From NCBI GenBank assembly GCA_017626815.1, contig JAGAHY010000140.1:404-64403 (forward strand): 64,000 nucleotides of DNA, in the 5' to 3' direction. This DNA is from Bacilli bacterium (GTDB lineage Bacteria; Bacillota_I; Bacilli_A; RFN20; CAG-826). The stretch's first letter is position 1. The number at the start of each line of letters is the position of its first letter. This document shows positions 1 to 64,000 of the stretch, one piece after another. The translations under genes were made by a program, and so were the position numbers. The notes beneath the pieces are model-generated. The model did not search any database, had not been told where the DNA came from, and saw nothing but the letters and a program-made list of their open reading frames with translations.

Positions 1-93
1 TATGAAAACGAATACGAAAAAGCCATGATTGAACTCCGAAAAATCACAATTCCCGAACAATACGAACTGCTGAAACAATCATCCGAAGAATAA
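1..93 (+). CDS. C-terminal fragment of an unknown CDS truncated by the window start (…YENEYEKAMIELRKITIPEQYELLKQSSEE*)
   Basis: Open frame from nt 1 to TAA at 91-93. There is no similarity clue. Confidence 0.25.
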   Translation, partial: YENEYEKAMIELRKITIPEQYELLKQSSEE

Positions 94-358
94 GCAAAAT
101 TCCAGTTTCTCGACACGTTCCCCTTAACGGGCATGTTGTTGTCCGTCATAGATTTTTGTTGGCCAAACGTCAAATTAAATTGCGTTTCCGTCAAATTGTT
201 TTCAAAAAAATGGCCTCAAACTGATATGTTTTTTGCTATAGGTTTCCGAAAAAACGCCGCTGACATCTAGCAAGGGTATTATAATTGCGCATACGAGATA
301 ACGACTCTTTTCCCGCCAATAGCAGGGCCTTTGGCTATCGCTAAGCTTAGGCCAGCAC

Positions 359-919
359 CTATTCCAATGACGCCAAATAGCGGATGATCCTTGCGGGATT
401 GCCTGCCACGACGCAACTTTCGGGAACGTCTTTCGTGACGACCGACCCCGCGCCTATCACCACCTTATTGCCGATGGTGACCCCTGGCAAGATGATCGCT
501 CCGGCGCCGATCCAAACGTCATCGCCGATCGTGACGTCAACGGGGATGTTGATCCCATCTCTACGGGCGTCTGGTTCTATGGGGTGAGTGACGGAAAGGA
601 TCATGACTTTTGGGCCGAACTTGCAATTATCCCCGATCGTGATTTTGCCTGCGTCAAGGAAGACGCAGTCGAAATTGGCGAAGAAGTTCTTGCCGATATA
701 GATGCTGGTCCCGTAATCGCAATGGAAGGGTGGCTTGATGAAGACGCCTTCGCCAACCTCGCCAAAAAGAGTGGAAAGGAGTTCTGCTCGGCGGGCTTGG
801 TCCTCTTCGGAGGAGTTGTACAATTCGCAAAAGCGGCGGGTATCCGCCTTCATTTTCATGAGTTTTTCGTCGCTGCCGAAGTATTCCTCTCCTCTGAGCA
901 TCTTTTCTAATTCGTCCAT
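359..919 (-). CDS. Sugar O-acetyltransferase, hexapeptide-repeat family (maltose/galactoside O-acetyltransferase-like)
   Basis: 186 aa. Left-handed beta-helix hexapeptide repeats (IGDNCKFGPKVMI…IGDDVWIGAGAIILPGVTIGNKVVIGAGSVV). Overall Maa/LacA architecture. Confidence 0.85.
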   Translation of the reverse strand: MDELEKMLRGEEYFGSDEKLMKMKADTRRFCELYNSSEEDQARRAELLSTLFGEVGEGVFIKPPFHCDYGTSIYIGKNFFANFDCVFLDAGKITIGDNCKFGPKVMILSVTHPIEPDARRDGINIPVDVTIGDDVWIGAGAIILPGVTIGNKVVIGAGSVVTKDVPESCVVAGNPARIIRYLASLE

Positions 920-1477
920 TTAGCGGTCCTCCCATTAGACAACGTCTTCTCACATTATACCAATCGCGCCTTCATTTCGGTATAACGGCAGACCAGAAAA
1001 CGAGGCGACTCTTGCGCAGTTTTGGCCATTTTTGCGCGTGTATCTATATATACAATCGAGGGAAAAGATTTGCCTTAGTGAACGCAGAGGTCCTAAAGCG
1101 TATTTTCAGTGCGTTAATTGAGGGATAAAGAATGAATCACTCGGTTTTTGTTATTCGCCATATTCGAATCCTGGATAACGAATATATAAGGTACATAGAA
1201 ATATTGATATGAGGATTAAGGGGCCCCAGGTGGCTTTTCGTTGACAAAAGGGGGCGGAAAGGCCCGTGGAAGCATGCATATATGTGCCGATAATCCCCCG
1301 AAAGTTGAACTGGGCGGATATGTCAAAAAGCAGCACCAGGCTTCTAATCGTGCTTCTACAAGATTGCTTTATTGTGACATTATAGCGACATTTATTGTGG
1401 CAAGAAGCAGCCCACCTTGCGTTTTAAGACAAAAACAGGGCATAAACACTTTCCTATTTGCGTTTTTGTGGGTTTTC

Positions 1478-2677
1478 TCAATCGGGCAAAACAAAGTTCG
1501 CGTAATCCTCTAGGGCTTTGTTATCGGGGATTTCGGCTTGCGCGGCGAAGGTTGGCCAGTTCCGCACAGCGGATTTGACTTCCTTGATGATGACATCCAT
1601 CTTTCGTTTATTCAGCCCCGAGTCGATTCCAACTTTGAGGAGGTCATTGATCGTGATTCCCTCGAATTTGCCGTTGATCAGGCATTGGTGGTTATTGATG
1701 TAGTTGCTGTTGGGGTCGTTCGCGTACGATAAATCGTATGCAGGCGACAATCTCCATTTTCTCTCCCGGTCCATTAAGAAGGAGAAGTTCTTCGAATGGT
1801 CATCGAAGTTGTTAGAGATGACGTTATAGACCATGCGGCGGAAGAGTTCGTAGCGATCTTCGAAAGGGCAACGGAGACGTTCTAAGATGGAAAACAGGGC
1901 GCCATAGGAAAAGCTATGCTTGTCCGCGTAATCGATGTGGGTGAGGCTACAGGCGGTGGCCATGTGGCGTTTGCGAAGCGCCCCCTTTTCGTCGACGCAG
2001 CGGTCGAAGCGCTTGGCCATGAAGTGGTAATCGTCACCTTCTTTGAGCAAGCGGCAATCGGCCATGTTGATGCCGGCGCTTCGGGCCATGAGGTAGTAGG
2101 CGTATTCCTCCCTGGTTTGGAAGGAGTCGAAGAAAGAATCCTTTTCTTCCTTGGCGAGCCTATCGAATTTGATGATCCAATAGGTAAAGCCCTCCCCGGC
2201 ATCGATCTGTCCCGAGCGGTAGACGCCCGTAGTTTCATTATAGGCGATGATGGCTTTCGCTTTGGCCCCGCCGGCGGAGGAACCGATCTTGATGAGGTCG
2301 CGCAGCCTTCCAATTTCCGGCTTGATCTTGGATGTGCTTCGTCTTTTGAGCACGTCTTTTGCCGCATTCGCGATATCCTCGATGCGAATTTCGGTCGATT
2401 CGTCTAAAGACCCATCGAGATGGGGTTAGTATTCTAGGGCCCCCATGCCGCGCTTTCCGATATAAAGAAGTTCCTCAATCGGGGTGAGCGAGTTCTTGTC
2501 CCTGCCGATGGAAATGAGGTACTCGTTGATGACCTTCCTGCCGAACTTGTCGGGGAGCGAGTCCGCGAATAGGCCTGGCAGCGTGCGGAACGTCTCGCTT
2601 GTTAAACGCGGGAAGGAGTAGGGTTCTTTGCGCAAGGGCATCACGATGGGGGATATCTCGATGTCTCTAAAGGTCAA
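1478..2677 (-). pseudogene. hipA: hipA-like type II toxin kinase, 5'-truncated and interrupted by an in-frame TAA at 2426-2428 (ORFs 2426..2677 plus 1478..2353 are in the same frame)
   Basis: The N-terminal HipA region (…SFPRLTSETFRTLPGLFADSLPDKFGRKVINEYLISIGRD…GMGALEY*) is followed in frame by the HipA C-terminal kinase domain (…NNFDDHSKNFSFL…LSPAYDLSYAN). The paralog at 6001-6579 has TAT (Tyr) where this copy has TAA. Confidence 0.7.
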
Positions 2678-2929
2678 TAGTATGGCTTTTAAGTAGAAAT
2701 ATAAGTCATAAAGGACAAAGATATGAACTTTAAATGTATCGAAAAAGGTTTGCGCATCACGCTCCGTTAATTCAAGGAAATGGGGCTACTGGAAAACCTC
2801 ATGGTTTGATCAGAGACTCCTTTTAGGAGAAACGAGCTAGTGAGCAAAGGGACAAACTCAAATATACCCTTAATATCCATGAGAATCCGCGCAAAAACGG
2901 ACTATTTCCATGATGATCTCTTTTGGTCC

Positions 2930-3640
2930 TTATTTATCTTGAGCGTTGAAGCTAGCAAAGCGTGACCCCGCCTCAAACGTCATTTTGTGGGTGCCTTGCA
3001 TATAGTCGGTCTTGCCGGTGTAGGGGTCGGGCTCGACGTCGGCGCGGTTGGACAAATCCCAAGAAACGGCAGTAGCGCTGTTTGCGATGCTCTTGCTCAC
3101 GCCGAAATATAGCGTGAAGCCGTTGATGTCCTGCGTGGAGCCAAAACGAGCCGGATAAGATGCGCCATCGATGACGTAGGTGATGCCTAATGATATGGCG
3201 CCCTCTTTGAAGCTGAGGCTTTCGACCCGCGCGGCGTGGCAGTTTTCATCCAAGAACGAGCCAGAGCAAGGAATCGTGAAAACGGCGAGGTCGTAAGCGG
3301 CAAAGAAAGATTGGCCTAGTTCGGGCAAATAGGCTTTTTCCCTTTCACTTGTTTGGGTGGCAAAGCCCTCATAATCCCCCTTGCTGGAGATGAACCAGGT
3401 TCCGCAATAATCGTCGACCCACCAAAAGCTATCATAGTCGCCTTCGCTCACGAGATCATAGATGCCACTATAGAATGGCATGACGCCTGGCAGAAGCGAT
3501 AGGCCTTCGGCAACCGTGGGTTCAAAAGCGGAACTGCTTTCGACCGGATTAGAAGAAACGACTGATGAAGAGCCCCCGTTGCCGCTCCCGCAAGAGGTTA
3601 GAGCAAGCAGGGCTAGGGACATAATGGCGAACGTTTTCAT
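2930..3640 (-). CDS. Lipoprotein of unknown function (signal peptide with lipobox LALTSC)
   Basis: 236 aa. N-terminal MKTFAIMSLALLALTSCGSG lipoprotein signal. Sits 12 nt downstream of the S8 protease gene on the same strand. Confidence 0.6.
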   Translation of the reverse strand: MKTFAIMSLALLALTSCGSGNGGSSSVVSSNPVESSSAFEPTVAEGLSLLPGVMPFYSGIYDLVSEGDYDSFWWVDDYCGTWFISSKGDYEGFATQTSEREKAYLPELGQSFFAAYDLAVFTIPCSGSFLDENCHAARVESLSFKEGAISLGITYVIDGASYPARFGSTQDINGFTLYFGVSKSIANSATAVSWDLSNRADVEPDPYTGKTDYMQGTHKMTFEAGSRFASFNAQDK

Positions 3641-3651
3641 GTTTTTGCCTC

Positions 3652-5547
3652 CTATAAAGTCGGATCGATGGGGAAGAAGCCGCCAGCGGTGTCGATGTAA
3701 TGGCCGCAGTTTACGCAGCGTCTATAAGTATGTCCAAGGATAGTATAAATATCGGTTGCGGATAGTAAATGCATAACAAGTTCATAATCGCCACATGCGC
3801 AATACGCCTTGTCCCAAGACTGATCATGGTATTGGTAATAACTGGAGCAGACGTGGCGTTTACACCCATAGAACGTGACTGCCCCTTGGCTATTCTGCCC
3901 TCCGACGTTGTTGCCGACAATTCTGACGTTACCGGTTACGCGCACCACGTCCGATGTTTGGTTCTTGTAATGCGCGTGAACGATTTCCGGGCCCACCGAC
4001 GAACTGGCGAGAACGTTGTTGTTCGTGTCGAGGATGTTAATCTGATGCGTCGTGAACGTTATAGCAGACGGCGATCCCACATTATATGATGTGGAGCCAT
4101 TTCCAGAGACGAGGTGAGTGTCAACGACATCCAGCGTATCGCCAGGGTACACATCGAGAACAACCGATTTAATCGTATGCCCATTACCATAGTACGAACC
4201 ATAGGAATATGTTTCAAATAAGTTATCCGACAGTATTTCTCTGGCGCTTGGATAATAGGCGATACCCGCTCCCGAAACCGCGTCCCAGAAAGTCGTTTGA
4301 TTCGCTGTGTAATATGCACCATTAATAATTGACGACATAAAAAGGCTGGGTTTTGCAATCAAATCAGGATGTTCTTCCATGAGCAAGGCAATCATCCCCG
4401 CAACAGCTGGGGCGGACATGCTTGTCCCACCGAAACCACTATAGCCATTGATGTCTGTAACGACGAAATCAGAACCTGGAGCCATAATGGTGGGCTTGGA
4501 CAAAATGCCGCTATATGCACTGTCATAGACATAGCAGCTTGCCTCAGGTAATAAGGTTGTTGAACTAATGCGCCCGACTGTTAACGCGTTGGCCGCAAGC
4601 CCGGGGGAAGGAATCCAATAATTCCCTTCTGATTCGTTTCCGGCTGCAACGGTAAAAGATATGCCTGTTGCTCGTACCATATAGTCCAAATAGGCGCACT
4701 CTCCGTTATATAAATGGTTGCCTGTATACATTAGAGCATACGAAATCACATTGGCCCCTTGCTGCACCATCCAGTCAAATGCCTCAATAAACGTATGTGT
4801 GCCGCCGTAAGAATACGAAAGGAGGTCTGCCCCTGGAGCGGCGCCGTCATCGCCTGCAGCGATTACGGCCATCATGGTAGGATGGGCGCCACCGTTGGTT
4901 CCCCCTCCATAGGTTATCGAGTGACCACTGAGCAAAAAGGTAGACTGGATGAGGGAACCATCGATTATCCCGATTTTGATGCCGCTGCCATCGTAGAGGG
5001 GCGTATCCTCACCGAGCATGGGAGCAAGCTGCTCCCTGACATTAGAATAGTTTTCGCGTGTTGGGCCAGAGCCGCCCTCTTCGCTAAGTTGGCTTTCCAA
5101 ATTTGCTGCTATAATGGGCTCCACCCACACATTCGCCAAACTTTCCTTGCCCAGCTTTTGATCAAGAGTAAATGCAAAGCTCTCTGCTTCGTCAAACGAT
5201 TCAAACGTGGCACAAAGAAAGGGTGAATACGCCGAGACGCTGACGCACTGTGGCAAATCGAGCTTCGACAAAACGGCCTTATTGTTATCGGAATGGTAGG
5301 CGCGGACTCTTTCTCGCTGCGCTGCGAGTTCGCGTTGACTGGCCTCTAACGAATCGCCTAATTTAGAATCATCTATGGCTAATTCAGAGTAGTTGAGCTG
5401 AGCTGTAACTCTAAAAGTTTTTTGCTCCTCTAAATCGCCATTCATCTGATTTTTGTCGGCGCGCACAAAAGAGGGCTCCGAGGGTATTGCCGAGATACGG
5501 AAAAGGATAGCGAGTAGAGCAACGGATAGACATTTACCAATAATCAT
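3652..5547 (-). CDS. Secreted subtilisin-like serine protease (peptidase S8) with N-terminal propeptide and Cys-rich C-terminal tail
   Basis: 631 aa. Signal peptide. Catalytic triad motifs GIKIGIIDGS (Asp), HPTMMAVIAAG (His) and GGTSMSAPAVAG (Ser). Confidence 0.85.
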   Translation of the reverse strand: MIIGKCLSVALLAILFRISAIPSEPSFVRADKNQMNGDLEEQKTFRVTAQLNYSELAIDDSKLGDSLEASQRELAAQRERVRAYHSDNNKAVLSKLDLPQCVSVSAYSPFLCATFESFDEAESFAFTLDQKLGKESLANVWVEPIIAANLESQLSEEGGSGPTRENYSNVREQLAPMLGEDTPLYDGSGIKIGIIDGSLIQSTFLLSGHSITYGGGTNGGAHPTMMAVIAAGDDGAAPGADLLSYSYGGTHTFIEAFDWMVQQGANVISYALMYTGNHLYNGECAYLDYMVRATGISFTVAAGNESEGNYWIPSPGLAANALTVGRISSTTLLPEASCYVYDSAYSGILSKPTIMAPGSDFVVTDINGYSGFGGTSMSAPAVAGMIALLMEEHPDLIAKPSLFMSSIINGAYYTANQTTFWDAVSGAGIAYYPSAREILSDNLFETYSYGSYYGNGHTIKSVVLDVYPGDTLDVVDTHLVSGNGSTSYNVGSPSAITFTTHQINILDTNNNVLASSSVGPEIVHAHYKNQTSDVVRVTGNVRIVGNNVGGQNSQGAVTFYGCKRHVCSSYYQYHDQSWDKAYCACGDYELVMHLLSATDIYTILGHTYRRCVNCGHYIDTAGGFFPIDPTL

Positions 5548-6000
5548 ATAAACTCCTTTCGTTTATTCAGGTACATTTTCTGAGCGGGTTTTTGATAGTC
5601 GGTCAAGAATGAATGTTTGCGACAATTAATTTGTTGATTTGCCAAAGGGAAGAGGCCAAATTGTTCGCTTAATTTTCCCTTCATCAATAAAGAGCCGCTT
5701 TCACTAGTTAAGACAATCGAATTGTGGGAAATGTCTAAAAGAATTCTAGCAGCACACCAAACCGCGGTTTAATTCTCTCGGCAATTCCTGGTTAATTTGG
5801 CATCCGTGAGCAACAAATGCCTCGGCAGGCGCTCATTTTTCGGATATTTCTCGTCCTGCCTTTTTATGCGGAAGAGGTAAGCGAACCAGTTCAGATAGCC
5901 CTGGAGATACTCATCCGTCCTCGTGCCTGTGAATCTGGAGAGGAAGCGCTTGACCCATGAAGAGAACGAGCTTATCAGCTGCATAGCCCTAAGCGATTCC

Positions 6001-6579
6001 TCATCCTTCACCGTCGATCTGCCCGGAGCGGTAGACGCCCGTAGTTTCATTATAGGCGATGATGGCTTTCGCTTTGGCCCCGCCGGTGGAGGAGCCGATC
6101 TTGATGAGGTCGCGTAGCTTTCCGATTTCCGGCATGATTTCGGATTCGCTTCGCCTTTTGAGTACGTCTTTTGCCGCATTCGCGATATCCTCGATGCGAA
6201 TTTCGGTCGATTCGTCTAAAGACCCATCAAGATGGGGATAGTATTCTAGGGCGCCCATGCCGCGTTTGCCGATGCAAAGAAGTTTCTCAATCGGGGTGAG
6301 CGAGTTCTTGTCCCTGCCGATGGAAATGAGGTATTCGTTGATGGCCTTTCTGCCGAATTTGTCGGGGGACGAATCCGCGAATAGGCCTGGCAGTGTGCGG
6401 TAGGTTTCGCTGGTCAGACGTGGAAAGGAGTAGGACTCTCTACGCAGAGGCAACATAATGGGCGAAATCTCGATTCCGCGCGCGATGAAAGATGGGTCGT
6501 AGGTGAAATAGACGTTGTTCTCTTCGTCGTTGGCTAGATAACCAACGAGGGTGCCCCAAAGCTTGACCTCCGCGATCAT
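6001..6579 (-). pseudogene. hipA: hipA paralog retaining only the N-terminal ~190 aa; the kinase domain is replaced by unrelated sequence
   Basis: About 90% nt identity to 2209-2655. The frame continues through the position that is a stop in copy 1 (…GMGALEYYPHLDG…) but ends at …SGQIDGEG with no kinase domain. Confidence 0.65.
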
Positions 6580-7003
6580 TGTTCGTCACCCCAAGGCATG
6601 GTTGTCGCCTTCTTTTTCTTTTTATGGCGAAAATAAGTCCTATACCAGGGAGGAGTTCCTCCGCGGGAAGAGCAAACCCTTGAACGCGAAACTCATGAAG
6701 ATCGCCATCAACATCGAACTGACCGATCAGACTGGAAAGGGCAACAAGGACATCGTCAAGGCCTATGGCCCGGGGGCCTTTGAGCTCTGCGACAGCTTCC
6801 TCACCGTGAGGATTCCGTATAATCCGCTCGCTTTGGACTCGCCGCTTTCGAACGGGGGCGGTGTAAGTGGCGGAGAAGTCGAAAGCGATGACTTCGCGGC
6901 CATCCTCTCCCTCGTTTCCGAATCCGGCGGGGCAACAACGGCGGATATTGTGTCCGGGACGGGGATACCCAAAAGAACCGTTGAACGCCGTTTGGCACCT
7001 TAA
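6551..7003 (+). pseudogene. Remnant of an AAA-4/HATPase_c_4-type transcriptional regulator (C-terminal part with HTH …ADIVSGTGIPKRTVERRLA), truncated
   Basis: A 150-aa ORF. Only the C-terminal portion resembles the regulator family. The matching N-terminal AlbA_2 domain is absent here. Confidence 0.35.
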
Positions 7004-7169
7004 AGAAGGAGAAGAGAATCGTCCGTGTCGGCTCCGACAAAAACGGACATTGGGAACTTCCGGGAGGGAGCGGCTCCGTTTCGGTCCTAATCTCTTTGCC
7101 GGTAGATTCGTGCCTGAATGTGAGTTCTTTTTCGCTTTAGACTATCAATTATCGTGATTTCGAGCCAAC

Positions 7170-7189
7170 TTCTACCTCAGGTAGAGAAA
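7170..7189. promoter_or_regulatory. Palindromic candidate operator TTCTACC-TCA-GGTAGAGAAA, 68 bp upstream of the HTH-ABC fusion gene
   Basis: Perfect CTACC/GGTAG inverted repeat. The same motif (TTCTACC-GAAA-GTAGAGAAAAA) recurs at 31989-32010 upstream of the paralogous operon. Confidence 0.45.
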
Positions 7190-7256
7190 TAATCGCCCAA
7201 AAAATTTGTTTTTGGCCACCCGTTGCTCAATGATATGGAACGTTTGGAGGATGCTT

Positions 7257-9422
7257 ATGGAAAAACAATACGAAATCGGCAACCTTATCACGAAGCTACG
7301 GAAAGAGAAGAAACTGACGCAGTCTAAACTTGCCGAATCCCTCGGCGTGACAGACAAGTCGGTATCCAAATGGGAGAACGGGAAATGCCTCCCCGACGCT
7401 AGAATCATGCCTCGGCTGTGCGAGATACTTGGCATTACGGTAGAGGAGTTGCTGAATGGCGAATTGAACCCAATCACCGGTTCTACGGAACTAGACGACC
7501 TTCAGCGCCTTGAGCACGTATATAAATATTATTCCGATGATAGCCGCCTCAACGTCGGCGTTTATGACGTGAACCTTACCATGAACCTTGGGGAGGTGAT
7601 CGCTATAACGGGCCCATCGGGGTCAGGGAAATCCACGCTGCTCAAAACCATCGCCGGCATGGTACGGTTTGAGCATGGCGAAATCTATATAAGGAAAGAG
7701 GGCATTTCCCGCTTTGACGAGAGGGACTATGAGTCCTATCGGAAGGCGTTCGTTGGCTATATCTCGCAAAGCTATGGCGTCTTAGAACATTACAGCCTGC
7801 TGGACAACCTCATCATCGTTCGCCTACTGATGGGGGATGGATATGGCGAAGCCAAGAAAAAGGCCCGCGATATGCTGAGGAAATTGGGATTTTTCCGCTT
7901 CGCGAATAAAAAGGCTTCAAAACTATCCGGCGGCCAAAAGCAGAAGCTCGCGATCGCTCGGGCGCTACTGAAGGATACGCCGATGATTCTGGGAGATGAA
8001 ATCACGGCCTCTTTGGATAAGAAGAGCGCGAAAGAGGCGCTGTCCTTCCTTTTTAAGCACTGCGAAGGGAAGGTGGTGGTGCTAGTGACGCACCACTTCG
8101 AGGAGATGGAGGAGTGGTGCACGCGCAAGATCGTCATGGGCGAAGGGCGAATCGTTTCGGACGAGTCGCTTATGGTGAAGCCTAAGCTTAGCGCCAAAGG
8201 CGTCGAAGAACCCGCTCGAACAAAGAAGCGGTTCCTTTTCATCCCCTTGCTTAGAAATCGCTTTGGGCTATTTTGCGTTTTGTCCATGCTTGCCCTAATA
8301 CCCATAGGGACGATCATCGCCGGGAATTATGGCCTCGATATCGCTTATGAGCAGACTTCCCATCGATCCGCCGATCGACTGTTTTCGGAGAATGAGCTTC
8401 TGGTGCGCAAACAGGATGGCTTCTCCATGGAAGAGGTTGAGCGCATCGCTACCTCGACGGAAGGAACTGGCGTCATCGCGATAAAGCAAGGCGGGGAGTA
8501 TAGGCTTGTCGCTACGCCGAAAGTAGAGCAAGGCAAACTGATTTACCGCAGTCCCTATGGCTGGGGTGGCACATCCGTTTGGTTTGCGAAAACGGAGATT
8601 CGCCTTGAGGAAGGCTATTGCGAAATGAACCTCGGCGATTATCTAGAGATTCTGCCCACTCTATGCTTTTTTCAGAAGAAACAGTTCTCTTCCATCGGTT
8701 TGACCTATCTTGATGGCGATGGGGCAAGCCAAGAATGGCAGGCTTATTCCAATGTGCTGATCCTGGATGAATCGGTTACGGATTTCATTGTCCCTCAGGA
8801 ACTATTGCCTGAGGGTTCCCGCCCTGAATCGGTGATCCTTCCCGATGGGACGGCGATCACCGATGTCACAACCCAGTGGCCAGGCCTCGATCTTAGGGGC
8901 CGTGCCCTTGGCATTCCCAAGCGCTACTTCGAATGCTTTGCGGACAGGGTGACGGACTTGCGTTTGCTTTGCCCCAAAGGGGAAAAGGCCGAGATGAAGG
9001 CTTCCCTGGTTCGGGAGGGCTATGTCTGCGCGACGAGCGAAGATGAGCTGGGCAGCCTACAGGATAACAGCCAACTTTTCATAATGGAGACGGCTTTTGC
9101 AGGCATTTCGATCATTGTTGTCACGGTTGTGCTCCTGTTGGCCAGAAAGCTTTCCTCGTCTATTTTGAAATCTCAGAAGAACGAGTTGGAGACCCTTCAT
9201 CAAATCGGCTTTTCCTTTGAGATTATCGGTTTGTCCTATGCGGGCCTGGAGTTTTTGCCCGTATTCGTTGCTTGCTTGGGTTTTGCCATAGCAAGCGGGT
9301 TCATGGGCTTTGCGAGTCCGGTTTTGCTTTGGCTGTCTTTCATTGAGCTTGCTTGCTGCTGCGCGTTTTTGATGAAGGGCAGCGCGAAGACTATAAAGAA
9401 GTTATTGGAGTTGGAACGATGA
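7257..9422 (+). CDS. Fusion protein: N-terminal XRE-family HTH, ABC ATPase domain, C-terminal multi-TM FtsX-like permease region
   Basis: Start taken at MEKQYEIG with a GGAGG RBS; the ORF-track start at 7206 is upstream of it. HTH: LTQSKLAESLGVTDKSVSKWENGK. Walker A GPSGSGKST, signature LSGGQKQK, Walker B ILGDE, H-loop VTHH. Hydrophobic C-terminal third. Confidence 0.8.
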   Translation: MEKQYEIGNLITKLRKEKKLTQSKLAESLGVTDKSVSKWENGKCLPDARIMPRLCEILGITVEELLNGELNPITGSTELDDLQRLEHVYKYYSDDSRLNVGVYDVNLTMNLGEVIAITGPSGSGKSTLLKTIAGMVRFEHGEIYIRKEGISRFDERDYESYRKAFVGYISQSYGVLEHYSLLDNLIIVRLLMGDGYGEAKKKARDMLRKLGFFRFANKKASKLSGGQKQKLAIARALLKDTPMILGDEITASLDKKSAKEALSFLFKHCEGKVVVLVTHHFEEMEEWCTRKIVMGEGRIVSDESLMVKPKLSAKGVEEPARTKKRFLFIPLLRNRFGLFCVLSMLALIPIGTIIAGNYGLDIAYEQTSHRSADRLFSENELLVRKQDGFSMEEVERIATSTEGTGVIAIKQGGEYRLVATPKVEQGKLIYRSPYGWGGTSVWFAKTEIRLEEGYCEMNLGDYLEILPTLCFFQKKQFSSIGLTYLDGDGASQEWQAYSNVLILDESVTDFIVPQELLPEGSRPESVILPDGTAITDVTTQWPGLDLRGRALGIPKRYFECFADRVTDLRLLCPKGEKAEMKASLVREGYVCATSEDELGSLQDNSQLFIMETAFAGISIIVVTVVLLLARKLSSSILKSQKNELETLHQIGFSFEIIGLSYAGLEFLPVFVACLGFAIASGFMGFASPVLLWLSFIELACCCAFLMKGSAKTIKKLLELER

Positions 9423-11416
9423 TTGAACTTAAAGATGTCACGAAAATATACGAATCGCTTGGCGGGGAAAGGTCCGTCGGCGTCGAAGGGATAAGCCTAA
9501 GCATCGCCTCAAAGGGGTTAGTATCGATATTTGGTCCATCCGGTTGCGGAAAGACCACATTGCTGAACCTGATCGGGGGATTGGACTATCCGACTTCGGG
9601 CGCGGTGCTAGTCGACGGGGAAAAGGTGAATGATGCTTATCGCCTTAACCACATAGGCTGCATATTCCAGGATTTCGTGGTAGTGGATTCGCTTTCGGTC
9701 GCGGAGAACATCCGGTTGCTCGATAAATCGATGACGGATGCTAGGGTCAACGAATTGCTCGATAGTTTGGGGATCGGGAGTTTGCGTGACCGCAAGGCAG
9801 GAAGGCTTTCCGGAGGGGAAAAGCAGCGCGTTTGCATCGCTAGGGCTATCGCGAGGAAGCCCTCGTTCATCATCGCCGATGAACCGACGGGGAACCTGGA
9901 TGAGAAGAATAGGATCGCTATCATGGATATCCTGAAATCCCTGTCGAATCATTATTTGGTGATCTTGGTTTCCCATGAGAAGGAATTGGTGGAACGGTAT
10001 AGCGACCGCATCATCTTCATGAAAGATCATAAGGTCGTTTCCGATAGCGCGCCGGAAAAGTCGATGGGCAAATTCGAAGATGGGCGCGACGCCAAGATCT
10101 GCCTGCCTAAGAAGAGGGTAAGGAAAAAGCGAATGAACACCGTCGCCGGGATTCTGTCCGCGATTGTCGTGATGGCGACTTCCTTCGTCTCGTCATTCGT
10201 GGCGGGGGTGGCGGACGCAACGAACCATCAAAGCGATATCGTCTATGCAGTGGACAAGAATCTGGAAGACGAGAAGAGGGAGAAGCTTTCCGACGTCGCT
10301 TTCTTTGGCAATCAGGGGTTTGCCTTTGAACTTGAAGTGGGGGATGGACTGACTTTCCACGCTCTGCCTTTGCCTACAGTCGCCCCGCTCCTTGCTTACG
10401 ATTTCTATTCCTCCGATCCATTTCCTTATGGGGAAGACGAATGTATTATCACCTCTTCGCTTGCGAAATCGATAATCGATGGAGCTTACGTCAAAACCTA
10501 TATGGGCGGCATCGATTTGCCTGCGTCCTCGCTTGGCCTAACCCGCAGCGAAGACTTAATCGGAAATAGGCTGGACAAAGCCTACACCATAAAAGGCGTT
10601 GTTGATGGCGACGAGGATCGATGCTATATCAGCCCACGGCGCTTCTATGCTCGAAGCGGGACCGTGCAGGTGGGGGACGTTCTTTTTAACGGCGATTTCT
10701 ATGATAGCTTCACTTATAGGCGATTCGCCAAGCAGGAAATACGTGACGATGTGATTTACGTGCCTTCTGCAGACATTTTTGGTGAAAAAACGAAGGCTTC
10801 GATAAAGGGAAGAGAGTATTCCATTGAGGTTTTGCCATCTCTTGAAAGGATCGTTTTGCCCGGACCGATCGCAGAGTATTTCCTCGATTCGAATGGATAT
10901 GCCTGCGCTTACGACAATCAGGCGTTCCTTGCCGCGATAGAGGAAAATGGCGTCAAGGCGAAGTCCTTGAGACAAGGCAGGCAGGATTCCATTCAGGGGG
11001 CCAAGGTATTCTTCGGCTCGGTGATTGGCGGAGTCGGATTCGTCGCCTTTGCCTTAATGCAGTTCTTCTTCTTTGTCGACATATCCACGCATTTCGATGA
11101 AAGTCGGAACGAACTGGTCGTCTACCGCGCTTTGGGCGTCGGCAGAGCCAAACTCGTTAACGACAATGTCCTTGGCGTTTTCCTAGGATCCCTGCCCTCT
11201 CTTTGCGTTGGCTCTTTGGCAGGCGCGGTATTAACGCTGTTCATTTGCCGCAATGAACTGGCGGCCCTTTATTTCCTCCCAAATATCGGAGTCTTTTCCA
11301 TCGGCGCGATCTTATCCGCGGCCATTATCGTTGGCGTATCCTATCTATATTCGCTGAAGAGATTCATGGGCAACGCCGCTGAGTTCAAAAGGGCGAACCT
11401 GATAACGGAGTCTTGA
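9419..11416 (+). CDS. MacB-like ABC transporter, ATPase fused to FtsX-type permease
   Basis: Start MIELKDVTKIY overlaps the upstream stop (ATGA). Walker A GPSGCGKTT, LSGGEKQR, IIADEPTGNLD, VSHE. TM segment after residue 250 and C-terminal TM bundle. Confidence 0.85.
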   Translation: MIELKDVTKIYESLGGERSVGVEGISLSIASKGLVSIFGPSGCGKTTLLNLIGGLDYPTSGAVLVDGEKVNDAYRLNHIGCIFQDFVVVDSLSVAENIRLLDKSMTDARVNELLDSLGIGSLRDRKAGRLSGGEKQRVCIARAIARKPSFIIADEPTGNLDEKNRIAIMDILKSLSNHYLVILVSHEKELVERYSDRIIFMKDHKVVSDSAPEKSMGKFEDGRDAKICLPKKRVRKKRMNTVAGILSAIVVMATSFVSSFVAGVADATNHQSDIVYAVDKNLEDEKREKLSDVAFFGNQGFAFELEVGDGLTFHALPLPTVAPLLAYDFYSSDPFPYGEDECIITSSLAKSIIDGAYVKTYMGGIDLPASSLGLTRSEDLIGNRLDKAYTIKGVVDGDEDRCYISPRRFYARSGTVQVGDVLFNGDFYDSFTYRRFAKQEIRDDVIYVPSADIFGEKTKASIKGREYSIEVLPSLERIVLPGPIAEYFLDSNGYACAYDNQAFLAAIEENGVKAKSLRQGRQDSIQGAKVFFGSVIGGVGFVAFALMQFFFFVDISTHFDESRNELVVYRALGVGRAKLVNDNVLGVFLGSLPSLCVGSLAGAVLTLFICRNELAALYFLPNIGVFSIGAILSAAIIVGVSYLYSLKRFMGNAAEFKRANLITES

Positions 11417-11432
11417 TCGTTCCTTGCCTAAG

Positions 11433-11470
11433 CACCATTTGCTTAGCCGGTCTTTTCCTTCATGTCGAGC
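11433..11470 (+). terminator. Possible intrinsic terminator after the ABC operon (cctaagca…tgcttag hairpin plus T-rich tract)
   Basis: Imperfect 7-bp stem followed by ccggtcttttcctt. Confidence 0.3.
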
Positions 11471-11725
11471 CTCAATCCCATAGAGTTCAACTCCATCAAA
11501 TACTATTTGGTGAAGGCGAGCACTACTTAGAGGTTAGCGGCGCAAAAGGCACAAAGAATTTAGTGCCTGCCTTTAAAACAGCCTAGGCGCAAATTCAAAG
11601 AGAGTGAAAGTATATTTGAATCTGGCAAATCATTCTCATAAACGGTCCGGAAGATAAAAGTCGCTGGTTCAGCCAAGAATCATCATCTTTCTTAGACGTT
11701 TTGTCTTTCAAAACAGTCTAAACTA

Positions 11726-12253
11726 GTGAAAGCAGCTTTCAAACAACAGCAAATGAATGTATCGAAACGAACCGCGAAATTGTTTCTTCAAGGCGACGAA
11801 GACGCCACCTCCGAGGTTTACTATGCTTACCGGAAGCTTTTGTTTTTCATAATCTCCAACTATGTCGACGGGGAGCAGGATAGAGAGGATGTCTATCAGG
11901 AGGTATTCGCGAAGGTCTTCGAACATCGCTGCGACTGTGCCAAAGCGGAGGGGCTCCATTATTACCTTTGCCAGGTCGCCAAAACGACGGCGATAGACTT
12001 CGGGAGGAAAAAATCCAACAAAATCTATGAGCCCTTTGAGGAAGAAACCGTTCCTTCTAGCGGCGACTCGAACTTGGACTCCTATCTGGACCAGTTCTCC
12101 TTGGACCCTGATGAAAGGGCCATCGCGGGATACCGTTTTGGCTTTGGGCTCTCCTGGAAAGAGATAGTGGATCTCACTGGAATCCCCATGTCGACCGCGA
12201 AGCTTAGATGCAAACAGGCGCTGGGAAAAATTAAAAAGGAATTGGAAAAATGA
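11726..12253 (+). CDS. ECF-type RNA polymerase sigma-70 factor
   Basis: 175 aa. Sigma-70 region 2 and region 4 (…SWKEIVDLTGIPMSTAKLRCKQALGKIKKEL) patterns. Overlaps the next gene by 4 nt. Confidence 0.8.
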   Translation: MKAAFKQQQMNVSKRTAKLFLQGDEDATSEVYYAYRKLLFFIISNYVDGEQDREDVYQEVFAKVFEHRCDCAKAEGLHYYLCQVAKTTAIDFGRKKSNKIYEPFEEETVPSSGDSNLDSYLDQFSLDPDERAIAGYRFGFGLSWKEIVDLTGIPMSTAKLRCKQALGKIKKELEK

Positions 12254-13131
12254 CAAACCATAGCTGCAAAATCGCATTTAAAAACGGCCTGCTGCATAAT
12301 GTTGAGGCCTCATTGCCAAAGGGAGAGGCGTTCGTCGCCTTCAAGAAAAACGCCCTGTCTACCAAGAAGACTATGCTTGCCGCCTGTATGGCATCTGTCG
12401 CAATGTCTTGTCTTGCAGTGGCTGCAATCGTCACGTTTTTCTCCGTGACGAGAAATGAGTATCATGGATGGATAAGATCGCGACTGACTTTCGACGATTA
12501 CTCAGATTTCTCAACTTGCGTGGCTGACAATTCTGACTATACGACAAACGCCCTCCAGAATTATCAGAATAGGTCGTTTAGCCCGTTCTTGGTTAGGACT
12601 GAAAACGCGGAAACGTTAATTGGGTCGACGCCGTATTTCACCATTGAGGGAAGGCATATTCGCAACGGGGATGAGCAGCTTGCGATAACCAGGATGAGCG
12701 CAACTTACAATTCCAATCCCGACAAATCCGGTTCTGAATCCGCAAACGCCGGGCATAAGTCATGGAACTCAGTCAATCTTTATTTTCAGCATTTGTTGTT
12801 TGATCCGCCCTCTGCCCCGTCTCTATACTGGAGCAAAGAAATCCCGCCTGAATGGCTAGAAGAAGGTGGGCGATACTGGAATTACGCCGTGGATTTCTCC
12901 CTTCATTACGTGGCATACCACAACGTGTTAGGGGAAGATCAGAAATTGCGCGTTGACTACCTTATCGATGGCTCGGTTGGCCAGATCGTTTGCGGGATTG
13001 ATTATTACAATCTGGAGTTTGATTCCGCTGTTTCTAAATCGGAAAAAGAGTCCCACGCCACATTGGTTGCAGAATTTAAAAACGCTGTTCTTAGAGATGT
13101 TGTTGATAACTATAAAGGAGATTACATATGA
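12250..13131 (+). CDS. Putative membrane anti-sigma factor (single TM plus ~220-aa extracytoplasmic domain)
   Basis: Translationally coupled to the ECF sigma gene. TM helix MLAACMASVAMSCLAVAAIVTFF. Assignment by context only. Confidence 0.5.
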   Translation: MTNHSCKIAFKNGLLHNVEASLPKGEAFVAFKKNALSTKKTMLAACMASVAMSCLAVAAIVTFFSVTRNEYHGWIRSRLTFDDYSDFSTCVADNSDYTTNALQNYQNRSFSPFLVRTENAETLIGSTPYFTIEGRHIRNGDEQLAITRMSATYNSNPDKSGSESANAGHKSWNSVNLYFQHLLFDPPSAPSLYWSKEIPPEWLEEGGRYWNYAVDFSLHYVAYHNVLGEDQKLRVDYLIDGSVGQIVCGIDYYNLEFDSAVSKSEKESHATLVAEFKNAVLRDVVDNYKGDYI

Positions 13132-13422
13132 CAACTTTGATGCTTTCCTTGGCGTCGATAGCTACATCGATAGCCGCAGATCGCCCCTCGCTTCACCTTC
13201 GCCCAGGACGCCCCACGGAGTCCACACGCAAACCACGCCGCGTAGCCTAAGCAAACGCCAGCCCCGACGGCGAAGCGAAGCCCACGGCCATAATCGCCCG
13301 CGCACGCCTCGCAGGCGATTTTTCAACTATTTTGAAATTCGCATCAATTTCTTGAAAACGGGGCTGTAACAAAAACGCCGGGTTAACTTTCGGCGAAATG
13401 GTGACCATTCCGAATTAAGAAA

Positions 13423-13462
13423 AGCGCCGCTGGATCATTTCTCACGGCGGCGCTTTATCTTT
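13423..13462. terminator. Bidirectional intrinsic terminator between convergent genes
   Basis: aagcgccgc…cggcggcgctt stem (9 bp) with flanking A/T runs (…ttaagaaaagcgccgctggatcatttctcacggcggcgctttatctttttg). Confidence 0.5.
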
Positions 13463-13476
13463 TTGCTTTGACCGTT

Positions 13477-14655
13477 TTAAAGAAGGATTGACCTTACTTT
13501 CTCCAACGTGGATTCTTCGATTTCGCAAGAGAGAAGGCAATTCTTGGCTTTTTCGGATAAAGTAGTTCCTGAAAAGGAATTGACGACGCCGGAAGCGCCG
13601 CTTGCCTTGGTGAGGTCAGTGAGATCTTTGTAAGTCGGGTCGCTATCATAGGCGTTTGGGACGGCGATCAAACCGAAGTTAGAGAACATATAGTCATAAA
13701 AGAGGTCGATCTCATTCACGCCGAGGAATGCGTTGAGCAAATAAGCGATCATCCCCGTTCGGTCGGTTCCGATGTTGCAGTGGAAGTAGATGGGATAGTT
13801 CTCTTCGATGGCGAAGAGGTCGAACACCTGCTTTATTTGCTCTTTGCAGGCATTGATGTTGGCGGAGCCTCCGGTGGGGATGGGAATATAGTTCACCCCA
13901 TCGACCGCCGAGAAAAGTTCTTCTTCCGGAGGAAGGCCTGGATAGCCATTTCTTTGCGAGAGGCGCAGGTCGATCTCGGTTTTGATGCCAAGATCCTCCT
14001 GAAATGCCTTTTCACCTTCTTCGGTGATTTCCTTTTCAAAGGAATAGCCGAGATCTCCTCCATCTTTCGTCCAGCCTTCGGGATAGGAGTTGTTCAATCT
14101 GGCCCCCCGATAGAGCAAACCTTGGCGGATTCTTTTGCCTCCGCCGACTTCCCAGCCCCCGAGATCGCGGACGTTGGTCACGCCATCGACGTCGAGATTC
14201 CTTGGGCCTCCGCCGATCGTGGAGAAAGAAGAAACCGCGCTCTCCATTCCTCCTTGGCGCACTTTCCAATAATAAGTGGTCGCCAATTTAAGATTCGACA
14301 CTTCGACGTTTTCGCTTTCCGTTTGCAATCTTTTCGCCTTTTCAAAGGAGGGGTCTTCGCTTAAGAGGACTTCGAAGGAACCCTCCTCTTGCGTACTTTC
14401 CCAAGAAAGATTGAGGGGAACGGGCTTTGAGTTTTCGTGCTTCCCATCGGCGATCGAATGGTCGATTTCCTCGGGGATACCGCCATCAAGGTAATCTTTT
14501 TGGACCGGAGAATGGAAATCGACGATGCCGCTCACTTCATTCAAAACGATGGCATCATTGGCGGAAGGCTGGCTCTCCGATGAGGAAGAAGGGGCTTTCG
14601 CGCAACTAGCGAATAGAAACGGAATCAAAAAGATAAGACAGTGTTTCGTTTTCAT
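13477..14655 (-). CDS. Lipoprotein protein-tyrosine phosphatase (CX5R P-loop HCNIGTDRTG)
   Basis: 392 aa. Lipobox LFASC. C-terminal phosphatase domain with HCxxGxxR motif. Confidence 0.75.
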   Translation of the reverse strand: MKTKHCLIFLIPFLFASCAKAPSSSSESQPSANDAIVLNEVSGIVDFHSPVQKDYLDGGIPEEIDHSIADGKHENSKPVPLNLSWESTQEEGSFEVLLSEDPSFEKAKRLQTESENVEVSNLKLATTYYWKVRQGGMESAVSSFSTIGGGPRNLDVDGVTNVRDLGGWEVGGGKRIRQGLLYRGARLNNSYPEGWTKDGGDLGYSFEKEITEEGEKAFQEDLGIKTEIDLRLSQRNGYPGLPPEEELFSAVDGVNYIPIPTGGSANINACKEQIKQVFDLFAIEENYPIYFHCNIGTDRTGMIAYLLNAFLGVNEIDLFYDYMFSNFGLIAVPNAYDSDPTYKDLTDLTKASGASGVVNSFSGTTLSEKAKNCLLSCEIEESTLEKVRSILL

Positions 14656-14656
14656 A

Positions 14657-15661
14657 TCAAAAACTCCTTTCCTTCAAAAATGAGGTGGCTGTTTGCATCC
14701 ACGCTTTCGCTTCGGCAAGCCCTTCATTCACCCCAAAGCCATGCAGGGGCGCATCATCGCTTGCTTCGTCGGCGAAGCGGTCGTAACGGTGGCCGATGTC
14801 GAAAAAGGTAAGTTCCGCATCAAGCCTTTCGCTTCCTTGGATGGAAACGGTCGGGTCTTTCTCTTCATGGAAAAGGTAAGTCGAAGGAAAATCTTCGGTC
14901 ACGTGGAGTTCTGCCGAAAAGGTTTCATAAAGAGAAGGATCGTTTCCGGTGAACGTCTTTCTTGTCGAAGCATGGGTCAGTCCATCCAAGAAAGAAACGA
15001 CCGGATAGCCAAGGATCAAAGAATCGATTTCAATCGGCAATTGGTCAATGTCGTCTTTTTGATAAGAGGCATCATCGATGTCGAAGCTTTTTTGCTCATG
15101 CGCCATCAAAGCTAGATGCCCGCCCGCGGAAAAACCTTGGACCGCCAAATGGTCGAAGCGGTATTCCCCCGCCAAAGAAGAAACGACCCTCACCGCTCGG
15201 AGCACATCGGAAAGCAAGCCATGGTAATCGAGGTTTTGGTCGATGACGGTCGTCCGATAATTGAGGACAAATACCGAGATTCCAGCTTGATTGTAGTAAG
15301 GAGCGATCGCCGCGGCTTCTTTGGGGTCTCCATCGTTATTGCTGCCGCCGAAGCGACTTCCTTCTTCGGGGGTTGAATTGGATAAATGGGTATATCCGCC
15401 TCCGGGAAGGACGATCACTGCGCCTCCAGTAGAATTGCTGGCCAAATAAGGCGTCAAGAAAGCGTATTTCTCCCCATTTCCACCGTCATAAGGGACGTTC
15501 CCGGCTCGATAAAGGGGAATCCTTTCGTGGTCATCGCTTGGCAAAGGAGGCAAGGAGGACAATGTGGTGCTTCCGGCTTCTTCGTTTTCGCTTTGGGAGA
15601 TGTGCTCTGCCTTGCCGCAGGAAGCCAAAAGAAGCAGCGGCAGCAGCCAATATTTACGCAT
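14657..15661 (-). CDS. Lipoprotein alpha/beta-hydrolase (esterase/carbohydrate esterase; GFSAGG nucleophile elbow)
   Basis: 334 aa. Lipobox LLLASC. GxSxG motif, and HGGG-like VIVLPGGGY oxyanion region. Confidence 0.75.
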   Translation of the reverse strand: MRKYWLLPLLLLASCGKAEHISQSENEEAGSTTLSSLPPLPSDDHERIPLYRAGNVPYDGGNGEKYAFLTPYLASNSTGGAVIVLPGGGYTHLSNSTPEEGSRFGGSNNDGDPKEAAAIAPYYNQAGISVFVLNYRTTVIDQNLDYHGLLSDVLRAVRVVSSLAGEYRFDHLAVQGFSAGGHLALMAHEQKSFDIDDASYQKDDIDQLPIEIDSLILGYPVVSFLDGLTHASTRKTFTGNDPSLYETFSAELHVTEDFPSTYLFHEEKDPTVSIQGSERLDAELTFFDIGHRYDRFADEASDDAPLHGFGVNEGLAEAKAWMQTATSFLKERSF

Positions 15662-16580
15662 AAGGGGCCTCCTCCATCAAAATATCAGCGATGACGGGGC
15701 AGTGGTCTGAGGCTTTCAACGCCTTCGCGCCCCGCTCGATGTCGTGGGTTTTTAGCCAAAGGTTCCCATCGGCGAATATATGATCGATGGTTTTGCCCAC
15801 ATGAGGAGCCGCCGCCAGGGTATGGGAGCTCTTTAAGCCATCTTGGCAACGGGCATCGGTCGCGGTGGTTTCAGCATCGAAATAGCCGCCCTCCATCACC
15901 GCTTGGTATGCTTTGGAATCTTCGTCGAAGTTGCAGTCGCCGGAAAAGCAGACGCCGGCTTCCCCGAATTGGAGCTTCAGTTCCTCGGCTTTTGCCATCA
16001 GCTGCTTGGCGTTTCCTTCCCGCCATTTGGCGGCGATGGCTTGGCGCTCCTCGTCGGTATAATCTTCATACCCATCGTAGTTGGCGGTGCAGACCGCGCC
16101 ATGGAAGTTGAGGTCGATGAGGATCTTCTCACTTTCTTTTTCTTCGAAAACCGCCCAAGCAAGCGATTTCGTCGTGACACCTGGATAAGCATCAACCAGC
16201 ATCTCGGTCCCGCTTTCTAGAAGGTTGAAGCGCGAAGAATCGAAGATGATCGGAGTTGCGCAGAGGATGTTGTTCACCTGATCGTCGATCAAAACATAAT
16301 CGGGACTCTCATCGAGCAGCTGCTTCTTCATCGCATCGCAGGGGACGGTGCATTCTTGGAAGTGAATGATGTCGGGATTTTTCTCTGTAACGATCTCGAC
16401 GACATAGTCCATGTTGCCCCTGCCAAGATAAACATTCCAGCTTAGCAGGCGAAACGAAGGGGTTTCTTTTTCCGGAACGCTCATAGAAGCCGCCTCCTTA
16501 GAAGAGGAGCCCGGGGCAACGCTTTCTTTCGCGCAGGAAAGCAAGATAAGGGCAAAAGGAAGGAATATGATCTTTTTCAT
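15654..16580 (-). CDS. Lipoprotein endonuclease/exonuclease/phosphatase (EEP) family protein
   Basis: 308 aa. Lipobox ILLSC. EEP motifs LLSWNV…, …SDHCPV near the C-terminus. Confidence 0.75.
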   Translation of the reverse strand: MKKIIFLPFALILLSCAKESVAPGSSSKEAASMSVPEKETPSFRLLSWNVYLGRGNMDYVVEIVTEKNPDIIHFQECTVPCDAMKKQLLDESPDYVLIDDQVNNILCATPIIFDSSRFNLLESGTEMLVDAYPGVTTKSLAWAVFEEKESEKILIDLNFHGAVCTANYDGYEDYTDEERQAIAAKWREGNAKQLMAKAEELKLQFGEAGVCFSGDCNFDEDSKAYQAVMEGGYFDAETTATDARCQDGLKSSHTLAAAPHVGKTIDHIFADGNLWLKTHDIERGAKALKASDHCPVIADILMEEAPYA

Positions 16581-17515
16581 GAAGCATCACCTTCTTGAAA
16601 AGGGAGCAGCTCAGGCATTGCGCCTTCTTCAAGGTATTTGGCCACATTCGCCCCGGCATCGAGGCCAACGATGTTATAGGCTTCTTGGTAGAAGTGGTTT
16701 TTGTCGTGCATCATCGATTCGGGGACGCCGGAAAGCTTGATGGAGCATAAATCGACATCTTCCATCTCTTCCGCCATCTTGACTTGGTTTTGGTGGAAGA
16801 TCTTGTAAAGATCGTGCTTTTCCTGGGATTCGGAAGCCATATACGGCCCAATTTGGATCGTGAAGCAATGCTCCACGCCGGCATCCTTCATGACATCGAC
16901 GATGTTTTGAAGATTGTTTTTGTATGTTTCGTAGCTCACGGCGTTGCCGGCATCATTTTCTCCTTGGAGCCAAACCATCTCGATGTGGGCGATGGAAAGA
17001 TCGTCAAGCGAATAGAGGTAATCCAAGCAATCCGATAAGCGGGAAGCGGCCTCTTCGACCATTCCCCCGTCTGGCTGCCATTGGGTGGAGCTGGTCCCGC
17101 CTTGGGAAGCGGAGACCCCGATGATGGGGACGTTCCGGATCTGGTAATAAGCCTCGCAGAAACTAGAGACGAGCGACCCGGTCTTCTTCGTTCCGTCATT
17201 GATGTGGGAATTGTTCTCGTTGACCCCGAACGGCTCTTCTAGATCATAAAGCTTGCTGGGGTCGCTCACGGCTCGGAATTCATAGCCATGGCCTTCGGGG
17301 CAAGGCGTGGCTTTTTCTTTGTCTCCTCTGCCAGCCATATTCGACTGGCCCATGAAGACAAAGACGTCCACCTCTTTCTCCTTATCCTCGGCTTGGTTGG
17401 AAGAAGGGCTGATGCTTTCTTCCTGACTTGAGGTCTTCATGGAAGCCGAAGCGGGGCTTTCTTTGGCGCAGGAAGCGAGCAGGAGCAAGAAAAACAAAGG
17501 AAATACTTTCTTCAT
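16577..17515 (-). CDS. Lipoprotein SGNH-type hydrolase of the sialate O-acetylesterase (DUF303) family
   Basis: 312 aa. Lipobox LLLASC. Signature GQSNMAGRG. Confidence 0.75.
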   Translation of the reverse strand: MKKVFPLFFLLLLASCAKESPASASMKTSSQEESISPSSNQAEDKEKEVDVFVFMGQSNMAGRGDKEKATPCPEGHGYEFRAVSDPSKLYDLEEPFGVNENNSHINDGTKKTGSLVSSFCEAYYQIRNVPIIGVSASQGGTSSTQWQPDGGMVEEAASRLSDCLDYLYSLDDLSIAHIEMVWLQGENDAGNAVSYETYKNNLQNIVDVMKDAGVEHCFTIQIGPYMASESQEKHDLYKIFHQNQVKMAEEMEDVDLCSIKLSGVPESMMHDKNHFYQEAYNIVGLDAGANVAKYLEEGAMPELLPFQEGDAS

Positions 17516-17571
17516 AATCCATTCCTTTCTGGGAGGCCCCCGTTTTTTGGGGACCTCCCACTAGAAACGCC

Positions 17572-19608
17572 TTAGTCCAAGACGGAGGCGTAATAGATGT
17601 TGGCGGCGACTTTTTCGTTGGTTAGATCAAGCGCGCCTTTCTCCGCTGCATAGCCGATGGAGACGGCGTTTTCGTCATCAAGATAAACTTCGGCCAACGA
17701 AGCGGTGAAGTCCTTGGTGGCGGTATAGCCGAAGAAGCCGGTGGCGTTTGCATCGATTTTCGTGTTCATCTGACCGAAATTGAGGCCGACGAGGTTATCG
17801 CCATCTTTGACGATCGTCGCCGAGGTATTCCCGCTTCCGATCGCCCCGGCGTTGCCAAGCCCGCCAAAAGCGCTCAATTCGCCGGCGAAAGTCATAACGC
17901 CATCGGCAACGGCATAAGTACCGGTGGCGATTTTGCCTTTGGAGGCAGTCGCCAAAGCATAGTAGGAATAAGTCCCGGATTCTAAGTCGCCAGTGAGTTC
18001 GAGGGCGCCGTTGATCTTATTGCTGCCTTTGGTGTAGTAGGTGAAGAAAGAATAAGTGGCCGTCGAATTCTTGAAGACATCGATCGGGGCGTAGTAGGAA
18101 ATGGAAACGTCATTGATAGTGCAAGAGAAGTCTTCTTCGCTTTCGGTATAAGAGATCGTGTAGGATTTCCCGGTCTCCGTAAGCGAAGTCAGGCTGATGA
18201 GGGTATCGCCATCGACGACTTCAGCGCCGGTGATCGTCTTTTCGCTGCCATCGCTATAAACGCCTTTGACGGTCAAAGAAGAAAGATTGACCAAATCGGC
18301 GAGGGTCTTTTCTTCCCCGGCTTTGAAAGCCAATTTCTTCGGCGCGTCTTCCACTTTGATGGAAACCAAGGTCGCTTCCACCGGAGCCGTTTCGACTTCG
18401 ATGGCGATTTCGACGCTCTTGCCGCCATAGCTGACGGTGACTTTTTCATCTTCCAGGGTGAGGGCGCCTTCCTTATCGATGGTCCAGCCTTCGGTGATGG
18501 TTTCCTTGGTGGTATCTTCGTAGGTGACCGCCAGGGTCAAGCCATCCGCGGAGAAGGTGTCGCCTTCATAGTATTTTAGACGCGAGGGCTGGGTTTCGAC
18601 CGCGATCGAGGCGACCACTTTCTCGGAAGAACCATAATAGGTCTTCAGGTTGTCGGCGAAGACGTTGCTTTCGATCCGCTGCATATAGACGGTGGAAGCA
18701 GGGCGGTCATATTGGGTGGCCAAAGACTCGATGAAGGCGGATTCCTTGGTTTTGCCCCAACCGAAGAAGGTGTCGACCGAATTCAGCATTGAGCCGAAGT
18801 AAAGGCCGCTGATTTCATCGCCGGTTTTGATGATTTCCGCGCTTTCTTTGCCCGCCGAGCTTAATTTGGCGGTACCATCCATATGCTCGATGAGGGTGGT
18901 GTAGAAGGTCATCGTGCTTTCTTTGATGGACCAATTGCCGCTGACGGAGGCGATTTTGACGCCCACGGCGGGGTCGATGGCGTTGAATTCCGTGTACTTG
19001 AAGCTGCCTTTGTCTTGGCTTCCTTCTTCGTAATCAAGCTCCATCGCGCCGTCCATCCGCATGGTCGTGGAATCGTAATAGGTGTAGAAGAGAAGATCGG
19101 CATCGCTGGTCTTGACGATGTCATAAGGATAGGAGAAATGATCCCACGGGCTCTCGGTTTCGTGGTCGTAGGAGATTTCCTGGGCGACCGGGACTTCTTC
19201 TGCTTTGACGGTGATGGTGACCGCCACGGATTTGGTCTTTCCTTCGTAGACGTATTTGACGTAGAAATTTTTGTCGTTCGCCGTCAAGGCCACCCCGTCT
19301 TTGTTGGTCGTGCATTCGGAAGTGACGATTTTGGTGGATGAGTCGGAGAAAGTCGCGGTGACTTCCATGCCGGTCAGATCAAGGAATTCGCCTTCTTCGT
19401 ATTCCAGTTTGTTGGGGAACTTGGTCACTTCGATCTTGGAAAGGGTGACTTGGGCGAGGGAAGTGGTGGAATCATCCCCTCCTTTGTCGGTGGAGGTGGA
19501 AGCGGCGTCTTGGCTGGCCGAGGGCGAGGGCTTATTTCCGCAGCCTGAAATCAGCAAGGCGGCCGGAAGGGCGGAGAGACTTAGAACTTTCAACCATGTT
19601 TTTTTCAT
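17572..19608 (-). CDS. Large surface lipoprotein with repeated Ig-like (Big) beta-sandwich domains; putative glycan-binding or accessory protein
   Basis: 678 aa. Lipobox LLISGC. Repetitive beta-rich modules. Sits between the GH3 and esterase genes in one operon. Confidence 0.55.
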   Translation of the reverse strand: MKKTWLKVLSLSALPAALLISGCGNKPSPSASQDAASTSTDKGGDDSTTSLAQVTLSKIEVTKFPNKLEYEEGEFLDLTGMEVTATFSDSSTKIVTSECTTNKDGVALTANDKNFYVKYVYEGKTKSVAVTITVKAEEVPVAQEISYDHETESPWDHFSYPYDIVKTSDADLLFYTYYDSTTMRMDGAMELDYEEGSQDKGSFKYTEFNAIDPAVGVKIASVSGNWSIKESTMTFYTTLIEHMDGTAKLSSAGKESAEIIKTGDEISGLYFGSMLNSVDTFFGWGKTKESAFIESLATQYDRPASTVYMQRIESNVFADNLKTYYGSSEKVVASIAVETQPSRLKYYEGDTFSADGLTLAVTYEDTTKETITEGWTIDKEGALTLEDEKVTVSYGGKSVEIAIEVETAPVEATLVSIKVEDAPKKLAFKAGEEKTLADLVNLSSLTVKGVYSDGSEKTITGAEVVDGDTLISLTSLTETGKSYTISYTESEEDFSCTINDVSISYYAPIDVFKNSTATYSFFTYYTKGSNKINGALELTGDLESGTYSYYALATASKGKIATGTYAVADGVMTFAGELSAFGGLGNAGAIGSGNTSATIVKDGDNLVGLNFGQMNTKIDANATGFFGYTATKDFTASLAEVYLDDENAVSIGYAAEKGALDLTNEKVAANIYYASVLD

Positions 19609-22600
19609 TGGATACCTCCTTGGTTCATAGGTTCTTTATCTTTTTTCTTGACCGCGGCTAGGATCTCGATGGGCAAAGCCGCGCAAGAAATAAGAACGAA
19701 AGCGATGATGGAAGAAGTTTTGACGGTGGTGATGGCCTTCTTCCATTCGGGGGTGATGTAACGGAGAACGGTGCCGGAATTGAAGCCGTTCATCGCGTTG
19801 CTATGAAGCGTCGCATAGAGGATGTGCTTGGCGGATTCCCGCATTGCCTGGGCAAAGCCGCCATAGCCTTCTTTAAAGGGCTCGAGGATAGATGGATCCA
19901 AATCGGAATCCGTCAAGGACATGCCTGCTTTTATGCAGTGGGGGAGTTGAGAATTGAGGTAACGCCCCGTCCACATATCGGAGACGATGAGCCCCTTCAT
20001 GCCACATTCTTCGCGCAGGAAGCCTTGAAGCAGCGCTGCGCTGGCCGGGCATAACGTGGTGCCAATTCTGGTATAGGAAGTCATTGCGTTCATCGCCCCG
20101 CCTTCTACGCAGGCGATTTTGAATGGGCGGAGATAAATCTCGCGATAGGCTTGTTCATTGCACCAGACCGATAAACCGACGCGGTTGTTCTGCTGCTCAT
20201 ACCCGGCGATATGCTTCAGATAGGCGTTGCAGCCTTTGCTTTGCAAGCCGAGGGTGAGTTTGGCCGCTTGCTTTCCCGATAAAACGCCGTCTTCGGAATA
20301 ATATTCGAAGGCCCTGCCGTCATATGCGGAGCGATGGGTGTTGACGCCGACTCCATAGAAGCCAGAGAAGCCGGCCCACAAAGCGTCTTCACCCAGCATC
20401 TCGCCCATTTTCTCGGCAAGGGTTTTGCTGAAAGTGGAAGCAAGGATCCCCAAGCACGGGTAATAAGGCGGGGAATAATCGCCGTCAGGATCGCCTAAAC
20501 GGGCGGCTAAGCCATCGCTTTGGCCATAAGGAAGCACCAAACCAGTCGGGCCGTTATGGTCGACGGTGGCGGGCTTGGCGATCGATTCGACGCCGGTTGT
20601 CTTCCTAAGGCCGGTGACGAGGAGCTTGGCTGTCTCCTCAAAGGTCAATTCATCGAGCAAATCATCCCAAATCGGGTTATCCAAAGGGACGGCTTCCCCA
20701 TTTTCATCTACTCTGAGATCGATTAATTTCAGGCCATTGTCCAACCCATAGTTCGGATAGGCTTCATCGTCTTTTTCGATTTCCCCATTTTGCCGAAGGA
20801 GATCTTCCATCATGCCATCGGTCAGATTCAGTTTGACGTTGGTGTTTGGTAGGGTATCGATCCAGTCTTTCCGGGAAAGGTATTCGATGCGATTATCTTC
20901 CGCGTTTTCATAGCGGTTGATGTTCATTGAGGCGAAGAGGTTTTTGACGGAGGGGTCGGCTTTTTCCGTCATCGCCACCTTCTTCACCAAAGTGGAATCG
21001 CCTTCTTCGTCCATCCCATCGGCGGTCGAATAGCCTTTTTCAGCGAGAATGTTGTTGATGGCCTGATGGGCGTTTGCCCCGAAGGCGAAGCGATATTCGT
21101 CCGATTCCTCGATGAGGTAGCAGCCGTTTCCATAAGCGTCATAGGAGGCGAAGTCCTCGTCTTTGACTTCAAAAGAAAGGAGTTGGCTTTCTCCCGGTTG
21201 AAGCAAATCGGTCTTCGCGTAATCGACGAGCTCGATGGCAGGCTTTTCGATGCCCTTTTCCTCGTCGTAGGCCGTATAGGGCTTTTGCAGATAAAGCTGA
21301 ACGCTTTCTTTCCCAGGAACGCTTCCGACGTTCTTCACTTTTAAACTGAGAGCGTGAAGGCCGAGGGAAGAATCGTAGGAATGGGTTGCATCCGAATAGG
21401 AGAAGTCCGTGTAACTGAGCCCATAGCCAAAGGGGAAGGCGATGATGGACGAATAATCGAAGTCGCCGCATAAATCACGCTGCATCACGCAATCTTCATA
21501 ACGGGTCTCCGAGTAGCGGTAGCCGACATAAACCCCTTCTTGATAAGCGACGTAGCTCGCGTATTGCATCGAGGAATAGGATTTCCCGCCGAAAGAAGGG
21601 AGCTGGTCCAGATAATCCTCGTAATTCTGATAGGTGAAGGAGCCCCAATTCGCCATGACGGGGTTATCCCGATGATGGTAATAGAAGGTGTCGGAGAGTT
21701 TTCCCGAGGGATTGACCGACCCCGAAACGATCTTCGCGACCCCACGGAAGCCAGTCTGGCCGACCGAGCCGATCCATAAGCAGGCATCGATGCCATAATC
21801 TTCCAAGAAGGAGAGCTCTGGCTGATTGGGCGTATTGAGGAGGACGATCAATTTGGAGAAAGTGGTGCCTTTGGCGGAACTAAGAGCCGCAAGGACGCTT
21901 TTTTCGTTCTCATTGAGGCAAAGGTAGTTCCCGCCTTCCCCATCGCAGGAGGCTTCTTTGTAGGCGACGTCCGTATTCTCGCCGCGGATCCTCTTCAAGA
22001 CGAAGATGGCCGCATCGCCATATTCCGAGAAGGAAGAGACGATCGAGGAATCGCCGGAGAAAGCGCTCCAAGGGGCGTCTTTGATCTGATATCCGGTGGG
22101 GGTGTAGCTGCTTTTATGGGATTGATACCAGTCGGAAAGCAGCGGATTCGCCTCGATATCCTCTTCTTCAAGGGCTTCGATTAGGGTGGTGGGCGGCGCC
22201 GGCCTTGTCGCCGCGGAAGAGCCTTCTCCTCCATAGGCCGGATCGACAGAAGAAAGCGAGAACAAAGAAACCCTGCTTCCTTTTTCTAGCGGGAGGGCAT
22301 CGTTGCCATTCGTCAAAAGAACCGCTCCTTCGGCTTCGATGTCTTCCACGAGTTTTTCGCCGTCTTTCCTCAAAGAGGCGACGTTTTCATATTTGGTTTC
22401 GAAATAGTCGGTGTTGAGGGATCCTTCGCTTTTTTCCATCACATAAGGGTTGATGTGAAGCTCTGCGTTGATGAAGCCTTCGTTTTCAAAGCTGATTTTC
22501 TCGCCCGCATAGGCAAAGCTCACGGCAACGGCAGCCACGCCGAAGAGGATCTTAGAAGAAAGGCGAAGAGGGAGGGGGAGTTTGCTTTTTCCATACTCGA

Positions 22601-22982
22601 AAGGCACGAACAAAGCGGCGATCGCCCCAAACAAATCAAGCGAGAAGAGAATCGTCAAAGCGATGAATTCGGCGGAATAGCCATGAAGATCGATATCGGC
22701 GATGACGACGGAGACATAGTAATAAATCCCATAGATATAGCCGAAAAAGGCGACCGCATTCCCAATTAAAAGCAGGAAACGGGACACGCTTCCGATTTTT
22801 GGGATGAAGGCGAAGGCAAGGGAAATGACCCCGGTGATTAGCAGCGCAAAGCAAGCGAACGGATTGAGTTCATTGCTTCCGCGGTAGATAAGGAAATAAA
22901 CCAATGCGAGGGCAAGGTCAAATAGGGATATGCCCAGCGTGATATAAAAGCCGAGGCGCTTGGTTTGAAGGAATGGTTTCAT
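19605..22982 (-). CDS. Membrane-anchored glycoside hydrolase family 3 (beta-glucosidase / beta-N-acetylhexosaminidase-like) with permuted domain order
   Basis: GH3 C-terminal domain (…FPFGYGLSYT…), FN3-like (LSLKVKNVGSVPGKESVQLYLQ), then GH3 N-terminal catalytic domain (…GVGVNTHRSAYDGRAFEYYSEDGVLSG…GLIVSDMWTG). N-terminal polytopic TM region and a C-terminal TM. The ORF track extends to 23006 and overlaps the regulator gene, so the exact start is uncertain. Confidence 0.8.
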   Translation of the reverse strand: MKPFLQTKRLGFYITLGISLFDLALALVYFLIYRGSNELNPFACFALLITGVISLAFAFIPKIGSVSRFLLLIGNAVAFFGYIYGIYYYVSVVIADIDLHGYSAEFIALTILFSLDLFGAIAALFVPFEYGKSKLPLPLRLSSKILFGVAAVAVSFAYAGEKISFENEGFINAELHINPYVMEKSEGSLNTDYFETKYENVASLRKDGEKLVEDIEAEGAVLLTNGNDALPLEKGSRVSLFSLSSVDPAYGGEGSSAATRPAPPTTLIEALEEEDIEANPLLSDWYQSHKSSYTPTGYQIKDAPWSAFSGDSSIVSSFSEYGDAAIFVLKRIRGENTDVAYKEASCDGEGGNYLCLNENEKSVLAALSSAKGTTFSKLIVLLNTPNQPELSFLEDYGIDACLWIGSVGQTGFRGVAKIVSGSVNPSGKLSDTFYYHHRDNPVMANWGSFTYQNYEDYLDQLPSFGGKSYSSMQYASYVAYQEGVYVGYRYSETRYEDCVMQRDLCGDFDYSSIIAFPFGYGLSYTDFSYSDATHSYDSSLGLHALSLKVKNVGSVPGKESVQLYLQKPYTAYDEEKGIEKPAIELVDYAKTDLLQPGESQLLSFEVKDEDFASYDAYGNGCYLIEESDEYRFAFGANAHQAINNILAEKGYSTADGMDEEGDSTLVKKVAMTEKADPSVKNLFASMNINRYENAEDNRIEYLSRKDWIDTLPNTNVKLNLTDGMMEDLLRQNGEIEKDDEAYPNYGLDNGLKLIDLRVDENGEAVPLDNPIWDDLLDELTFEETAKLLVTGLRKTTGVESIAKPATVDHNGPTGLVLPYGQSDGLAARLGDPDGDYSPPYYPCLGILASTFSKTLAEKMGEMLGEDALWAGFSGFYGVGVNTHRSAYDGRAFEYYSEDGVLSGKQAAKLTLGLQSKGCNAYLKHIAGYEQQNNRVGLSVWCNEQAYREIYLRPFKIACVEGGAMNAMTSYTRIGTTLCPASAALLQGFLREECGMKGLIVSDMWTGRYLNSQLPHCIKAGMSLTDSDLDPSILEPFKEGYGGFAQAMRESAKHILYATLHSNAMNGFNSGTVLRYITPEWKKAITTVKTSSIIAFVLISCAALPIEILAAVKKKDKEPMNQGGIQ

Positions 22983-24591
22983 GATAGTTCTTTCCTTTCG
23001 GATCAACGATCATGGATCCATAAGCCGCGATGGCCTCCTTTGCCCGTTCCGATAAGCCGTTTGAGCCCACTTTCTCGAAGTAGACTTCGCCATTGAAGCG
23101 CGAGAAGGAAGTGGTTTCGACGCTATCGAAATTATCGGTGTTGGAGAAATAGCCGAAGAATGTGCGGGAAGAGGCCGATGTTTCAAAAGAAAGGAAGCCT
23201 TCTTCTCCTATCTGGCAGACATAGGGGATGCTATTGGCGGCGAATCGATCCGATTTCGCTTTGTTTGAGAACGCCCTTTCGACGGTGAAATAGAGGGAAG
23301 AACCATCTTGTCGATAGGCTCCTCTCAACACTGCGAAAGAGGCGAACGTTTGCTTCCCATAAGCCTCGGAATAGAGGAAGTCTCCTTCGTCTTGACTGCC
23401 ATATAATTCGATCATGCCGAAGGCTTTGATGCTTTCGGTCAGGTAATGGGTGAAATAAAGCGCAGATGCTTTGCTTTCTTCCACCAAATCCCAGGGGTAG
23501 GGGAAGAAAGGCTCCACCGGAACCTCCGCCTCCAAGGAGAATGCCCCATCGGAGAATTCGGCATGAAGGAAGGCGTCTTCCGGTGTCAGTATCTCCCCTT
23601 CCAAATCGAAGCTGGCGACGCCGCTGACGTCTTCTTCGTGGCCATCGCTATAAACGGCGCGGGCCAAGAAAGAAGAAGCGTCGACCTTCCGCCCAACCAA
23701 GAACGGATAGCCGCAGGTGTCGATGATAAGCTCCATCGGGATGATCTGCCCCATGGCAATCAATGCGAAGGAAGGCATTCTTTGGAATTGCTCTTCGGAG
23801 AAAGACCCATCGACGATCCTTTCGAAATCGATGCTGCCGGCTTCATTGGAGAAGTAGCGTTCGTATTTCGTCCACCTGCCAAAGGCCGAATCCATGGAGT
23901 TTTTTTCGGTTTGCAGGAAGCGGATCGAAGCGAAGCCGCCCTCATAGTTGGCCAAGAAATAGGGGATTCCCAGCTGGCTGCTGGTCCTCAGCTTCTCGGT
24001 TCCATTGGGGTCATCGACTTCCTCGGCGTAAAAGCAGATTTGGCCATCGGCTGCCTGATATCGGCCAAATACCAGGCAGTTCAGGAGATCGGCGTCATTG
24101 CTTTCAAGCCAGGATTCTTGGCAGACGAAGGTCCCGTTTTGGAGGTCTCCGTCTAGTTCCAAAGACATGACTTCTTCTGCTCCAAAAGCGGTGAATAAGG
24201 AATAGTCGGATTGGGAGGCCAAGGCCCTAGACCAGCAATTCTCCGCCAGCGCGGGCGCATCCTTTTTGCTTTTTCTTAAGGCAAGCGGGATGGCGATGGA
24301 AGAGGCAACGACGACCGCGAGAACGCATGATGAAATCACAATGGCTCGCTTTTTGGGGAAAGGCTTGACGGGTTTCGCGCTTTCCTCGCCGATCAATTCT
24401 TCGATCGAGATCCCGAAGATCTTGGCGATCTCCGGCAGAAGATTAACGTCTGGCAGGCCATAGCCGCATTCCCAGCGGGAGATGGTTTTGTCGATGACGT
24501 TAAGTTTCTCGGCGAGTTCTTTCTGCGAGAGCCCCTTTTCTTTCCGAAGGCGTTTGATGTTGGCTCCTACAATGCCAGACTCCATCTTCAA
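22918..24591 (-). CDS. Membrane-tethered XRE-family HTH regulator with a large extracytoplasmic sensor domain
   Basis: 557 aa. N-terminal Cro/C1 HTH (LSQKELAEKLNVIDKTISRWECG), one TM (IVISSCVLAVVVASSIAIPLAL), ~450-aa extracellular region. First gene of the glycan operon. Confidence 0.75.
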   Translation of the reverse strand: MKMESGIVGANIKRLRKEKGLSQKELAEKLNVIDKTISRWECGYGLPDVNLLPEIAKIFGISIEELIGEESAKPVKPFPKKRAIVISSCVLAVVVASSIAIPLALRKSKKDAPALAENCWSRALASQSDYSLFTAFGAEEVMSLELDGDLQNGTFVCQESWLESNDADLLNCLVFGRYQAADGQICFYAEEVDDPNGTEKLRTSSQLGIPYFLANYEGGFASIRFLQTEKNSMDSAFGRWTKYERYFSNEAGSIDFERIVDGSFSEEQFQRMPSFALIAMGQIIPMELIIDTCGYPFLVGRKVDASSFLARAVYSDGHEEDVSGVASFDLEGEILTPEDAFLHAEFSDGAFSLEAEVPVEPFFPYPWDLVEESKASALYFTHYLTESIKAFGMIELYGSQDEGDFLYSEAYGKQTFASFAVLRGAYRQDGSSLYFTVERAFSNKAKSDRFAANSIPYVCQIGEEGFLSFETSASSRTFFGYFSNTDNFDSVETTSFSRFNGEVYFEKVGSNGLSERAKEAIAAYGSMIVDPKGKNYHETIPSNQAPRLLYHAGHIPI

Positions 24592-24805
24592 CTCCTTTTT
24601 CAGCTAAGAAGCACCCTTAGGATATCCAAAAGGAAAAAAGGCCCGCAAGAAAGCGTTTCCTTTTTTGGGTATATGCTTGATAGAGTCAAGAATTCATCGA
24701 ATGTTTTCATCTTCTCCACGCGAAAGGTTTCTCTCGATTTATTTTAGCTTTTCTTTCATTCTTTTGAATGCCGAAAGCTCTTTTCCCCAATAAAACCGAC
24801 ACATT

Positions 24806-24922
24806 CACCGAACGCGACGACCCAGCCTTGGCTTGCCGGTCATGCTCCTGACATGTTCCTAATCACGTGGCACAGACGCGTTCTTATGTTCCTAATCCCA
24901 ATACGGGGCACGTCGAGACGGT
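24806..24922. repeat. Repeat family A, copy 1 (contains the CATGTTCCT / TTATGTTCC sub-motif twice)
   Basis: caccgaacgcgacgacccagccttggcttgccggtcatgctcctgacatgttcctaatc… is about 90% identical to 26456-26515. The tail (cggggcacgtcgagac) matches 26521-26540. Confidence 0.6.
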
Positions 24923-25105
24923 GGCCCCTTTGAAATTAAAGCAAAAAGCAAGATAACATCGATATAATTTCCCTTTGTCCCTTCCCACAGTGACACGTTT
25001 CAACGTACACCGTTTCTGCTTTCTGGGCCATTGTAATAGGCAATTTGACGGGTATAATTTTAGTAGATATCCGCAAAAAGATTAAAAAAGCGGAGGTTTA
25101 CTAAA

Positions 25106-25645
25106 ATGTTGATGGATTATGCGCGTGCAATTAAAGCTTACGGAAACGACTATGGGATTAAAAAGGCCATAGAAGAGAAGAAGCTTTTCCGCATCGATGT
25201 CGGCGTCTATTCTACGAAACTGATTGTTTCCGAGGAAGCCGCGCTGTGTTTCAGGTATCCAAAGGCGGTTTTGGCCCTTTCCTCGGCGTTCTATCTCCAT
25301 GGCCTCACGGATACGGCGCCGGACTATTACGAAATGGCAACTTCGCGTGATGCGGCCAAAATATACGACCCTAGGGTTCGGCAGGTCTTTTCGCCGAGGA
25401 AGATACTCAACGTTGGGAAGACGCGGCTCCAAAAGGACGGAACAATCTTTGTTTACGATTTGGAGAGATGCGCCATCGACTTGTTCCGTTATAAGTCCAA
25501 ACTCCCTTATGACTATTACAAAGAGGTTTTACGTAATCTTAGATCCCGCCTTGGCGAAATGGACGTTCGGAAACTTCAGGACTACATCTCCAAGATGCCG
25601 CGGCAGGAACGTTTGATGAGAATGATGATGGAGGAGCTTTTATGA
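25106..25645 (+). CDS. abiEi: AbiEi-type antitoxin/transcriptional regulator (type IV TA / abortive infection)
   Basis: 179 aa. Precedes and overlaps by 4 nt a DUF1814 nucleotidyltransferase gene. Size and position match AbiEi. Confidence 0.65.
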   Translation: MLMDYARAIKAYGNDYGIKKAIEEKKLFRIDVGVYSTKLIVSEEAALCFRYPKAVLALSSAFYLHGLTDTAPDYYEMATSRDAAKIYDPRVRQVFSPRKILNVGKTRLQKDGTIFVYDLERCAIDLFRYKSKLPYDYYKEVLRNLRSRLGEMDVRKLQDYISKMPRQERLMRMMMEELL

Positions 25646-26445
25646 TTGTGATTCGCGAATTGATGGCGGCGATTAGGGGCGAGGGTTATAGCGGTCCCGC
25701 AGTCGGCGCGCGCGTTTTCCAAGACTTGGTTCTCAAGGCCATTGCGAGCGGCCCGTATTCCGAAAATATCACCGTCAAAGGCGGTGTCCTGATGCGCGAG
25801 CTTAGTCATTCCGCCAGAAGGGCTACCATGGATATCGATATGGATTTCATGCACTTTCCGCTGACCAACGAAGGAATCTCGCGCTTTGTGGATTCTCTAA
25901 ATGTTTTGGAAGGCGTTTCGTTCAAGATCGTAGGGGAAATCGTAGAACTGAAACAGCAAGACTATAAAGGGAAGCGCGTTTTCGTTACGGTTACCGATGG
26001 GGAAGGGTCGTCGATATCAAGCAAAATCGATCTTGGCGTCCACAAAGACCTATCGATTAGTCAGATCCCCGTCTGCTTTGATGTATGCTGCAACGAGGAG
26101 GGCGCAACCCTTCTTGCGAATTCTCCGGAACAAGTCTTTACGGAGAAACTCAAATCTTTGTTGCGGTTCGGGCCGACCTCTACCAGGTATAAAGACGTAT
26201 TCGATTTGTATTACCTCTCGAAGCGCATCGATTCTAACTTGTTCGCCGTCTATCTCGATAAACTGATTTTCACTGATCGCAGCATGAAGGAAAGGAATTC
26301 GCACGACATTGTCCTTAGGGTCAGATCGACCTTTGAAAATCCGATGTATCAAAGGCTAATCGCGACCGCCGGCAAGGCAAAATGGATTGATGCATCGGTC
26401 GAAGAAGCTATGACGGGAATCTTGTCTTGCTTGGAAGGTCTTTAG
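25642..26445 (+). CDS. abiEii: AbiEii/AbiGii-family nucleotidyltransferase toxin (DUF1814)
   Basis: 267 aa. Family-typical N-terminal NTase region (…ITVKGGVLMRELSHSARRATMDIDMDF…) and C-terminal helical domain. Confidence 0.75.
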   Translation: MIVIRELMAAIRGEGYSGPAVGARVFQDLVLKAIASGPYSENITVKGGVLMRELSHSARRATMDIDMDFMHFPLTNEGISRFVDSLNVLEGVSFKIVGEIVELKQQDYKGKRVFVTVTDGEGSSISSKIDLGVHKDLSISQIPVCFDVCCNEEGATLLANSPEQVFTEKLKSLLRFGPTSTRYKDVFDLYYLSKRIDSNLFAVYLDKLIFTDRSMKERNSHDIVLRVRSTFENPMYQRLIATAGKAKWIDASVEEAMTGILSCLEGL

Positions 26446-26455
26446 GACACATATC

Positions 26456-26580
26456 CACCGAACGTGACGACCCGACCTTGGCTTGCCGGTCATGTTCCTG
26501 ACATGTTCTTAATCCCCGCACGGGGCACGTGAGACTGTTGCAATGTTGAGTCTGAAAGAGCCGAAAAAGTAGGCTTTACG
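26456..26580. repeat. Repeat family A, copy 2 (most complete copy)
   Basis: The 5' part matches 24806-24865. The 3' part (cacggggcacgtgagactgttgcaatgttgagtctgaaagagccgaaaaagtaggctttacg) matches 52770-52834. Confidence 0.6.
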
Positions 26581-26914
26581 TTGCTTTTCTCTGAAGTGGC
26601 GCTTTGGCGCTGCGTGCATTCTCTTGTGCTTCGGCTCGAAACATGGTGTGTCCCATCTCATGAAAGAAAACGATGTTGCGCAGAAATATGTCAAAGCAGT
26701 ACCGCCTCGAAGATATTCAGAAACTTATGGCGCGAAGGGGCTTCGGCTTTCTTTGAGTCTTAAATAGACAAAGGACATGCGTTGGCGTGACGGAAGTCGC
26801 TGAACGCTTCCGGAAAAACAATCCTAATCTCGATTATCCAAAGCCGAAGATGAACCAGGGCGGCGATAAATGTGCAAGAGATTTGTGGTTTCGGTTGGTC
26901 AAGAGGGAATGAGT

Positions 26915-26962
26915 GGTGAACAAGCTGGTGAACAAGTTAGTGAACAAGTTGGTGAACAAGTT
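26915..26962. repeat. Four tandem copies of a 12-bp unit (GGTGAACAAGYT)
   Basis: ggtgaacaagct ggtgaacaagtt agtgaacaagtt ggtgaacaagtt, at the GC-to-AT-rich transition before the Fic gene. Confidence 0.7.
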
Positions 26963-27240
26963 AAAATACGAGGATAATACATAAACATAAGGTGGATAAG
27001 CCTATGCTTTTAAAAGAATTGATTCCGGAACATCTTTTCGAAATACTCCCTAGACGATCATATGCTTAATAAAATTGATCGTTATGTTTCTTAAAAACCA
27101 GTTACCCCTTGTCGCCGGTAACATGTCTTTCTATTTAATCTTGGTGAGATATGAATAATAGAGTCAATTCAATATTTTTTGCCTAATTGTATTGATTTAT
27201 TGCCTAATTTAATATATGTTTTAGTTAGTAAAAAGCGTTT

Positions 27241-28284
27241 ATGGTTAGAAAATTTGATTATTCGTTTCTTAAAGATAAAATTCCGGGAAAAATCGTCTCC
27301 CTCCTTTCTATTGTTTATGACATCAAAGGAAAAGAAAATGCAAGGCTAATATCAACACCTGCTTTATTCAATAAACTCAAGAAAAAAGCAATTAGAGACT
27401 CCATTAAAGCGAGTAACGCTATTGAGAATATTCATACAACAGAAAAAAGAATTGATGACATCGCTAGTGGCGATAATTTTGCTTATACCCATCCTGAAAA
27501 AGAAATCATTGGCTATAGAAACGCACTTAATAACATCCATACCTATAACGAGACAATCATATTTGACGAGACATCCATTTTAGCGTTACACAAACAATTA
27601 CTTGATATTGCTGAAGTTGGTGGCCGTGGCAATTATAAAAAAGAGCCGAATGTCATAAGCGAAAAAATAAATGGCAGGAGCCATGTTATCTTTATTCCCA
27701 CTTCTCCAAAGGATGTCAAAGAATCAATGGAACAGGCCTTACTTGCGTATAATGAAGCTATTCATGATCCTGAAATAAGCCCATTACTACTTATCCCTTG
27801 TTTCATTCTGGATTTTTTATGTATCCACCCTTTTGATGATGGTAATGGCAGGATGTCTAGATTATTAACCCTGTTACTTCTTTACAAATCAGGTTTTGAT
27901 GTTGGAAGATTTATATCTATTGAAAAGGTCATTAACGACACTAAAGGCGATTATTATGAAGCTTTATATAAATCATCTATTGGTTGGCATGAAAATCAGA
28001 ATGATTATGTTCCATTTATGCTTTATATGATACAAGTTCTATATCGCTGCTATAAGTTATTAGATGAGAATGTTTTCAACCAAATTGATAAAAAACTTAA
28101 CAAGAGTCAAAGAATCGAGCAAGTCTTGCTGAATACCTTTGTACCTTTAAATAAACAGCAAATATTAGAACAACTACCAGATGTCAGCGAGAACCTTGTC
28201 GAAACCATTTTGTCTAAACTTATAAAAGAAGAAAAAATTATTAAAATAGGTTCCTATAAGGATGCGAGGTATTATCGTAAATAG
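27241..28284 (+). CDS. Fic-family protein (AMPylation/Fido domain), AT-rich and likely horizontally acquired
   Basis: 347 aa. Canonical Fic motif HPFDDGNGRMSR. Local GC is far below the window average. Confidence 0.85.
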   Translation: MVRKFDYSFLKDKIPGKIVSLLSIVYDIKGKENARLISTPALFNKLKKKAIRDSIKASNAIENIHTTEKRIDDIASGDNFAYTHPEKEIIGYRNALNNIHTYNETIIFDETSILALHKQLLDIAEVGGRGNYKKEPNVISEKINGRSHVIFIPTSPKDVKESMEQALLAYNEAIHDPEISPLLLIPCFILDFLCIHPFDDGNGRMSRLLTLLLLYKSGFDVGRFISIEKVINDTKGDYYEALYKSSIGWHENQNDYVPFMLYMIQVLYRCYKLLDENVFNQIDKKLNKSQRIEQVLLNTFVPLNKQQILEQLPDVSENLVETILSKLIKEEKIIKIGSYKDARYYRK

Positions 28285-28402
28285 AATACTAAAGTTATAT
28301 CGTTTTTATGCCTCTACCTTTACGGGCATTGGTCCATAAAAACTTGGTGACACGTTGAGACCATTGTGGGATTATCCTTAAGGAATATCAAGTGATAAAA
28401 AA

Positions 28403-28702
28403 TTGTCGCCGCACAAGCTCGATCGTCCTGCCGCCGCAGCAACAAAACAAGCAGAAGACCGACCTGACCAACCATCAGGTCTTTTCTTTTCCTCCCCGCC
28501 CCGCCCTATAAAAAAGATCAGTCATATTGTCTAGCTTCATCTATATATACGACAGTTTCTTACTCTCTAATACGACGCCATCGTCTACGTCCTAATCTAG
28601 CCTTCGTCCCACGCCGACCCCTTCGCCCCAAACCCTCGCCTGCGCAGCCACTTTCAGACCATGTAGCCACACGTCCATAAGCAAGTCATACAAGCTCCAC
28701 GT
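28403..28702. repeat. Repeat family B, copy 1
   Basis: Segments (ttgtcgccgc…gcagcaacaaaaca…ccaggtctttt…gccgaccccttcgccccaa…ctttcagaccatgtagccacacgtccataagcaagtcatacaagctccacgt) align at about 80% with 36594-36836. Confidence 0.55.
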
Positions 28703-29018
28703 CGCACCGAATCGACCAGCCTAAGTAAACGTCTACCGGCCGTCCGAAAAAAGTTCGAAAAGCCCGCTCGCGATATGATCATTTATGGACGAACCCGTGC
28801 AAAACAAGCCGGCCGAAAGCGAGCAAAGTTATTTGCCATCGAAACTTTTAAAAATTGCTCTTTCTGCAGGAGATTATAAATTGATGCATAACGAAGTCGG
28901 CGAGAGAGTCACAACCGACCCAAAAGACGCTGAAAAAGAAATGAGAAAGTTTGCTGGTGAATATAACAAGAAAACCAGTCATTCGTTTTAAAAATAGTGG
29001 AGTTCTACGCTAATTTTG

Positions 29019-29140
29019 CACGCATCCGTCCATTCCCAAGATGGTAATGGTAGGGTGGGTAGATTAATTGCGTTTAAAGAATGTTTGAAGAACAACATCG
29101 TCCCATTCATCATTCTTGATATAAAAAATTAATTATCGAG
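29019..29140 (+). pseudogene. Remnant of a second Fic gene (degenerate motif …VHSQDGNGRVGRLIAFKECLKNNIVPFIILD)
   Basis: A DGNGR core with downstream Fic-like helix. The upstream histidine motif is broken and there is no intact ORF. Confidence 0.45.
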
Positions 29141-29484
29141 GTCTAAAGAACTGGAATCAGGAACCCAGTTGCCTAATTGACACATGTCTAGATGACCAAG
29201 ATACAGTTAAAGAATATTTAGATTATTTTTCTTATCCAGCATTAGACAAGTGGGGTATCGACGAAGAAACAAAAACATATCCTTGCCGTTTTCGGCGTAA
29301 ATTTAATATTGAGATTGCGGTAACGGCGATGTCATATGCTTCTTGTTCTTTTTTGCTATGGCGAGGATCGCCAAATATACCAAATGCTTATGGGCAAAGA
29401 AAAAAGCGAAGGAAAAGGGACTATTTTTGCCCGCAACTGAGCCAGTTGCTTGTTTGACAATGCGGACCGCCTTAGAATGGGGGC

Positions 29485-30156
29485 ATGGAACTGAGCGAAA
29501 AAATCAAAAACATCCGGATGGCAAACGGGCTTTCCCAAACCGAATTCGCCGCCCGCGTTTTTGTCACTCGTCAAGCGGTTAGCAAATGGGAAAAAGGCAG
29601 AAGCCTCCCTTCAACGGAATCCTTAGAGTGTATCGCCAAAGAGTTTTCTGTGCCCCTAGAAGAACTGTTGACGCCTAAAGGAAGGCCCTTTTCTGAAGAA
29701 CTGCTTGTTTTGGCTAGGCATACCCTAAAGCCTTTATTGATCCTTGGTTTGTCTACTGGCTCGGCGTTCATCCTGGCTGCGATATTTATTCTTGTCCCGT
29801 CCCTTGCCTTTCCAAATATGAGCCAAATGCTTTGGATAAGGGCCGGCATCGGGTTTGCTGTTGCGATGGGTGTGGTGGCTTTGATTTTTGGGCCGCTTTT
29901 CCTATATGCTTACTACCCATATAAAAGGTCTGCCATCTTTTATAACCATGACGGAATTTCGCTTTCGCGCAAGAAGGACGTCTTTATTAGGTACGAGAAT
30001 ATAAGGTCTGTTTCGGTGATTCCCTTCGTCCGTTTTGTAAATTCCCTTAAAATCGAGACGACAGGCGGGAAGATCTATAAGATCTATAGCCTAGAAGACG
30101 CTAATCAAGCTAAAACCATTTTAGAATCGGCTATCCTTGATCGCGGTCTTCACTAA
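29485..30156 (+). CDS. Membrane-bound XRE-family HTH regulator (HTH, two TM helices, C-terminal PH-like domain)
   Basis: 223 aa. HTH LSQTEFAARVFVTRQAVSKWEKGRS. TM segments LILGLSTGSAFILAAIFILV and GIGFAVAMGVVALIFGPLFLY. Confidence 0.7.
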   Translation: MELSEKIKNIRMANGLSQTEFAARVFVTRQAVSKWEKGRSLPSTESLECIAKEFSVPLEELLTPKGRPFSEELLVLARHTLKPLLILGLSTGSAFILAAIFILVPSLAFPNMSQMLWIRAGIGFAVAMGVVALIFGPLFLYAYYPYKRSAIFYNHDGISLSRKKDVFIRYENIRSVSVIPFVRFVNSLKIETTGGKIYKIYSLEDANQAKTILESAILDRGLH

Positions 30157-30547
30157 AAAATAAACCTATCTGGTATTTAAGTAAGCCTGATTGAAATAAC
30201 GTATACGCGTATATATTTAGGTATCGCAGGTTTTTCAATACCCGGTTCAGCCAATGTAAAAAGAAACCAAAAACGATGTCCTATCATTGCCTGCCTTTCT
30301 TTATATATAAAACGCGCGCACTAGGGGCGTGGGCGTTGATGCGATTATGCCTTTTAGAATGGAAAAAGATAGGTGTTTCTTTTTCTTTTCTCGCGCTGAA
30401 CAACGGAAATATAAAACGGCAAGTCAAGGGAACCCATCCACCTTGCTGGTGATAGCAGGAAAGAGAAGAAGAGGGAAAAGGAAGAATCGATTATGGGGCA
30501 GGGAACGTCAGATTAAAAGGCAAAACGCCGTCAGATCATTTTCAAAA

Positions 30548-30624
30548 AGCATCTCAATTTGCAGGCGTTTTTTGAAAATAATCTGACTTTTCGCGCGTAA
30601 AAATCTTTGACGTTTAACACCCGA
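30548..30624. repeat. Left arm of a ~75-bp inverted repeat pair (partner at 47649-47724)
   Basis: The reverse complement of 30560-30600 (acgtcaaagatttttacgcgcgaaaagtcagattattttca) is identical to 47660-47700. Flanks are about 85-90% identical. Confidence 0.6.
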
Positions 30625-30712
30625 CGCCGAAACGAGGCCCATGACGCCCCGCGGACGACCAAGCTTTCCGGGCGCTCGCGGAAACTTCTTGACGCGATTT
30701 AGTCGCGCCAAA

Positions 30713-31654
30713 CTAATTCCCTTTGCGCTTCTTTTTTCTATGCCGCTTTACAAGGATGACGATTACGATTGGGGTTCCGATTAGGATTAACAAAGAGGCA
30801 ATGCCGATTACTAGAAGCATGGGAAGTGGGTCGCGCTGCTTGTAGGAAGGAGCTTCGCTAGGGAGGGGGAATCGCTCTTTGTCCTCTTTCAGGCAATACT
30901 GGTTTTCCCCGATGATACATAGTTCCTCGCTGGGGATTTTGCGTAGATTTAAGGCAGGACGCATATAGATTGGAGACACCCCAAACACATTGTCATTATG
31001 CTGAATGAAGTCCATGAGCCAGCCGTTATAGAAAACGATTCCTACGTCGTTAGGAAAGTTGCTTCGGTCATGTGGTGAGCGGAGCCAATAGGAAGCGGTG
31101 ACACCTTCATAGGACGCAAGACGGCTTTGGGAGTCGATTAGCCCATAGCGTTCGCTCGAGGCCTCTTTTGCAGAAAGAAGAAACACGTGGTCGCCATCAA
31201 GGATGTTTTCCTCCGCGGCGAAGTCGACGCTTGGTGTTTTGCCTCCAAACCCGAAGGCGGCAGGGACGGAATAAGGCTCATCAGAGCAGAACGTCGGAAG
31301 GATATATTCTTTTTCTAATGCGCTGAAATGGTCTTCGAAGAAACGGGCGCACCACGCCTTCGCGTCGCTCCCCGTATACGAATTGTGCTCTTCGTCTTTC
31401 TCTTTTCGAAACGCTACGGCCTTTCCATCGTCCGAAACGAGGCTCTCAAGAAGCAAAAATAGTCCCTCTTCTCCGGTACTTGTATTCTCTCCGTCTAGGA
31501 CTTTGAAGCGGGCATCAAAACGGCATTTCTCGTCGACGATTCCAAAATGAAAGACGTCTCCCTGTCTCAATCGAAGCGCTTGCTCATTACTCTGAGCGAG
31601 GAAGGCGGGGAAGGAGGAGACAAGGAATAACAAGCCGAGGCATATAATTTTCAC
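30713..31654 (-). CDS. Secreted protein anchored by a C-terminal TM helix and basic tail, unknown function
   Basis: 313 aa. N-terminal signal peptide. C-terminal LLVIGIASLLILIGTPIVIVILV followed by KRHRKKKRKGN. Confidence 0.5.
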   Translation of the reverse strand: MKIICLGLLFLVSSFPAFLAQSNEQALRLRQGDVFHFGIVDEKCRFDARFKVLDGENTSTGEEGLFLLLESLVSDDGKAVAFRKEKDEEHNSYTGSDAKAWCARFFEDHFSALEKEYILPTFCSDEPYSVPAAFGFGGKTPSVDFAAEENILDGDHVFLLSAKEASSERYGLIDSQSRLASYEGVTASYWLRSPHDRSNFPNDVGIVFYNGWLMDFIQHNDNVFGVSPIYMRPALNLRKIPSEELCIIGENQYCLKEDKERFPLPSEAPSYKQRDPLPMLLVIGIASLLILIGTPIVIVILVKRHRKKKRKGN

Positions 31655-31759
31655 GTATATAAAAATAGATACAGCCAGGCCGCAAGGGTTGGCCGATGCG
31701 TGTTTTGATTGAATTGGAACAAAAACTGCGTTTAAGGCAGCGCCAACTTCCGACCTTTA

Positions 31760-31984
31760 TTAGTCGCTCTTTCCTAGTCGTGTCTTCTTGTTTTCCCTTA
31801 CTCTGTTCAAAGTTTGTCGTGCAAAGGAAAGGACGTATGGGCCCCTGAAGGCGACGTCGACGGATATCTCGCCTTTCTCTCGGACCGACCATCCCTCGTT
31901 CACGCAGAGCGTTGCGTAGAATTCGCGTTCGAGCGGATCTTTGATAGACAAAAGAACCAAACGCAGAAAAGCGGCATCCGACAA
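31760..31984 (-). pseudogene. Fragment resembling the DUF1016 N-terminal domain of YhcG-like PDDEXK nucleases (…LLSIKDPLEREFYATLCVNEGWSVRE…), truncated at both ends
   Basis: A short ORF in the promoter region of ABC operon 2. The motif resemblance is from memory of the family. Similarity is lost after WSVRE. Confidence 0.3.
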
Positions 31985-31988
31985 TAAG

Positions 31989-32010
31989 TTCTACCGAAAG
32001 TAGAGAAAAA
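31989..32010. promoter_or_regulatory. Palindromic candidate operator TTCTACC-GAAA-GTAGAGAAAAA, 63 bp upstream of HTH-ABC fusion gene copy 2
   Basis: Same half-sites as 7170-7189. Inverted repeat CTAC/GTAG. Confidence 0.45.
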
Positions 32011-32072
32011 ATGACGCGGATAATTTGCGAATAGACGCCTTCGCACGGATGATTAAGGCGAAAGGAACGACA

Positions 32073-34265
32073 ATGGAAAAACAATACGAAATCGGCAATC
32101 TGATCACCGAGCTCCGAAAAGAGAAGAAACTGACCCAATCCAAACTCGCCGAAGCCCTGGGCGTCACGGACAAATCGGTCTCCAAATGGGAGAACGGGAA
32201 AAGCCTGCCTGACACGAAAATCATGCCGCGGCTTTGCGAAATCTTGGGAATCTCGCTCGAAGAGCTATTGGATGGGAAGCGGAAAGCTCTATCTGACTCC
32301 CCGATGCTTGATGACCTTCAACGGCTCGAACACGTCTATAAATATTATTCGGAAGGAAACCGAGTCAACGTCGGCGTCTCCGACATCAACCTTACGCTGA
32401 ATCTTGGCGAGCGCGTCGCCATAACCGGGCCGTCTGGCTCAGGCAAGACGACTCTATTGAAGATGATTGGGGGCATCGATCATTTCGAGCGCGGCGAGAT
32501 TTTCATCCGCAAAGAAGGGATTTCTCGTTTTGATGAGGAGGATTATGAGCTCTACCGAAGGGATTTCATCGCCTATATCTTCCAAGAATATGGCGTTTTG
32601 GAAGACTATTCGTTGCTGGATAACCTCGTCCTTATCCGCCTGCTTATGGGGGACACGCACAAAGAGGCCAAAGCCAAGGCGTTAGCCATGCTCGAAAAGG
32701 TTGGATTTGCGAAATTCGCCGGCAAAAAGGCCTCCAAATTGTCCGGTGGGCAAAAGCAAAAGCTTGCCGTTGCCCGCGCCCTGCTCAAGGATTCGCCAAT
32801 CATCCTCGGGGATGAGATTACTTCGTCGCTCGACAAGAAAAGCGCGAAGGAGGTGCTGCGTCTGCTCTTCGCTAACGCTAACGGGAAACTCGTCGTCTTG
32901 GTCACGCACCACTATGAAGAGGTCGAAGAGTTCTGCACGCGCAAGATCACCATGGCCGATGGTGCGGTAGTGGGGGATGAGATTATTGAGATTACCCCTA
33001 GGACATCGGTTACGCCTCCCCGAATTCACCGAAGCGCGAACCGCCCGAATCCTTTCCGTGCTTTTGGGACACTTTGGCGAAATAGGGCCGGTCTGGTCTT
33101 CGGCCTTTCCTTGCTTTGCCTCATTCCCGCATCCGCCATCATCGCGGCTAACGTCGGCTTGGATTACGCTTATCGCGAAACCTCTCGCCAAACCACGGAG
33201 CACCTATTTGCCGAAAACGAGCTTTATGTTCGGAAGAAGGAAGGCTTCTCCGATGAGGAAATGCGCCAAATCGCCTCCATGGTGGAGGGGACCTTCATCG
33301 CTTCGCCCCACGCCACCCCCGGATTTTCCTATGTTGCCGATCCAAGCGTCTCTCCCGGGGTGCGCTATTGTACAAACAAGGACTCCGTTTTTGGACAAAG
33401 TTATCCAGTGACTTTTGCGGTGACTTTCACCGAGACCCGTCTTAGCGAGAAAGAGGAAACGTATCGGGAGAGGATTTCCATCGAAGACTATATTGCTTTG
33501 GCGCCGGTGTTTTCCTATTTCGGCAAACGGACGGAACAGACGACGGTGCTTAAGTATGTCATCGGCGAAAATGAAGTCACGTCCAACGTCTTCTGCTTCA
33601 ATTTCCGGATCGATGATGAATCGGACGCGGTTTATGTGAACCACGATTTCGCATCTATGGCTTCGAGTTTCCTTTCTTTGACTTTCCCAGATGGGTCGGT
33701 GACGGGAAACGTTATCGTCTCCGAAGGCGAAGGCGCTGGATTGCCCGCTAGCTATGTTGGTTTTACGAAAGCGCACCTTTCGCATTTTCGTTCTAGCGTG
33801 ACGGAGATGAATCTGCTTTGTCCCGCGGGGAAGAAAGAAACGATGAAGTCCGCGTTAAGGGACGCGGGTTATGTCGTCTTAGCGTCCGAAGACGAACTTG
33901 GCGGCATCAAAGGCAACGACGTCCTCTTCTCAAACGAAGCGTTGTTCTCCCTCTTTTCCGTAATCTTAACCGTGATATTGATCCCTCTTACGCGCCGCTT
34001 CTCCTCCCTGGTTTATAAAGGACAGAGACCTGAGATGGTTTTGTGGCGCAGGATCGGCTTTTCGGGAAGGGACGTGTCTGCGTCTTTCGTAGCGCTGCAA
34101 ACGGTGCCAATGCTTGCTATATGCTGCGTTTATCTTACGACATTCTGGATCGTCGGATTCGTTAGCCCCGCTTTGCTTACCCTTTCCTTTATCGAGATCG
34201 GTCTAATGGCTTATTTCCTTTGCAACGGGGACATCAAAGCCATAAGGAAGGCCATGGAGGAATAA
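32073..34265 (+). CDS. Paralog of 7257-9422: XRE HTH, ABC ATPase and permease fusion
   Basis: Start at MEKQYEIGNLITELRKEKKLTQSKLAEALGVTDKSVSKWENGK. GPSGSGKTT, LSGGQKQK, ILGDE, VTHH. Hydrophobic C-terminal region. About 75% aa identity to copy 1 over the HTH/ATPase part. Confidence 0.8.
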   Translation: MEKQYEIGNLITELRKEKKLTQSKLAEALGVTDKSVSKWENGKSLPDTKIMPRLCEILGISLEELLDGKRKALSDSPMLDDLQRLEHVYKYYSEGNRVNVGVSDINLTLNLGERVAITGPSGSGKTTLLKMIGGIDHFERGEIFIRKEGISRFDEEDYELYRRDFIAYIFQEYGVLEDYSLLDNLVLIRLLMGDTHKEAKAKALAMLEKVGFAKFAGKKASKLSGGQKQKLAVARALLKDSPIILGDEITSSLDKKSAKEVLRLLFANANGKLVVLVTHHYEEVEEFCTRKITMADGAVVGDEIIEITPRTSVTPPRIHRSANRPNPFRAFGTLWRNRAGLVFGLSLLCLIPASAIIAANVGLDYAYRETSRQTTEHLFAENELYVRKKEGFSDEEMRQIASMVEGTFIASPHATPGFSYVADPSVSPGVRYCTNKDSVFGQSYPVTFAVTFTETRLSEKEETYRERISIEDYIALAPVFSYFGKRTEQTTVLKYVIGENEVTSNVFCFNFRIDDESDAVYVNHDFASMASSFLSLTFPDGSVTGNVIVSEGEGAGLPASYVGFTKAHLSHFRSSVTEMNLLCPAGKKETMKSALRDAGYVVLASEDELGGIKGNDVLFSNEALFSLFSVILTVILIPLTRRFSSLVYKGQRPEMVLWRRIGFSGRDVSASFVALQTVPMLAICCVYLTTFWIVGFVSPALLTLSFIEIGLMAYFLCNGDIKAIRKAMEE

Positions 34266-34268
34266 GCG

Positions 34269-36296
34269 ATGATTGAATTACTAAACGTAACGAAGACCTA
34301 TGATGCGGGCGAAATTAGTGAAGTGACGGCCGTCAATGACGTGAACTTAAAGATCGGCAACGCCGGATTGGTCTGCCTCTTTGGCCCTTCAGGGTGTGGC
34401 AAAACGACGTTATTGAACCTCATCGGCGGATTGGACGCCCCAACAAAAGGCAAGGTCCTCGTCGATGGGAAAAGCGTGGATGATGCGTTCCGGTTAAACC
34501 ATGTGGGATGCGTGTTCCAGGATTTCGTGTTGATGGACTCGCTTACGGTAGCGGAAAACGTCCGTCTCCTCGACCCCTCCATCACCGATGCCCGCATCAA
34601 CGAAACGCTCTCTAGTTTGGGAATCCTTGGCTTGCGTGAAAGAAAGGCGTCCAAACTTTCGGGCGGCGAGAAGCAACGCGTTTGCATCGCTAGGGCGATC
34701 ATTGGGAACCCTTCATTCATCATCGCGGATGAACCAACGGGGAACCTCGATGGGGAAAACCGCGTCGCCATCATGCGCATATTGAAGTCGATTTCGAAGC
34801 GCACCCTCGTCCTTTTGGTCTCCCACGAAAAGGATCTTGTCGAAGAATACGCCGATCGGATCATCCGCATCGAGGACGGTTCCATCGTTAGCGATTCAAA
34901 TTCCGATTTCGCTGCAAATACGGCATTTTCGATTGGAAAATGCGTTGATACGAAGGTTCCTTTGCGCAGGACAAAGCGCAAAAAATCCAATATCGTGGCG
35001 GGAATTTTATCCTGCATCGCCATCATTGCCTCTTGCTTTATCGCTGGCTTTGTTTCCGGCAAGGCCGAGGCGACAAACCGTTATCCGGAAACCGTTTATC
35101 GGATGACCAAACCCATGGACGCCGAAGACCGCGCCGTCCTCTCCCCCTATGCTTTTTTCCGTAGCTGCCCAACCGTGGGCGGGCTTTCTCTTGGCGATAG
35201 CGAAACGACGGAGCATGGCTTCGTCGGCGGCCCCGTCGTTCTCCCGTTTGATTTCTATGGTTCGGGCACCTCTTGGGAATATGACGAGGACTCCATCGTC
35301 CTCACCAGCGGCGCCGCGAAAACGTTGATAGAAAAGTCGTATTCAAGTTTGCGCAATTCCTATCGAAACCTCATGCTTTCCCAATATGGGATCAACAAAG
35401 CGGATGATCTCATTGGATTACGTTTCAAAACCGGGCACACGATCCGCGCGATTTTGCCCGGGGAGGAAAACGTGGGCTATATCAGCCCGCGAAGTTTTTA
35501 TCGCTTAGGCGCCACGATATTCGCTGGCGATGGCGAAACAAAAGAATATTATGCTTTCAATTATTTCTCCTCTCGCGCGTTCGTTCATCTCGCCGGCATC
35601 GACCTTGGCGAAGACAAAATCTATGCTCCTAAGGACCATCCCGTCGCCAAAAGGGAATTCATGGAGATTGGAGGAAGAAGCTACAAGGTCGAGGTTTCCC
35701 CTTCGCTGCAAGGGTTTGAGGAACTTGTTCTGCCCTCTTATGCGGCTTCTGCGATCGCGGGCGATTCCATCACTTGGGCCTATGCTTGGGACAATGACAC
35801 TTTTAGCAAACTCATCCGATCTTACGAAAATGTTGACTCTGAGAATCTACATGAAGCCGAGGCGCGGCGTATCAACCAAACAAAAGCCATATTCGGTTCT
35901 ATCGTCGGCGGCGTCGGATTAGCGGCTTTTGCCCTTATGTCCTATTTCTATGCGGTCGATTTGCAGGCCTACTTCAAAGACAACAAAAACGAATACGTCG
36001 TTTACCGTAGCTTAGGAGTGAATAGATCCCGCTTATTCAAGAGAGCGTTGCTGGGCGTATTCTCTGGCGCGCTTCCTTTGATGGCCGTCGGCTCACTCTC
36101 TGGGGTATTGATCGTCGCTTTCTTGGGGCGAAGCGATGTGGCAAGCCTCTATTTGACACTGCACATCGGCACCTTCTTCATTGGAGTTTCCTTGGCCGTC
36201 CTACTCGTGCTGTCTCTTTGTGCCGTGCTGCTTTGGAAAAGGTTCTTGCCAAGCGCCGCGGAATTCAAAAGGTTAAACCAGCAGATAGAGCCGTAG
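34269..36296 (+). CDS. Paralog of 9419-11416: MacB-like ABC ATPase::FtsX permease
   Basis: GPSGCGKTT, LSGGEKQR, IIADEPTGNLD, VSHE. Same TM organisation as copy 1. Confidence 0.85.
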   Translation: MIELLNVTKTYDAGEISEVTAVNDVNLKIGNAGLVCLFGPSGCGKTTLLNLIGGLDAPTKGKVLVDGKSVDDAFRLNHVGCVFQDFVLMDSLTVAENVRLLDPSITDARINETLSSLGILGLRERKASKLSGGEKQRVCIARAIIGNPSFIIADEPTGNLDGENRVAIMRILKSISKRTLVLLVSHEKDLVEEYADRIIRIEDGSIVSDSNSDFAANTAFSIGKCVDTKVPLRRTKRKKSNIVAGILSCIAIIASCFIAGFVSGKAEATNRYPETVYRMTKPMDAEDRAVLSPYAFFRSCPTVGGLSLGDSETTEHGFVGGPVVLPFDFYGSGTSWEYDEDSIVLTSGAAKTLIEKSYSSLRNSYRNLMLSQYGINKADDLIGLRFKTGHTIRAILPGEENVGYISPRSFYRLGATIFAGDGETKEYYAFNYFSSRAFVHLAGIDLGEDKIYAPKDHPVAKREFMEIGGRSYKVEVSPSLQGFEELVLPSYAASAIAGDSITWAYAWDNDTFSKLIRSYENVDSENLHEAEARRINQTKAIFGSIVGGVGLAAFALMSYFYAVDLQAYFKDNKNEYVVYRSLGVNRSRLFKRALLGVFSGALPLMAVGSLSGVLIVAFLGRSDVASLYLTLHIGTFFIGVSLAVLLVLSLCAVLLWKRFLPSAAEFKRLNQQIEP

Positions 36297-36317
36297 CGTA
36301 GTTTTGAAACCGCGGTA

Positions 36318-36520
36318 TCATGAAGCAGACGCCTTGATGACCCTTGCTTGCCGATGGCGGGGGAAAGGAGGCCAACCATGGAATACCGTAACTACAATGA
36401 CGTTCTCTATCTTCACTTGGACGAAGGGGATGAAGTGCTTCTGCCTGGCGAGAAAGACGAAGTCGCTCCCCATCTTTAGAATGAATTTCTGCAGCTCGGC
36501 GAGGATCGCGTTCTCCAAAT
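36318..36520 (-). pseudogene. Fragment resembling the start of the PDDEXK domain of YhcG/DUF1016 nucleases (…YSEKDLENAILAELQKFILKMGSDFVFLARQKHF…)
   Basis: Only the C-terminal ~65 aa of the 169-aa ORF are family-like. The rest overlaps repeat B2 and reads as gibberish. Confidence 0.3.
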
Positions 36521-36593
36521 CCTTTTCACTGTAGGTGTCCTCGAGCCCCAAAAAGGAAAGGGAGTATGGGTGGGGCTGGGCAACGACAGGAGT

Positions 36594-36836
36594 TGTCGCC
36601 GCCCAAGCCCAACCATCTAGCTTTGCACAAAACCATCCATCCTGACGACGCAGCAACAAAACACATAGAAACTCAACCAAGCACCAGGTCTTTTTCTTTA
36701 CGCCGACGCCCATCCATACGCCAGACGCCCACGCCGCCGACCCCTTCGCCCCAAGCATGAGCCCAGCCTTCGCCCGCGCTGATACTTTCAGACCATGTGG
36801 CCACATGCCCATAAACAAGCCATACAAGCTCCACGT
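36594..36836. repeat. Repeat family B, copy 2
   Basis: See copy 1 at 28403-28702. Confidence 0.55.
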
Positions 36837-36844
36837 TCAATTTC

Positions 36845-36906
36845 CACAAACTTCCGATTAATATTATCACAAACTTCCGATTAACCTTTCGCTTTTCTTC
36901 CGATTT
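36845..36906. promoter_or_regulatory. Direct repeats CACAAACTTCCGATTAA ×2 (plus a partial third CTTCCGATTTA) upstream of the AAA ATPase gene
   Basis: Two perfect 17-mers 6 bp apart and a third partial copy, within 100 bp of the start at 36951. Candidate iterons or regulator binding sites. Confidence 0.4.
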
Positions 36907-36950
36907 ACGATGTTTTATGCTATGATACCGTTGAAAAAAAGAAAGGGTTT

Positions 36951-38249
36951 TTGCCGATGGAAAACGATTATATGCCAAGACTGTTTGATGGTATTTTGGA
37001 TTTTTCCTTGAAGACCAAAGGCGCGGTTGTAGTAACGGGGCCAAAATGGTGTGGTAAGTCCAGAACGACGAAAAGAGTAGCTAAAACAATCATTGACTTG
37101 ATGCCTAGGCAAACGAGGAAAAACATTGTTGAGTATGCCGAAGCGGCTCCCCACGAATTCCTAAACGACGGAGAGAAACCGATGCTCATTGACGAATGGC
37201 AGCACATTTCTTTTATTTGGGATGACATCAAGGCCGAGGTGGATAACGCGGGTGAATTCGGCCTGTATATTTTGACGGGAAGCGTTACCGACAGGGAATC
37301 CTATGCGGATTTTTCCCTTGGCGATAGGCATACCGGGAACGGGCGTATTGTTAGAAAGATGATGCGCCCGATGACCCTTTATGAAAGCGGAGAGAGCAAC
37401 GGGAAGGTTTCTATTAGCGACTTACTAAAGGGGAGCTTTACGCCATGCTTTTCCAGGGCGACAATCAAAGACTATGCTTTTTATATCTGCAGAGGTGGTT
37501 GGCCGCTTGCCATCCACAAAGACAGGGAGGTCGCGCTTCAGCAGGCTATTGATTATTATAGCGTTGTTGTCACCGACGATATTTTTTCCATCAAATCGAT
37601 ACCGTTGAGGCATGACGAATTTAAGGCGAGGCAAGTTATGAGGTCATATGCTAGGAATGTCTCCATTGCTGCAAGCGATCAGACTCTTTTGTCCGATTGC
37701 GTAAGCGACGAGTCAACGTTCGACGAGGAAACGTTTTCTAAATACTTGGAGGCATTGCGATACCTGTTCGTCATCGAAGAATTACCGGCCTGGAATCCAA
37801 ACCTGAGAAGCAAAACCGCAATTAGAACGAAACCAACAAGGCACTTCGTGGATCCTTCAATTGCTGCTGCCGCGCTTGGCGTATCTCCCGAAGGGCTCTT
37901 CAAAGATATGACAACATTCGGCTTTTTGTTTGAATCGCTGGCTGTTAGGGACTTAAGGGTGTATGCGGATGTCCTGGGGGCTAAGCTTTATAAGTACAGG
38001 GATTCGAGTAAGCGGGAGGCCGATATCGTGATGCAATTCAGGGATGGAAGCTATGCCTTGATGGAGGTCAAACTTGGCGGGGACAGGGATGTCGAAGACG
38101 CGGCAGCGAAGTTAATTGCAATCAGAGATGATATCGATCCCGAAAAAACAGGTAGACCCGCTTTCTTGATGGTCATCACAAAAGGCAATGTCGCTTTACG
38201 CAGAAAGGACGGGGTATATGTCGTGCCCTTGGGATGCCTAATGCCTTAA
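36951..38249 (+). CDS. AAA-family ATPase with C-terminal DUF4143 domain
   Basis: 432 aa. Walker A GPKWCGKS. The family-typical N-terminal MPRLFDG…ILDF… region. Confidence 0.8.
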   Translation: MPMENDYMPRLFDGILDFSLKTKGAVVVTGPKWCGKSRTTKRVAKTIIDLMPRQTRKNIVEYAEAAPHEFLNDGEKPMLIDEWQHISFIWDDIKAEVDNAGEFGLYILTGSVTDRESYADFSLGDRHTGNGRIVRKMMRPMTLYESGESNGKVSISDLLKGSFTPCFSRATIKDYAFYICRGGWPLAIHKDREVALQQAIDYYSVVVTDDIFSIKSIPLRHDEFKARQVMRSYARNVSIAASDQTLLSDCVSDESTFDEETFSKYLEALRYLFVIEELPAWNPNLRSKTAIRTKPTRHFVDPSIAAAALGVSPEGLFKDMTTFGFLFESLAVRDLRVYADVLGAKLYKYRDSSKREADIVMQFRDGSYALMEVKLGGDRDVEDAAAKLIAIRDDIDPEKTGRPAFLMVITKGNVALRRKDGVYVVPLGCLMP

Positions 38250-38370
38250 GTGATGGATCTTTGTGGAAAAGGCCGTCGTTTAAAAATGTTCCCCAACAAG
38301 CAGCAAAACCCCGCTTTCCCGATTGGGCAAATCTGATAAATAGAATTGTAGAGAACTCGCAACACGATAT

Positions 38371-38379
38371 TGATATAAT
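38371..38379 (+). promoter_or_regulatory. Extended -10 element TGaTATAAT upstream of precursor gene P1
   Basis: Perfect TATAAT with upstream TG, 27 nt before the GTG start, followed by an AAGGAG RBS. Confidence 0.4.
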
Positions 38380-38405
38380 GAAACCAAGCAAGGAGATTGT
38401 TTTCT

Positions 38406-38675
38406 GTGAAAGAAGAATTATTACAAGGCTTAACCGAAGAGCAAATCGCTAAGGTTAAGGCATGCAAGAACCAAGAAGAAATTTTGGCGGTGGCTAAAAA
38501 GGAAGGCATAGAGCTCACTGAAGAGCAACTCGAAGCCGTTAATGGAGGCTGTGGAACGCCGACCGTCGTCCCTTGTCCTAGGTGCAAATCGACGAATGTC
38601 TATTATTGCGGACAGAATCTATGCTCCGAAAAAGAGTATAAATGTAACGAGTGCGATTATCGGTTTTGGCGGTAA
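38406..38675 (+). CDS. RiPP-type precursor peptide P1: Nif11-like leader ending in GG, plus a Cys-rich zinc-ribbon-like core
   Basis: GTG start after an AAGGAG RBS; the ORF-track TTG start at 38397 is upstream of it. Leader MKEELLQGLTEEQIAKVKACKNQEEILAVAKKEGIELTEEQLEAVNGG. Core CGTPTVVPCPRCKSTNVYYCGQNLCSEKEYKCNECDYRFWR. Confidence 0.7.
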   Translation: MKEELLQGLTEEQIAKVKACKNQEEILAVAKKEGIELTEEQLEAVNGGCGTPTVVPCPRCKSTNVYYCGQNLCSEKEYKCNECDYRFWR

Positions 38676-38680
38676 TAACG

Positions 38681-38743
38681 ATAAAAGAAGAATTGTTACA
38701 AGGCTTAACCGAAGAACAACTAGAAGCTGCTTCGGGCGGATAG
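38681..38743 (+). pseudogene. Leader-only stub (I)KEELLQGLTEEQLEAASGG*, an internally deleted duplicate of the P1 leader with no core
   Basis: Starts 6 nt after the P1 stop. Looks like a deletion between the two TEEQ-encoding repeats of a leader. Confidence 0.45.
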
Positions 38744-38860
38744 TTACATTCCCTGAAGCATTTTGCAAAGAATGCGGCCCCCGTTGAAAAGAAAAAGGGC
38801 TTTGAAAGGTTTTCTGAAAAAATAGTCCTGATTTTCTGTTGAATATACAGAGGAATAATA

Positions 38861-38915
38861 AAGCCCGGTGCTGACACCATTGACTTGGATGTTAAACCGG
38901 GCTTTTCCTTCGTTT
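38861..38915 (+). terminator. Possible terminator after P1 (aagcccggt…accgggctt stem, large loop, T-rich tail)
   Basis: 9-bp stem with a 26-nt loop followed by ttccttcgtttta. The loop is atypically large. Confidence 0.3.
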
Positions 38916-39593
38916 TATTGCGTGAAGGTTAACGCCATTTGTGTAGGAATATCTATGTGCCTAGGGATGGGTAGTAACTGAAGATTAGCAGCGCCCTCTT
39001 CCGGAACCTCCCGAAGTTCGTGAGGCCGTTGGACAGCTTCTTGAGCATGGCTCGAATTGGCCCGGGCCCAGGCCAAAGGCGACTACAAAGGAATTCGGAT
39101 TTGGTTTATTATTCATATACCTCCTAATATTGGTGTCAGCAAACTCAGTTTAGGAGGTTTTTGAATTAATGGAATGGGCATAAGCCGCGGCTGCCGCGCC
39201 CCGCCGCCCCGCTGGCGCCCAGACGAGGGCTCCGGATTCGGCATTTGTGGCTCTTTCCTCTTCGAAAGACCCGCGTCAGAAAGGGGCTGCCCAACGTGGT
39301 CGCGCCATGGAACGTGGCCGCATTGGCTGATTTCAAGCAGCAGGTAGTCGAAATCGGTAGGTAAAGCTGTTGAAAAAAATGGGGAGCACTAAAAATTTGC
39401 GCCCCACTTTATTCAACAGGGCCTTTTTCTTATGTTTCAGGCCGAAAACGGGGTCTCCCCAGAAGGACGAAAAACAAACGTCGTACGTTGGGACGTGTGA
39501 AAAAGTTCAGTATTCATCGGCATTTTACCCTGTACGTCCTAGGAACATGTTCCTATGCGAGACGACCCCCAGTAATAAAAAGGAGACGATCGT

Positions 39594-39860
39594 ATGCCGC
39601 TTAACGAAAACGAGAAATCTGAGTTCAAGGAATTCTTCGACCATGAGGACTTCGAGGCCGAAGTCGTCTCCTTCCTCAACGAAGAAGGCGGGACCATCTA
39701 TATCGGCGCCACTAACAATGGCGCTGGGAAAGGCGTCGCGGACATTGGCAAGACGATGTTATTGATTTCTGATTCCCCTGCTAGATCGCATCGCGCCCGA
39801 TTGCTCCGAGTTTACTTCGATCCATGAGGATGAAGTCGATGGGACGAAGGTCGTCCCCTT
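39594..39860 (+). pseudogene. Frameshifted N-terminal fragment of an AlbA_2 (Schlafen-like divergent AAA) DNA-binding regulator
   Basis: MPLNENEKSEFKEFFDHEDFEAEVVSFLNEEGGTIYIGATNNGAGKGVADIGK… continues in another frame (…IAPDCSEFTSIHEDEVDGTKVVPFEAS) and then stops. Confidence 0.45.
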
Positions 39861-40035
39861 TGAAGCCTCGTAAGGCAATGATGCCCAAAAGGATCTTATT
39901 TCCTTTCGGAACGCCAAGATTGTATTCCGTTGACGGTTTCAATCCACTATTCGTTTGCAAATCGCGATTTTTAGAAAACGGGATTCCGCCAAAAACCTTA
40001 AAGTTTGCATTCGGAAAGCGAGCAGCAAAACACGC

Positions 40036-40986
40036 TTAGCATCCAAATAGCACAAAAGTGGCCTGGCGACGATTTGCCTCAATCCCGAAAAAACAGGCCT
40101 CATTAGTGTTGTCAATCATGACCGGCTCTGTCCCAATATAGTTTTTGTTTGAGGAAACGACGACGTCCCATTTGGTCTTGATGAACCAAAAGGCAGTGGT
40201 TTCTGCTTCCCCGATTTTCATTGCGAAATGGCCGACGTTCCCGGAAGCGGGGGAGTAGGCGCAAACCACGGGTTTCGTTGCGTTGAAGGATCCGCTTGAC
40301 GCTTGGAAAGAGGACGTTAATGTTGCGCTGAGACCTGGGAGGTAATCCGAAAGCACAATGCCTAGCCCGGGTTGGTAGTTTTGGGAGGACTGCAGTGCGG
40401 AATACAAAGCGGACGCGGACGAATAGATGGAAGGATTCGTCGCGTTCGTAAGCCGATAGGTGTATATGAGGTCGAGCGAGGCGATTTGGGCGCAATCGTC
40501 GATGTCGCAGTTGAAAGAGACGGGAGTCCAATTCCCGAAGGGAGATGAGCCATAAATCGAAACGAGAGAGGGGATCCGACAAATGCAGGAATTAACGGAG
40601 AAGCCGTTTGAGGATATAAGATCCGAAAGCGGGGTCATTCCCGCCAGCGTGGACGCATAATAGTCGGGGTCCTCAGAGCTCGGCGACGCGTCCATGGAAT
40701 AGCCGTCAAGGTCGAAAGTCAATTCCTCGCCGTTGATTTCAGTCCGGAATCCGGTTACCTCGCCTGATGGGCTGAGAATGGGGGCGACGTCGGAATCATA
40801 CGAAAACCCCCTTTCCGCGCAATAAGCCGATAGTTGGGCGTCGATTCTTTCCATCGCGGTGCCTAGGGGCAGCTCTGTAGTACCTTCCCCGCATCCGACC
40901 AAGGCGGACGAAATCAGTATTAGTTGTTCGAGCATAGAGTTAACCTCCGAACAACAAAGTGGGGCAAAGCCTGGAAAAACCGCCAA
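40036..40986 (-). CDS. Putative lipoprotein of unknown function downstream of the ECF sigma/anti-sigma pair
   Basis: 316 aa. Signal peptide with LVGC lipobox after an N-terminal extension. Confidence 0.45.
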   Translation of the reverse strand: MAVFPGFAPLCCSEVNSMLEQLILISSALVGCGEGTTELPLGTAMERIDAQLSAYCAERGFSYDSDVAPILSPSGEVTGFRTEINGEELTFDLDGYSMDASPSSEDPDYYASTLAGMTPLSDLISSNGFSVNSCICRIPSLVSIYGSSPFGNWTPVSFNCDIDDCAQIASLDLIYTYRLTNATNPSIYSSASALYSALQSSQNYQPGLGIVLSDYLPGLSATLTSSFQASSGSFNATKPVVCAYSPASGNVGHFAMKIGEAETTAFWFIKTKWDVVVSSNKNYIGTEPVMIDNTNEACFFGIEANRRQATFVLFGC

Positions 40987-40991
40987 GCGAA

Positions 40992-41621
40992 TTAACCGAT
41001 TGGGGTGTAATAGACGGTTCCGAGCGCGAAAGATGAGGAATCACCAAAGCTGATGGTTATCGTTTTTTCGCTCGATTCCTCAAGAGGAAAGGAAATCGAG
41101 AACGGAGTTTTTTGGCTCAAGTATGAAGCTTCGCCTCGATATTCGCCCAGCTCGAAAGAGAGAACCCCGAATTCGAATGAGCCAAATGGGTTTTCAGTGA
41201 AGCGGACGCAGCAGACATAGTTGCCCTCCTTCCCAAAAAGCAAGGCAGTAGACGGGGCGTCGTTTCTTTTCTCCGTCACTTCGAGAGTGGAAAGGGAAAA
41301 GTCAATGCTTGGATCCGAACAGACCCATCGGCTGGCGGCAAATGTGCCATATAGAACGGGCCTTTGGCCGCCCTCCCCATAGTAACTTGGCTCATTCGAA
41401 AAATTGATCGCTAAAGGTATGACGATGGCCGCTGTGACGCAAACCGCCAAACCGGCGATGGCCATTGGGACCAGGATGCGACGTCTCCGTGGTGAGGGGC
41501 GGCCGTTTTGCGCGACGGTATCCCAATCGACGCCTTTGGTGACGCTTTCAAAGGAAGGCGGCTCTGGCGTCAGGGCGTCCGCGGCCTCGAAAACGCGCCT
41601 CTCGGTTCTATTCCTTTTCAT
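40992..41621 (-). CDS. Putative membrane anti-sigma factor (single TM)
   Basis: 209 aa. Overlaps the upstream ECF sigma gene. TM ILVPMAIAGLAVCVTAAIVIPLAI. Assignment by context. Confidence 0.5.
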   Translation of the reverse strand: MKRNRTERRVFEAADALTPEPPSFESVTKGVDWDTVAQNGRPSPRRRRILVPMAIAGLAVCVTAAIVIPLAINFSNEPSYYGEGGQRPVLYGTFAASRWVCSDPSIDFSLSTLEVTEKRNDAPSTALLFGKEGNYVCCVRFTENPFGSFEFGVLSFELGEYRGEASYLSQKTPFSISFPLEESSEKTITISFGDSSSFALGTVYYTPIG

Positions 41622-42174
41622 CCCTGAGCCTCCTCCTTAGTTCCTTAATGGCCTTTCTGTAGCGGTAGCACACTGCGTCCTCCCCCATTCCCAGCCTTTC
41701 GGCGATTTCCTTTTGGGTATAGTCATAGGCTGCCTTTAAGATCACGATGTCCGAGTCGGGGTGCCCGAGCCAGGCCTCGATTTTAGCGAACAATTCCCTG
41801 CCTTGGAGCAAATCCGGAATGCTTTGCCCCTGGTCCGCGGTCTCGCTCTCGTCGTCCATTTGGTCCAAACGCCGCTGTTTTTCCTTCCTGTGTCCGCAAA
41901 TGTACTTGGCGCTTTGGACCCAATAGTCCGCGACGCGGTCCACGGTCAGGAGCCTTTGCGGGTCTTTGAGCAGCCCGAGGAAGGATTCCTGGATGTCGTC
42001 GTCGGTTTCGCCATCCTTCCCAAACGAATCGATGAGGACGCGGTACACGAGGCGGACGTTGTCCTCGTATAGGCGCTCGAACGCCTTGGCAATCCTCGCG
42101 CCGTTTCCGCTTTTTATGGCCCTTTTCAGTTCTCTTTCCGCGTCCATTTCGGGGAAATTTTGGGCCTTCGTCAA
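41608..42174 (-). CDS. ECF-type RNA polymerase sigma factor, divergent from the radical-SAM maturase gene
   Basis: 188 aa. Region 2 and region 4 HTH (YTQKEIAERLGMGEDAVCYRYRKAIKELRRRL). Confidence 0.8.
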   Translation of the reverse strand: MTKAQNFPEMDAERELKRAIKSGNGARIAKAFERLYEDNVRLVYRVLIDSFGKDGETDDDIQESFLGLLKDPQRLLTVDRVADYWVQSAKYICGHRKEKQRRLDQMDDESETADQGQSIPDLLQGRELFAKIEAWLGHPDSDIVILKAAYDYTQKEIAERLGMGEDAVCYRYRKAIKELRRRLRDEKE

Positions 42175-42284
42175 TTGTATGTCTATATCTTTCTGATTAC
42201 CGCTCGTTTTTTGCCATTTTGCTCAGCAAAAAAATTTTTCTCTTTTCTTTGACGGAACAACCAGGGCTCCAGACACCTAATTAA

Positions 42285-43628
42285 ATGAACATGCTGAAAT
42301 TTCGGGCGTTAGGCAAAACGGTATACTACGACGAAAGATCCACTTTCTTTTCTTTGGATGAGCCTAGGCAAGAAGAGGTCCAATCCTTCCCGCCTATCCC
42401 ACCAATCGAAGAGCTGATTGCCGCGTCGAAGCCGACCGCCTACACGTTCTGCGTCGACGTGTCCGATTCCTGTAACCTACGCTGCGATTACTGCTTCAAC
42501 GAAACGAAAACGGGCAAAACGATCGATGCTGCAACAGCGATTTCCTATTTGGAGGCGATGTTTCATAAATACGACTCCGGCGAAAAGTACTTCGTCGACA
42601 TGTCCGGCAAGGGCGAGCCGTTGCTCGCGTTGAAAACAGTTTTGGAGATAGCGAGGTGGTGCAGGAGAAAACAGGACGAAATCCGGAAAGAGGTTCTGCC
42701 GCAGTTCGTCTGCAACGGGACGATGCTGTCCCCTTTGGTGGCGGAGGTTCTCCAAAACGAAGGGATTCTATTTGGGGTCAGCCTGGATGGAAACAAGCAA
42801 GTTCACGATTCGCATAGGAGGGACGCGAACGGAAATCCCACATTCGACGCGATTATCGACAACGTCAAATCGATACGCTTTCGGAACTACGTCGGTTGCG
42901 CAGCCACCCTTACCAAGGACGTGTTTCCGCTCGTCGAAGCGATAGATTCGCTGCTGCCGATATTCAAGACGATCAGCTTTCGGCCGGCTCGCGGCGCGTA
43001 TGCCTTCGACGATTCTTCCGGAAAACTTTGGGAAGACCAATACGAGCGATTGGGGTTTCGGCTGTTGAAAGACATCGAACGGGGAGACGCGTCTATTTTC
43101 CTCGCCCTAATGAACGGCGAAGACTATTTTGGGAGATACCTGGTTCGGGCAATAGGCTTCAAACGAACAATCGCCCGTTGCGACGCTTCGATATCCCGCT
43201 TCGCTTTGGATATCGACGGCAAGATATATCCATGCCCGGCTTGTTGCGAAGCAGGATTGGACGTCCGTTCCTTTGTCGACGGAGGATTATCCGCTGAGTT
43301 TTCAATCGAGGCCCAAGCCAAAAGCTGCCTGGGATGCAACATAAAGTACTTCTGCGGAGGCGAATGTCCCATTAATGCAACGCACGCTCTTGGGAACGAA
43401 GACGCCCTTTGCCGTTTCCGGAGAAAACTGATAACGATTGCCATGGTTTTGAGCGAAACATTGCGAACAACAAATACAAAACTCTACGATTCATTGACGG
43501 TGTTTTGCGATGAAAAAATCCTCAGGCAAAAAGCCAATCCAAAGTTGGCCGTCTTTTTGAATGCGCATCGCAACATGTCTTTTACGAAAGCAAAAGCAGC
43601 ATTCGATAAAGAATACCCAAGCTATTAA
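42285..43628 (+). CDS. Radical SAM/SPASM-domain peptide-modifying enzyme (maturase 1)
   Basis: 447 aa. CNLRCDYC (CxxxCxxC). C-terminal SPASM cysteine cluster CPACCEAG…CLGCNIKYFCGGECP…C. Confidence 0.85.
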   Translation: MNMLKFRALGKTVYYDERSTFFSLDEPRQEEVQSFPPIPPIEELIAASKPTAYTFCVDVSDSCNLRCDYCFNETKTGKTIDAATAISYLEAMFHKYDSGEKYFVDMSGKGEPLLALKTVLEIARWCRRKQDEIRKEVLPQFVCNGTMLSPLVAEVLQNEGILFGVSLDGNKQVHDSHRRDANGNPTFDAIIDNVKSIRFRNYVGCAATLTKDVFPLVEAIDSLLPIFKTISFRPARGAYAFDDSSGKLWEDQYERLGFRLLKDIERGDASIFLALMNGEDYFGRYLVRAIGFKRTIARCDASISRFALDIDGKIYPCPACCEAGLDVRSFVDGGLSAEFSIEAQAKSCLGCNIKYFCGGECPINATHALGNEDALCRFRRKLITIAMVLSETLRTTNTKLYDSLTVFCDEKILRQKANPKLAVFLNAHRNMSFTKAKAAFDKEYPSY

Positions 43629-43792
43629 CAATCGAACCGATTCTTCTAAATATCGTTTGGGAGCTTTGCTTTTTGATTACCCATATCTATTTATTTTTGG
43701 CGGAGGGTTTTGAAAATGCGACATTTAGTTAGCGAAGGCATTCCGGATCAATTCTCGGCCTTCATCGATGACAAGACATCAAGGGAGAAAAA

Positions 43793-44668
43793 ATGAATAT
43801 CACTACCTTACTTACTACAGGCGCGCTGATCATGTCAGTCGCCACAACTTATCATAATCCAATTCGAATCAATACGAACTTCAGTCACTACGCTACTTCT
43901 AACGGTGATCAACTCGTGATTGACAACGCCGACGGAAGGCTGACTTATTATACGAACATTTACAAAATCGGCTTCACTTCCGTCAGCAATATTTATGTGT
44001 TGGATACTTGGTTCAAATGGGAACCTGGAAAGGCTTTAGGATCCCCTTATTACACCGATTCTCAGCTTGGAAAATGCACCATTCACGTTGAGCCCTATCG
44101 GTATGTTGACAACGAAAACAACAAAACCGGTGGATCCATGCGCCAAATCGCCGCTTGGCCAACTGCTGATACAGGAACAGCTTTCTCCTTTTCAGCCGTT
44201 TTTGGCGACTCTTATTCTGGCATATTTGTCAATGAATCGACCGAAGATAAATCTTATGTCTTAGGATATGGGTCGAATCTAATTGTCCCCCAAAACGGAG
44301 GAACCCCCTTCGAGGTACAGTACTTGAGATCAAACGCCGTCAGCCATTATTACAACCACTATGAATTGACTAACACGATTAACGACGTGCCTTTGTCTTA
44401 TTCTTCCTCGAACACGAATTACGACCATTATGTCAACGAATGGGTTTTTGAACCGGTTTACGGTGGATCCGGAATTACCACGTTTGACTTCCATACCATC
44501 GTTATGTTTGAGATGTCGAAAGCGACAATCAACGTTGGGGAAAATGCGATGTGCTACCTATACTCTTTCAAGACACAAAACAGATATCCCGAACCAGTCC
44601 TGTGGTGGACCGTTCCGTCTTTGGGGACAGAGTATACCTACTCAGTGGTTGGCGTCGCTGGCGTATGA
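43793..44668 (+). CDS. Secreted protein of unknown function, translationally coupled to the downstream ABC transporter
   Basis: 291 aa. Signal peptide. 4-nt overlap with the next start. Confidence 0.5.
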   Translation: MNITTLLTTGALIMSVATTYHNPIRINTNFSHYATSNGDQLVIDNADGRLTYYTNIYKIGFTSVSNIYVLDTWFKWEPGKALGSPYYTDSQLGKCTIHVEPYRYVDNENNKTGGSMRQIAAWPTADTGTAFSFSAVFGDSYSGIFVNESTEDKSYVLGYGSNLIVPQNGGTPFEVQYLRSNAVSHYYNHYELTNTINDVPLSYSSSNTNYDHYVNEWVFEPVYGGSGITTFDFHTIVMFEMSKATINVGENAMCYLYSFKTQNRYPEPVLWWTVPSLGTEYTYSVVGVAGV

Positions 44669-47484
44669 TTCGGCTGAACAATGTCAGGAAATCCTTTTAT
44701 CTACCCGGCAGGAACAGGATTGACGTAATTAAACATGCCTCCTTGGAACTTCCAGAGGCTGGAATGGTTTTCGTTTTAGGGAAATCCGGCTCCGGCAAAT
44801 CCACCCTCCTCAATTTAATCGGGGGTCTTATTTCCCCGAGCGCAGGCTCTATTGTCTTTTCCGGATTCAAAGGCGAAAAACCGAAGATCTCGTTCTGCTT
44901 CCAAGGCGGGAACGTCTTTGGCGAACTCACGGTGCTAGAAAATGTTCTGATTGCAAAAGCTAAGAAAGAAAAAGAAAGCGTAGGCAAGGCAAAGGACATT
45001 CTTGCTCAGATTGGGCTATCCGAATTGTCTGACCGTAAGGCATATATGCTTTCAGGCGGCGAGCAGCAGCGTTTAGCTTTGGCCAGAGCACTATATCAAG
45101 ACTCTGATGTGGTTTTGGCAGACGAACCAACCGGATCGCTCGACCGTGCCTCCTCGCTTGGAGTTTTTAATCTTCTCAAAGAGATTTCGGATTCTAGATT
45201 GGTACTTGTCGTATCCCACGATCAAGAGGCGGCGGAAAAATACGGCGATCGCATCATCCGAATCGAAGATGGAATTATTACTGATGTCTTTCGTCAAGAC
45301 CAAATAGTTGTTTCCGACGGATTAACCAGGCTCAAAGACAAATTGGCGCCGAACCCTGGCCTTGTTGCAAAGATTGCATGGCGCCAAGCTTTTCGTCGAC
45401 CTCTTGCCCTTTTGCTGACCATATTGCTGACCGGGCTTTCCCTTGGTGCGGCAATGTTTGGATTCGGGCTTGGGATGGGGGCTTCAGACACGAATGTGGC
45501 ATCGTCTGTGATCGCCTCTGGCATTGACAGCATCGTAGCGCTAAACACGATAAAGGGGGTCGACGTTGGATTTGGGCCCCTTGATCTTGCAGAGGCTGGG
45601 GAATTGTGCAAAGCCCCCTGCGTACCTCTATATAACATTCCTCATTCATATTCCTACGATAGTTACAGTTACCGCTTGGAGGTTTCTAAGCCGTGCGTTC
45701 ATAATCCGTTATTTCAATCGTCCCGTATCCGTTACTGCTTCCCGACAAATTTAGAGAACTTAAAAAACGTAGGCCTAGATTTGATAGCCGGCGCCCTTCC
45801 GACTGGATTAAGCGAGATCGTGGTCCCGTATTGCCAATATGAGGAATATGCAAACGCGGGTTTCCTCGGAACATCGGGCGGTATCCCTGCCACAGCCATC
45901 GCTGACCCGGCCAGCTTTTTATCTTATCGCCCCGCCATTTCTGTTTTCGGCCGTCAGATGGAAATCGTTGGGATTGTCGACACGCATCTTCCGGAAAAAC
46001 TATTTTCTTATGTTTCGGCGGACGAGCGAGACTTTTTTGGCAATATTTGCCAATCCGCCTATAAAACAGGTATCGAGAATTCTCTCCACGTCTGCGCGTT
46101 TGGAAGCCAGGACTTTTGCGACAATTTTGCCAAATCCGTGAGATTTATAGAAATTCCTGAGGGAGCCGTCGCTATCGCTTCGTGGACGGATGGCCAATCA
46201 TCTGTTTCCTCTTTTTCGAGAGCGTGTTCGGCTGGCGTTCAAACCGAAGAAAAAGAAGGCATTTTCGCCTCGGCGGAAATGCTACGCGCCAGCGCAGGTT
46301 TTGAAGTAAAAGCACCTTTTTACGATTTCGAAAATGCGAGCCTTTTTCGTATTCCGCGCTTTTCTTCCATCACTTCGAGTGAAACTTCGGTCGCGGGAAA
46401 AGCCTTCGCGCCATTGCCTGACTTAGGGATTAATAACGCTTTTGTGCTGTCGGCATGTTGCGATTATGTAAATCAGCAAGGCCTGCCATCCAATCGATAC
46501 CTTTTGGAGGTGAAGGCCAATGAGGATTTCTTAAAACTTAAGGCATTTGACAGTAGTGTCCAAATCCCGGATTTTGGAACTCCAGAAGGCGAGGACGTTC
46601 TGAAAACCTATTTCGCGTGGAGTTTATCTATGGGGGACTTCGGAATAGAGCAATACCCTCTATCCTCTTCCTTTTACAATGACGTTTTCGATATTGGCAT
46701 CACCGGAGAAACGATCGTTAGGGCGGCGACGATAGATCTACTTCGGAAAAACGATCTCCTCCCAAAGGGTAATGTTTCTTTGCGTATAGAAGGCGATTTT
46801 AGCTTTGATCAAGAATTCCCTTGCGCAGGCATCGCGGTTCTGCCCGGAGACGGAGACGGGAAACGTTGTTATTTAACAGATGGAATATTTGAAACGGTTG
46901 CCCAGGCTCTCCCAGACGGAAGAACGATGACCGCTTGCTGCTTTAAAACACCTTCTTTAGATGCCGTTACTTCTCTGTTTTCGCAATATAAGGCATCGTT
47001 TGGCTCTTCAAAGAGGGCCTATCGATCCGAAATTGCCCAATTCTCATTTGCCCAAGATTTCAAACAGCGCTTTGAGAATCTCCAAGATGTCATGATTTGG
47101 CTTTCCGTTGGGCTCTTCTCATTCAACATCCTGTTACAAGTCGTCTTTGCTCTTATCCGACTAGACGCCCAGGGGAAGACAGCAGGGCTTTTGCTGGGAA
47201 TCGGCGGGAGGTTGGCACATTTGTACCTCTTTTCCTCATTTTCTCAATTCATATCATCCGTGATAGGTTGCTTGGTTGGCGCTACAATCGCTGTGCTTGT
47301 TTCGGCCTCAATAAATGCAAACTTTATGGTGGAGACAGGATTAATGCTCCCTGTTTTCACTTTCCCTGTCGCCTTGGTTGTGACAATGGGGCTTGGGTCG
47401 ATTGCTCTGGTGCTATTGATGTGTTTTGCCAATTCTGTTGGTCTCAAGAAAAAAGGGGCAGCCACATTACTAAAAAGGGAATAG
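44665..47484 (+). CDS. Large MacB-like ABC transporter (ATPase plus extended extracytoplasmic domain plus FtsX-type permease)
   Basis: Start MIRLNNVRKSF. GKSGSGKST, LSGGEQQR, VLADEPTGSLD, VSHD. TM helix after the ATPase and a C-terminal 3-TM bundle. Confidence 0.8.
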   Translation: MIRLNNVRKSFYLPGRNRIDVIKHASLELPEAGMVFVLGKSGSGKSTLLNLIGGLISPSAGSIVFSGFKGEKPKISFCFQGGNVFGELTVLENVLIAKAKKEKESVGKAKDILAQIGLSELSDRKAYMLSGGEQQRLALARALYQDSDVVLADEPTGSLDRASSLGVFNLLKEISDSRLVLVVSHDQEAAEKYGDRIIRIEDGIITDVFRQDQIVVSDGLTRLKDKLAPNPGLVAKIAWRQAFRRPLALLLTILLTGLSLGAAMFGFGLGMGASDTNVASSVIASGIDSIVALNTIKGVDVGFGPLDLAEAGELCKAPCVPLYNIPHSYSYDSYSYRLEVSKPCVHNPLFQSSRIRYCFPTNLENLKNVGLDLIAGALPTGLSEIVVPYCQYEEYANAGFLGTSGGIPATAIADPASFLSYRPAISVFGRQMEIVGIVDTHLPEKLFSYVSADERDFFGNICQSAYKTGIENSLHVCAFGSQDFCDNFAKSVRFIEIPEGAVAIASWTDGQSSVSSFSRACSAGVQTEEKEGIFASAEMLRASAGFEVKAPFYDFENASLFRIPRFSSITSSETSVAGKAFAPLPDLGINNAFVLSACCDYVNQQGLPSNRYLLEVKANEDFLKLKAFDSSVQIPDFGTPEGEDVLKTYFAWSLSMGDFGIEQYPLSSSFYNDVFDIGITGETIVRAATIDLLRKNDLLPKGNVSLRIEGDFSFDQEFPCAGIAVLPGDGDGKRCYLTDGIFETVAQALPDGRTMTACCFKTPSLDAVTSLFSQYKASFGSSKRAYRSEIAQFSFAQDFKQRFENLQDVMIWLSVGLFSFNILLQVVFALIRLDAQGKTAGLLLGIGGRLAHLYLFSSFSQFISSVIGCLVGATIAVLVSASINANFMVETGLMLPVFTFPVALVVTMGLGSIALVLLMCFANSVGLKKKGAATLLKRE

Positions 47485-47648
47485 AGATTTATGGGCTGAA
47501 AAAGGCGTTAGGTTAGGCGCGAGCTATCGATTCAAAAAATAGGCGATATGTATTTATCGTGAAGATGGGCTAATTCAGGCTTTCAAAAGATATCTCTGGC
47601 ACGCGTTGGGCGGAACGCCAGGCCAACGGAGTTCGCGCATATCGCAGC

Positions 47649-47724
47649 GGTGGTGTTATACGTCAAAGATTTTTACGCGCGAAAAGTCAGATTATTTTCA
47701 AAGAACGCCTGGAAAATTGTGAGG
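47649..47724. repeat. Right arm of the inverted repeat pair (partner 30548-30624)
   Basis: See the left arm. Confidence 0.6.
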
Positions 47725-47772
47725 TCGCGGTTTTTCCTACTCAAGAGCCATTAGATTAAAGGAGGATACAAA

Positions 47773-49281
47773 ATGCAACTCTTAACGTTATTGCTTGCGG
47801 TGTCGACAACGACATCAACAGTCCCGGCGGATAGCGCCACCGCGGGAAACGCATCTTATAGACGCGATGATCTTTCCTTTGTCGATGATTTAGAGACCGG
47901 TGATCTTTGTGATTCGGCGCACGGAGGATTCGCTTATTTCGATGAGACAGGAACCGAACTTCCTTGGCAATCGCAAATTGATTTTGCGAATCGAGAAGGT
48001 GGAACAAGGACGTTCAACGATAATCGAGAAGACAACGACTCATTTCAAGAAGCATCATGCATGAGCCCGGTTGGTTTATGGGAAGGTGGAGTATATCAAC
48101 ATAGCGCATGGCTTGATGCCACAATCTCTCTAAAACGGAGCGGATTCTGGTGGTGGGAAACAACTTGGTTAGATGTAGATTACTATATTTTTGACGCGTG
48201 TTGTACGGGAACGATGTCTGCCCAATTGACCAATATCCCATCGGGCAAAGATTACGACCTAAAAGTTTGGAAGATGTGGGATGGTCCTAACGTATCGACT
48301 TCGGACCTGAATTTTAATCAGCCCTTTAATCAAAGTATAAATTCCGGAAACGCGAACGAGACACTTACGCTTGCTGTTACTCCTGGTACATATTTTTTCT
48401 GCGTATATCCAAAAAACAAAGACACCAATCTATCAAATTATGACGAAGACAACCCTTATCATCTTTATATAGAAGAAACCGTGGATGTTACTCGCCCCTA
48501 TAGTTCATATTCTATTTCTCAAGGTAAACTCAACGGCGACAGAGGGGCGTTGTGGATATCGGATTATGCACCACTCGGGCACACGCCTGTAACCTTGTCG
48601 AACGATCAAGCGAGGGTACAAATTATCAACTACGACACCTATCCTTTTATTCGCCATCTTGCGGATAAATACAATGGTACTACGGCAATTAACTACGCAG
48701 TCTTATATGTTTGGGACGTTCCGTTGCGGGCTTCCATCAGCCAATTAGCGGGCGAATTATATGATTTGGTGAATGATTGTGCTTCTTGGGAAGCAAACCA
48801 AGCCAAACAAGCCAGTATAGATTTTAACCGCGATAATTTAGTTGTGGCTTTGAGCGGATACGCTGTTTCTTATATATCTTTGGCAGTCACTGGCCCAGCC
48901 GGGCTTGCCCTAGCGGCCTTAGGGTTTGCTGTTTCGACGATAGGACTAGTTCTGGCGGAAGCCGGTTATCTTCTTGCCTATCAATCGCAGCCGACTTTTA
49001 CTACGACGAAAACAGACCTTCTAAACTATTTAGTAAGTGTTCAGCAAACCTTCGCAGTTGGACAAGGGAGCAACAATAACGAGGTGAAAATCCTTAGATT
49101 TCGCTATCGTTTCGATAACTCATCTGGACACTATCTCGACTGGTCCCCGTTTTACAAAAGCACCGATTATAATTTCTATAACGACAACATTATTACATGG
49201 CAAATCGAGGATTCCGGAATAGACGGAACCGTGCGAGGCATACAATCACTTAATGATGTCAAGAGTCTTTTGGGGGATTAG
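47773..49281 (+). CDS. Secreted protein with PPC-like beta-sandwich region and a C-terminal hydrophobic/amphipathic segment, unknown function
   Basis: 502 aa. Signal peptide. DVDYYIFD…GTYFFCVYP pattern. Long hydrophobic stretch ALSGYAVSYISLAVTGPAGLALAALGFAVSTIGLVLAEAGYLLAY. Confidence 0.45.
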   Translation: MQLLTLLLAVSTTTSTVPADSATAGNASYRRDDLSFVDDLETGDLCDSAHGGFAYFDETGTELPWQSQIDFANREGGTRTFNDNREDNDSFQEASCMSPVGLWEGGVYQHSAWLDATISLKRSGFWWWETTWLDVDYYIFDACCTGTMSAQLTNIPSGKDYDLKVWKMWDGPNVSTSDLNFNQPFNQSINSGNANETLTLAVTPGTYFFCVYPKNKDTNLSNYDEDNPYHLYIEETVDVTRPYSSYSISQGKLNGDRGALWISDYAPLGHTPVTLSNDQARVQIINYDTYPFIRHLADKYNGTTAINYAVLYVWDVPLRASISQLAGELYDLVNDCASWEANQAKQASIDFNRDNLVVALSGYAVSYISLAVTGPAGLALAALGFAVSTIGLVLAEAGYLLAYQSQPTFTTTKTDLLNYLVSVQQTFAVGQGSNNNEVKILRFRYRFDNSSGHYLDWSPFYKSTDYNFYNDNIITWQIEDSGIDGTVRGIQSLNDVKSLLGD

Positions 49282-49285
49282 ATAA

Positions 49286-49732
49286 ATGGTTGACTCTTTT
49301 TATGTGAAGGTTCCGCGGAAAAAATACATCACGATAGATTGGCCTTTTTATATTTGCTATGTTGTTTTCGCCATGTTAGGTTTGTTCCTTTTAGTTCGTG
49401 GCATTACAACATCCAACGAATATAACCGTTTCAATTATGTTGGTATTATTGGAGGAATTGCGTTTATCGTTGTTGGCATTGGTATAATTGTTGCCCATTT
49501 TTATCTTCGGCCTGCCGGTTCGCTTCTAGTTGAGATCACGACAAATGGAACTCTTGTTTTGACATCGAAAAATTTACCGCCGCAATCAATCAAACCGATT
49601 AAAACGGAAACGCGCAAAGACGGATGGATTATAATATTCGGATCATGGCGAAATAAAGTGCTGCTACCTCCTTTAGACGAAGATGGGAAGGAAACGGCAA
49701 AACGTCTAGAAAAGGTTTTTTGGTTCGATTAA
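49286..49732 (+). CDS. Small membrane protein (2 TM plus PH-like C-terminal domain)
   Basis: 148 aa, 5 nt after the upstream stop. Overlaps the 3' end of the opposite-strand zinc-ribbon ORF. Confidence 0.4.
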   Translation: MVDSFYVKVPRKKYITIDWPFYICYVVFAMLGLFLLVRGITTSNEYNRFNYVGIIGGIAFIVVGIGIIVAHFYLRPAGSLLVEITTNGTLVLTSKNLPPQSIKPIKTETRKDGWIIIFGSWRNKVLLPPLDEDGKETAKRLEKVFWFD

Positions 49733-49973
49733 ACCCGGCTTGCAAGAAGCGGATTAATTCACTGGTCCAAAACGCTCTCGGGTTTATTGAGACTTTATCG
49801 CTGGCTGAGATAAAAAACACCCTCCTTGTTTTGAGGTTATATTTTATTAATACACCATCAACAATCTCAAAAACTTGGTTACCTTTTTCTTGTAGATTAG
49901 CGCCACAATTAGAACAAAAGTTCGAACCGAGTGTATTCTGCTTACCGCAGTTTGGACAAAACTTTAAAGCCAT
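49629..49973 (-). CDS. Zinc-ribbon domain protein
   Basis: MALKFCPNCGKQNTLGSNFCSNCGANL is a canonical zinc ribbon. The C-terminal part overlaps 49286-49732, so one of the two calls may be wrong there. Confidence 0.4.
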   Translation of the reverse strand: MALKFCPNCGKQNTLGSNFCSNCGANLQEKGNQVFEIVDGVLIKYNLKTRRVFFISASDKVSINPRAFWTSELIRFLQAGFNRTKKPFLDVLPFPSHLRLKEVAALYFAMIRIL

Positions 49974-50084
49974 ACAATAACCCCCTTAAAATTTATATCA
50001 CTCAACAAATAAACCGGAAGGTCACCGACCAACAGATAACGTTTCTCGACTATCTAGATTAATAATTATTTTCCTGAACTTATT

Positions 50085-50093
50085 TGATACAAT
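50085..50093 (+). promoter_or_regulatory. Extended -10 element TGaTACAAT upstream of P2
   Basis: 23 nt before the ATG at 50117, with an AGGAG RBS in between. Confidence 0.35.
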
Positions 50094-50116
50094 GAAAAAA
50101 ACAGGAGTTCACTAAA

Positions 50117-50413
50117 ATGAAAGAAGAGTTATTTAAAGCCCTAAGCGAAGAGCAAATGGCTAAATTAAAAGATTGTAATAATGTTGAAGAATTACTCGCT
50201 CTTGCTAAACAAGAAGGCATTGAACTTACTGATGATCAACTCGAAGCTGTCAATGGCGGTTGTGGTACTACTACAGGGTATTGGGGATGCCCTTACTGTG
50301 GTTATCGTTGGGGCGCCGAGAGTATAGGGTACCCCCGCCTTAGATGCTTTGGCTGTGGCCGTGAATATAACGCCAATGATAGAAAATATTTTCAAATCAA
50401 TAAGAATAAATAA
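50117..50413 (+). CDS. RiPP-type precursor peptide P2 (Nif11-like leader, GG, zinc-ribbon-like core)
   Basis: Leader MKEELFKALSEEQMAKLKDCNNVEELLALAKQEGIELTDDQLEAVNGG. Core CGTTTGYWGCPYCGYRWGAESIGYPRLRCFGCGREYNANDRKYFQINKNK. Confidence 0.7.
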   Translation: MKEELFKALSEEQMAKLKDCNNVEELLALAKQEGIELTDDQLEAVNGGCGTTTGYWGCPYCGYRWGAESIGYPRLRCFGCGREYNANDRKYFQINKNK

Positions 50414-50484
50414 TTCGTCAAAAAGATACCTATATAAGCAATAGATATGCTTGCTAAATGATAATGATCGGAGTGAACAACTAT

Positions 50485-50751
50485 ATGAGAGATGAATTAT
50501 TAAAAGGCTTAACCGAAGAGCAAATAAAGAAATTAAAAGAATGCAAAACACAAGAAGAAATCATAAGTCTCGCGAAAGAGGAAGGCGTTGAATTAACTGA
50601 TGAACAATTAGCGTCCATCTCTGGCGGAGGATGCAGAGGTGGCAGATGTCCTAAATGCGGTAGCGATTATACTTGCTGCTACGGTATTGGCAAATATGAA
50701 TGTAGTAAATGCCAATATCACTGGGGAGAGGATGAATACATCCCAAATTAA
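50485..50751 (+). CDS. RiPP-type precursor peptide P3
   Basis: Start at MRDELLKGL; the ORF-track start at 50458 is upstream of it. Leader …LTEEQIKKLKECKTQEEIISLAKEEGVELTDEQLASISGGG. Core CRGGRCPKCGSDYTCCYGIGKYECSKCQYHWGEDEYIPN. Confidence 0.7.
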   Translation: MRDELLKGLTEEQIKKLKECKTQEEIISLAKEEGVELTDEQLASISGGGCRGGRCPKCGSDYTCCYGIGKYECSKCQYHWGEDEYIPN

Positions 50752-51018
50752 TTTCTATTAGGTATTGTTTTATCATGATGAATTCTATGTCTATGATTTA
50801 GGATTTCAGCAAAAACAAAAAAACTCTTAACAGATTTAGCTGATAAACAATTTAAACAAGCAAGGCTTTGAAAAAAGACCGGAACTGAAAAAACAGCGAA
50901 TTGTCTATCAATAAATTAAAAAGATAATAAAAACCACCGTTTAAAGAGGAAAAACCGAAAAACCTCACAAATACCGAGTATTTATCGATAACTATGAATC
51001 GAATATTATAATGATTTC

Positions 51019-51336
51019 ATGGATGACAAAATAGAGTATCAAATTTTTATCGGATGCCATGACCAATATTTTAATAATGAATATGTGACGAGCAAAGAAC
51101 TCAAAGAATTGATTGTTGAGTTTTTTGCTAGGCGAGAAGTTGATTTTTCATTGTTTTATGCGCAAGGTGGCTATTTATATGAGGATGGAAATTTTCAAAT
51201 TGAGAATTCTGTTTGTGTCAACATTATCGGCGCGGATGAAGGGGAGATTTTCCAATTAGCGAAAAACCTCTCAATGTATATGAGCCAAGAAAGCTCATTG
51301 ATCATTAAAAACCCTATTAAAATAGAACTTTTGTAA
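51019..51336 (+). CDS. Small AT-rich protein, tandem paralog 1 (unknown; candidate immunity or accessory protein)
   Basis: 105 aa. Shares a Y.IFIG…FSL….GGY…E.S…II..DE.EI pattern with the next ORF. Confidence 0.45.
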   Translation: MDDKIEYQIFIGCHDQYFNNEYVTSKELKELIVEFFARREVDFSLFYAQGGYLYEDGNFQIENSVCVNIIGADEGEIFQLAKNLSMYMSQESSLIIKNPIKIELL

Positions 51337-51346
51337 GGATTTTGTT

Positions 51347-51670
51347 ATGCTCAAAAAAGGTTTTAAATACGAAATATTTATTGGTGTTAAAGATAAGGAT
51401 ACTTATTTAGAAACTTTAAGCATTGATGAAGTTAAAGATATCCTTAAAGAAGTGTGCAAAGATAAAGAAATCAACTTTTCCCTGTTAACACAAGACGGGG
51501 GTTATAAACATCATAAAGGCTATACAACCGAGACCAGTTTAAGAGTCATTATCATCGATATTGATGAAAAAGAAATTATCTCCTTGGTGGATATCTTAAA
51601 AAGAAGAATTAACACCGACACTATCATGGTCACAAAGACTGAAATTGAGTATTGTTTTTCGTTTTGGTGA
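51347..51670 (+). CDS. Small AT-rich protein, tandem paralog 2
   Basis: 107 aa. Paralogous to 51019-51336. Confidence 0.45.
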   Translation: MLKKGFKYEIFIGVKDKDTYLETLSIDEVKDILKEVCKDKEINFSLLTQDGGYKHHKGYTTETSLRVIIIDIDEKEIISLVDILKRRINTDTIMVTKTEIEYCFSFW

Positions 51671-51896
51671 TAATTTTATAAATCATGCCAACTGACAAAC
51701 TAAATGCAAGTTTTTAGGCGCGACCCGCGTTCAGTCCGACAAACGGCCCCCTTCTAATGCCGTTGACATGTGAACACCCTCGACGCCATTGAAAGAAGAT
51801 TTCCGAACGCATTCATCTTTATGCCGACTTAACACTTTTTACAAGGTTGACTAGCGCAAAAAGCCAATGTAAGACTTTCTTACCAAGGAGTATTTT

Positions 51897-52154
51897 ATGC
51901 CAGTCCAAGTAATCACGATGTCTACTAAAGGCCAAATAGTCTTGCCAAGAGAGATGAGGGAAGCGCTCTCTCTCGAAGCGGGTTCGAAGCTTGCTGTTTT
52001 CTGCGAGGACGGCGCAATTGTGCTCAAACCGCTTTCCGTCCCTTCTGCCGACGATTTCCGCGAATCCTTAAAAAAAGCGCAGGCATGGGCCATCGATAAC
52101 GGTTATTCGGAAAGTGATGTAAAGGACATCATCAAAGAGGCCCGGAAGAAATAA
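51897..52154 (+). CDS. AbrB/MazE/SpoVT-family antitoxin
   Basis: 85 aa. Swapped-hairpin motif MSTKGQIVLPREMREALSLEAGSKL. Confidence 0.7.
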   Translation: MPVQVITMSTKGQIVLPREMREALSLEAGSKLAVFCEDGAIVLKPLSVPSADDFRESLKKAQAWAIDNGYSESDVKDIIKEARKK

Positions 52155-52548
52155 AGGTTGTCGTTGACACGAACGTTTTTATTTCCGGCGTGTTTTTCGG
52201 AGGGAAGCCGCAAAGGGTTTTGGAGAAAACCGTCGACGGCGAGGTATGCGGGCTGTGCAGCGTCGAGATCCTGAACGAATACCGAGGAATCGTTAAACGA
52301 ATGGTTGAGAAGAAGGGCGGCACCCTTGACTCCGTTTTCTAAACCCCTTCTATTTGAAGCTGCAATTTGTTGCAGTCTCCACCGTTGTCAAAGAATGTAG
52401 AGACCCAGGCGACGACAAATTCCTTGCCTGTGCGCTGGACGGGGCAGCCTATTATGTAGTTAGCGGCGATTCAGATCTTCTGAGCATGCGCGAATACAAA
52501 GGAATCAAGATAGTTACAGCCAACGAGTTTTTGGAGTTGCTTAAATAA
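52151..52548 (+). pseudogene. PIN-family toxin split by a frameshift near 52330-52350 (N-terminal part …VVVDTNVFISGVFFGGKPQRVLE…; C-terminal part = ORF 52354-52548 …CRDPGDDKFLACALDGAAYYVVSGDSDLL…KGIKIVTANEFLELLK)
   Basis: The two halves are in different frames. The N-terminal part has no ATG and overlaps the antitoxin stop. Confidence 0.5.
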
Positions 52549-52727
52549 CACAAAGGCGGGGCTTTGAACCGCTGAAGAAGATATCCGCCCGCCTCTTTTG
52601 AGAGGTTGCCGATCAAATCAAAGGGCTCGATTACTCGCAATCCAACAATGATTTAAGGTGGTCTAACACCCCAACCAAGAAGTTTCGCCGCCATTGTGAG
52701 GAGGCCTTATTGTGCTTCCCTTATGTT

Positions 52728-52834
52728 CCGGTTCCGGTTTCAACTTCTTGGCTTTATGTTCCAACTGCCTACACAGGGCAGATCGAGACTGCTGCAATGT
52801 TAAGTTTGAGAGAGCCGCAAAAGTAGGCTTGCCG
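52728..52834. repeat. Repeat family A, copy 3 (diverged; contains CTTATGTTCC twice)
   Basis: ctacacagggcagatcgagactgctgcaatgttaagtttgagagagccgcaaaagtaggcttgccg versus 26521-26580. Confidence 0.5.
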
Positions 52835-53292
52835 TCAAAACTTTTTGGAAATGTCGCTTTTTGGAACGAAGGCAAGTTTTATTGATTTGATTCGCGAATG
52901 GAATTTGGGCATAGGTAAGTAAGAGCCGTTTCCCCGCTTTCGTCGCCCGATTACGCACACAAAAGCAGTAGGGGGCGTAAAACGCGGGTTTTGCAAGTAT
53001 GTACGAGCAAAACATATTCACACCAATGAATCTGTGGCCCAGGATTGACTTGGCAAACAATCCGACTAAAACCTAATTGAATTCGAAAAAAGTCAGAAAG
53101 GAGCGTTTTGACGATGTATATTACACGCGCATAAAACCACATTTTTTGATAGGCGACGAGAAATCTATCATATGAAGGTATGCTTCATTAGGAAATTGAA
53201 AAATACGGTTTCCGCTTGTGACCAAAAAGGAAACAAGAAAATAAGAGGGGATTATGGTGAGAGGGTCCTTAATGCGACTTCGCGTTAGTCTT

Positions 53293-53508
53293 CTACAACC
53301 CATTGTGCCCGTAACTCAGGCATTCGTATTCCTTCACCCAATCGGCTCTTGGGATGCGACACGTATTGGCGCTTTGACAATGGGGGCATGGAGGGAGTTA
53401 GGCCTGGCAATTGCCACCAGAGACGGCCTCCAGTTGATCGTCGTTAAGCTCGACACCTTCTTCTTTGGCGACCATCAAGATTTCTTCCTGGCTTTTGTTT
53501 GGTTTGCT
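53293..53508 (-). pseudogene. Decayed precursor-peptide paralog P5 (…SKPNKSQEEILMVAKEEGVELNDDQLEAVSGGNCQA*LPPCPHCQSANTCRIP…)
   Basis: Leader second half plus GG plus a CPxC core, with an in-frame TAA after the first core residues. The first half of the leader is missing. Confidence 0.5.
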
Positions 53509-53661
53509 TTATCCTGCCTCAGGAATGTAGGGATAAGGCTTGCGTCACCTTATTGTCCTGTCGAAGATTGGCAAAAAGCGCCGCTAAAGATTTCTTCGCC
53601 CCTTATTCGTATCATTGGGCGATTTAACCATAATCGGCATGGGATTTGCCGCTGAAATTCG

Positions 53662-53687
53662 AAAAAAGCCATCCGATAAAGGATGGC
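53662..53687 (-). terminator. Intrinsic terminator downstream of P4 (gccatcc…ggatggc stem plus U-run on the minus strand)
   Basis: 7-bp stem, 6-nt loop, 6 T on the coding strand. Confidence 0.5.
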
Positions 53688-53737
53688 AAAATTGTTGGAT
53701 TTTAGAAATTTTAATGGGCTTTTGCGGGTTGAAGCGA

Positions 53738-54013
53738 TCAGGATATGACGCCTTTGGCCCTTCTGAATTTATGGCCGCAGTGGGGGCAGGTGTAGTTGTA
53801 ATAATCGTCGCAGCTGCTGCCGTCGATTTTTTGCCCGCAGTTGGGGCAATCGATGTCGTTGAGGCAGTTGCCGCCGGAGACGGCTTCTAATTGCTCGCTA
53901 GTAAGCTCGACGCCTTCTTCCTTTGCAATTCTGAGGAGTTCATCCTGATTATTGCAGGCTTTGACTTTCGCGATTTGTTCTTGGGTCAGCCCATGTAGTA
54001 ATTCTTCTTTCAT
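53738..54013 (-). CDS. RiPP-type precursor peptide P4
   Basis: Leader MKEELLHGLTQEQIAKVKACNNQDELLRIAKEEGVELTSEQLEAVSGG. Core NCLNDIDCPNCGQKIDGSSCDDYYNYTCPHCGHKFRRAKGVIS. AAGGAG RBS 8 nt upstream. Confidence 0.7.
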   Translation of the reverse strand: MKEELLHGLTQEQIAKVKACNNQDELLRIAKEEGVELTSEQLEAVSGGNCLNDIDCPNCGQKIDGSSCDDYYNYTCPHCGHKFRRAKGVIS

Positions 54014-54064
54014 GGTGGTTCTCCTTTTCAGTTTCAGTATATCAAGAGAACATTGGGCGCAAAA

Positions 54065-54472
54065 TCAAATTTTCTTCTTCAGCGTCAGGATGTTTTTATT
54101 GTCTACGCGGCAATAAGTGGTCTCGTCCATGACGTTTTTGACGATGAAGATACCAAGCCCGCCGATTTGGCGGCTTTCTGCGGGAAGAGCAATATTGGGG
54201 TCTTCTTTCGCTAAGGGATCAAACGCTTTGCCGCTATCGGCGATGATGATCGTCAAAAGACGGGTTTCCTCATCGAAGTCATAATCGATTTCGATGTCAC
54301 CCGTGCCCGGTTCATAGGCATAGGAAGCGATGTTGGTATAGAGCTCGTCTAGGGCCAACTCGATCTTGTTGAGCAACTTAAAGTCGGCGTCGTGGTCTTC
54401 CAGCAGGGCAATGATGGGCTCGATGCCTTTGGCGATGACTTTTTTATCCGCGGGAATGACGATATGTTTCAT
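54065..54472 (-). CDS. RsbW/SpoIIAB-like anti-sigma factor / serine kinase (HATPase_c)
   Basis: 135 aa. G-box GGLGIFIVKNVMDE. 4-nt overlap with the upstream phosphatase gene. Confidence 0.7.
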   Translation of the reverse strand: MKHIVIPADKKVIAKGIEPIIALLEDHDADFKLLNKIELALDELYTNIASYAYEPGTGDIEIDYDFDEETRLLTIIIADSGKAFDPLAKEDPNIALPAESRQIGGLGIFIVKNVMDETTYCRVDNKNILTLKKKI

Positions 54473-56016
54473 TGTTCTTCACACCCCCTGTATTCCAAGC
54501 ACAGCATCGTGATGTCGTCGAATTGGTCGTTGGTTCCCATAAAGACCTTTAATTCGTCCAACATGCTTTTGCAAATGACTTCCGGAGTTTCATATTCGTA
54601 TCTTTGCAAGGCTTTTAAGGCGCGTTCTAGCTGATATTGGCCGTCGTTACCGACGCATTCTGGGACACCGTCGGTATATACAAAGACCTTGGAGCCCTTT
54701 TCTAATTGGATTTGGTATTCGCGGTAAGGGACCCCATCCATAAAGCCGACGACCAAGTCGTGTTTATCTTTATAGATCTCGAAATTGGCGCCCGCCCCTT
54801 TGATGATCGGATATTCGTGGCCGCCATTCGCGGCGGTTAATAGGCCGGTTTTTAAGTCTAACGTGGCAAACCACACCGTGACGAAGAGACGGTGCTGATG
54901 GTTGGCGCATAGCTGTTTGTTTGCTTTATAGAGGACTTCTTTCGGCGAAAGCCCCATCATGGCGTAGTTTTGCAGGATGATTTTGCTTTGCATCATGAAC
55001 AAAGCGGAAGGGACGCCCTTATCGGAGACGTCGGCGATGACGATGCCGAGGTGGTCTTTGTCGATGAGAAAGAAGTCGTAGAAGTCACCGCCGACTTCTT
55101 TGGCGGGGTGCGTCAGCGCATAGATATCGAATTCTTTATGGTCGGGGAAGGCCGGGAATTTGTTGGGCAAGGCGTCCATTTGGATGCTGGTGGCGAGATT
55201 TAGTTCTTTGCTTTTGGAATAGAGGAGTTTTTCGTTGTCGTAGGACAGCAAAGAATAAACCAGCACCAAGGCGATCATCATGCCAGGATAGGAGACGGAG
55301 AGGCCTTCTTCTCCCCAAGCGGCGAGAAGGCCAAACACGGGGATGCCAAGGAAGACGACGACGACGATCTTGTTGCGCAACTTCTGCTTGGAGATGAATA
55401 ACGAGACAATCGCAACGATGAAAATCAGCGTCATATAGATGTCGCCGATCCAATAGGTCTCGGAAGCGACGGGGAATCCGGTTTCGAGATCGATGGTGAA
55501 ATAGAGGGGGTAGAAGAAATTGACGAACGACAGAAGGGCGAAAATCACGCCCAAGGCAAACAGGATGATATCTAAGACGGCAGCGACTTTCCTTTTGGTG
55601 CTTAGCGTGTGGGAGATGTAGAGCCAATAGCCGAAGCCGAACACTATTTCCGCGAGGTACACCAAGATGACCATGATGCGGCTTAGGGTGGCCAGGCCGT
55701 TTCCGGCAATGCACATCTTTGAGATGTCCACAAAGCACAAGAAGCAACCTATGGTCAGCAAGATGACGAACATTTCGACGCGAACGCCTTGCCTTTTATA
55801 AGCGGGAAGGAGGGTGGCGACGATGACGATCGCGATCATGATAGTGACGATCTCCGCGCCGATGGAAAAACCGAAGTTCGCTTCGGTGTAGTCAAAGATT
55901 TCAATGATGGCGACGGCCCCGACCAAGAACGCGCACATTAAGCCGAACATGACGGGAATCAGCCATGGTCTTTTGCTGATTGCTTCAACAGTATTATTTT
56001 GTTTTTCCATAACCAA
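54469..56016 (-). CDS. Membrane-bound PP2C-type serine phosphatase (RsbU/SpoIIE family) with an N-terminal ~8-TM sensor region
   Basis: 515 aa. PPM motifs GGDFYDF, IADVSDKGVPSALFM, YTDGVPE, DDITML. Confidence 0.8.
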   Translation of the reverse strand: MVMEKQNNTVEAISKRPWLIPVMFGLMCAFLVGAVAIIEIFDYTEANFGFSIGAEIVTIMIAIVIVATLLPAYKRQGVRVEMFVILLTIGCFLCFVDISKMCIAGNGLATLSRIMVILVYLAEIVFGFGYWLYISHTLSTKRKVAAVLDIILFALGVIFALLSFVNFFYPLYFTIDLETGFPVASETYWIGDIYMTLIFIVAIVSLFISKQKLRNKIVVVVFLGIPVFGLLAAWGEEGLSVSYPGMMIALVLVYSLLSYDNEKLLYSKSKELNLATSIQMDALPNKFPAFPDHKEFDIYALTHPAKEVGGDFYDFFLIDKDHLGIVIADVSDKGVPSALFMMQSKIILQNYAMMGLSPKEVLYKANKQLCANHQHRLFVTVWFATLDLKTGLLTAANGGHEYPIIKGAGANFEIYKDKHDLVVGFMDGVPYREYQIQLEKGSKVFVYTDGVPECVGNDGQYQLERALKALQRYEYETPEVICKSMLDELKVFMGTNDQFDDITMLCLEYRGCEEQ

Positions 56017-56165
56017 ACGCCTCTATTTTTGAAAATATCGTGGCAGGCCAATCCCCTTTTAGGCCGCGAATAGATCCGTGTTGGCCCTTATTTTAACAAA
56101 GCCGCCCTGCGAAAAACCATATCTTCTTATGTATTCGCGCGGGCGTTTATGTTACCTTATGTTCC

Positions 56166-57341
56166 ATGACGGACAAAGAGACCCTCACCTTGATGTGGAA
56201 GGACTACGAAGTGCTTTCCTTCGAGGTGAATTACGAAAAATATGGCCTTCAGTTCTTGGAAGAGAAAGAGCATTTTGATAAAGCCCCCTATGACTTGGCA
56301 AAGGCAAAAGACAAACGCCTTGGCCTACTTCGCTTTTTCGGCAGTAGGGCGATTCCCTCCATGCGCAGCGGTTTCCAAGCCATCATGGATGCGACGCATT
56401 GCCGCAATGAATTGGAACTATCGTTTAAAGGGCATGGGCTCTCCCTCTCCAGTCATTATTGGATCAAACGGGAAGGGGAGAATCTCCGCTATGAGGACAT
56501 CAATTTTTTTACCCACCAATGGGATGATTCTTTCGGCAGGGCTCTCCTGCGCGGTGACTATGAGGCGCTAGGGGGATGCGATTTCAATGTCCCTGACATC
56601 ACCACCCCGGGATGGGGAAACAAAGGCTGGCTCTATGAAGACGGGCCTAAGCTTTATAAGCGCGGCTTAGATCCCGAGCATTCCGAAGAGGCGATATGTG
56701 AAGTCTTAGCGTCAAGCATCGCGAGCAGGATCATCCCTGGCGGCGAAGTCCTTCCCTACGAACTAAGGAAATTCGACGGGAAGTATGTTTCGGTTTCTTC
56801 CTGTTTCCTCGGAATGGACGAGGAATTGGTCCCCTTATCTTCTATTTTGTCCGCGGAGTTATCGGAGCTTTATCGGGAAAAGGCCAGGAACAAAGACCTG
56901 AATAAAGAATTTTTCGATAAGCTCGCCCAAACTGGCTACGCCGAGTGGTCGACGTTCTTCGTCAAGGTGGCGTGCTTACGTTCCCTGTGCTTTGTTTCCG
57001 ATTTGCATTTTGGCAACCTCTCCGCGATCCAAAACATGGAGACCGGAGCATTAAGGCTCGCCCCGATTTACGATTTCGGCGGCGCCTTTGGCTCTTCGGC
57101 GAAAGGGAGGCAATTCCTTGCTAACGCGAATAAAGCGGCCTTCTTGCTCATCTATTTCGTGTATGGGGACCTCAATCCCGATTGGGATTATTCGTGGTAT
57201 GATCCCAATCGGCTCATCGGCGCGGAAGAGGAGATCCGGGACTATTTATCCAAAACAGGTTTTTATACGCCAGAGTACATCGACTGTGCTCTTGACATCT
57301 TCAGGCGGCAGAAGAAAATGTTGGATGAAATGAAAAAATAA
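56166..57341 (+). CDS. Protein with a HipA_C-like kinase-fold signature (…SDLHFGNLSAI…LAPIYDFG…), function unknown
   Basis: 391 aa. The D-x-H-x-x-N-L-S and LAPxYD motifs resemble the HipA catalytic and Mg-binding loops. Ends 13 nt before radical-SAM maturase 2. Confidence 0.4.
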   Translation: MTDKETLTLMWKDYEVLSFEVNYEKYGLQFLEEKEHFDKAPYDLAKAKDKRLGLLRFFGSRAIPSMRSGFQAIMDATHCRNELELSFKGHGLSLSSHYWIKREGENLRYEDINFFTHQWDDSFGRALLRGDYEALGGCDFNVPDITTPGWGNKGWLYEDGPKLYKRGLDPEHSEEAICEVLASSIASRIIPGGEVLPYELRKFDGKYVSVSSCFLGMDEELVPLSSILSAELSELYREKARNKDLNKEFFDKLAQTGYAEWSTFFVKVACLRSLCFVSDLHFGNLSAIQNMETGALRLAPIYDFGGAFGSSAKGRQFLANANKAAFLLIYFVYGDLNPDWDYSWYDPNRLIGAEEEIRDYLSKTGFYTPEYIDCALDIFRRQKKMLDEMKK

Positions 57342-57353
57342 TGGAGTTTTGCT

Positions 57354-58748
57354 ATGTATTATCGATTAAAAGACACTATTGCATTACGAAAATGGAGATA
57401 CGTTGAACGCGCCGTATACCGCAAGGGCGTGGAGAACGCCTTCGGTGTGACCGAAGCGGAATTCGAGCTTTTGCAGCAGTGCGATGGGGAAACGGACATC
57501 GAGCCCAATCCTTACTTGGCTGGCTTGCTCGACCGCCAGCTCATCGAGCCTTGCGAAAAGGGCCAGAAGGCGAATCCGTGGTCCTTGCTCCATACCTATG
57601 ATAATTATTACTTCCCGAAGATGAACCTTATGATCACCGGGAAATGCAACTTGAATTGCCTCCATTGTTTTAACGCGAAAGACAACGCCCCCTTAAATAC
57701 GGAACTTTCCTATGAGCAGGTGCTGAATATCCTCGATCAGGCCCGCGATATCGGCGTGCACGCGTTCACGATCACCGGTGGCGAGCCGCTGGTGCACAAA
57801 CGCTTCCTCGATATCGTCCGCGCCATCTATGAAAGAGATATGTTCATCTTCGAATTGAACACAAATGGCTTGCTCATCACCCAGGAGATGCTGGATGTCT
57901 TTAAGGAACTAGGGTGCTACCCGCTAATCAAGATTTCTTTCGATGGCGTCGGCTACCATAACTGGATCCGCCAGCATCCTAAGGCGGAAGAGCTTACCCT
58001 TAAAGCCATCGAACTTTGCATCAAAAACGGCTTTGCGGTGAAGGCGCAAGTCCAAGTGAACCGTAAAAACGTCGATTCCATGGAAAAGACCGCGAGGCTT
58101 TTAAACGACATGGGCGTCACGGAGATGCGCATCATCCGCACCACGGAAGCGCCCCGCTGGGAAAAGAATTCGCCCAATTCTTCGTTGACGATCGAGGAAT
58201 ATTTCGAGCAAATGACGGCTTTTGCCAAGAATTATATGCAAAGTGATATGACCATGACTATCGACATTTGGCAGTTGATGAGACTTTATCCATCCGCGAA
58301 AACGTATGATCTCGTCCCCATCGCCTGCGACAAGGACGAATTTAATATCCGCATCCCCATGTGCAAAGGAAACCGTGGCATGATCGCGATTTCTTCGAGT
58401 GGAGAAGCGGTGCCCTGCTTGCAAATGTCAGGCTGGTTCCTCGAACGGGGAATCAGTCTTGGAAACGTCTTGAAAACCCCGTTAAAAGAGCTGGTCACCA
58501 AAAGCGATTACCTCAACCTCGCGATGGCGACGTTGCTGAAGCAAATCCTCGAAAACGATAAGTGTGGCAACTGCAAATACTATAAGGCCTGCACGGGTGG
58601 TTGCCCCGCCTTAGGATTGCTCTATTCCAAAAACGGTGATTATTATCATGAAGATGTGACAAAATGTGCTTTCTTTGAAAATGGCTGGTATGATTTAATA
58701 GTAAAAGAATTGGCGTCTTGGCGCCTATTGAAACCCCTCAACATCTGA
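57354..58748 (+). CDS. Radical SAM/SPASM-domain peptide-modifying enzyme (maturase 2)
   Basis: 464 aa. CNLNCLHC. SPASM cluster CGNCKYYKACTGGCP…C. Confidence 0.85.
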   Translation: MYYRLKDTIALRKWRYVERAVYRKGVENAFGVTEAEFELLQQCDGETDIEPNPYLAGLLDRQLIEPCEKGQKANPWSLLHTYDNYYFPKMNLMITGKCNLNCLHCFNAKDNAPLNTELSYEQVLNILDQARDIGVHAFTITGGEPLVHKRFLDIVRAIYERDMFIFELNTNGLLITQEMLDVFKELGCYPLIKISFDGVGYHNWIRQHPKAEELTLKAIELCIKNGFAVKAQVQVNRKNVDSMEKTARLLNDMGVTEMRIIRTTEAPRWEKNSPNSSLTIEEYFEQMTAFAKNYMQSDMTMTIDIWQLMRLYPSAKTYDLVPIACDKDEFNIRIPMCKGNRGMIAISSSGEAVPCLQMSGWFLERGISLGNVLKTPLKELVTKSDYLNLAMATLLKQILENDKCGNCKYYKACTGGCPALGLLYSKNGDYYHEDVTKCAFFENGWYDLIVKELASWRLLKPLNI

Positions 58749-58800
58749 TGGCTGACTTATTGGCATAAAACGCCGAAAACGCCATCAACCCCATTGCCCG

Positions 58801-59190
58801 ATGAAAAAAGAAAACGTCACTATCTCTAGCCCTGATGAGCTAAACGCGCATCTGCAGTCTTCCTCTCCTATTACCTGGATTGCTTTAGGCACGGTTATCG
58901 CCCTCATCCTTGGACTGTTTGTTTGGTCCGGTGTTTACGAACTCCCGATTATGATTTCAGGCGCCGCCTCCGTCACCAACGGCATCGCCAGTTTGACCGT
59001 GGAAGAACGGGCGAAGGATAAACTCGAGGCGGGTCAAAAAATCTACATTTTGGACAAGGACGGGTATCTCTCTTTTGACGAAGAAAACAACCCCGTTGTC
59101 TTAAACATAGATCTCAGCGACGGGCAATACACCTATCGCACGGATACCGAGCTTGAAAAGATTCGACCCATCCAATATTTATTCAGGTAA
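58801..59190 (+). CDS. Small single-TM protein (possible short membrane-fusion/accessory component of the exporter)
   Basis: 129 aa. TM ITWIALGTVIALILGLFVW. Immediately precedes the C39-ABC gene. Confidence 0.4.
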   Translation: MKKENVTISSPDELNAHLQSSSPITWIALGTVIALILGLFVWSGVYELPIMISGAASVTNGIASLTVEERAKDKLEAGQKIYILDKDGYLSFDEENNPVVLNIDLSDGQYTYRTDTELEKIRPIQYLFR

Positions 59191-59194
59191 CACC

Positions 59195-61372
59195 ATGAAA
59201 AAGAAGGAAATCAAGAAACCGACAAGCGGCAGGAAGGTCGCGGATGTCCCGATCATCATGCAGTTGGAGGCCCTCGAATGCGGGGCCGCCTCTTTAAGCA
59301 TGGTCATGGCCTATTACGAAAAATGGGTCGCTTTGGAGCAGGTTCGCGTCGATTGCGGCGTCTCCCGTAATGGTTCTAACGCGAAAAATATCTGCCGCGC
59401 CGCCGAGAAATACGGCTTTAAGGCCAAAGGCTATGCCTATAACATTCAGAAATTGAAGGAAAGGGGCAAATTCCCCGCGATTATCCACTGGGGCGGCGGT
59501 CACTTCGTCGTCTTGGATGGCATTCGTGGCAACAAAGCCATCATCAACGACCCCGCGAAAGGGTTGGTCAAAGTCGATTTGAAGACTTTTGACAAGATTT
59601 TCACCGGCATCTACATCGAAATCGTTCCCGGCGAGAATTTCGAACCCGGCGGCAAGAAAAAATCCATCTTCGCCTTCGCTAAAAAGAGGCTTAAAGGCGC
59701 GGTTGCCTTGATTACTTTCTTCGCGATCACCACGATCGTGTTCTATCTGTTCACGATTATCAATCCGGCGTTAAACCAAGTATTCGTCGACCGACTGTTG
59801 GGCGGCAATAATCCGAATTGGCTGATTCCATTCATCGGCATTTTCGGTGGCCTTGGCTTGCTTCAGGTCATCGTCACGGCCGTCCAAACCCTCTATGAAT
59901 ATAAGATTAGGGGCAAATTGGACCTTATTGGTTCGACCACCTACATGTGGAAGATTTTAAGGCTCCCCATCGACTTCTTCTCCCAGCGCATGGTCGGCGA
60001 CTTACAATCGCGCCAGAGCGAAAACGCCTCCATCGCCGAAACGTTGGTCAACGTCTTCGCGCCGCTGCTTTTCAATTCCATCATGCTCATCGTCTATTTG
60101 GCGGTCATGATCAGCAAGAGCGCGTGGCTGGCCTTAGTCGGCGTCATCACCGTTCTCATCAACATCTTCGTCTCCCAATACATTTCCAAGGTCCGCGTCA
60201 ATATCTCCAGGGTCCAGGCCCGCGATAATTCGCGTCTTGGCGCGATGACTTCCAAGGGCATCGAGATGATCGAAACCATCAAGTCTAACGGTGCGGAAAC
60301 CTCCTATTTCTCGTCCTGGCAAGAAGCCGCCGACAGCGTCTACGCCCAAAACGTGAAGATGGCCAAAACCAATCAGTTTATCGGCCTCGTTCCGGCGCTT
60401 GTGTCGATGATTGCCAACTATTCCGTCTTGATTCTCGGCGTTTATTTCACGATTAACGGCAGTTTCACCGTCGGTTCTATTTTGGCTTTCCAGGGTCTAT
60501 TAAGCGCCTTTATGTCGCCGGCGATGACCATTATCTCCAGCGGACAGACGTTGCAGGAGATGCGCACCCAGATGGAACGTGTCGACGACGTTTTGGAATA
60601 CCCTCTTGATTCTAACGTCACCCGCGAAATCGAGATGGAGCACGTCTCCAAAATCAAAGGCAACCTGATCCTTAGAGATCTCACCTTTGGTTATTCTCGA
60701 TTGGGCCGCCCGGTCTTATCGAATTTCAATCTCGAGATCAAACAGGGCCAGAAGGTCGCCATCGTCGGTTCCACCGGCAGCGGCAAATCCACGATTTCCA
60801 AATTGATCTCCGGGCTTTACGCGCCATGGTCTGGCGAGATTATCTTCGATGGAAAGCGGATTGAAGAAATCGACCATGAAATCTTCACTTCCTCGATCGC
60901 CGTCGTCGATCAGGACATCACCCTCTACGAAGACACGATCATGAACAACTTGAAGATGTGGGACCAGTCCATCACCGACATGGAAGTCAAAATGGCCTGT
61001 ATTGATGCCCAAATCCACAAGACCATCGCCGCGAGGGAAGGCGGTTATAATGCCCCCGTCCTCGAGAACGGCAAAAACTTCTCCGGTGGCGAGAAGCAAC
61101 GTTTAGAAATCGCGCGTTCCTTGGCGATGGACCCGAGCATCATCATCCTCGATGAAGCCACCAGCGCCCTCGATGCCAAAACGGAATTTGACGTCGTTAA
61201 TGCCATCAAAGAACGCGGTATTACCACGATTGTCATCGCGCATAGACTTTCCACGATCCGCGACGCCGATTTGATCGTCGTCCTCGATCATGGCCATATT
61301 GTCGAGCAGGGCAACCATGACACCTTAATGGCCCTGAAAGGCGCTTATTACGATTTGGTGACGAACGAATAG
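59195..61372 (+). CDS. Bacteriocin-type ABC exporter with an N-terminal C39 double-glycine peptidase domain
   Basis: Start MKKKEIKK; the ORF-track start at 59153 is upstream of it. C39 Cys in QLEALECGAASLSMV and His in HFVVL. 6-TM domain. GSTGSGKST, FSGGEKQR, IIILDEATSALD. Confidence 0.85.
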   Translation: MKKKEIKKPTSGRKVADVPIIMQLEALECGAASLSMVMAYYEKWVALEQVRVDCGVSRNGSNAKNICRAAEKYGFKAKGYAYNIQKLKERGKFPAIIHWGGGHFVVLDGIRGNKAIINDPAKGLVKVDLKTFDKIFTGIYIEIVPGENFEPGGKKKSIFAFAKKRLKGAVALITFFAITTIVFYLFTIINPALNQVFVDRLLGGNNPNWLIPFIGIFGGLGLLQVIVTAVQTLYEYKIRGKLDLIGSTTYMWKILRLPIDFFSQRMVGDLQSRQSENASIAETLVNVFAPLLFNSIMLIVYLAVMISKSAWLALVGVITVLINIFVSQYISKVRVNISRVQARDNSRLGAMTSKGIEMIETIKSNGAETSYFSSWQEAADSVYAQNVKMAKTNQFIGLVPALVSMIANYSVLILGVYFTINGSFTVGSILAFQGLLSAFMSPAMTIISSGQTLQEMRTQMERVDDVLEYPLDSNVTREIEMEHVSKIKGNLILRDLTFGYSRLGRPVLSNFNLEIKQGQKVAIVGSTGSGKSTISKLISGLYAPWSGEIIFDGKRIEEIDHEIFTSSIAVVDQDITLYEDTIMNNLKMWDQSITDMEVKMACIDAQIHKTIAAREGGYNAPVLENGKNFSGGEKQRLEIARSLAMDPSIIILDEATSALDAKTEFDVVNAIKERGITTIVIAHRLSTIRDADLIVVLDHGHIVEQGNHDTLMALKGAYYDLVTNE

Positions 61373-61387
61373 AAAGAGAAACGGCAT

Positions 61388-63571
61388 ATGGGTTGGTTCG
61401 AAGAGCAAGTAAAGCAAAGAAAGAAACTCGATGCGAAGACGTTCGAGGATTCTTTTAAGTCGCTCGCCGGTATTCACGTCAAAAACCAGAAGAATCTTTC
61501 TGACGAAGAAATCCGAGAGAATTTCGCCATCTCGCAGATTCTTTCCTATTTTCATCATCAGATGGTGGATATCCCCGCCGGCGTCACGAAATTCAAAGAT
61601 AAACTTAACTACATCCTGGGCCATTTCGGCATCGAATATCATAACGTCCAACTTACCGACGCTTATGTGAATGAAAATGGCTCCCCGTTATTGATTTATA
61701 CCCTCATCGGGGAAATCCCCATCATTTTGTTCCCTGCCAAGGGCAATCAGTATTACTACATCCATTACGGAACCGGCAAGAAAACCTATATCGACGCGGC
61801 CATGATCCATGGTCTTGAAATTGATGCGATTAGTTTCTATCGCCCCCTTCCGAGCAAAGGCGTTTCTATTAAGGAATACGTGAAATATATCGGGAAGTCG
61901 ATAAGGCCCTTGGATATCGTTCTCCTCATCGTCTTTGCCGCGCTTTCCTCTGGCGTTGGCCTTTTGGTGCCTTACCTCACCCAAAGATTAACGGGTGAAG
62001 TGGTGCTCAATAAAGACATTAGCCTATTCATCGCGGTCTCGCTTTATGTCGTCGCGGCCGCGACTGGCGTATTGCTGGTTAAGGCGGTTCAGGCTTTCGT
62101 CAACACGCGGATTATGTTGAAAATTCAAAAATCCGTGCAGGAAGCGACGATGATGAGGGTTTTGAACCTTCCGGCTGCCTTCTTTAAGAAATACAATACC
62201 GGTGAATTGACCGCTCGTTTCTCCAGCGTCAATAGCTTGGCGAGCATGATTGTCAACGGCATCTTCACGACCCTCGTTTCGGTGGTCATGTCCCTCGCTT
62301 ATTTATTCCAACTCGCCGGCTTTGCGTCTACGCTAGTCCCCATTGTTGTGGCGATCTTGTTTGCGACCACGGCCTTCAGCGTTGCCATCGCCTTGATTCA
62401 GAAGAAATATACCCGACAGACCCTTGAGCTATCTTCCAAGGAGTCCGGCGTCACCTATGAAATGATCAACGGCATCCAAAAGATTAGGCTATCCGGCTCG
62501 GAAAAGCGCGTCTTCGCCAAGTGGGCGAGCGCCTATGCCCGTTCCGCGGAGGTGAGATACCATCCTCCTCTGATTTTGCGTTTATCCCCTGCAATTTCCC
62601 TATTAATTACATTACTTGGTAACGTCGCTATCTACTATGTGGCCGCTAGAAGTGGTCTCTCGGCTGGTAGCTACATGGCTTTCGTCACCGGCTATGGCGT
62701 CCTTTCCGGCGCCTTCGCCTCCGTGACTTCCATGGTCGGCGTCATCACCTCGATTAAGCCGACTTACGACATGGCTAAGCCCATCTTAGAGGCCGAGCCG
62801 GAGACCGCTCAGAACAAACTCGTCTTGGAAAAGGTCAAAGGTAACATCCGCTTCGAAAACGTCTCCTTCAAATACATCGAAAATGGACCGCTTATCCTAA
62901 ACGACCTCTCCCTCGATATCAAAGAAGGCGAATATGTCGCGATTGTCGGCCAAACTGGATGCGGCAAATCCACCCTAATCCGCGTGCTTCTCGGGTTCGA
63001 AGAGCCCTTAAGCGGGCGCGTGACGGTGGATGGCCATGACGTCAAAGACCTTGACCCCTCGTCGCTTCGTAGGCGCATCGGCACGGTCCTTCAAAACGGT
63101 ACGCTTTTCCACGCGGATATCTTCTCCAACATCATCATTTCTTGCCCCAACGCAAGCGAAGAAGATGCCTGGGCCGCGGCGGAAATCGCCGATATCGCCG
63201 ACGACATCAGAGAGATGCCGATGGGCATGAAGACGGTCATCTCGGAAGGCCAAGGCGGCATTTCCGGCGGCCAGAAGCAGCGCATCATGATCGCCCGCGC
63301 CATTGTCCATCACCCCAAGATCTTGATCTTCGATGAGGCCACCAGTGCCCTCGACAATAAGACGCAAAAGAGCATCACCGAATCCATCAACAAGCTCAAT
63401 TGCACCCGACTTGTCATCGCGCACAGGCTTTCCACGATTAAAAACGCGGATAGAATTATCATGCTCGAAGGCGGTAAGATTATCGAAGAAGGCAGCTACG
63501 ATTCCTTGATTGCCCAAAAAGGCAAATTCGCGGAACTGGTCGAGAGACAGCGCCTGGATAACAACGAATAA
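61388..63571 (+). CDS. Second ABC exporter subunit with an N-terminal peptidase-like domain lacking the catalytic Cys
   Basis: 727 aa. GQTGCGKST, ISGGQKQR, ILIFDEATSALD. The N-terminal ~150 aa are C39-like in size but carry no Cys/His pair. Confidence 0.8.
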   Translation: MGWFEEQVKQRKKLDAKTFEDSFKSLAGIHVKNQKNLSDEEIRENFAISQILSYFHHQMVDIPAGVTKFKDKLNYILGHFGIEYHNVQLTDAYVNENGSPLLIYTLIGEIPIILFPAKGNQYYYIHYGTGKKTYIDAAMIHGLEIDAISFYRPLPSKGVSIKEYVKYIGKSIRPLDIVLLIVFAALSSGVGLLVPYLTQRLTGEVVLNKDISLFIAVSLYVVAAATGVLLVKAVQAFVNTRIMLKIQKSVQEATMMRVLNLPAAFFKKYNTGELTARFSSVNSLASMIVNGIFTTLVSVVMSLAYLFQLAGFASTLVPIVVAILFATTAFSVAIALIQKKYTRQTLELSSKESGVTYEMINGIQKIRLSGSEKRVFAKWASAYARSAEVRYHPPLILRLSPAISLLITLLGNVAIYYVAARSGLSAGSYMAFVTGYGVLSGAFASVTSMVGVITSIKPTYDMAKPILEAEPETAQNKLVLEKVKGNIRFENVSFKYIENGPLILNDLSLDIKEGEYVAIVGQTGCGKSTLIRVLLGFEEPLSGRVTVDGHDVKDLDPSSLRRRIGTVLQNGTLFHADIFSNIIISCPNASEEDAWAAAEIADIADDIREMPMGMKTVISEGQGGISGGQKQRIMIARAIVHHPKILIFDEATSALDNKTQKSITESINKLNCTRLVIAHRLSTIKNADRIIMLEGGKIIEEGSYDSLIAQKGKFAELVERQRLDNNE

Positions 63572-63586
63572 AAAGGAGGATTACTC

Positions 63587-63880
63587 ATGGAACACAAACT
63601 TAATAATGGAACGCTGACCATTTTCCTGAAAGGGAAGATCAATTCCAGCAACTCAGAAGAAGCCGAACAGGAAATCAACCGCATCATTGCGGATAATTCC
63701 TTCACCAGTCTCGTCTTCGACCTTGGCGAGCTCGTTTATATCTCCTCTGCGGGATTAAGGATCCTCCTCGGGGTCAAACAAGAACACGATGACACCAAGC
63801 TGGTCAATGTCTCCGACGCCATCTACGAAATCCTCGTTATGGTCGGCTTTGATAGCGTCCTTACCATTGAAAGACAATAG
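63587..63880 (+). CDS. STAS-domain anti-sigma-factor antagonist (SpoIIAA/RsbV-like)
   Basis: 97 aa. Conserved phosphorylatable region …LVYISSAGLRILL. Confidence 0.75.
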   Translation: MEHKLNNGTLTIFLKGKINSSNSEEAEQEINRIIADNSFTSLVFDLGELVYISSAGLRILLGVKQEHDDTKLVNVSDAIYEILVMVGFDSVLTIERQ

Positions 63881-63899
63881 GGGAGCGGTAACTTATTAT

Positions 63900-63924
63900 G
63901 CGCGGTTATTTGGCCGCGCTTTTT
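63900..63924 (+). terminator. Intrinsic terminator (gcgcgg-ttatttgg-ccgcgc plus TTTTT)
   Basis: Perfect 6-bp GC stem, 8-nt loop, 5-T run. Confidence 0.6.
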
Positions 63925-64000
63925 ACATGTACGACGGGCATGCCGTCGGTCTGTGGTGAAAGTCCACAAGGGGCGTAGTTGCCGACGAACCCCAAAGCGA

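Follow-up and report, generated by a model that had tools for sequence, protein, structure and literature searches.

The locus examined here raises the question of what a set of short, cysteine-rich genes that are alike in their N-terminal parts and dissimilar in their C-terminal parts may produce, and by which route the dissimilar parts arose. The window, i.e., the whole stretch of DNA analysed, comprises 64,000 nucleotides of a Bacilli bacterium (assembly GCA_017626815.1, contig JAGAHY010000140.1). The initial annotation had proposed a diversifying peptide arsenal, as in bacteriocin or prochlorosin systems, rather than housekeeping zinc-ribbon proteins. All four of the precursor genes it named exist as open reading frames:

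38406-38675, plus strand: P1 precursor, 89 aa (GTG start preceded by AAGGAG; 48-aa leader, 41-aa core, 7 Cys)
50117-50413, plus strand: P2 precursor, 98 aa (48-aa leader, 50-aa core, 5 Cys)
50485-50751, plus strand: P3 precursor, 88 aa (48-aa leader, 40-aa core, 7 Cys)
53738-54013, minus strand: P4 precursor, 91 aa (48-aa leader, 43-aa core, 6 Cys)

Their arrangement is as described before: P2 and P3 are in tandem, separated by exactly 71 nt; P4 follows an RsbW-like gene (54065-54472) after 51 nt, both on the minus strand; and P1, said to be 12 kb away, lies 11.7 kb upstream of P2. P1 has 732 homologues in the database, the nearest being 75-92% identical over the full length, and P2 has 16 orthologous clusters (71-95% identity). 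The core of the P3 orthologue in locus L030 matches in 38 of 40 residues, and a precursor of locus L001 has a core of the P4 type (63% identity), whereas the slot downstream of RsbW in L008, equivalent to that of P4, carries an unrelated core. P1-P4 belong to a large, unnamed precursor family of rumen bacteria (approximately 490 clusters at E<=1e-10).

The four leaders are each exactly 48 aa long without a single indel, and end in Gly-Gly. Their conservation, put at 70-80% identity in the initial annotation, is real but lower in figure (56-77% for amino acids and 69-74% for nucleotides). Between the window paralogues, leader pN was 0.16-0.26 versus a pS of 0.50-0.83, which is beyond chance, with a dN/dS of about 0.1-0.4. 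In a 77-sequence alignment G47 and G48 were invariant, and conservation stopped exactly there. Models of the Nif11-leader family, as defined by Haft et al. 2010 (PMC2887384), match all four leaders over the same region, with scores below the cut-offs of both TIGR03798 (16-23.5 vs. 32.3 bits, a partial match to positions 21-51 of this 68-position model) and Pfam Nif11 (18-23.7 vs. 23.8 bits). GG-leader models match too, and P2 is above the cut-off of the TIGR01847 bacteriocin-signal model (16.4 vs. 15.7 bits). These matches suggest one conserved, Nif11-like leader for export and recognition that scores below curated cut-offs.

The genes near P4 include candidate enzymes for the modification, cleavage and export of such precursors:

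54065-54472, minus strand: RsbW-like anti-sigma factor/serine kinase (HATPase_c_2, Pfam E 3.2e-22; RsbW models match weakly)
54469-56016, minus strand: membrane-anchored SpoIIE/PP2C-type phosphatase (Pfam SpoIIE E 1e-45; conserved in related loci)
56166-57341, plus strand: 391-aa conserved protein, weakly HipA/CtkA kinase-like, directly 5' of the maturase
57354-58748, plus strand: peptide maturase of the radical SAM/SPASM type, N-terminal domain RRE-like (Pfam Radical_SAM, SPASM)
58801-59190, plus strand: 129-aa single-pass membrane protein with an HlyD-like N-terminal stub (weak TIGR03794 match)
59153-61372, plus strand: ABC exporter whose N-terminal domain is a C39 double-glycine peptidase (NHLM ABC1 type; Peptidase_C39 E 3.4e-32)
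61388-63571, plus strand: partner ABC exporter subunit (NHLM ABC2 type; TIGR03797, 660 bits vs. a cut-off of 709)
63587-63880, plus strand: STAS-domain (anti-anti-sigma-like) protein (Pfam STAS E 7.7e-13), completing a partner-switching trio

This gene set, with as many as 19 precursors in a single locus (L001, around one maturase), recurs in more than 25 loci of rumen metagenome-assembled genomes (Erysipelotrichaceae/Bacilli and Lachnospiraceae), and several metagenome contigs as well as 25 genome loci have the order maturase, 129-aa protein, ABC1, ABC2. The RsbW-like gene is conserved in most related loci, and the STAS position is likewise filled in L001 and L030. More than 1800 homologues of the maturase were found, the best 120 listed being 75-98% identical. 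Its AF2 model (pTM 0.80; pLDDT 87-95 for residues 1-80) has SuiB and SkfB, both RiPP maturases, as best folds (E 1e-13), and SkfB is also its best sequence match in PDB. It scores below every NCBIfam cut-off (PapB, 68 vs. 340 bits; StsB, 83 vs. 625 bits), and any assignment of its modification type would be a guess because it falls in no characterised equivalog. The best family of the C39 exporter is TIGR03796 (820 bits vs. a cut-off of 853), and its true start is probably the ATG at 59192, judging from start-codon context. The 129-aa protein, whose translation contains one hydrophobic segment, is conserved in 21 loci. The 391-aa protein is 50-59% identical in 11 loci; HipA_C matches six of 12 members (best E 0.00097), and its profile matches CtkA in PDB (E 4.9e-5). 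Its DLHfxN...YDLG stretch could be aligned to the HipA protein of the window (1478-2353), the hhalign match being weak (probability 1.3%, E 0.041). No immunity gene was recognised in the P1-P4 locus.

Whether the cores are substrates of this maturase depends on what they are. The window cores are 40-50 aa long and have in common little besides an N-terminal Cys (+1 or +2) within a segment rich in Gly, Ser and Thr, and two CxxC knuckles in a following CPxC...CxxC module. The earlier statement that they share only a Cys scaffold was borne out, as aligned columns are 25-47% identical, with many indels and mainly Cys in common. The core of P1 was modelled by AF2 with three strands (pLDDT 74-86), zinc ribbons were its best local matches in a fold search (E-values not significant, best 0.07), and zinc-ribbon models of Pfam and NCBIfam gave sub-threshold matches to the precursors. 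The module is predicted to fold as a zinc ribbon, and a self-folding zinc-ribbon core is an unusual substrate for a radical SAM enzyme. In addition, a second class of precursors has the same leader followed by a short core that contains no zinc ribbon, and in at least nine relatives such a gene is located immediately upstream of the maturase and could be its sole true substrate. Together with the TIGR01847 score of P2, these features would fit the long cores being exported unmodified, as small zinc-binding or disulfide-bonded proteins resembling class II double-glycine bacteriocins, with a maturase that serves the short-core precursor only and is idle or has another target in the window. We consider this unlikely. 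The short-core class is absent from the window, L001 and L030, yet all three keep a full-length, highly conserved (74-98%) maturase, and a Cys at +1/+2 with small or hydroxyl residues after it is common to both classes, which an export signal alone would not call for, so that the zinc-ribbon cores are likely maturase substrates. Moreover, the 48-aa, three-helix leader far exceeds the length of class II GG leaders, and the maturase carries an RRE-like domain.

The same sub-threshold zinc-ribbon matches, and the fact that P4 comes next after the genes for the SpoIIE-like and RsbW-like proteins, might instead point to small intracellular zinc-ribbon proteins with an N-terminal helical domain, such as unsecreted regulators of partner switching. 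Such a role seems very improbable, since the GG is invariant exactly at the conservation boundary, the core is conserved at Cys residues only, up to 19 paralogues surround a C39-peptidase exporter and a peptide maturase, and the short-core class bears the same leader without a zinc ribbon. The proposal of a multi-copy, shared-leader arsenal rather than housekeeping proteins is thus upheld by the Nif11-like GG leader, the C39 exporter, the radical SAM/SPASM maturase and the recurrence in more than 25 loci.

Several sites that may govern expression were located around the precursor genes:

38370-38383, plus strand: promoter-like extended -10 motif TTGATATAATGAAA upstream of P1 (pattern match)
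50084-50097, plus strand: promoter-like extended -10 motif TTGATACAATGAAA upstream of P2 (pattern match)
54032-54045, minus strand: promoter-like extended -10 motif TTGATATACTGAAA in the interval between the RsbW-like gene and P4 (pattern match)
53668-53687, minus strand: intrinsic terminator of P4 (7-bp stem, then UUUUUU; dG -12.8 kcal/mol, z -4.3)
38860-38906, plus strand: strong hairpin with a U-rich tail, terminator candidate 3' of P1 and a leader remnant described below (dG -29.1 kcal/mol, z -6.0)

The 14-nt motif TTGATAYAMTGAAA has three matches in 64 kb, one each before P1, P2 and P4 at 18-22 nt from the start codon, against an expected count of 0.07 for a pattern that was itself derived from those three sites. 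Of 54 precursors in related loci, 20 have a TGnTAnn[AC]T box 29-40 nt upstream of the start. Extended -10 boxes had been claimed for P1, P2 and P3: those of P1 (TGATATAAT) and P2 (TGATACAAT) were confirmed, whereas that of P3 (TGATAATgat) is weak because the final T of the -10 hexamer is missing, and P4 has a similar box (TGATATACT) that had been overlooked. The ribosome-binding sites were recovered as AAGGAG at P1 and CAGGAG at P2. As the P3 box is weak and the P2-P3 spacer unstructured (z +0.78), the two genes look bicistronic and P3 is probably co-transcribed with P2. The terminator reported for P4 at 53662-53687 proved sound, with its stem at 53668-53687, and for both this element and the hairpin 3' of P1 none of 200 shuffles folded as well. 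Thus, the claim that several copies have their own promoter and terminator applies to P1 and P4 at the consensus level; P2 has a promoter-like box only, and P3 has neither.

With regard to the origin of core diversity, two decayed copies, both overlooked previously, and a tandem block are informative:

38684-38743, plus strand: leader remnant, KEELLQGLTEEQ followed by LEAASGG and a stop (internal deletion between two TEEQ repeats; no core)
53293-53508, minus strand: P5, a 5'-truncated pseudogene (leader minus approximately the first 20 codons; in-frame stop after NCQA; second CxxC lost)
50035-50779, plus strand: P2-P3 block, 745 bp, inside a low-GC island at 49.6-51.7 kb (GC 31-36%)

The remnant matches the P1 leader in 34 of its first 36 nt and in 18 of 30 nt of its 3' part, and may be read as a recombination scar. 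By eye, and unaligned, the core of P5 resembles that of P0050 from a Bacilli metagenome-assembled genome. The P2-P3 block is 86.7% identical at the nucleotide level to L030, L031 and L032, whose genomes have a GC content of 32-34%, compared with 73% for the radical SAM gene and 69% for the ABC genes in the same comparison. The low GC and the 87% identity to copies in low-GC relatives suggest that the block was probably acquired laterally.

The cores had been described as diversifying, which was not supported within core types, where leader and core diverge equally (identity of about 84-89% each; omega 0.09-0.32): leader and core are 88.7% and 86.3% identical for the P2 type, and 83.7% and 86.0% for the P1 type. 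Compared with L030, P2 gave an omega of 0.18 (leader) and 0.32 (core), and P3 one of 0.15 (leader) and 0.09 (core); both parts are under purifying selection among orthologues. Divergence is uniform along the precursor among orthologues but not among paralogues, whose cores contain many indels and exceed the leaders two- to threefold in non-synonymous divergence. The latter observation, and the very similar leaders and different cores of L001 (by eye, in this one locus), would agree with active in situ diversification of the cores once a gene has been duplicated locally, through positive selection or targeted hypermutation, with the leaders protected. This appears improbable, more so than unmodified export. 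Synonymous sites are saturated between paralogues (leader pS 0.5-0.83), which implies that the duplications are old and makes dN/dS of paralogous cores unreadable. Equal divergence within types, with omega below 0.35, and the import of P2-P3 as a block of foreign GC content also argue against it, and no reverse transcriptase or other diversity-generating element was seen among the scanned open reading frames of the window. Furthermore, diverged leaders from different genomes can precede cores that are identical or nearly so. Among 162 long-core sequences, 120 of which were chosen as the hits most similar to P1 so that leader identity is inflated, leader and core identity were uncorrelated (Spearman -0.01, 13,041 pairs); of the 297 pairs whose leaders reach 90% identity or more, 261 combine them with unrelated cores, and in one pair identical cores follow leaders of only 73% identity. 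By eye, P0005 appears as a mosaic, its leader being closest to that of P2 (81%) and its core of the P1 type (88%). Core shuffling, for which a comparison of related loci had been suggested, is consistent with these data: the diversity has the look of a set of discrete core types, long established and re-assorted by recombination and lateral transfer.

Several known systems resemble this locus in part. Prochlorosins are class II lanthipeptides with Nif11 leaders from Prochlorococcus and Synechococcus, in which ProcA precursors are processed by ProcM. Shared with them are many precursor genes per genome, partly clustered and partly scattered, a conserved Nif11-related leader with a GG end before mutually unrelated cores, one maturase presumed for all precursors, and an NHLM-type C39 ABC exporter. 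However, no LanM or other lanthionine enzyme was found in the window or related loci; maturation is assigned to a radical SAM/SPASM enzyme, the leader (48 aa) is shorter than the TIGR03798 model and below its cut-off, the cores are longer (35-65 aa) with a fixed CPxC...CxxC scaffold, a partner-switching gene set is attached, and the hosts are anaerobic rumen Firmicutes instead of cyanobacteria. Radical-SAM thioether RiPPs, including sactipeptides (SkfA/SkfB and ruminococcin C, the latter with multi-copy precursors) and ranthipeptides (SCIFF/CteB and freyrasin/PapB), also combine Cys-rich cores with a SPASM-domain maturase that has an N-terminal RRE-like domain, but the maturase here is far below curated cut-offs and the leader is Nif11-like. 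To our knowledge, two CxxC knuckles 13-27 residues apart, as found here, correspond to no sactipeptide or ranthipeptide pattern. The model-defined systems TIGR04064 (rSAM_nif11) and TIGR04103 (rSAM_nif11_3) likewise pair a Nif11-type leader with a radical SAM maturase; neither the adjacent maturase (72 vs. 725 bits) nor a second radical SAM enzyme in the window (42285-43628; TIGR04064, 93 vs. 519 bits) belongs to them. Class II double-glycine bacteriocin loci of Gram-positive bacteria share the GG leader, the C39 ABC exporter, several peptide genes per exporter and regulatory genes in the locus, whereas the leader here is helical and three times longer, a radical SAM enzyme is present, immunity genes are not recognisable, and regulation apparently involves SpoIIE/RsbW/STAS rather than a pheromone, histidine kinase and response regulator. 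A LytS-type kinase pair is present in the relative L003. Our verdict is that the locus would represent a variant of the Nif11-leader, radical-SAM RiPP systems.

It is probable that P1-P4 are precursor peptides of one RiPP-type system, with the mechanism and evolution proposed as follows, and the first interpretation largely stands, although the core types are discrete and stable instead of actively diversifying. The common leader would bring every precursor, irrespective of core, to the one maturase (57354-58748) by docking onto its RRE-like domain, and this enzyme would tailor the core, most likely via a Cys-derived cross-link near the conserved N-terminal Cys. The C39 domain would then cut after the GG, and the core would be exported by the two ABC proteins (59192-61372 and 61388-63571) and the 129-aa HlyD-like stub. 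Production is probably gated by the SpoIIE-type phosphatase, RsbW-like kinase and STAS protein, which are companions of the cluster in many genomes. Purifying selection may preserve leader, ribosome-binding site and extended -10 box, since all must suit a single enzyme and a single exporter. The cores would represent old, discrete types, each under purifying selection, that re-assort between genomes through recombination within the leader and lateral transfer of cassettes, with P2-P3 as an imported block; copies would also be lost, as suggested by the remnant beside P1 and the pseudogene P5 beside P4. The role of the peptides is most likely antagonism of a bacteriocin-like kind, and signalling is possible.

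All four open reading frames proposed as peptide precursors in the initial annotation (P1–P4, each with a Nif11-like leader and a Cys-rich core) proved to be real, and the earlier observation was largely confirmed. A six-frame scan of the window combined with a leader HMM revealed additional decayed copies, giving a total of four intact and two decayed precursor copies, i.e., a paralogous expansion like that of Nif11-derived precursor (N11P) systems, for which Haft et al. 2010 (PMC2887384) gave the definition. These copies are as follows:

38406-38675 (+): P1, 89 aa, core of 41 aa with 7 Cys, GTG start 10 nt after AAGGAG
38684-38743: leader remnant, internally deleted and coreless, in which 34 of the first 36 nt match P1
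50117-50413 (+): P2, 98 aa, core of 50 aa with 5 Cys
50485-50751 (+): P3, 88 aa, core of 40 aa with 7 Cys
53293-53508 (-): 5'-truncated pseudogene with an in-frame stop, just past the P4 terminator
53738-54013 (-): P4, 91 aa, core of 43 aa with 6 Cys

P2 and P3 are indeed in tandem (gap of 71 nt), and P4 lies 51 nt 3' of an RsbW-like gene on the same strand. The leaders of P1–P4 have 48 residues each without indels and end in V/I-S/N-G-G, followed by a Cys-rich tail of 40-50 residues. Their identity, previously put at about 70-80%, was measured as 56-77% for amino acids and 69-74% for nucleotides, and the view that the cores have little in common except Cys was borne out by a gap-rich alignment (25-47% identity in aligned columns, many of the matches being Cys). 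In an alignment of 77 sequences, G47 and G48 were invariant. Leader residue 20 is a Cys (K-A-C-K-N; e.g., window 38463-38465) that is also invariant in this alignment, and several short-core precursors (a second class with the same leader) have Phe at this position.

All four precursors match the same region of TIGR03798 (positions 21-51 of 68) with 16.1-23.5 bits against a cut-off of 32.3, and PF07862 (Nif11) with 18.1-23.7 bits against a cut-off of 23.8; a PF07862 match was precomputed for some database homologues. Double-glycine bacteriocin leader models also match the leaders, nearly all with scores below the curated cut-offs (for TIGR01847, 16.4 bits for P2 and 15.2 for P3, cut-off 15.7).

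The median identity was 79% for leaders versus 26% for cores. In the comparison set of 162 long-core precursors, i.e., those with zinc-ribbon-like CPxC...CxxC cores, leader identity is biased upward, since 120 members had been chosen as top matches of P1. The architecture of the long cores is constant over 152 distinct cores, with 5-7 Cys altogether: the first Cys occurs at +1 or +2 after GG (141/152) and is followed by a G/S/T/P-rich stretch, the first CxxC starts at a median of 8 residues from that Cys and is a CPxC knuckle (Pro in 137/149), and after 13-27 residues a second CxxC precedes a tail of 4-24 residues. Of the 152 cores, 149 carry two or more CxxC motifs at this spacing of 13-27 residues, in keeping with the zinc-ribbon pattern of paired knuckles on either side of a beta-hairpin or three-stranded sheet. 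Profile searches with the core tails gave scattered zinc-ribbon matches, all sub-threshold. When P1 was modelled by AlphaFold2 on the 77-sequence alignment, the leader formed three helices (pLDDT 53-66), the linker around GG was disordered, and the core formed three strands (pLDDT 74-86). The top local PDB matches of this core were all zinc ribbons (NrdR, VdcD, Dof, and Rpb9/TFIIS), covering 34-41 columns with an rmsd of 1.6-2.5 A and E >= 0.07, which is not significant, a usual outcome with a domain of this small size.

The second precursor class, found in many relatives, combines the same leader with a 13-21-residue core containing one Cys and a basic tail (e.g., ACSDSTEDSKKDHKRYDK and GCDNTKPKKRIIED). 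In at least nine relatives, a short-core precursor lies directly 5' of the gene for a radical SAM/SPASM maturase. These maturase-adjacent short-core precursors, listed by numbered locus from other genomes and metagenomes, are:

L003: 15136-15333
L006: 9805-9996
L009: 4603-4788
L011: 905-1090
L012: 6533-6715
L013: 9779-9967
L014: 9792-9983
L015: 9614-9811
L016: 9783-9968

No short-core precursor was detected in the window, L001, or L030, and the maturase is nonetheless highly conserved in these three. Because such loci retain the maturase and the N-terminal Cys context is common to both classes, the zinc-ribbon cores, and not the short cores alone, are indirectly indicated as maturase substrates.

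The maturase, the exporter and the neighbouring genes of the window are arranged as follows:

54065-54472 (-): kinase resembling RsbW, 5' of P4
54469-56016 (-): membrane phosphatase of the SpoIIE/PP2C type, also 5' of P4
56166-57341 (+): conserved 391-aa protein on the divergent side, directly 5' of the maturase
57354-58748 (+): radical SAM/SPASM maturase (Radical_SAM E 2.5e-22, SPASM E 2.2e-6)
58801-59190 (+): 129-aa single-pass HlyD-like stub (TIGR03794, 27 bits against a cut-off of 156)
about 59192-61372 (+): C39-peptidase ABC exporter (C39 domain E 3.4e-32; TIGR03796, 820 bits against 853)
61388-63571 (+): second ABC subunit (TIGR03797, 660 bits against a cut-off of 709)
63587-63880 (+): STAS protein

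For the two exporter subunits, the top-scoring families are TIGR03796 and TIGR03797, the pair that represents NHLP/Nif11 microcin export, each just below its equivalog cut-off. Together with the HlyD-like TIGR03794, these families make up the NHLM export set that clusters with N11P genes. The maturase belongs to none of the curated equivalogs (PapB, CteB/SCIFF, StsB, RumMC, and others), with all scores far below the cut-offs. Among PDB sequences, the sactisynthase SkfB matches it best, and its AlphaFold2 model (pTM 0.80) superposes best, over the full length and with E of about 1e-13, on SuiB and SkfB, both of which are RiPP maturases. The N-terminal 80 residues were modelled with a pLDDT of 87-95, and topology and alignment length suggest that they form a leader-binding domain (RRE). 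For the 391-aa protein, single-sequence Pfam and NCBIfam searches gave nothing usable; weak profile-level matches to HipA_C and CtkA are suggestive of a weakly HipA/CtkA kinase-like protein. The weak signals include a DLHxxN...YDLG stretch, and an hhalign comparison gave a low probability. The protein might take part in tailoring as a second enzyme, or in regulation.

The full partner-switching set (54065-56016, -, and 63587-63880, +) accompanies the peptide cluster in many genomes, and no sigma factor adjoins it in the window. Two tandem orphan genes (51019-51336 and 51347-51670, +; 105 and 107 aa), which may be paralogues, are located in a low-GC island just 3' of P2-P3. Neither has a Pfam or NCBIfam family or a homologue in the related loci, on which grounds they were rejected as candidate immunity genes.

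With regard to transcription, several precursor copies had been proposed to have their own promoter and terminator, and this holds for part of the set. A 14-nt motif containing an extended -10 box, TTGATAYAMTGAAA, occurs at three sites in 64 kb versus 0.07 expected, all of them 18-22 nt 5' of the starts of P1, P2, and P4 and nowhere else in the window; as the pattern was derived from these very sites, its point lies in the one common distance and the absence elsewhere. A scan with the two-hexamer sigma-70 consensus found no -35/-10 pair 5' of any precursor, and the promoter-like signal of the precursors is, as read from sequence, an extended -10 box without a -35 element. In the related loci, a TGnTAnn[AC]T box was present within 70 nt upstream of 20/54 precursors, in almost every case at a distance of 29-40 nt from the start and, by eye, mostly in front of the first gene of a row. 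The terminator claimed for P4 was corroborated (dG -12.8 kcal/mol, z -4.3, U6 tail), and a stronger hairpin with a U-rich tail was found 3' of P1 and the leader remnant (38860-38906; dG -29.1, z -6.0). The independence of the units does not extend to the tandem pair: P3 lacks the TTGATAYAMTGAAA motif, no comparable hairpin follows P2 or P3, and the spacer between them is unstructured (z +0.78). Given the missing motif and the unstructured spacer, P2-P3 is probably a single transcript. Rfam and tRNA scans of the region gave no match.

A GTGGCAC-N4-TGTGACA-like element was also observed a few bases 5' of the TGnTAnnAT box of first-in-row precursors in L003, L006, L009, L011-L013, L016, L017, and L029, and may represent an operator or an atypical -35 region. 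A sigma-54 reading was rejected by eye because the spacing is GG-N10-AC and not GG-N10-GC. The element has no match in the window at up to 3 mismatches.

The comparison of leader and core dN/dS among P1–P4 could be read for one part only. Leaders of the window paralogues showed a pN of 0.16-0.26 against a pS of 0.50-0.83, which indicates strong purifying selection and, given the high pS, old duplications. In the cores (pN 0.34-0.53) synonymous sites are saturated, so that omega is not estimable, and orthologue comparisons were used instead:

Leader and core conservation within core types
16 P2-type orthologue clusters, identity to P2: leader 88.7%, core 86.3%
6 P1-type orthologue clusters, identity to P1: leader 83.7%, core 86.0%
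P2, window versus L030, omega: leader 0.18, core 0.32
P3, window versus L030, omega: leader 0.15, core 0.09

Within a type, leader and core therefore diverge alike with an omega of 0.09-0.32, and the initial reading of the family as one whose cores are actively diversifying is wrong or at least unsupported. Across types, leader and core identity were uncorrelated (Spearman -0.01 over the 13,041 pairs of the long-core set). Cores were unrelated in 261/297 pairs whose leaders were at least 90% identical, and leaders were less than 80% identical in 36/80 pairs whose cores were at least 70% identical; in one pair, identical cores were joined to leaders of only 73% identity. One precursor (P0005) appears by eye to combine a P1-like start, a P2-like mid-leader, and a P1-type core, its leader being closest to that of P2 (81%) and its core 88% identical to that of P1. 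In addition, L008 shares the gene order of the window between the RsbW-like and STAS genes (70-76% nucleotide identity), yet an unrelated core occupies the slot of P4. P2-P3 forms a 745-bp block (50035-50779) within the low-GC island (GC of 31-36% versus 45-52% in the surroundings). This block is 86.7% identical to copies in three low-GC contigs (GC of 32-34%), where it lies directly 5' of the 391-aa homologue and the maturase, whereas the maturase and exporter of the same contigs are only 73% and 69% identical to those of the window. From these sequence comparisons, we conclude that the repertoire appears to consist of old, discrete core types, each of which is conserved, rather than of products of fast local diversification, and that these types have probably been re-assorted by recombination through the shared leader and by lateral transfer of cassettes, while copies continue to be gained and lost.

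Rumen metagenomes contain the family in abundance, and none of the sources searched gives it a name. P1 had 732 homologues in a set of 5.8 billion proteins (90% clustering), several of which share one contig and none of which has a functional name. A profile search of a 1.84-billion representative set yielded about 490 precursor clusters at E<=1e-10, and the maturase had more than 1800 homologues, the best 120 of which, as listed, were 75-98% identical. A scan of species-representative genomes identified 25 loci, essentially all in rumen MAGs. The order maturase, 129-aa protein, and the two ABC subunits is conserved in the related loci; most of them have the RsbW-like gene, and many have the SpoIIE-type gene and the gene for the 391-aa protein. 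L001 contains 19 precursors around a single maturase, and L030 contains 12, 11 of them with a complete leader. Maturase identity to the window was 71-82% in Erysipelotrichaceae/Bacilli loci and 64-68% in Lachnospiraceae/Pseudobutyrivibrio loci; the family travels between Bacilli and Lachnospiraceae. One contig binned as a Methanomethylophilaceae archaeon (L018, JAFUHJ010000089.1) carries the maturase-exporter cluster (71% identity) and a precursor, and its archaeal label is probably a binning error rather than a sign of transfer to an archaeon. No description of the family was found in the full-text literature searched, a statement that applies to that collection alone, and a search with the leader string 'LEAVSGG' retrieved streptococcal class II bacteriocins only.

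Overall, the window has the look of an island of accessory genes. Another radical SAM/SPASM enzyme (42285-43628), located between P1 and P2, matches best the ranthipeptide maturase PapB (143 bits against a cut-off of 340) and adjoins an ECF-type sigma factor (41608-42174, -) and a 977-aa ABC protein within a region (40036-49973) that also encodes several orphan proteins, Ser/Thr/Asn-rich by eye. No small ORF containing Cys flanks this enzyme, i.e., no precursor was found for it, and it has no homologue in any related locus. Other genes include:

1478-2353 (-): HipA C-terminal kinase domain, 3.6 kb from the N-terminal coupling domain, with an S8 subtilase between them
6001-6579 (-): HipA N-terminal coupling domain
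7206-11416 (+) and 32025-36296 (+): two gene pairs of similar architecture, each a 738-746-aa HTH-ABC ATPase fusion and, after it, a 675-687-aa protein that unites an ABC ATPase and an FtsX-type permease
25642-26445: AbiEii toxin
27241-28284: Fic protein
51897-52548 (+), between P3 and P4: decayed pair of a MazE/AbrB-type antitoxin gene and a PIN-domain toxin gene with a stop codon

The comparison with bacteriocin and prochlorosin arsenals made in the initial annotation was right about the kind of system, which has multi-copy GG leaders, a C39 exporter, and a maturase. N11P systems, prochlorosins especially, follow the same logic, although the window leaders score below the cut-off of the N11P model. 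Prochlorosins and other class II lanthipeptides differ in their LanM (ProcM-type) enzyme: no LanM, LanB, or LanC domain was detected in the scanned window ORFs or among the genes tabulated for L001-L004 and L030-L032, nor was any YcaO enzyme or lanthionine synthetase found among the scanned window ORFs. Sactipeptide and ranthipeptide systems share the adjacent radical SAM/SPASM enzyme with a predicted RRE domain; however, the window maturase falls outside their equivalogs and the core pattern is not theirs. Class II double-glycine bacteriocins have the GG leader signature and the C39 ABC exporter in common with the window, but they have an unmodified product and an immunity gene, whereas here the conserved radical SAM maturase belongs to the operon and no immunity-like gene was recognised. 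Finally, the usual bacteriocin circuit is a two-component pheromone system, in place of which regulation here appears to use the SpoIIE/RsbW/STAS set.

The sequence data establish anatomy, conservation, synteny, and co-occurrence. In the mechanism proposed on this basis, the leader would bind both the maturase and the C39 domain, core modification would fall to the former, cleavage would occur after GG47-48 with subsequent core export, and the partner-switching trio would regulate production. A Cys-derived thioether, the sulfur-to-carbon cross-link of sactipeptide and ranthipeptide products, may serve as a default guess for the modification, by analogy, because the maturase is related to SkfB and other SPASM enzymes. 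A bolder and rather doubtful proposal is that the family constitutes an undescribed RiPP class of rumen Firmicutes, in which one enzyme and one exporter make libraries (up to about 20 unrelated cores) of leader-guided, radical-SAM-tailored zinc-ribbon mini-proteins, a SpoIIE/RsbW/STAS cascade replaces the two-component pheromone circuit, and a new cross-link forms at the conserved N-terminal Cys, possibly with the aid of a HipA-like kinase.

Should the proposed mechanism hold, the family would represent in anaerobes what prochlorosins are elsewhere, differing by its radical SAM chemistry and zinc-ribbon-like cores. Many unrelated cores would then share a single leader, a single promiscuous enzyme, and a single exporter, offering a natural test of the tolerance of a radical SAM maturase to substrate variety and possibly a new peptide scaffold. 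The family would also document the origin of precursor diversity by re-assortment of old core types and not by fast local evolution, and its conserved link to partner switching may be a lead on how RiPP production is controlled.

What the first reader, a model, noticed from the sequence alone, without database searches (positions are those of the whole stretch)
54065..63880. Partner-switching module (membrane PP2C, RsbW-like kinase, STAS protein) brackets the maturase and export genes
An RsbU/SpoIIE-type phosphatase with an 8-TM N-terminal sensor (54469-56016) and an RsbW-like kinase (54065-54472) lie immediately upstream on the opposite strand. The only STAS anti-sigma-antagonist (63587-63880) lies immediately after the second ABC exporter. 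It is followed by a strong terminator.

The cognate components are thus split across the biosynthetic and export block. This suggests that membrane-signal-dependent partner switching controls the cluster. It may act through one of the two ECF/anti-sigma pairs in the window, or the STAS protein may directly gate the exporter.
Basis: inference. Interest (0 to 1): 0.6.

Follow-up and report, generated by a model that had tools for sequence, protein, structure and literature searches.

The report
Phospho-switch genes built into peptide cassette
A membrane phosphatase, a small kinase and their target protein sit at the two ends of a peptide-antibiotic-like gene cassette, and the same three parts recur in nearly every related cassette found, so they probably control the cassette, an association I found no report of.

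Summary
The window holds an RsbW-type kinase (54065-54472, -), an 8-helix membrane PP2C phosphatase (54469-56010, -) and the window's only STAS protein (63587-63880, +, followed by a strong terminator). They bracket a HipA-like kinase, a radical SAM/SPASM maturase, a short HlyD-like protein and two ABC exporters.

Key residues are intact: the STAS phospho-serine (S54), the kinase N/G1/G2 boxes and the PP2C aspartates.

Comparative genomics supports a functional link. Twenty of 21 related cassettes with enough flank carry a STAS gene, 16 of them directly after the second exporter. Seventeen show a PP2C and/or kinase, in at least six gene orders, including a distant Lachnospiraceae cluster. The split order itself occurs only in the window's close lineage.

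The trio is chimeric. The STAS belongs to the cassette lineage. The PP2C and kinase descend from a fused 8-TM PP2C-kinase module found outside peptide clusters.

The output is unresolved. One sister cassette type encodes an ECF sigma between STAS and kinase. The others, including the window's, have none, and most of them fuse PP2C to kinase, which points to STAS as the output. The window's two ECF sigmas are poor candidates.

This is a new variant of a known signalling kind, of moderate to high interest.

The parts
53668..53687 (-). Intrinsic terminator that closes the minus-strand unit PP2C-kinase-precursor
   Evidence: 7-bp stem with 5 G-C pairs, then TTTTTT
53738..54013 (-). Precursor peptide, 91 aa: Nif11-like leader ending in GG, with a Cys-rich CxxC...CxxC core
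   Evidence: Pfam Nif11 E 4e-4 and TIGR03798 E 2e-4, both below their cutoffs. It has its own ribosome-binding site and a TTGATATACT extended -10-like box in the 51-nt spacer after the kinase. Homologues occur in related loci.
54065..54472 (-). RsbW-type serine kinase / anti-sigma-like protein, 135 aa
   Evidence: HATPase_c_2 E 3e-22. N box (E43, N47), G1 (D79-x-G81) and G2 (GGLG) align to RsbW 6M36. Nearest non-type-A relatives are the kinase domains of fused 8-TM PP2C-kinases, 52-56% identical.
54469..56010 (-). Membrane PP2C (SpoIIE-family) phosphatase, 513 aa: 8 TM helices followed by the catalytic domain
   Evidence: SpoIIE E 1e-45 over residues 320-509. D309, D327, D447 and D498/D499 are invariant in 24 homologues. 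The AlphaFold2 model has 8 TM helices, pLDDT 80.7. Many homologues are fused to the kinase.
56011..56165 (.). Divergent intergenic region that should hold the promoters of both units
   Evidence: Sequence only. No convincing consensus promoter was found.
56166..57341 (+). HipA-like kinase-fold protein, 391 aa, no Pfam hit
   Evidence: AlphaFold2 pLDDT 89.9. Foldseek finds HipA (4pu5, 2wiu, 3tpt) at probability 1.0, E 1e-8. D279, H281, N284 and D303 are invariant. Present in 12 of 21 related loci.
57354..58748 (+). Radical SAM/SPASM peptide maturase, 464 aa
   Evidence: Radical_SAM E 2.5e-22 and SPASM E 2e-6. The CNLNCLHC motif is visible in the translation.
58801..59190 (+). Short single-TM protein matching only the N-terminus of NHLP-system HlyD, 129 aa
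   Evidence: TIGR03794 positions 2-54, E 2e-6. One TM at residues 27-45. Conserved at 127-161 aa in 17 of 21 loci.
59195..61372 (+). Peptidase-C39 ABC exporter (ABC1), which would cleave the GG leader and export the peptide
   Evidence: TIGR03796 820 bits (cutoff 853), Peptidase_C39 E 3e-32. Related contigs aa.
61388..63571 (+). Second ABC exporter subunit without a peptidase domain (ABC2)
   Evidence: TIGR03797 660 bits (cutoff 709)
63587..63880 (+). STAS-domain-only protein, 97 aa, with the phospho-acceptor serine S54
   Evidence: STAS E 8e-13. S54 aligns to the phospho-serine of SpoIIAA, the residue replaced by alanine in 1TID. The Y[IV]SSAGLR motif is invariant in 75 of 75 STAS proteins. 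It starts 15 nt after ABC2 with its own ribosome-binding site.
63900..63919 (+). Intrinsic terminator that closes the plus-strand unit
   Evidence: 8-bp stem with 6 G-C pairs and a T run, the best-scoring site in the region
50117..50751 (+). Two further precursor genes (50117-50413 and 50458-50751) with the same kind of leader
   Evidence: Leader ends in NGG or SGGG and the core is Cys-rich. Homologues occur in related loci.

Best explanation
The three genes form one serine-phosphorylation switch that is an integral part of a roughly 10.5-kb peptide (RiPP) cassette.

The cassette has these parts:
- GG-leader, Cys-rich precursors
- a HipA-like kinase
- an rSAM/SPASM maturase
- a short HlyD-like protein
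- a C39-peptidase ABC exporter with a second ABC subunit
- STAS at one end, and the PP2C and kinase at the other

Proposed mechanism:
1. The RsbW-type kinase phosphorylates STAS on S54.
2. The PP2C removes the phosphate when its 8-helix membrane domain senses a membrane, envelope or peptide-related signal.
3. The phosphorylation state of STAS sets production or export of the peptides.

For this cassette type I think the output most likely runs through STAS itself, acting on a cassette protein. The ABC1/ABC2 exporter is the first candidate. I think the two ECF sigmas in the window are unlikely outputs.

Shown here: domain identities, intact key residues, operon layout, and conservation of the association.

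Inferred: who phosphorylates whom, the nature of the signal, and the output.

Historically the STAS is native to the cassette. The PP2C and kinase were recruited from a fused 8-TM PP2C-kinase module and placed at the opposite end.
For: Identity and key residues.

Operon layout: the PP2C and kinase overlap by 4 nt, the precursor and then a terminator follow them, and STAS lies 15 nt after ABC2 with a terminator behind it.

Cassette boundaries: translated similarity between the window and L011 or L012 runs 53400-63886, and the flanking genes differ.

Association:
- 20 of 21 loci holding ABC2 with at least about 400 nt beyond it have STAS inside the cluster.
- 16 of those have STAS directly after ABC2.
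- 17 show a PP2C and/or kinase.

At least six gene orders occur. Membrane PP2Cs with three different sensor architectures sit in such clusters.

The only protein families that recur in more than 5 of the 21 loci are the precursors, rSAM, HlyD-like protein, ABC exporters, STAS, kinase/PP2C and the HipA-like protein.

Pointers to a non-sigma output:
- No Sigma70 gene appears in the Pfam-labelled neighbourhoods of types A-D.
- The sigma profile finds none in types A-D or F.
- PP2C-kinase fusions dominate.
- MatE::kinase and STAS::APH fusions occur.

Precedents from the literature:
- SypE/SypA and BtrU/V/W (PMC8256260)
- a STAS module that regulates a glycosyltransferase (PMC13555669)
- the STAS protein MlaB regulating the ABC ATPase MlaF (PMC7367683)
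Against: - No experiment and no interaction prediction links these three proteins to each other or to any target.
- The kinase and STAS come from different module lineages. The kinase's ancestral STAS partner is only 26-29% identical to this STAS, so they may not be cognate.
- Sister cassettes L113-L115 encode an ECF-type sigma next to STAS and, in L115, overlapping the kinase start. This shows the canonical anti-sigma route is used in the family. The window kinase is stand-alone, as anti-sigma kinases are.
- In four loci STAS sits next to the maturase rather than the exporter.
- No ABC2-STAS fusion was found among 150 ABC2 representatives.
- L057 has a PP2C but no STAS or kinase within 10 kb.
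Confidence: 0.5

Rival explanations
1. Canonical partner switching with a sigma-factor output. The stand-alone kinase holds a sigma factor encoded elsewhere, either one of the window's ECF sigmas or an unlinked one. Dephosphorylated STAS releases that sigma, which then transcribes the precursor and cassette operons.
For: Sister cassettes encode a genuine ECF-type sigma inside the module (Sigma70_r2 E 2e-18 to 7e-22, plus r4_2). The orders are L115 STAS-sigma-kinase, L113 STAS-sigma-rSAM and L114 sigma-rSAM. The window kinase is a separate 135-aa RsbW-like protein. One window sigma (41608-42174) lies between precursor genes at 38406 and 50117.
Against: - No sigma lies in or next to the type A, B, C, D or F cassettes.
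- The window sigmas match the cassette sigma only weakly (E 1.7e-5 and 2.5e-3).
- Each window sigma is followed by its own single-TM candidate anti-sigma.
- No sigma was found within 10 kb of the L011/L012 cassettes (Pfam labels; window-sigma search; type E sigma profile).
- Upstream regions of the precursors show housekeeping-like extended -10 boxes (TTGATAnAnT), not an ECF-like motif.
- In most relatives the kinase is fused to the membrane PP2C.
Confidence: 0.27
2. The causality runs the other way. One of the exported peptides is a signal, and the membrane PP2C, kinase and STAS are its receptor pathway, taking the place of the histidine kinase and response regulator of Com/Blp-type GG-leader peptide systems. 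The pathway would control wider physiology as well as, or instead of, the cassette.
For: The layout resembles pheromone or bacteriocin loci: GG-leader peptides, a C39 ABC exporter and a membrane sensor, with no two-component system among the families that recur across the loci. The sensor domain of the PP2C is swapped repeatedly between cassette types (8 TM; 4-5 TM; TM-extracellular domain-TM-HAMP), as would be expected if sensor and ligand co-diversify.
Against: Loci carry up to nine diverse precursors (L110, L123), which is more typical of bacteriocin arsenals than of one pheromone. The 8-TM PP2C-kinase module also occurs without any peptide genes. No ligand or binding evidence exists.
Confidence: 0.13
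3. The juxtaposition has no functional meaning. The cassette simply landed beside, or picked up, abundant PP2C, kinase and STAS paralogues, which are very numerous in rumen Firmicutes.
For: PP2C, kinase and STAS paralogues are abundant. Many of the 80 PP2C-anchored loci carry several copies. The closest full-length PP2C relatives outside type A lie in unrelated contexts. The trio is of mixed origin.
Against: STAS is present in 20 of 21 cassettes, and directly after ABC2 in 16, across several gene orders and different genomic flanks. The association recurs in a distant Lachnospiraceae cluster. Intergenic gaps are 15-60 nt, consistent with one operon. In these 21 loci, STAS and the kinase/PP2C family recur about as often as the HlyD-like gene, 16 loci each against 17.
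Confidence: 0.05

Closest known systems
RsbU/RsbV/RsbW-sigma B and SpoIIE/SpoIIAA/SpoIIAB-sigma F partner switching (Bacillus)
   Same: Same three protein families: a PP2C phosphatase, a HATPase_c_2 serine kinase and a STAS protein with the conserved phospho-serine. From my own knowledge, SpoIIE is also a polytopic membrane PP2C. Sister cassettes L113-L115 even carry a sigma next to STAS and the kinase.
   Different: No sigma gene lies in this cassette type. The genes sit at opposite ends of a peptide biosynthesis and export cassette on opposite strands. The sigma in the sister cassettes is a small ECF type rather than the group-3 type of sigma B and sigma F (the latter from my own knowledge). 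Scores fall far below the RsbW, SpoIIAB and SpoIIAA equivalog cutoffs.
SypE/SypA (Vibrio fischeri) and BtrU/BtrV/BtrW (Bordetella)
   Same: Both are partner-switching-type modules whose output is not a known sigma. In SypE/SypA, a single protein combining kinase and phosphatase sets the state of a STAS protein that acts on an unknown target. BtrU/V/W control a secretion system (PMC8256260). From my own knowledge, the syp module sits inside a polysaccharide biosynthesis and export locus. Relatives of the window module are mostly PP2C-kinase fusions.
   Different: From my own knowledge, SypE is cytoplasmic and has a receiver domain. Here the phosphatase is membrane-embedded, in this window the kinase is a separate gene, and the locus makes ribosomal peptides.
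SiaABCD (Pseudomonas aeruginosa)
   Same: A PP2C phosphatase (SiaA) and a kinase (SiaB) control the phosphorylation of a small partner protein (SiaC), which directly activates an enzyme encoded in the same operon, the diguanylate cyclase SiaD (PMC7647112, PMC8457831). The window PP2C gives a weak match to the SiaA model (E 3e-8, far below its cutoff).
   Different: SiaC is phosphorylated on threonine, and the target is a cyclase. No GGDEF gene lies in this cassette.
MlaB-MlaF (Escherichia coli)
   Same: A STAS-domain-only protein binds and regulates the ATPase subunit of an ABC transporter and is encoded with it (PMC7367683). Here STAS follows the second ABC exporter gene directly in 16 of 21 cassettes.
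   Different: From my own knowledge, MlaB is not known to be switched by a kinase/phosphatase pair. The transporter type and substrate differ. No interaction has been tested here, and no STAS-ABC fusion was found.
NHLP/Nif11-leader peptide systems with a three-gene export set (TIGR03794, TIGR03796, TIGR03797)
   Same: Nif11-like leader ending in GG, a peptidase ABC subunit, a second ABC subunit and a HlyD-like gene (PMC2887384).
   Different: All scores lie just below the equivalog cutoffs. The HlyD-like protein is only a 129-aa N-terminal stub. The maturase is an rSAM/SPASM enzyme. The cassette also carries a HipA-like kinase and the STAS/kinase/PP2C switch. The describing paper mentions no STAS, anti-sigma or phosphatase component.

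Membership tests
Partner-switching module (RsbW/RsbV/RsbU type) | STAS protein with the conserved phosphorylatable serine | tested here: met
   STAS E 8e-13. S54 aligns to the SpoIIAA phospho-serine. The motif YISSAGLR is invariant.
Partner-switching module (RsbW/RsbV/RsbU type) | HATPase_c_2 serine kinase with N, G1 and G2 ATP-binding boxes | tested here: met
   HATPase_c_2 E 3e-22. The alignment to RsbW 6M36 shows E..N, DxGxxF and GGLG.
Partner-switching module (RsbW/RsbV/RsbU type) | PP2C phosphatase with metal-binding aspartates | tested here: met
   SpoIIE E 1e-45. GGDFYD, DVSDKG, TDG and FDD are invariant in 24 homologues.
Partner-switching module (RsbW/RsbV/RsbU type) | A sigma factor that the kinase sequesters, usually encoded in the same operon | tested here: not met
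   No sigma lies in the cassette or within 10 kb in L011 or L012. The feature is met only in sister cassettes L113-L115. The window ECF sigmas lie 12 and 42 kb away, each with its own candidate anti-sigma.
Partner-switching module (RsbW/RsbV/RsbU type) | Physical interaction and phosphotransfer between kinase, STAS and PP2C | not testable with these tools
   No complex prediction or experiment was available. The mixed origin of the STAS versus the kinase and PP2C makes this the key open point.
NHLP/Nif11-class RiPP export system | TIGR03796 peptidase ABC subunit and TIGR03797 ABC subunit at equivalog score | tested here: inconclusive
   820 bits against a cutoff of 853, and 660 bits against a cutoff of 709. 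Both are the best hits but lie below the cutoffs.
NHLP/Nif11-class RiPP export system | Full-length HlyD-like membrane-fusion protein (TIGR03794, 421 positions) | tested here: not met
   Only positions 2-54 match a 129-aa protein. The short form is conserved in 17 loci.
NHLP/Nif11-class RiPP export system | Nif11-type leader with a GG cleavage site | tested here: inconclusive
   Nif11 (Pfam) and TIGR03798 match at E 2e-4 to 4e-4, below their cutoffs. The GG motif is visible.
Radical SAM/SPASM peptide maturase | CxxxCxxC radical SAM cluster motif plus a C-terminal SPASM domain | tested here: met
   Radical_SAM E 2.5e-22, SPASM E 2e-6 and the CNLNCLHC motif. No equivalog-level match to any named maturase.
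HipA-family kinase (the 391-aa protein) | HipA-like kinase fold with the catalytic D-x-H-x-x-N loop and a downstream Mg-binding Asp | tested here: met
   Foldseek finds HipA at probability 1.0, E 1e-8, TM about 0.55. D279, H281, N284 and D303 are invariant. There is no Pfam hit for the window protein itself, and one homologue carries PF07804. Activity was not tested.

The most novel reading that the evidence does not exclude
This is a previously undescribed class of ribosomal-peptide gene cluster. In it a membrane-PP2C, RsbW-kinase and STAS phospho-switch replaces the usual two-component or quorum-sensing control. The STAS protein acts post-translationally, in a phosphorylation-dependent way, on the C39 ABC exporter or on the maturase or HipA-like kinase. 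Peptide maturation or export, rather than transcription, would then be gated by a membrane-sensed signal.
Probability: 0.3. Interest if true: 0.8.

Novelty: new variant of a known kind. Interest (0 to 1): 0.62.

Why it matters
Ribosomal-peptide (RiPP or bacteriocin) clusters are usually described as controlled by two-component systems, quorum-sensing peptides or cluster-specific transcription factors (my own knowledge).

Here a serine-phosphorylation partner-switching module is about as conserved in the cassette as the export genes. It recurs across many uncultured rumen Bacilli and in at least one Lachnospiraceae genome.

If it controls production or export, three things follow:
- It gives a handle for activating these silent clusters, for example with STAS S54A or S54D or by deleting the PP2C or kinase.
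- It adds a new output class to partner switching.
- It offers a natural series in which to ask how such modules change their output: a sigma-containing cassette type, sigma-less types, PP2C-kinase fusions, and STAS::APH and MatE::kinase fusions.

The library searches found no paper linking partner switching to RiPP or radical SAM clusters, and none whose title or abstract links it to bacteriocin production.

Tried and rejected
- Looked for a second STAS, kinase or PP2C in the window, by single sequence and by profile. None was found.
- Ran Rfam and tRNA scans of the window, plus an E-value Rfam scan of the ORF-poor stretch 52500-53760. Nothing was found.
- Tested whether the 391-aa protein is homologous to the STAS::APH fusion protein of L095, as a possible fused-gene (Rosetta-stone) link. 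BLASTP shows no similarity. It is HipA-like instead.
- Searched 1.84 billion representative proteins with ABC2 to look for ABC2-STAS fusions. None of the top 150 carries a STAS, kinase or sigma domain.
- Looked for a shared promoter motif upstream of the precursors and in the divergent region. Only housekeeping-like extended -10 boxes lie before the precursors, and nothing ECF-like was seen.
- Considered that the peptide cluster had been inserted into a pre-existing PP2C-kinase-STAS operon. Rejected, because the STAS groups with cassette STAS proteins and not with the STAS of the 8-TM module.
- The genome-contig scan with the PP2C alignment mostly returned paralogues of the catalytic domain. 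It did not recover the window's own species.
- Predicting the kinase/STAS/ABC complex was not possible with the tools.
Full report
**1. What is in the window**

- 54065-54472 (-): a 135-aa HATPase_c_2 protein, E 3e-22. Its best named relatives are RsbW and SpoIIAB, far below the equivalog cutoffs.
- 54469-56016 (-): a SpoIIE/PP2C phosphatase, E 1e-45. Its likely start is the ATG at 56010.
- 63587-63880 (+): a 97-aa STAS-only protein, E 8e-13.

Neither single-sequence nor profile searches of all six frames find another STAS, kinase or PP2C in the 64 kb.

The phosphatase N-terminus has 8-9 hydrophobic peaks. Its AlphaFold2 model has 8 long helices before the catalytic domain (pLDDT 80.7).

Key residues are intact.
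- STAS S54 aligns with the phospho-serine of SpoIIAA.
- The kinase keeps the N, G1 and G2 boxes when aligned to RsbW 6M36.
- The PP2C aspartate motifs are invariant in 24 homologues.

**2. Operon layout**

On the minus strand the PP2C stop overlaps the kinase start by 4 nt. A Nif11-like GG-leader precursor (53738-54013) follows 51 nt later with its own ribosome-binding site. A terminator follows at 53687-53668.

On the plus strand the order is:
- a 391-aa protein (56166-57341)
- an rSAM/SPASM maturase (57354-58748)
- a 129-aa HlyD-like stub (58801-59190)
- a C39-peptidase ABC exporter (59195-61372; TIGR03796, 820 bits)
- a second ABC subunit (61388-63571; TIGR03797, 660 bits)
- STAS, 15 nt later
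- the strongest terminator of the region, 63900-63919

The 391-aa protein has no Pfam hit. It models confidently (pLDDT 89.9), and the model matches HipA kinases (Foldseek probability 1.0, E 1e-8). An invariant D-x-H-x-x-N loop is present.

**3. Is the arrangement conserved?**

Contigs of the same species are identical (a 'Bacilli bacterium' metagenome-assembled genome, GCA_017635755.1). They show that a fifth precursor-like gene, a CPT-like kinase and transporter genes lie beyond the window end. No sigma lies there.

Two relatives keep exactly the split order, L011 (PP2C 72% identical) and L012 (80%). Their flanking genes differ. Translated similarity between the window and these loci runs from 53400 to 63886. 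So the conserved block ends at the kinase/precursor side and at the STAS stop codon.

**4. Survey anchored on the maturase**

Maturase homologues of 64-98% identity were collected from three context look-ups and a metagenome scan. They were annotated with profiles built here.

Twenty-one loci hold ABC2 plus at least about 400 nt beyond it. Some of these loci are close relatives of one another. The counts are:
- 20 have a STAS gene in the cluster.
- 16 have STAS directly after ABC2.
- 17 show a PP2C and/or kinase.

The four loci without a PP2C or kinase mostly have very short flanks.

The gene orders differ between loci.

| Type | Loci | Order |
|---|---|---|
| A | window, L011, L012 | split order |
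| A' | L097 | the 8-TM PP2C is reduced to a 54-aa remnant; a fused PP2C-kinase lies about 600 bp away |
| B | L099, L110, L124, L129 | ABC2-STAS-fused PP2C-kinase |
| C | L104, L105, L123, L134 | ABC2-STAS-STAS::APH-fused PP2C-kinase |
| D | L095 | the same regulatory block upstream of the maturase, plus a MatE::kinase fusion |
| E | L113, L115, L116, L117 | STAS before the maturase, or PP2C-STAS-sigma-kinase between maturase and exporter |

All-against-all clustering of the ORFs from these loci shows which families recur in more than five loci. They are the precursors, rSAM, HlyD stub, ABC exporters, STAS, kinase/PP2C and the HipA-like protein, and no others.

The association recurs in more distant genomes.
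- A Lachnospiraceae locus (L060) has precursor, rSAM, HlyD-like, ABC1, ABC2, STAS, kinase, PP2C and precursor, all in one direction.
- L093 has a PP2C and a STAS beside the export genes.
- L057 has only a PP2C.

**5. Origin of the trio**

The 20 nearest relatives of the window STAS are all cassette STAS proteins (43-83% identity). The STAS of the non-peptide 8-TM PP2C-kinase modules (L013, L015) is only 26-29% identical.

The window kinase shows the opposite pattern. After the type A copies, it is nearest to the kinase domains of those fused 8-TM proteins (52-56%). It is only 27-35% identical to the cassette-type fused kinases.

The 8-TM PP2C behaves like the kinase. Its closest homologues outside type A are 650-aa PP2C-kinase fusions, each followed by their own STAS in unrelated contexts.

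I therefore read the 'split' as a replacement. The cassette kept its own STAS after ABC2. It acquired a different PP2C and kinase at its other end. L097 looks like an intermediate or derived state.

This also means that cognate pairing of this kinase and PP2C with this STAS is an inference, not a given. Retention of all three intact genes across 72-100% PP2C identity argues that they work together.

**6. Output**

Three sister loci encode a genuine ECF-type sigma inside the module. L115 has STAS-sigma-kinase, with the sigma stop meeting the kinase start. L113 has STAS-sigma-rSAM, and L114 has sigma-rSAM. The canonical anti-sigma route therefore exists in this family.

A profile of that sigma finds nothing in cassette types A-D and F. 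It matches the two window sigmas only weakly. Both window sigmas are followed by single-pass membrane proteins, which are candidate anti-sigmas of their own. No sigma was detected within 10 kb of L011 or L012 (Pfam labels; sigma searches).

Precursor upstream regions carry housekeeping-like extended -10 boxes.

In most sigma-less cassettes the kinase is fused to the membrane PP2C. Such a bifunctional enzyme acting on STAS resembles SypE/SypA, where the STAS protein is the output (PMC8256260).

STAS proteins that act directly on enzymes or on ABC ATPases are known. Examples are MlaB-MlaF (PMC7367683) and a cyanobacterial glycosyltransferase module (PMC13555669). SiaC acting on SiaD is a related case (PMC8457831).

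I therefore favour STAS as the output for this cassette type, with the exporter as the first candidate target. This step is inferred. No ABC2-STAS fusion was found.

**7. Novelty**

Full-text searches combined partner switching, STAS or SpoIIE with RiPP, radical SAM or bacteriocin terms. None of the papers returned links the two in its title or abstract.

The original description of the NHLP/Nif11 export set mentions no STAS, anti-sigma or phosphatase component.

The protein families are all known. What is new is their context and the apparently obligatory association with this cassette.

**8. Verdict**

- The functional link is well supported by comparative genomics.
- The 'split cognate module' reading is revised to a chimeric module.
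- The window's ECF sigmas are unlikely outputs.
- Direct STAS action versus an unlinked sigma remains open.

Noticed in passing
window 56166-57341 (+): The gene just upstream of the maturase has no Pfam hit, but its model is a HipA-like kinase with an invariant catalytic loop. It occurs in 12 of 21 related cassettes. I know of no described role for a HipA-like kinase in a peptide-maturation cluster.
   Followed up: partly
window about 53330-53480 (-): A decayed precursor gene lies in the ORF-poor stretch next to the intact precursor. The leader reads ...KSQEEILMVAKEEGVELNDDQLEAVSGG and is followed by a Cys-rich core interrupted by stop codons. The rest of 52600-53700 has no convincing ORF and no Rfam match.
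   Followed up: partly
window 38406-38672 (+) and 40036-49732: A fourth intact precursor of the same family lies beside what looks like a second peptide cluster. That cluster has an ECF-like sigma (41608-42174, -), a single-TM protein (40992-41621, -), a radical SAM protein without SPASM (42285-43628, +), a 977-aa ABC protein and several proteins with no family match.
   Followed up: partly
L001 10497-10781 (-), which corresponds to about 64083-64367, just beyond the window end: A fifth precursor-like gene (94 aa) converges on the STAS gene. The cassette is therefore flanked by precursors on both sides in this species.
   Followed up: no
L095 6838-7992; L105 16567-17721: Some related cassettes carry a STAS domain fused to an APH-type phosphotransferase domain (384 aa, HGDCHFKN motif). 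It sits between a plain STAS gene and a fused PP2C-kinase.
   Followed up: partly
L095 2169-3926; L115 18961-20712; L124 9783-10835: Three related cassettes carry MatE-family efflux proteins next to the export genes. In L095 the protein has a C-terminal RsbW-like kinase domain. The L115 and L124 proteins cluster with it, but Pfam reported only MatE for L115 at E 0.01 or better.
   Followed up: no
L115 13567-14070; L113 9495-9986; L114 616-1131: A small ECF-type sigma factor (about 165 aa) is encoded inside the partner-switching module of one sister cassette type. In L115 it lies between STAS and the kinase.
   Followed up: yes
window 51019-51336 and 51347-51670 (+): Two adjacent paralogous small proteins (105 and 107 aa) with no family match lie after the precursor pair. 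A similar stretch is present in L012.
   Followed up: no
window 7206-11416 and 32025-36296 (+): There are two copies of an unusual gene pair. The first gene of each pair is an HTH (Cro/C1)-ABC ATPase fusion of about 740 aa. The second is an ABC ATPase-FtsX permease fusion of about 680 aa.
   Followed up: no
window 25106-26445, 27241-28284 and 51897-52548: Toxin-antitoxin-type genes (AbiEi/AbiEii; Fic; an AbrB-like protein with a probable PIN-like protein, the last pair judged by eye from the translations and not scanned) are scattered through the window. With the lower GC content of 26-30 kb and 48-52 kb, this suggests an accessory island.
   Followed up: no

Follow-up and report, generated by a model that had tools for sequence, protein, structure and literature searches.

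The window analysed here, the whole stretch of 64,000 nucleotides from a Bacilli bacterium, raises the question of what a kinase related to HipA is doing at the head of an operon for peptide maturation and export. So far, kinases of the HipA family are known only as toxins that arrest growth (persistence, HipBST, YjjJ) and as the secreted effector CtkA.

The gene in question (positions 56166 to 57341, forward strand, ATG start, first of its operon) encodes a HipA-fold Ser/Thr-kinase-like protein of 391 aa, for which some gene callers prefer a start at M10 (56193), giving 382 aa. The first-pass annotation had read a HipA-like kinase fold from a motif string and had called the protein unlike the canonical HipA copies of the window; the string is present at residues 278-305 (SDLHFGNLSAIQNMETGALRLAPIYDFG), and fold and divergence both held up on closer analysis. 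On its own, the motif D.H..N.{10,30}D could be present by chance (3 observed in the window, 0.85 expected), and the form D.H..N.{10,30}[AS]P.[YF]D is confined to this ORF and the window's canonical HipA_C ORF, with none in 200 shuffles. The AF2 model (pLDDT 91.9, pTM 0.91) has HipA 4pu5 as its top Foldseek match in the PDB (E 5.8e-8). At least seven HipA entries match it with a probability of 1.00 (E 5.8e-8 to 1e-5, TMq 0.52-0.58, 456-490 columns), among them E. coli HipA (3tpt, 2wiu and 3hzi), which aligns over the full length at TMq 0.55-0.58 and 456-480 columns. These Foldseek alignments cover the HipA-type fold including the N-subdomain at an rmsd of about 8 Å, which implies that the domains of the kinase are arranged differently from those of HipA. 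Next in rank come CtkA (3akk, E 4e-7) and then CotH and PI3K/PI4K, with LxmKY a very weak match at rank 33 (E 0.027).

In sequence, the relation to HipA is much fainter. Pfam HipA_C reaches 15 bits (E=0.02) under a cutoff of 30.5, Couple_hipA has no match in the kinase, and the protein lies below the cutoffs of all NCBIfam HipA models (11.8 bits against 401 for the YjjJ model). The canonical copies on the reverse strand of the window, by contrast, are recognised with HipA_C at E=1e-49 (1478-2353) and Couple_hipA at E=1e-17 (6001-6579), and when the kinase family profile is compared with the window's canonical HipA by hhalign, only the catalytic and Mg loops align (E=0.026). HipA_C is likewise sub-threshold in 35 of 43 members, the best E being 1.6e-5. 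CtkA is the only PDB protein found in a search with the family profile (E 0.012), and the PADLOC profile PDC-M03A matches the kinase core at residues 149-317 (E 4.6e-7). Judged from its model, the protein is a very divergent, full-length HipA-fold kinase made up of a HipA-like N-terminal domain and the kinase core. Its subclade of the HipA fold, which has not been catalogued, is recognised by the signatures FFxNKWDDS and WDYSWYDP.

Homologues were collected (n=291), and conservation was assessed in one alignment of 43 kinase sequences and a second of 20 sequences at 22-44% identity, using the Hip kinase superfamily criteria of Gerdes et al. 2021 (PMC8262856). In the first, G149, K153, K165, E179, D279, H281, N284 and D303 are invariant; in the second, G149, K153, D279, N284 and D303 are invariant and K165, E179 and H281 are kept in at least 90%. 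The Gly-rich, P-loop-like segment TTPGWGNKGW (residues 146-155, 56601-56630), in which W150 and W155 are invariant as well, corresponds to the HipA loop by position and fold. Near-invariant T147 appears to occupy the place of the autophosphorylated Ser of HipA and HipT, a residue that adjoins the Gly-rich loop (PMC8262856). The strand PKLYKRG with K165 and the helix with E179 (56646-56714; strand 161-167 and helix 174-189 in the model) probably supply the ATP-anchoring Lys-Glu pair. The catalytic loop S-D279-L-H281-F-G-N284-L-S (56997-57023) has the D-x-H-x-x-N pattern of the superfamily and aligns to D155/H157/N160 of CtkA (DRHNGN) and to DDHSKN of the window's canonical HipA, and the Mg2+-binding Asp of the motif A-P-I-Y-D303-F-G (57060-57080) aligns to CtkA D179 and to SPAYD of canonical HipA. 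These residues are likewise kept in Coriobacteriia and Ruminococcus homologues. Conservation of the catalytic Asp and Asn, on which the original proposal depended, thus extends without loss to homologues at 22% identity, as does that of the Mg-binding Asp, and by the residues kept the kinase is apparently catalytically competent. The subclade has further signatures of its own. NFFTHQWDDS (56502-56531; consensus FFxNKWDDS) in the HipA-like N-terminal domain is the most conserved stretch, with F114, F115, W119, D120 and D121 invariant, while WDYSWYDP (57183-57206) in the C-terminal helical region has D341, Y342, S343 and W344 invariant, its D and W also in the second alignment, and marks the peptide-associated subclade. 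Both were used as patterns for locus scans.

The kinase TAA, which ends at 57341, is followed by a 12-nt spacer (TGGAGTTTTGCT, 57342-57353) with a GGAG ribosome-binding site and no terminator-like site at the junction, and then by the ATG of a radical SAM/SPASM peptide maturase of 464 aa (57354-58748; Radical_SAM E 2.5e-22, SPASM E 2.2e-6). This rSAM protein is below each NCBIfam equivalog cutoff, has SkfB as its nearest solved structure (6efn, E 6.6e-11), and carries an N-terminal extension of about 90 aa which, from its sequence, is a possible leader-recognition domain. The operon continues on the same strand with a short HlyD-like membrane protein of 129 aa (58801-59190; TIGR03794 N-terminus, E 2e-6), which measures about 128-140 aa in all loci, a C39-peptidase ABC exporter of the NHLP-type ABC1 kind (59195-61372; Peptidase_C39 E 3e-32, TIGR03796 E 1.5e-246, 820 bits), whose ATG at 59195 is favoured over a TTG at 59153, and a second ABC permease/ATPase of the NHLP-type ABC2 kind (61388-63571; TIGR03797 E 5.6e-198). 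The last operon gene encodes a STAS-domain protein of the anti-sigma-antagonist type (63587-63880; PF01740 E 7.7e-13), conserved in position across loci, and a hairpin resembling an intrinsic terminator (63900-63919; 8 bp, 6 GC, with a T-run) follows it as the only strong one on this strand. Divergent from the operon, on the reverse strand, lie genes for a membrane-anchored SpoIIE/PP2C phosphatase of 515 aa (54469-56016; PF07228 E 1e-45, residues 320-509), and for an RsbW-like HATPase_c_2 Ser kinase/anti-sigma type protein of 135 aa (54065-54472; PF13581 E 3e-22). The window also contains another rSAM gene ('maturase 1', 42285-43628). Defence-island features were not found at the window locus.

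Four long precursors are encoded in the window. Three have Nif11-type leaders ending in EAVSGG, EAVNGG and ASISGG, respectively, with the cores NCLNDIDCPNCG...CPHCG (53738-54013, reverse strand), CGTTTGYWGCPYCG...CFGCG (50117-50413, forward) and GCRGGRCPKCGS...CSKC (50458-50751, forward), and the fourth (38406-38675, forward) has a GTG start after AAGGAG and the core CGTPTVVPCPRC...CNEC. Among these rumen and gut peptides are some with unusual, zinc-ribbon-like cores. Across the loci, 47 of 50 long cores and 24 of 31 short ones have their first Cys at position 1-2, and the Ser/Thr fraction in the six residues after it is 0.29-0.34 against 0.11-0.12 elsewhere, in sequences that are related and non-independent; two of the four cores in the window have no Ser/Thr in these six residues (CRGGRCP, CLNDIDC). 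The short cores are highly hydrophilic. A single kinase can be accompanied by up to nine precursors, with conserved leaders and hypervariable cores. A short precursor, ancestrally placed between the kinase and rSAM genes, has been lost in the branch of the window.

A survey of 45 kinase loci, with denominators that vary by feature (37, 38 or 34), shows which of these neighbours are constant. That the kinase adjoins an rSAM/SPASM gene upstream of a Gly-Gly exporter in a RiPP-like setting, as the first-pass annotation had it, is correct for the window, and the setting is conserved across Bacilli, Ruminococcus and Coriobacteriia. The pairing with the rSAM gene can be refined: this gene directly follows the kinase in 22 of 37 loci, whereas the partner seen most consistently is a Nif11-type double-glycine precursor, which lies no more than 10 kb from the kinase in 34 of 38 loci and no more than 700 bp from it in 24. 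A C39-ABC gene is near the kinase in 21 of 34. The rSAM orthologues are 82% identical in one locus (L001) and 55% in Ruminococcus (L045), which carries the same gene set, and in Coriobacteriia-type loci the kinase and peptide genes stand as a two-gene unit among housekeeping genes. Such units, with no rSAM or exporter gene nearby, are seen in L040, L046 and L049/L050. Even with a leader HMM, no precursor was found in the DNA available for L015, L016, L024, L028, L038 and L042, among others. The hosts of the subclade are rumen and gut bacteria from three bacterial classes.

The co-localisation expected of a RiPP tailoring enzyme, with both precursor and pathway genes, is present. From this gene association we infer, tentatively and at just short of an even chance, that the window kinase is a leader-guided peptide kinase recruited into a RiPP/bacteriocin pathway. 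It would recognise the conserved Nif11-type leader and, with ATP, would place phospho-Ser/Thr in the Ser/Thr-rich stretch after the conserved core Cys, the phosphate being either retained or eliminated. The rSAM enzyme would modify that N-terminal segment too, a Cys thioether being its probable product, and the C39 exporter would cut after Gly-Gly and secrete the product. Counted against a peptide kinase are the loss of the short precursor in the window branch, the two cores without Ser/Thr after Cys, the loci without a precursor, the lack of an evident lyase or cyclase partner, the toxin- and defence-like character of the wider family and the altered HipA domain arrangement. A bolder version, argued by analogy, would see in the kinase the enzyme that defines the class in a RiPP family not yet described, in which leader-read Ser/Thr phosphorylation and LanM-like elimination would give a small (methyl)lanthionine-like ring or a dehydro residue without LanB, LanC or LanM, and an SkfB-like rSAM enzyme would add a second crosslink in Bacilli and Ruminococcus. 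This version is clearly unlikely.

The wider family of the kinase suggests a different role. Its 2,288 representatives resemble toxin-antitoxin and defence kinases acting on cellular proteins, include YjjJ-like HTH-fused and ToxN/AbiQ-fused members and are carried on plasmids and phage contigs. Plasmid genes match by tblastn (E 1e-11 to 4e-21), and those from Campylobacter among them (E 7e-8 to 3e-11) bear the annotation 'HipA family kinase' or 'HipA domain-containing protein'; an N-terminal HTH is present in 13 of 77 loci (HTH_17 in P0139 and P0160), and the PDC-M03A match is stronger for distant members, to 5e-20. The window kinase might accordingly be a toxin-like or physiological HipA kinase with a cellular protein as its substrate, comparable to GltX for HipA and TrpS for HipT. 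It would slow growth or induce tolerance during production of, or exposure to, the peptides, or would serve the locus as an addiction module, so that the adjacency to peptides would reflect co-regulation and not catalysis. The full-length HipA architecture, T147 at the presumed autophosphorylation site and a gene still intact in the window branch despite the loss of the short precursor are all consistent with such a toxin. It is nevertheless rather unlikely, as no HipB, HipS or HTH partner is present in the kinase, its flanking ORFs or the 45 loci, the toxin-antitoxin-like distant relatives have no Nif11 peptides, making the peptide link specific to the subclade, and the kinase heads a biosynthesis and export operon. 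Where the peptide gene lies with respect to the kinase, and on which strand, moreover differs among the loci, a pattern closer to an enzyme-substrate cluster than to a toxin-antitoxin operon, and the secreted cores are hypervariable.

Tailoring is favoured over immunity or regulation only by association. In an immunity role, phosphorylation would inactivate the mature or pre-export peptide inside the producer, in the manner of antibiotic kinases, and the kinase would accompany the structural genes, just like the immunity genes of class II bacteriocins. Its catalytic residues are intact and it adjoins the structural gene even where exporter and rSAM genes are not nearby, which is the classic bacteriocin-immunity layout. 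Yet immunity is usually cognate and specific, whereas here one kinase faces many dissimilar cores, what all the neighbouring peptides have in common is the leader, a part lost at export, and the hydrophilic short cores are unlike membrane-active toxins; we know of no precedent for kinase-based RiPP immunity, and this role is improbable. The same degree of doubt attaches to a regulatory kinase that would feed the adjacent partner-switching module, phosphorylating STAS, PP2C or the exporter and thereby gating production or export. A Ser/Thr phosphatase beside a Ser/Thr kinase is a common regulatory pairing, and the STAS, SpoIIE/PP2C and HATPase_c_2 genes stay with the cluster throughout Bacilli and, to some extent, Ruminococcus. 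The module, however, already has an RsbW-like kinase, only 7 of 25 Bacilli loci have a SpoIIE-type gene in the 2.5 kb upstream, and the two-gene units of kinase and peptide have no partner-switching genes. Highly improbable is a non-catalytic, leader-binding scaffold or chaperone (a pseudokinase), or some other chemistry such as AMPylation or cyclisation, since all canonical phosphotransfer residues are invariant or near-invariant over deep divergence, which is not expected of a pseudokinase; RiPP pathways do have kinase-fold proteins whose role is not that of a kinase, such as the reported kinase-fold AviCys cyclases (PMC12291118).

The almost constant place of the relatives beside secreted-peptide precursor genes suggests that the production or control of these peptides involves a kinase step that has not been described. 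No paper on a HipA-RiPP or HipA-Nif11 pairing was found, in keeping with the initial impression that the pairing is uncharacterised. A subclade without antitoxin or HTH, fixed beside secreted-peptide precursors, would put the HipA family into a functional context that is new for it. If the peptides are phosphorylated, RiPP chemistry gains a new enzyme lineage, and WDYSWYDP and FFxNKWDDS together with the Nif11 leader become a genome-mining handle for rumen and gut peptides of a large family that has not been studied. Were the class-defining version true, a toxin-antitoxin kinase lineage would be the evolutionary source of a peptide-maturation enzyme. If the kinase is toxin-like or regulatory instead, peptide production or export would be tied to growth control, which is also undescribed.

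Among known systems, HipA of E. coli K-12 and S. oneidensis is the best structural match, over N-terminal domain and core, and shares with the window kinase the Gly-rich loop, D-x-H-x-x-N, the xPxYD Mg motif and a Ser/Thr beside the loop. The window kinase differs from it in having only 10-15% identity, no HipB/HTH gene, signature motifs of its own and a place at the head of a peptide maturation and export operon. Direct sequence relatives are the HipH/YjjJ-type HTH-fused and plasmid Hip kinases of Campylobacter, Helicobacter and Selenomonas (tblastn to 4e-21, profile to 1e-40), which are of a similar length class and monocistronic or antitoxin-less; the window kinase lacks their HTH domain and any HTH neighbour. 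The Ser/Thr kinase CtkA (H. pylori JHP940) aligns in its catalytic residues but is a secreted effector, not a cluster enzyme, and lacks the HipA-type N-terminal domain, so that the alignment covers only about 270 columns at TMq 0.4. The best sequence match among curated profiles, PDC-M03A, describes a candidate phage-defence kinase of about 280-300 aa with the kinase core only.

Known RiPP kinases comprise the class III/IV LanKC/LanL domains, class V LxmK, the lasso-peptide kinases and the cyanobactin DolG domain. They belong to different lineages (eukaryotic-like protein kinase, APH/phosphotransferase and HPr-kinase-like); to our knowledge none is HipA-fold and none has been reported with Nif11/rSAM/SPASM clusters, and HipA is unmentioned in the cyanobactin kinase paper. 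Leader- or cluster-associated phosphorylation of peptide Ser/Thr is itself an established RiPP modification (PMC12639078). An identity as LanM, with its fused LanC-like cyclase domain and its specific capping/KA domains, was considered for the window kinase and rejected, given 391 aa against roughly 1,000, no LANC-like Pfam match and no LanM among the top 50 PDB Foldseek matches. ProcM-type LanMs act on many Nif11-leader precursors. The LanM dehydratases CylM and ProcM would nevertheless be functional analogues, and the cores found here also have Cys and Ser/Thr. In CylM, leader-dependent Ser/Thr phosphorylation is carried out by a lipid-kinase fold with D-x-H-x-x-N, D and K (PMC4550811), and at the level of motifs the residue pattern of the window kinase is that of CylM D347/H349/N352/D364/K274.

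An intact HipA-fold kinase and precursor peptides with a Nif11-type leader form an association that is conserved across three bacterial classes, in many loci together with a radical SAM protein and an exporter. In the window, the kinase is encoded at 56166-57341 (+) by a genuine open reading frame, as the first-pass annotation had claimed, with a product of 391 aa that carries SDLHFGNLSAIQNMETGALRLAPIYDFG at aa 278-305; an identical protein in public data, derived from a metagenome-assembled genome (MAG), is labelled 'hypothetical protein [Bacilli bacterium]'. Its TAA stop codon is followed by 12 nt (TGGAGTTTTGCT) containing a GGAG Shine-Dalgarno sequence and then by the ATG of the gene directly 3', which encodes a 464-aa Radical_SAM and SPASM protein (rSAM, 57354-58748, +). 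Four further genes continue downstream, and their products are a HlyD-like protein of 129 aa, an ABC exporter with a Peptidase_C39 domain (TIGR03796, 820 bits), another ABC protein (TIGR03797) and, finally, a STAS protein. The kinase is co-oriented and tightly spaced with both the maturase and the double-glycine exporter. As a strong terminator-like hairpin occurs only after the STAS gene (63900-63919) and none between the operon genes, 56166-63880 appears to be one operon with the kinase gene in first position.

Two divergent genes upstream of the kinase gene encode a membrane phosphatase of the SpoIIE/PP2C type and a HATPase_c_2 protein that resembles RsbW. Together with the STAS protein they make up a complete partner-switching set that flanks the operon (54065-56016, -; 63587-63880, +), in which the phosphatase has a hydrophobic N-terminal region of about 300 aa. 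Other loci keep the set with the operon as well, in some cases with SpoIIE and HATPase fused, and no sigma factor adjoins it in the window. The HlyD-like component measures about 128-140 aa in every locus, while the HlyD model of NHLP systems spans 421 positions; since the window protein (58801-59190, +) matches only the N-terminal 54 of these, it is a conserved truncated adaptor. The rSAM scores under every NCBIfam equivalog cutoff and thus represents an unnamed family. Among solved structures, it comes closest to SkfB (E 6.6e-11), which makes thioethers from Cys to C-alpha, a likeness that fits the conserved Cys of the peptide cores.

Sequence models place the kinase poorly. Pfam HipA_C reaches E 0.02 and 15 bits, against a cutoff of 30.5, over aa 259-304 only, and NCBIfam YjjJ is likewise sub-threshold (E 0.07); at the sequence level, these matches alone do not support family membership. 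A search of the PDB with the family profile returned CtkA as its sole match (E 0.012). Profile alignment by hhalign to the HipA_C and Couple_hipA reading frames of the window gave probabilities of 1.9% and 0.1%, respectively, with the catalytic and Mg loops alone aligning in the former. The gap between this protein and HipA is too wide for sequence profiles, and kinship of the N-terminal domain is read from the predicted structure only. The AlphaFold2 model, built with 43 homologues, is confident (pLDDT 91.9, pTM 0.91), and its best structural match in the PDB is HipA of S. oneidensis (E 5.8e-8), which bears out the kinase fold proposed from sequence. E. coli HipA is also among the best matches, and the HipA alignments (TM 0.52-0.58), which are 456-490 columns long, take in the N-terminal domain as well as the kinase core. 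CtkA, a HipBST-type kinase, CotH and PI3K/PI4K come next. Among the 43 family members, 35 touch HipA_C, the best at E 1.6e-5, and for the kinase core a match to PDC-M03A, a candidate kinase of PADLOC, was found at E 4.6e-7. Searches with tblastn reached plasmid genes at E 1e-11 to 4e-21; the Campylobacter hits among them (E 7e-8 to 3e-11) are labelled 'HipA family kinase' or 'HipA domain-containing protein'.

The predicted catalytic Asp and Asn are kept: G149, K153, K165, E179, D279, H281, N284 and D303 are invariant in 43 aligned sequences, and the same eight are invariant or at least 90% conserved in a set of 20 sequences at 22-44% identity. The phosphotransfer residues persist in the Coriobacteriia and Ruminococcus orthologues, and D155/H157/N160/D179 of CtkA align with D279/H281/N284/D303. 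The motif from which the first-pass annotation had recognised a HipA-like loop is at chance level in its loose form (D.H..N ... D), which occurs three times in the window against 0.85 expected; its two-part form with [AS]P.[YF]D is found only in this protein and in the canonical HipA_C reading frame at 1478-2353 (-), and in 0 of 200 shuffles. A near-invariant Thr147 sits beside the Gly-rich loop, at the place taken in HipA and HipT by the Ser that becomes autophosphorylated (PMC8262856), and we infer that the two positions correspond. Structural matches, intermediate sequence bridges and conserved phosphotransfer residues together make the HipA-fold assignment solid, and the protein is very probably an active phosphotransferase of this fold that lies outside all curated sequence models.

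The two copies described as canonical HipA do match the family, and both look split or degraded. At 1478-2677 (-), an in-frame stop separates the N-terminal from the HipA_C part (...GMGALEY*PHLDGS...), the HipA_C frame of 1478-2353 matching at E 1e-49. At 5769-6579 (-), the frame 6001-6579 holds a Couple_hipA N-domain only and is followed by a 136-aa frame without family match. Elsewhere in the window, a second radical SAM gene (42285-43628), the 'maturase 1' of the first-pass annotation, adjoins a divergent sigma-70 region-4 protein (41608-42174, -); next in line are the genes for a protein of 291 aa, which has no family match, and for a 977-aa ABC protein, a neighbourhood that makes a second peptide system possible. 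Two paralogous pairs (7206-11416 and 32025-36296) each combine an ABC ATPase fused to an HTH domain (738 and 746 aa), an unusual architecture, with a following ABC ATPase that has an FtsX-type permease (687 and 675 aa).

The kinase locus was compared across 45 loci from rumen Bacilli/Erysipelotrichaceae, Lachnospiraceae-labelled MAGs, Ruminococcus and Coriobacteriia, mostly on MAG or metagenome contigs, where gene absences may stem from short contigs. An orthologous rSAM lies directly 3' of the kinase in 22 of the 37 loci with enough sequence, and a C39 exporter follows in 21 of 34. Of 38 loci, 34 encode a double-glycine precursor of the Nif11 type within 10 kb of the kinase and 24 do so within 700 bp, and a leader HMM added one more adjacent peptide in the Ruminococcus locus L045. 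The whole gene set is present in the Ruminococcus loci at 55% (rSAM) and 31% (kinase) identity to the window; the rSAM evolves far more slowly than the kinase, as seen both in L045 and in the closer locus L001 (82% vs 57%). In the Coriobacteriia-type loci, the sole conserved neighbour of the kinase is a Nif11-leader peptide of 68-88 aa, the pair being surrounded by housekeeping genes such as pta/IMPDH (L040), NUDIX/GH77 (L046) or NrdG/NrdD (L049/L050).

Precursors fall into two classes with conserved leaders (...LAKEEGVELTDEQLEAVSGG) and hypervariable cores. Short precursors have 57-88 aa and cores of 9-27 residues (e.g. ACSDSTEDSKKDHKRYDK), usually with one Cys, and are encoded between kinase and rSAM in most Bacilli loci (L003 11247-11432, L005 11228-11428, L007 11254-11448 and about 20 others). 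Their cores, mostly of about 13-22 aa, run from a Cys at position 1-2 through an acidic, Ser/Thr-rich middle to a basic tail that ends in (K/R)(I/F)(D/E)(S/D); as they are very hydrophilic, unlike a typical bacteriocin, the short peptide may be a signal. Long precursors, found in the window and in loci from L001 to L045, have 85-118 aa and cores with usually five Cys, one near the N-terminus and four in a zinc-ribbon-like CPxCG...CxxCG unit, and may constitute an undescribed family of secreted mini-proteins or RiPPs. Four of these with a Nif11-type leader are encoded in the window (38406-38675, 50117-50413 and 50458-50751, +; 53738-54013, -) together with two remnants (53398-53508, -; 38648-38743, +), truncated leaders ending in GG of which one retains a four-residue core, NCQA; an intact short precursor is absent. 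The remnants suggest gene turnover at this locus. A neighbour-joining tree indicates an ancestral Bacilli order of kinase, short precursor, rSAM, HlyD-like protein and ABC protein, and the branch of the window (with L018, L004, L001/2 and L006) has lost the short precursor with its kinase intact. A Cys occupies core position 1-2 in 47 of 50 long and 24 of 31 short precursors, and the Ser/Thr fraction is 0.29-0.34 in the hexapeptide after it vs 0.11-0.12 in the remaining core, a descriptive count over related sequences without a test.

Some loci depart from this arrangement. Two MAGs carry two paralogous kinases each, RUG266 (L021/L028) and SRR8387716_bin.60 (L022/L025), one followed by a short precursor and rSAM and the other by HlyD-like and ABC genes without rSAM, which hints at sub-functionalisation. 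In several Bacilli loci, the gene directly before the kinase encodes a 252-aa response regulator (L008 1684-2445, L010 6785-7543, L025 9167-9925, L027 9171-9932), and before that comes a gene whose 420-aa product is weakly similar to SpoIIE; the regulator, whose receiver domain and winged-helix-like C-terminus were called from sequence only, may be dedicated to the cluster. The CotH-family genes that flank the L001 cluster (1-1775 and 19398-21185) encode an atypical kinase fold and are probably there by coincidence.

The close family comprises 291 clusters at 90% identity, every one unnamed, and the subclade of the window protein is recognisable by the motifs FFxNKWDDS and WDYSWYDP. In an exhaustive profile search, 2,288 representatives passed a limit of E<=1e-3 and 108 passed E<=1e-30. 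The distant members of this wider set resemble classical Hip kinases that lack an antitoxin or are fused to an HTH domain, with HTH_17 fusions akin to YjjJ/HipH, one AbiQ/ToxN fusion, HTH-like N-terminal extensions (as judged by sequence) in 13 of 77 metagenome loci, and copies on plasmids and phage contigs. Among 86 extra loci, which cover distant gut relatives at 25-30% identity, a Nif11 peptide was found in six, all of the close subclade.

We tentatively favour a leader-guided peptide kinase as the mechanism as a whole. Such an enzyme would phosphorylate Ser/Thr in the Cys-proximal core segment, and the rSAM and exporter would then finish maturation. A Hip kinase that acts, toxin-like or physiologically, on a cellular target is unlikely, although the family ancestry and Thr147 speak for it; an antitoxin or HTH partner was not found for the subclade kinase. 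The Nif11 peptide is itself an unlikely antitoxin, as its gene may stand downstream, upstream or divergent, with up to nine peptide genes per kinase, and its product combines a double-glycine export leader with a hypervariable core.

The kinase could also serve immunity or provide an extra input to the STAS/PP2C/RsbW module, and we regard both as improbable. The module already owns a kinase, and two-gene units of kinase and peptide exist without it. In addition, only 7 of 25 Bacilli loci have a SpoIIE-type gene in the 2.5 kb before the kinase, and some have a response regulator there, for which reason a general kinase-PP2C pairing was rejected. A non-catalytic scaffold or other chemistry is very improbable in view of the conserved phosphotransfer residues.

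The published phylogeny of Hip kinases defines them by four motifs and kept only kinases adjoining a putative antitoxin gene, generally one for a DNA-binding protein (PMC8262856). Such sampling would have left out the clade described here. Its kinase shares the Gly-rich loop, catalytic motif, Mg motif and fold of Hip kinases but differs in lacking membership of a curated model and an antitoxin or HTH partner. In CylM, which has a lipid-kinase-like fold, D347-x-H349-x-x-N352, D364 and K274 phosphorylate leader-bearing peptides, and the elimination site adjoins the phosphorylation residues (PMC4550811). By analogy, the LanM dehydratase domain would be the closest mechanistic precedent, in the way it works and not in membership, as the window kinase has no LanC domain and no LanM is among its top 50 fold matches in the PDB. 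ProcM-type LanM enzymes act on Nif11-leader substrates. To our knowledge, the RiPP kinases described so far (those of class III/IV/V lanthipeptides and of lasso peptides, and the DolG domain of cyanobactins) come from different lineages. The cyanobactin paper makes no mention of HipA, and full-text literature searches found no work linking HipA with RiPP, Nif11 or radical SAM systems and none joining Nif11, radical SAM and zinc ribbon. The present case is rated as a HipA-family kinase in a new and conserved peptide-pathway context.
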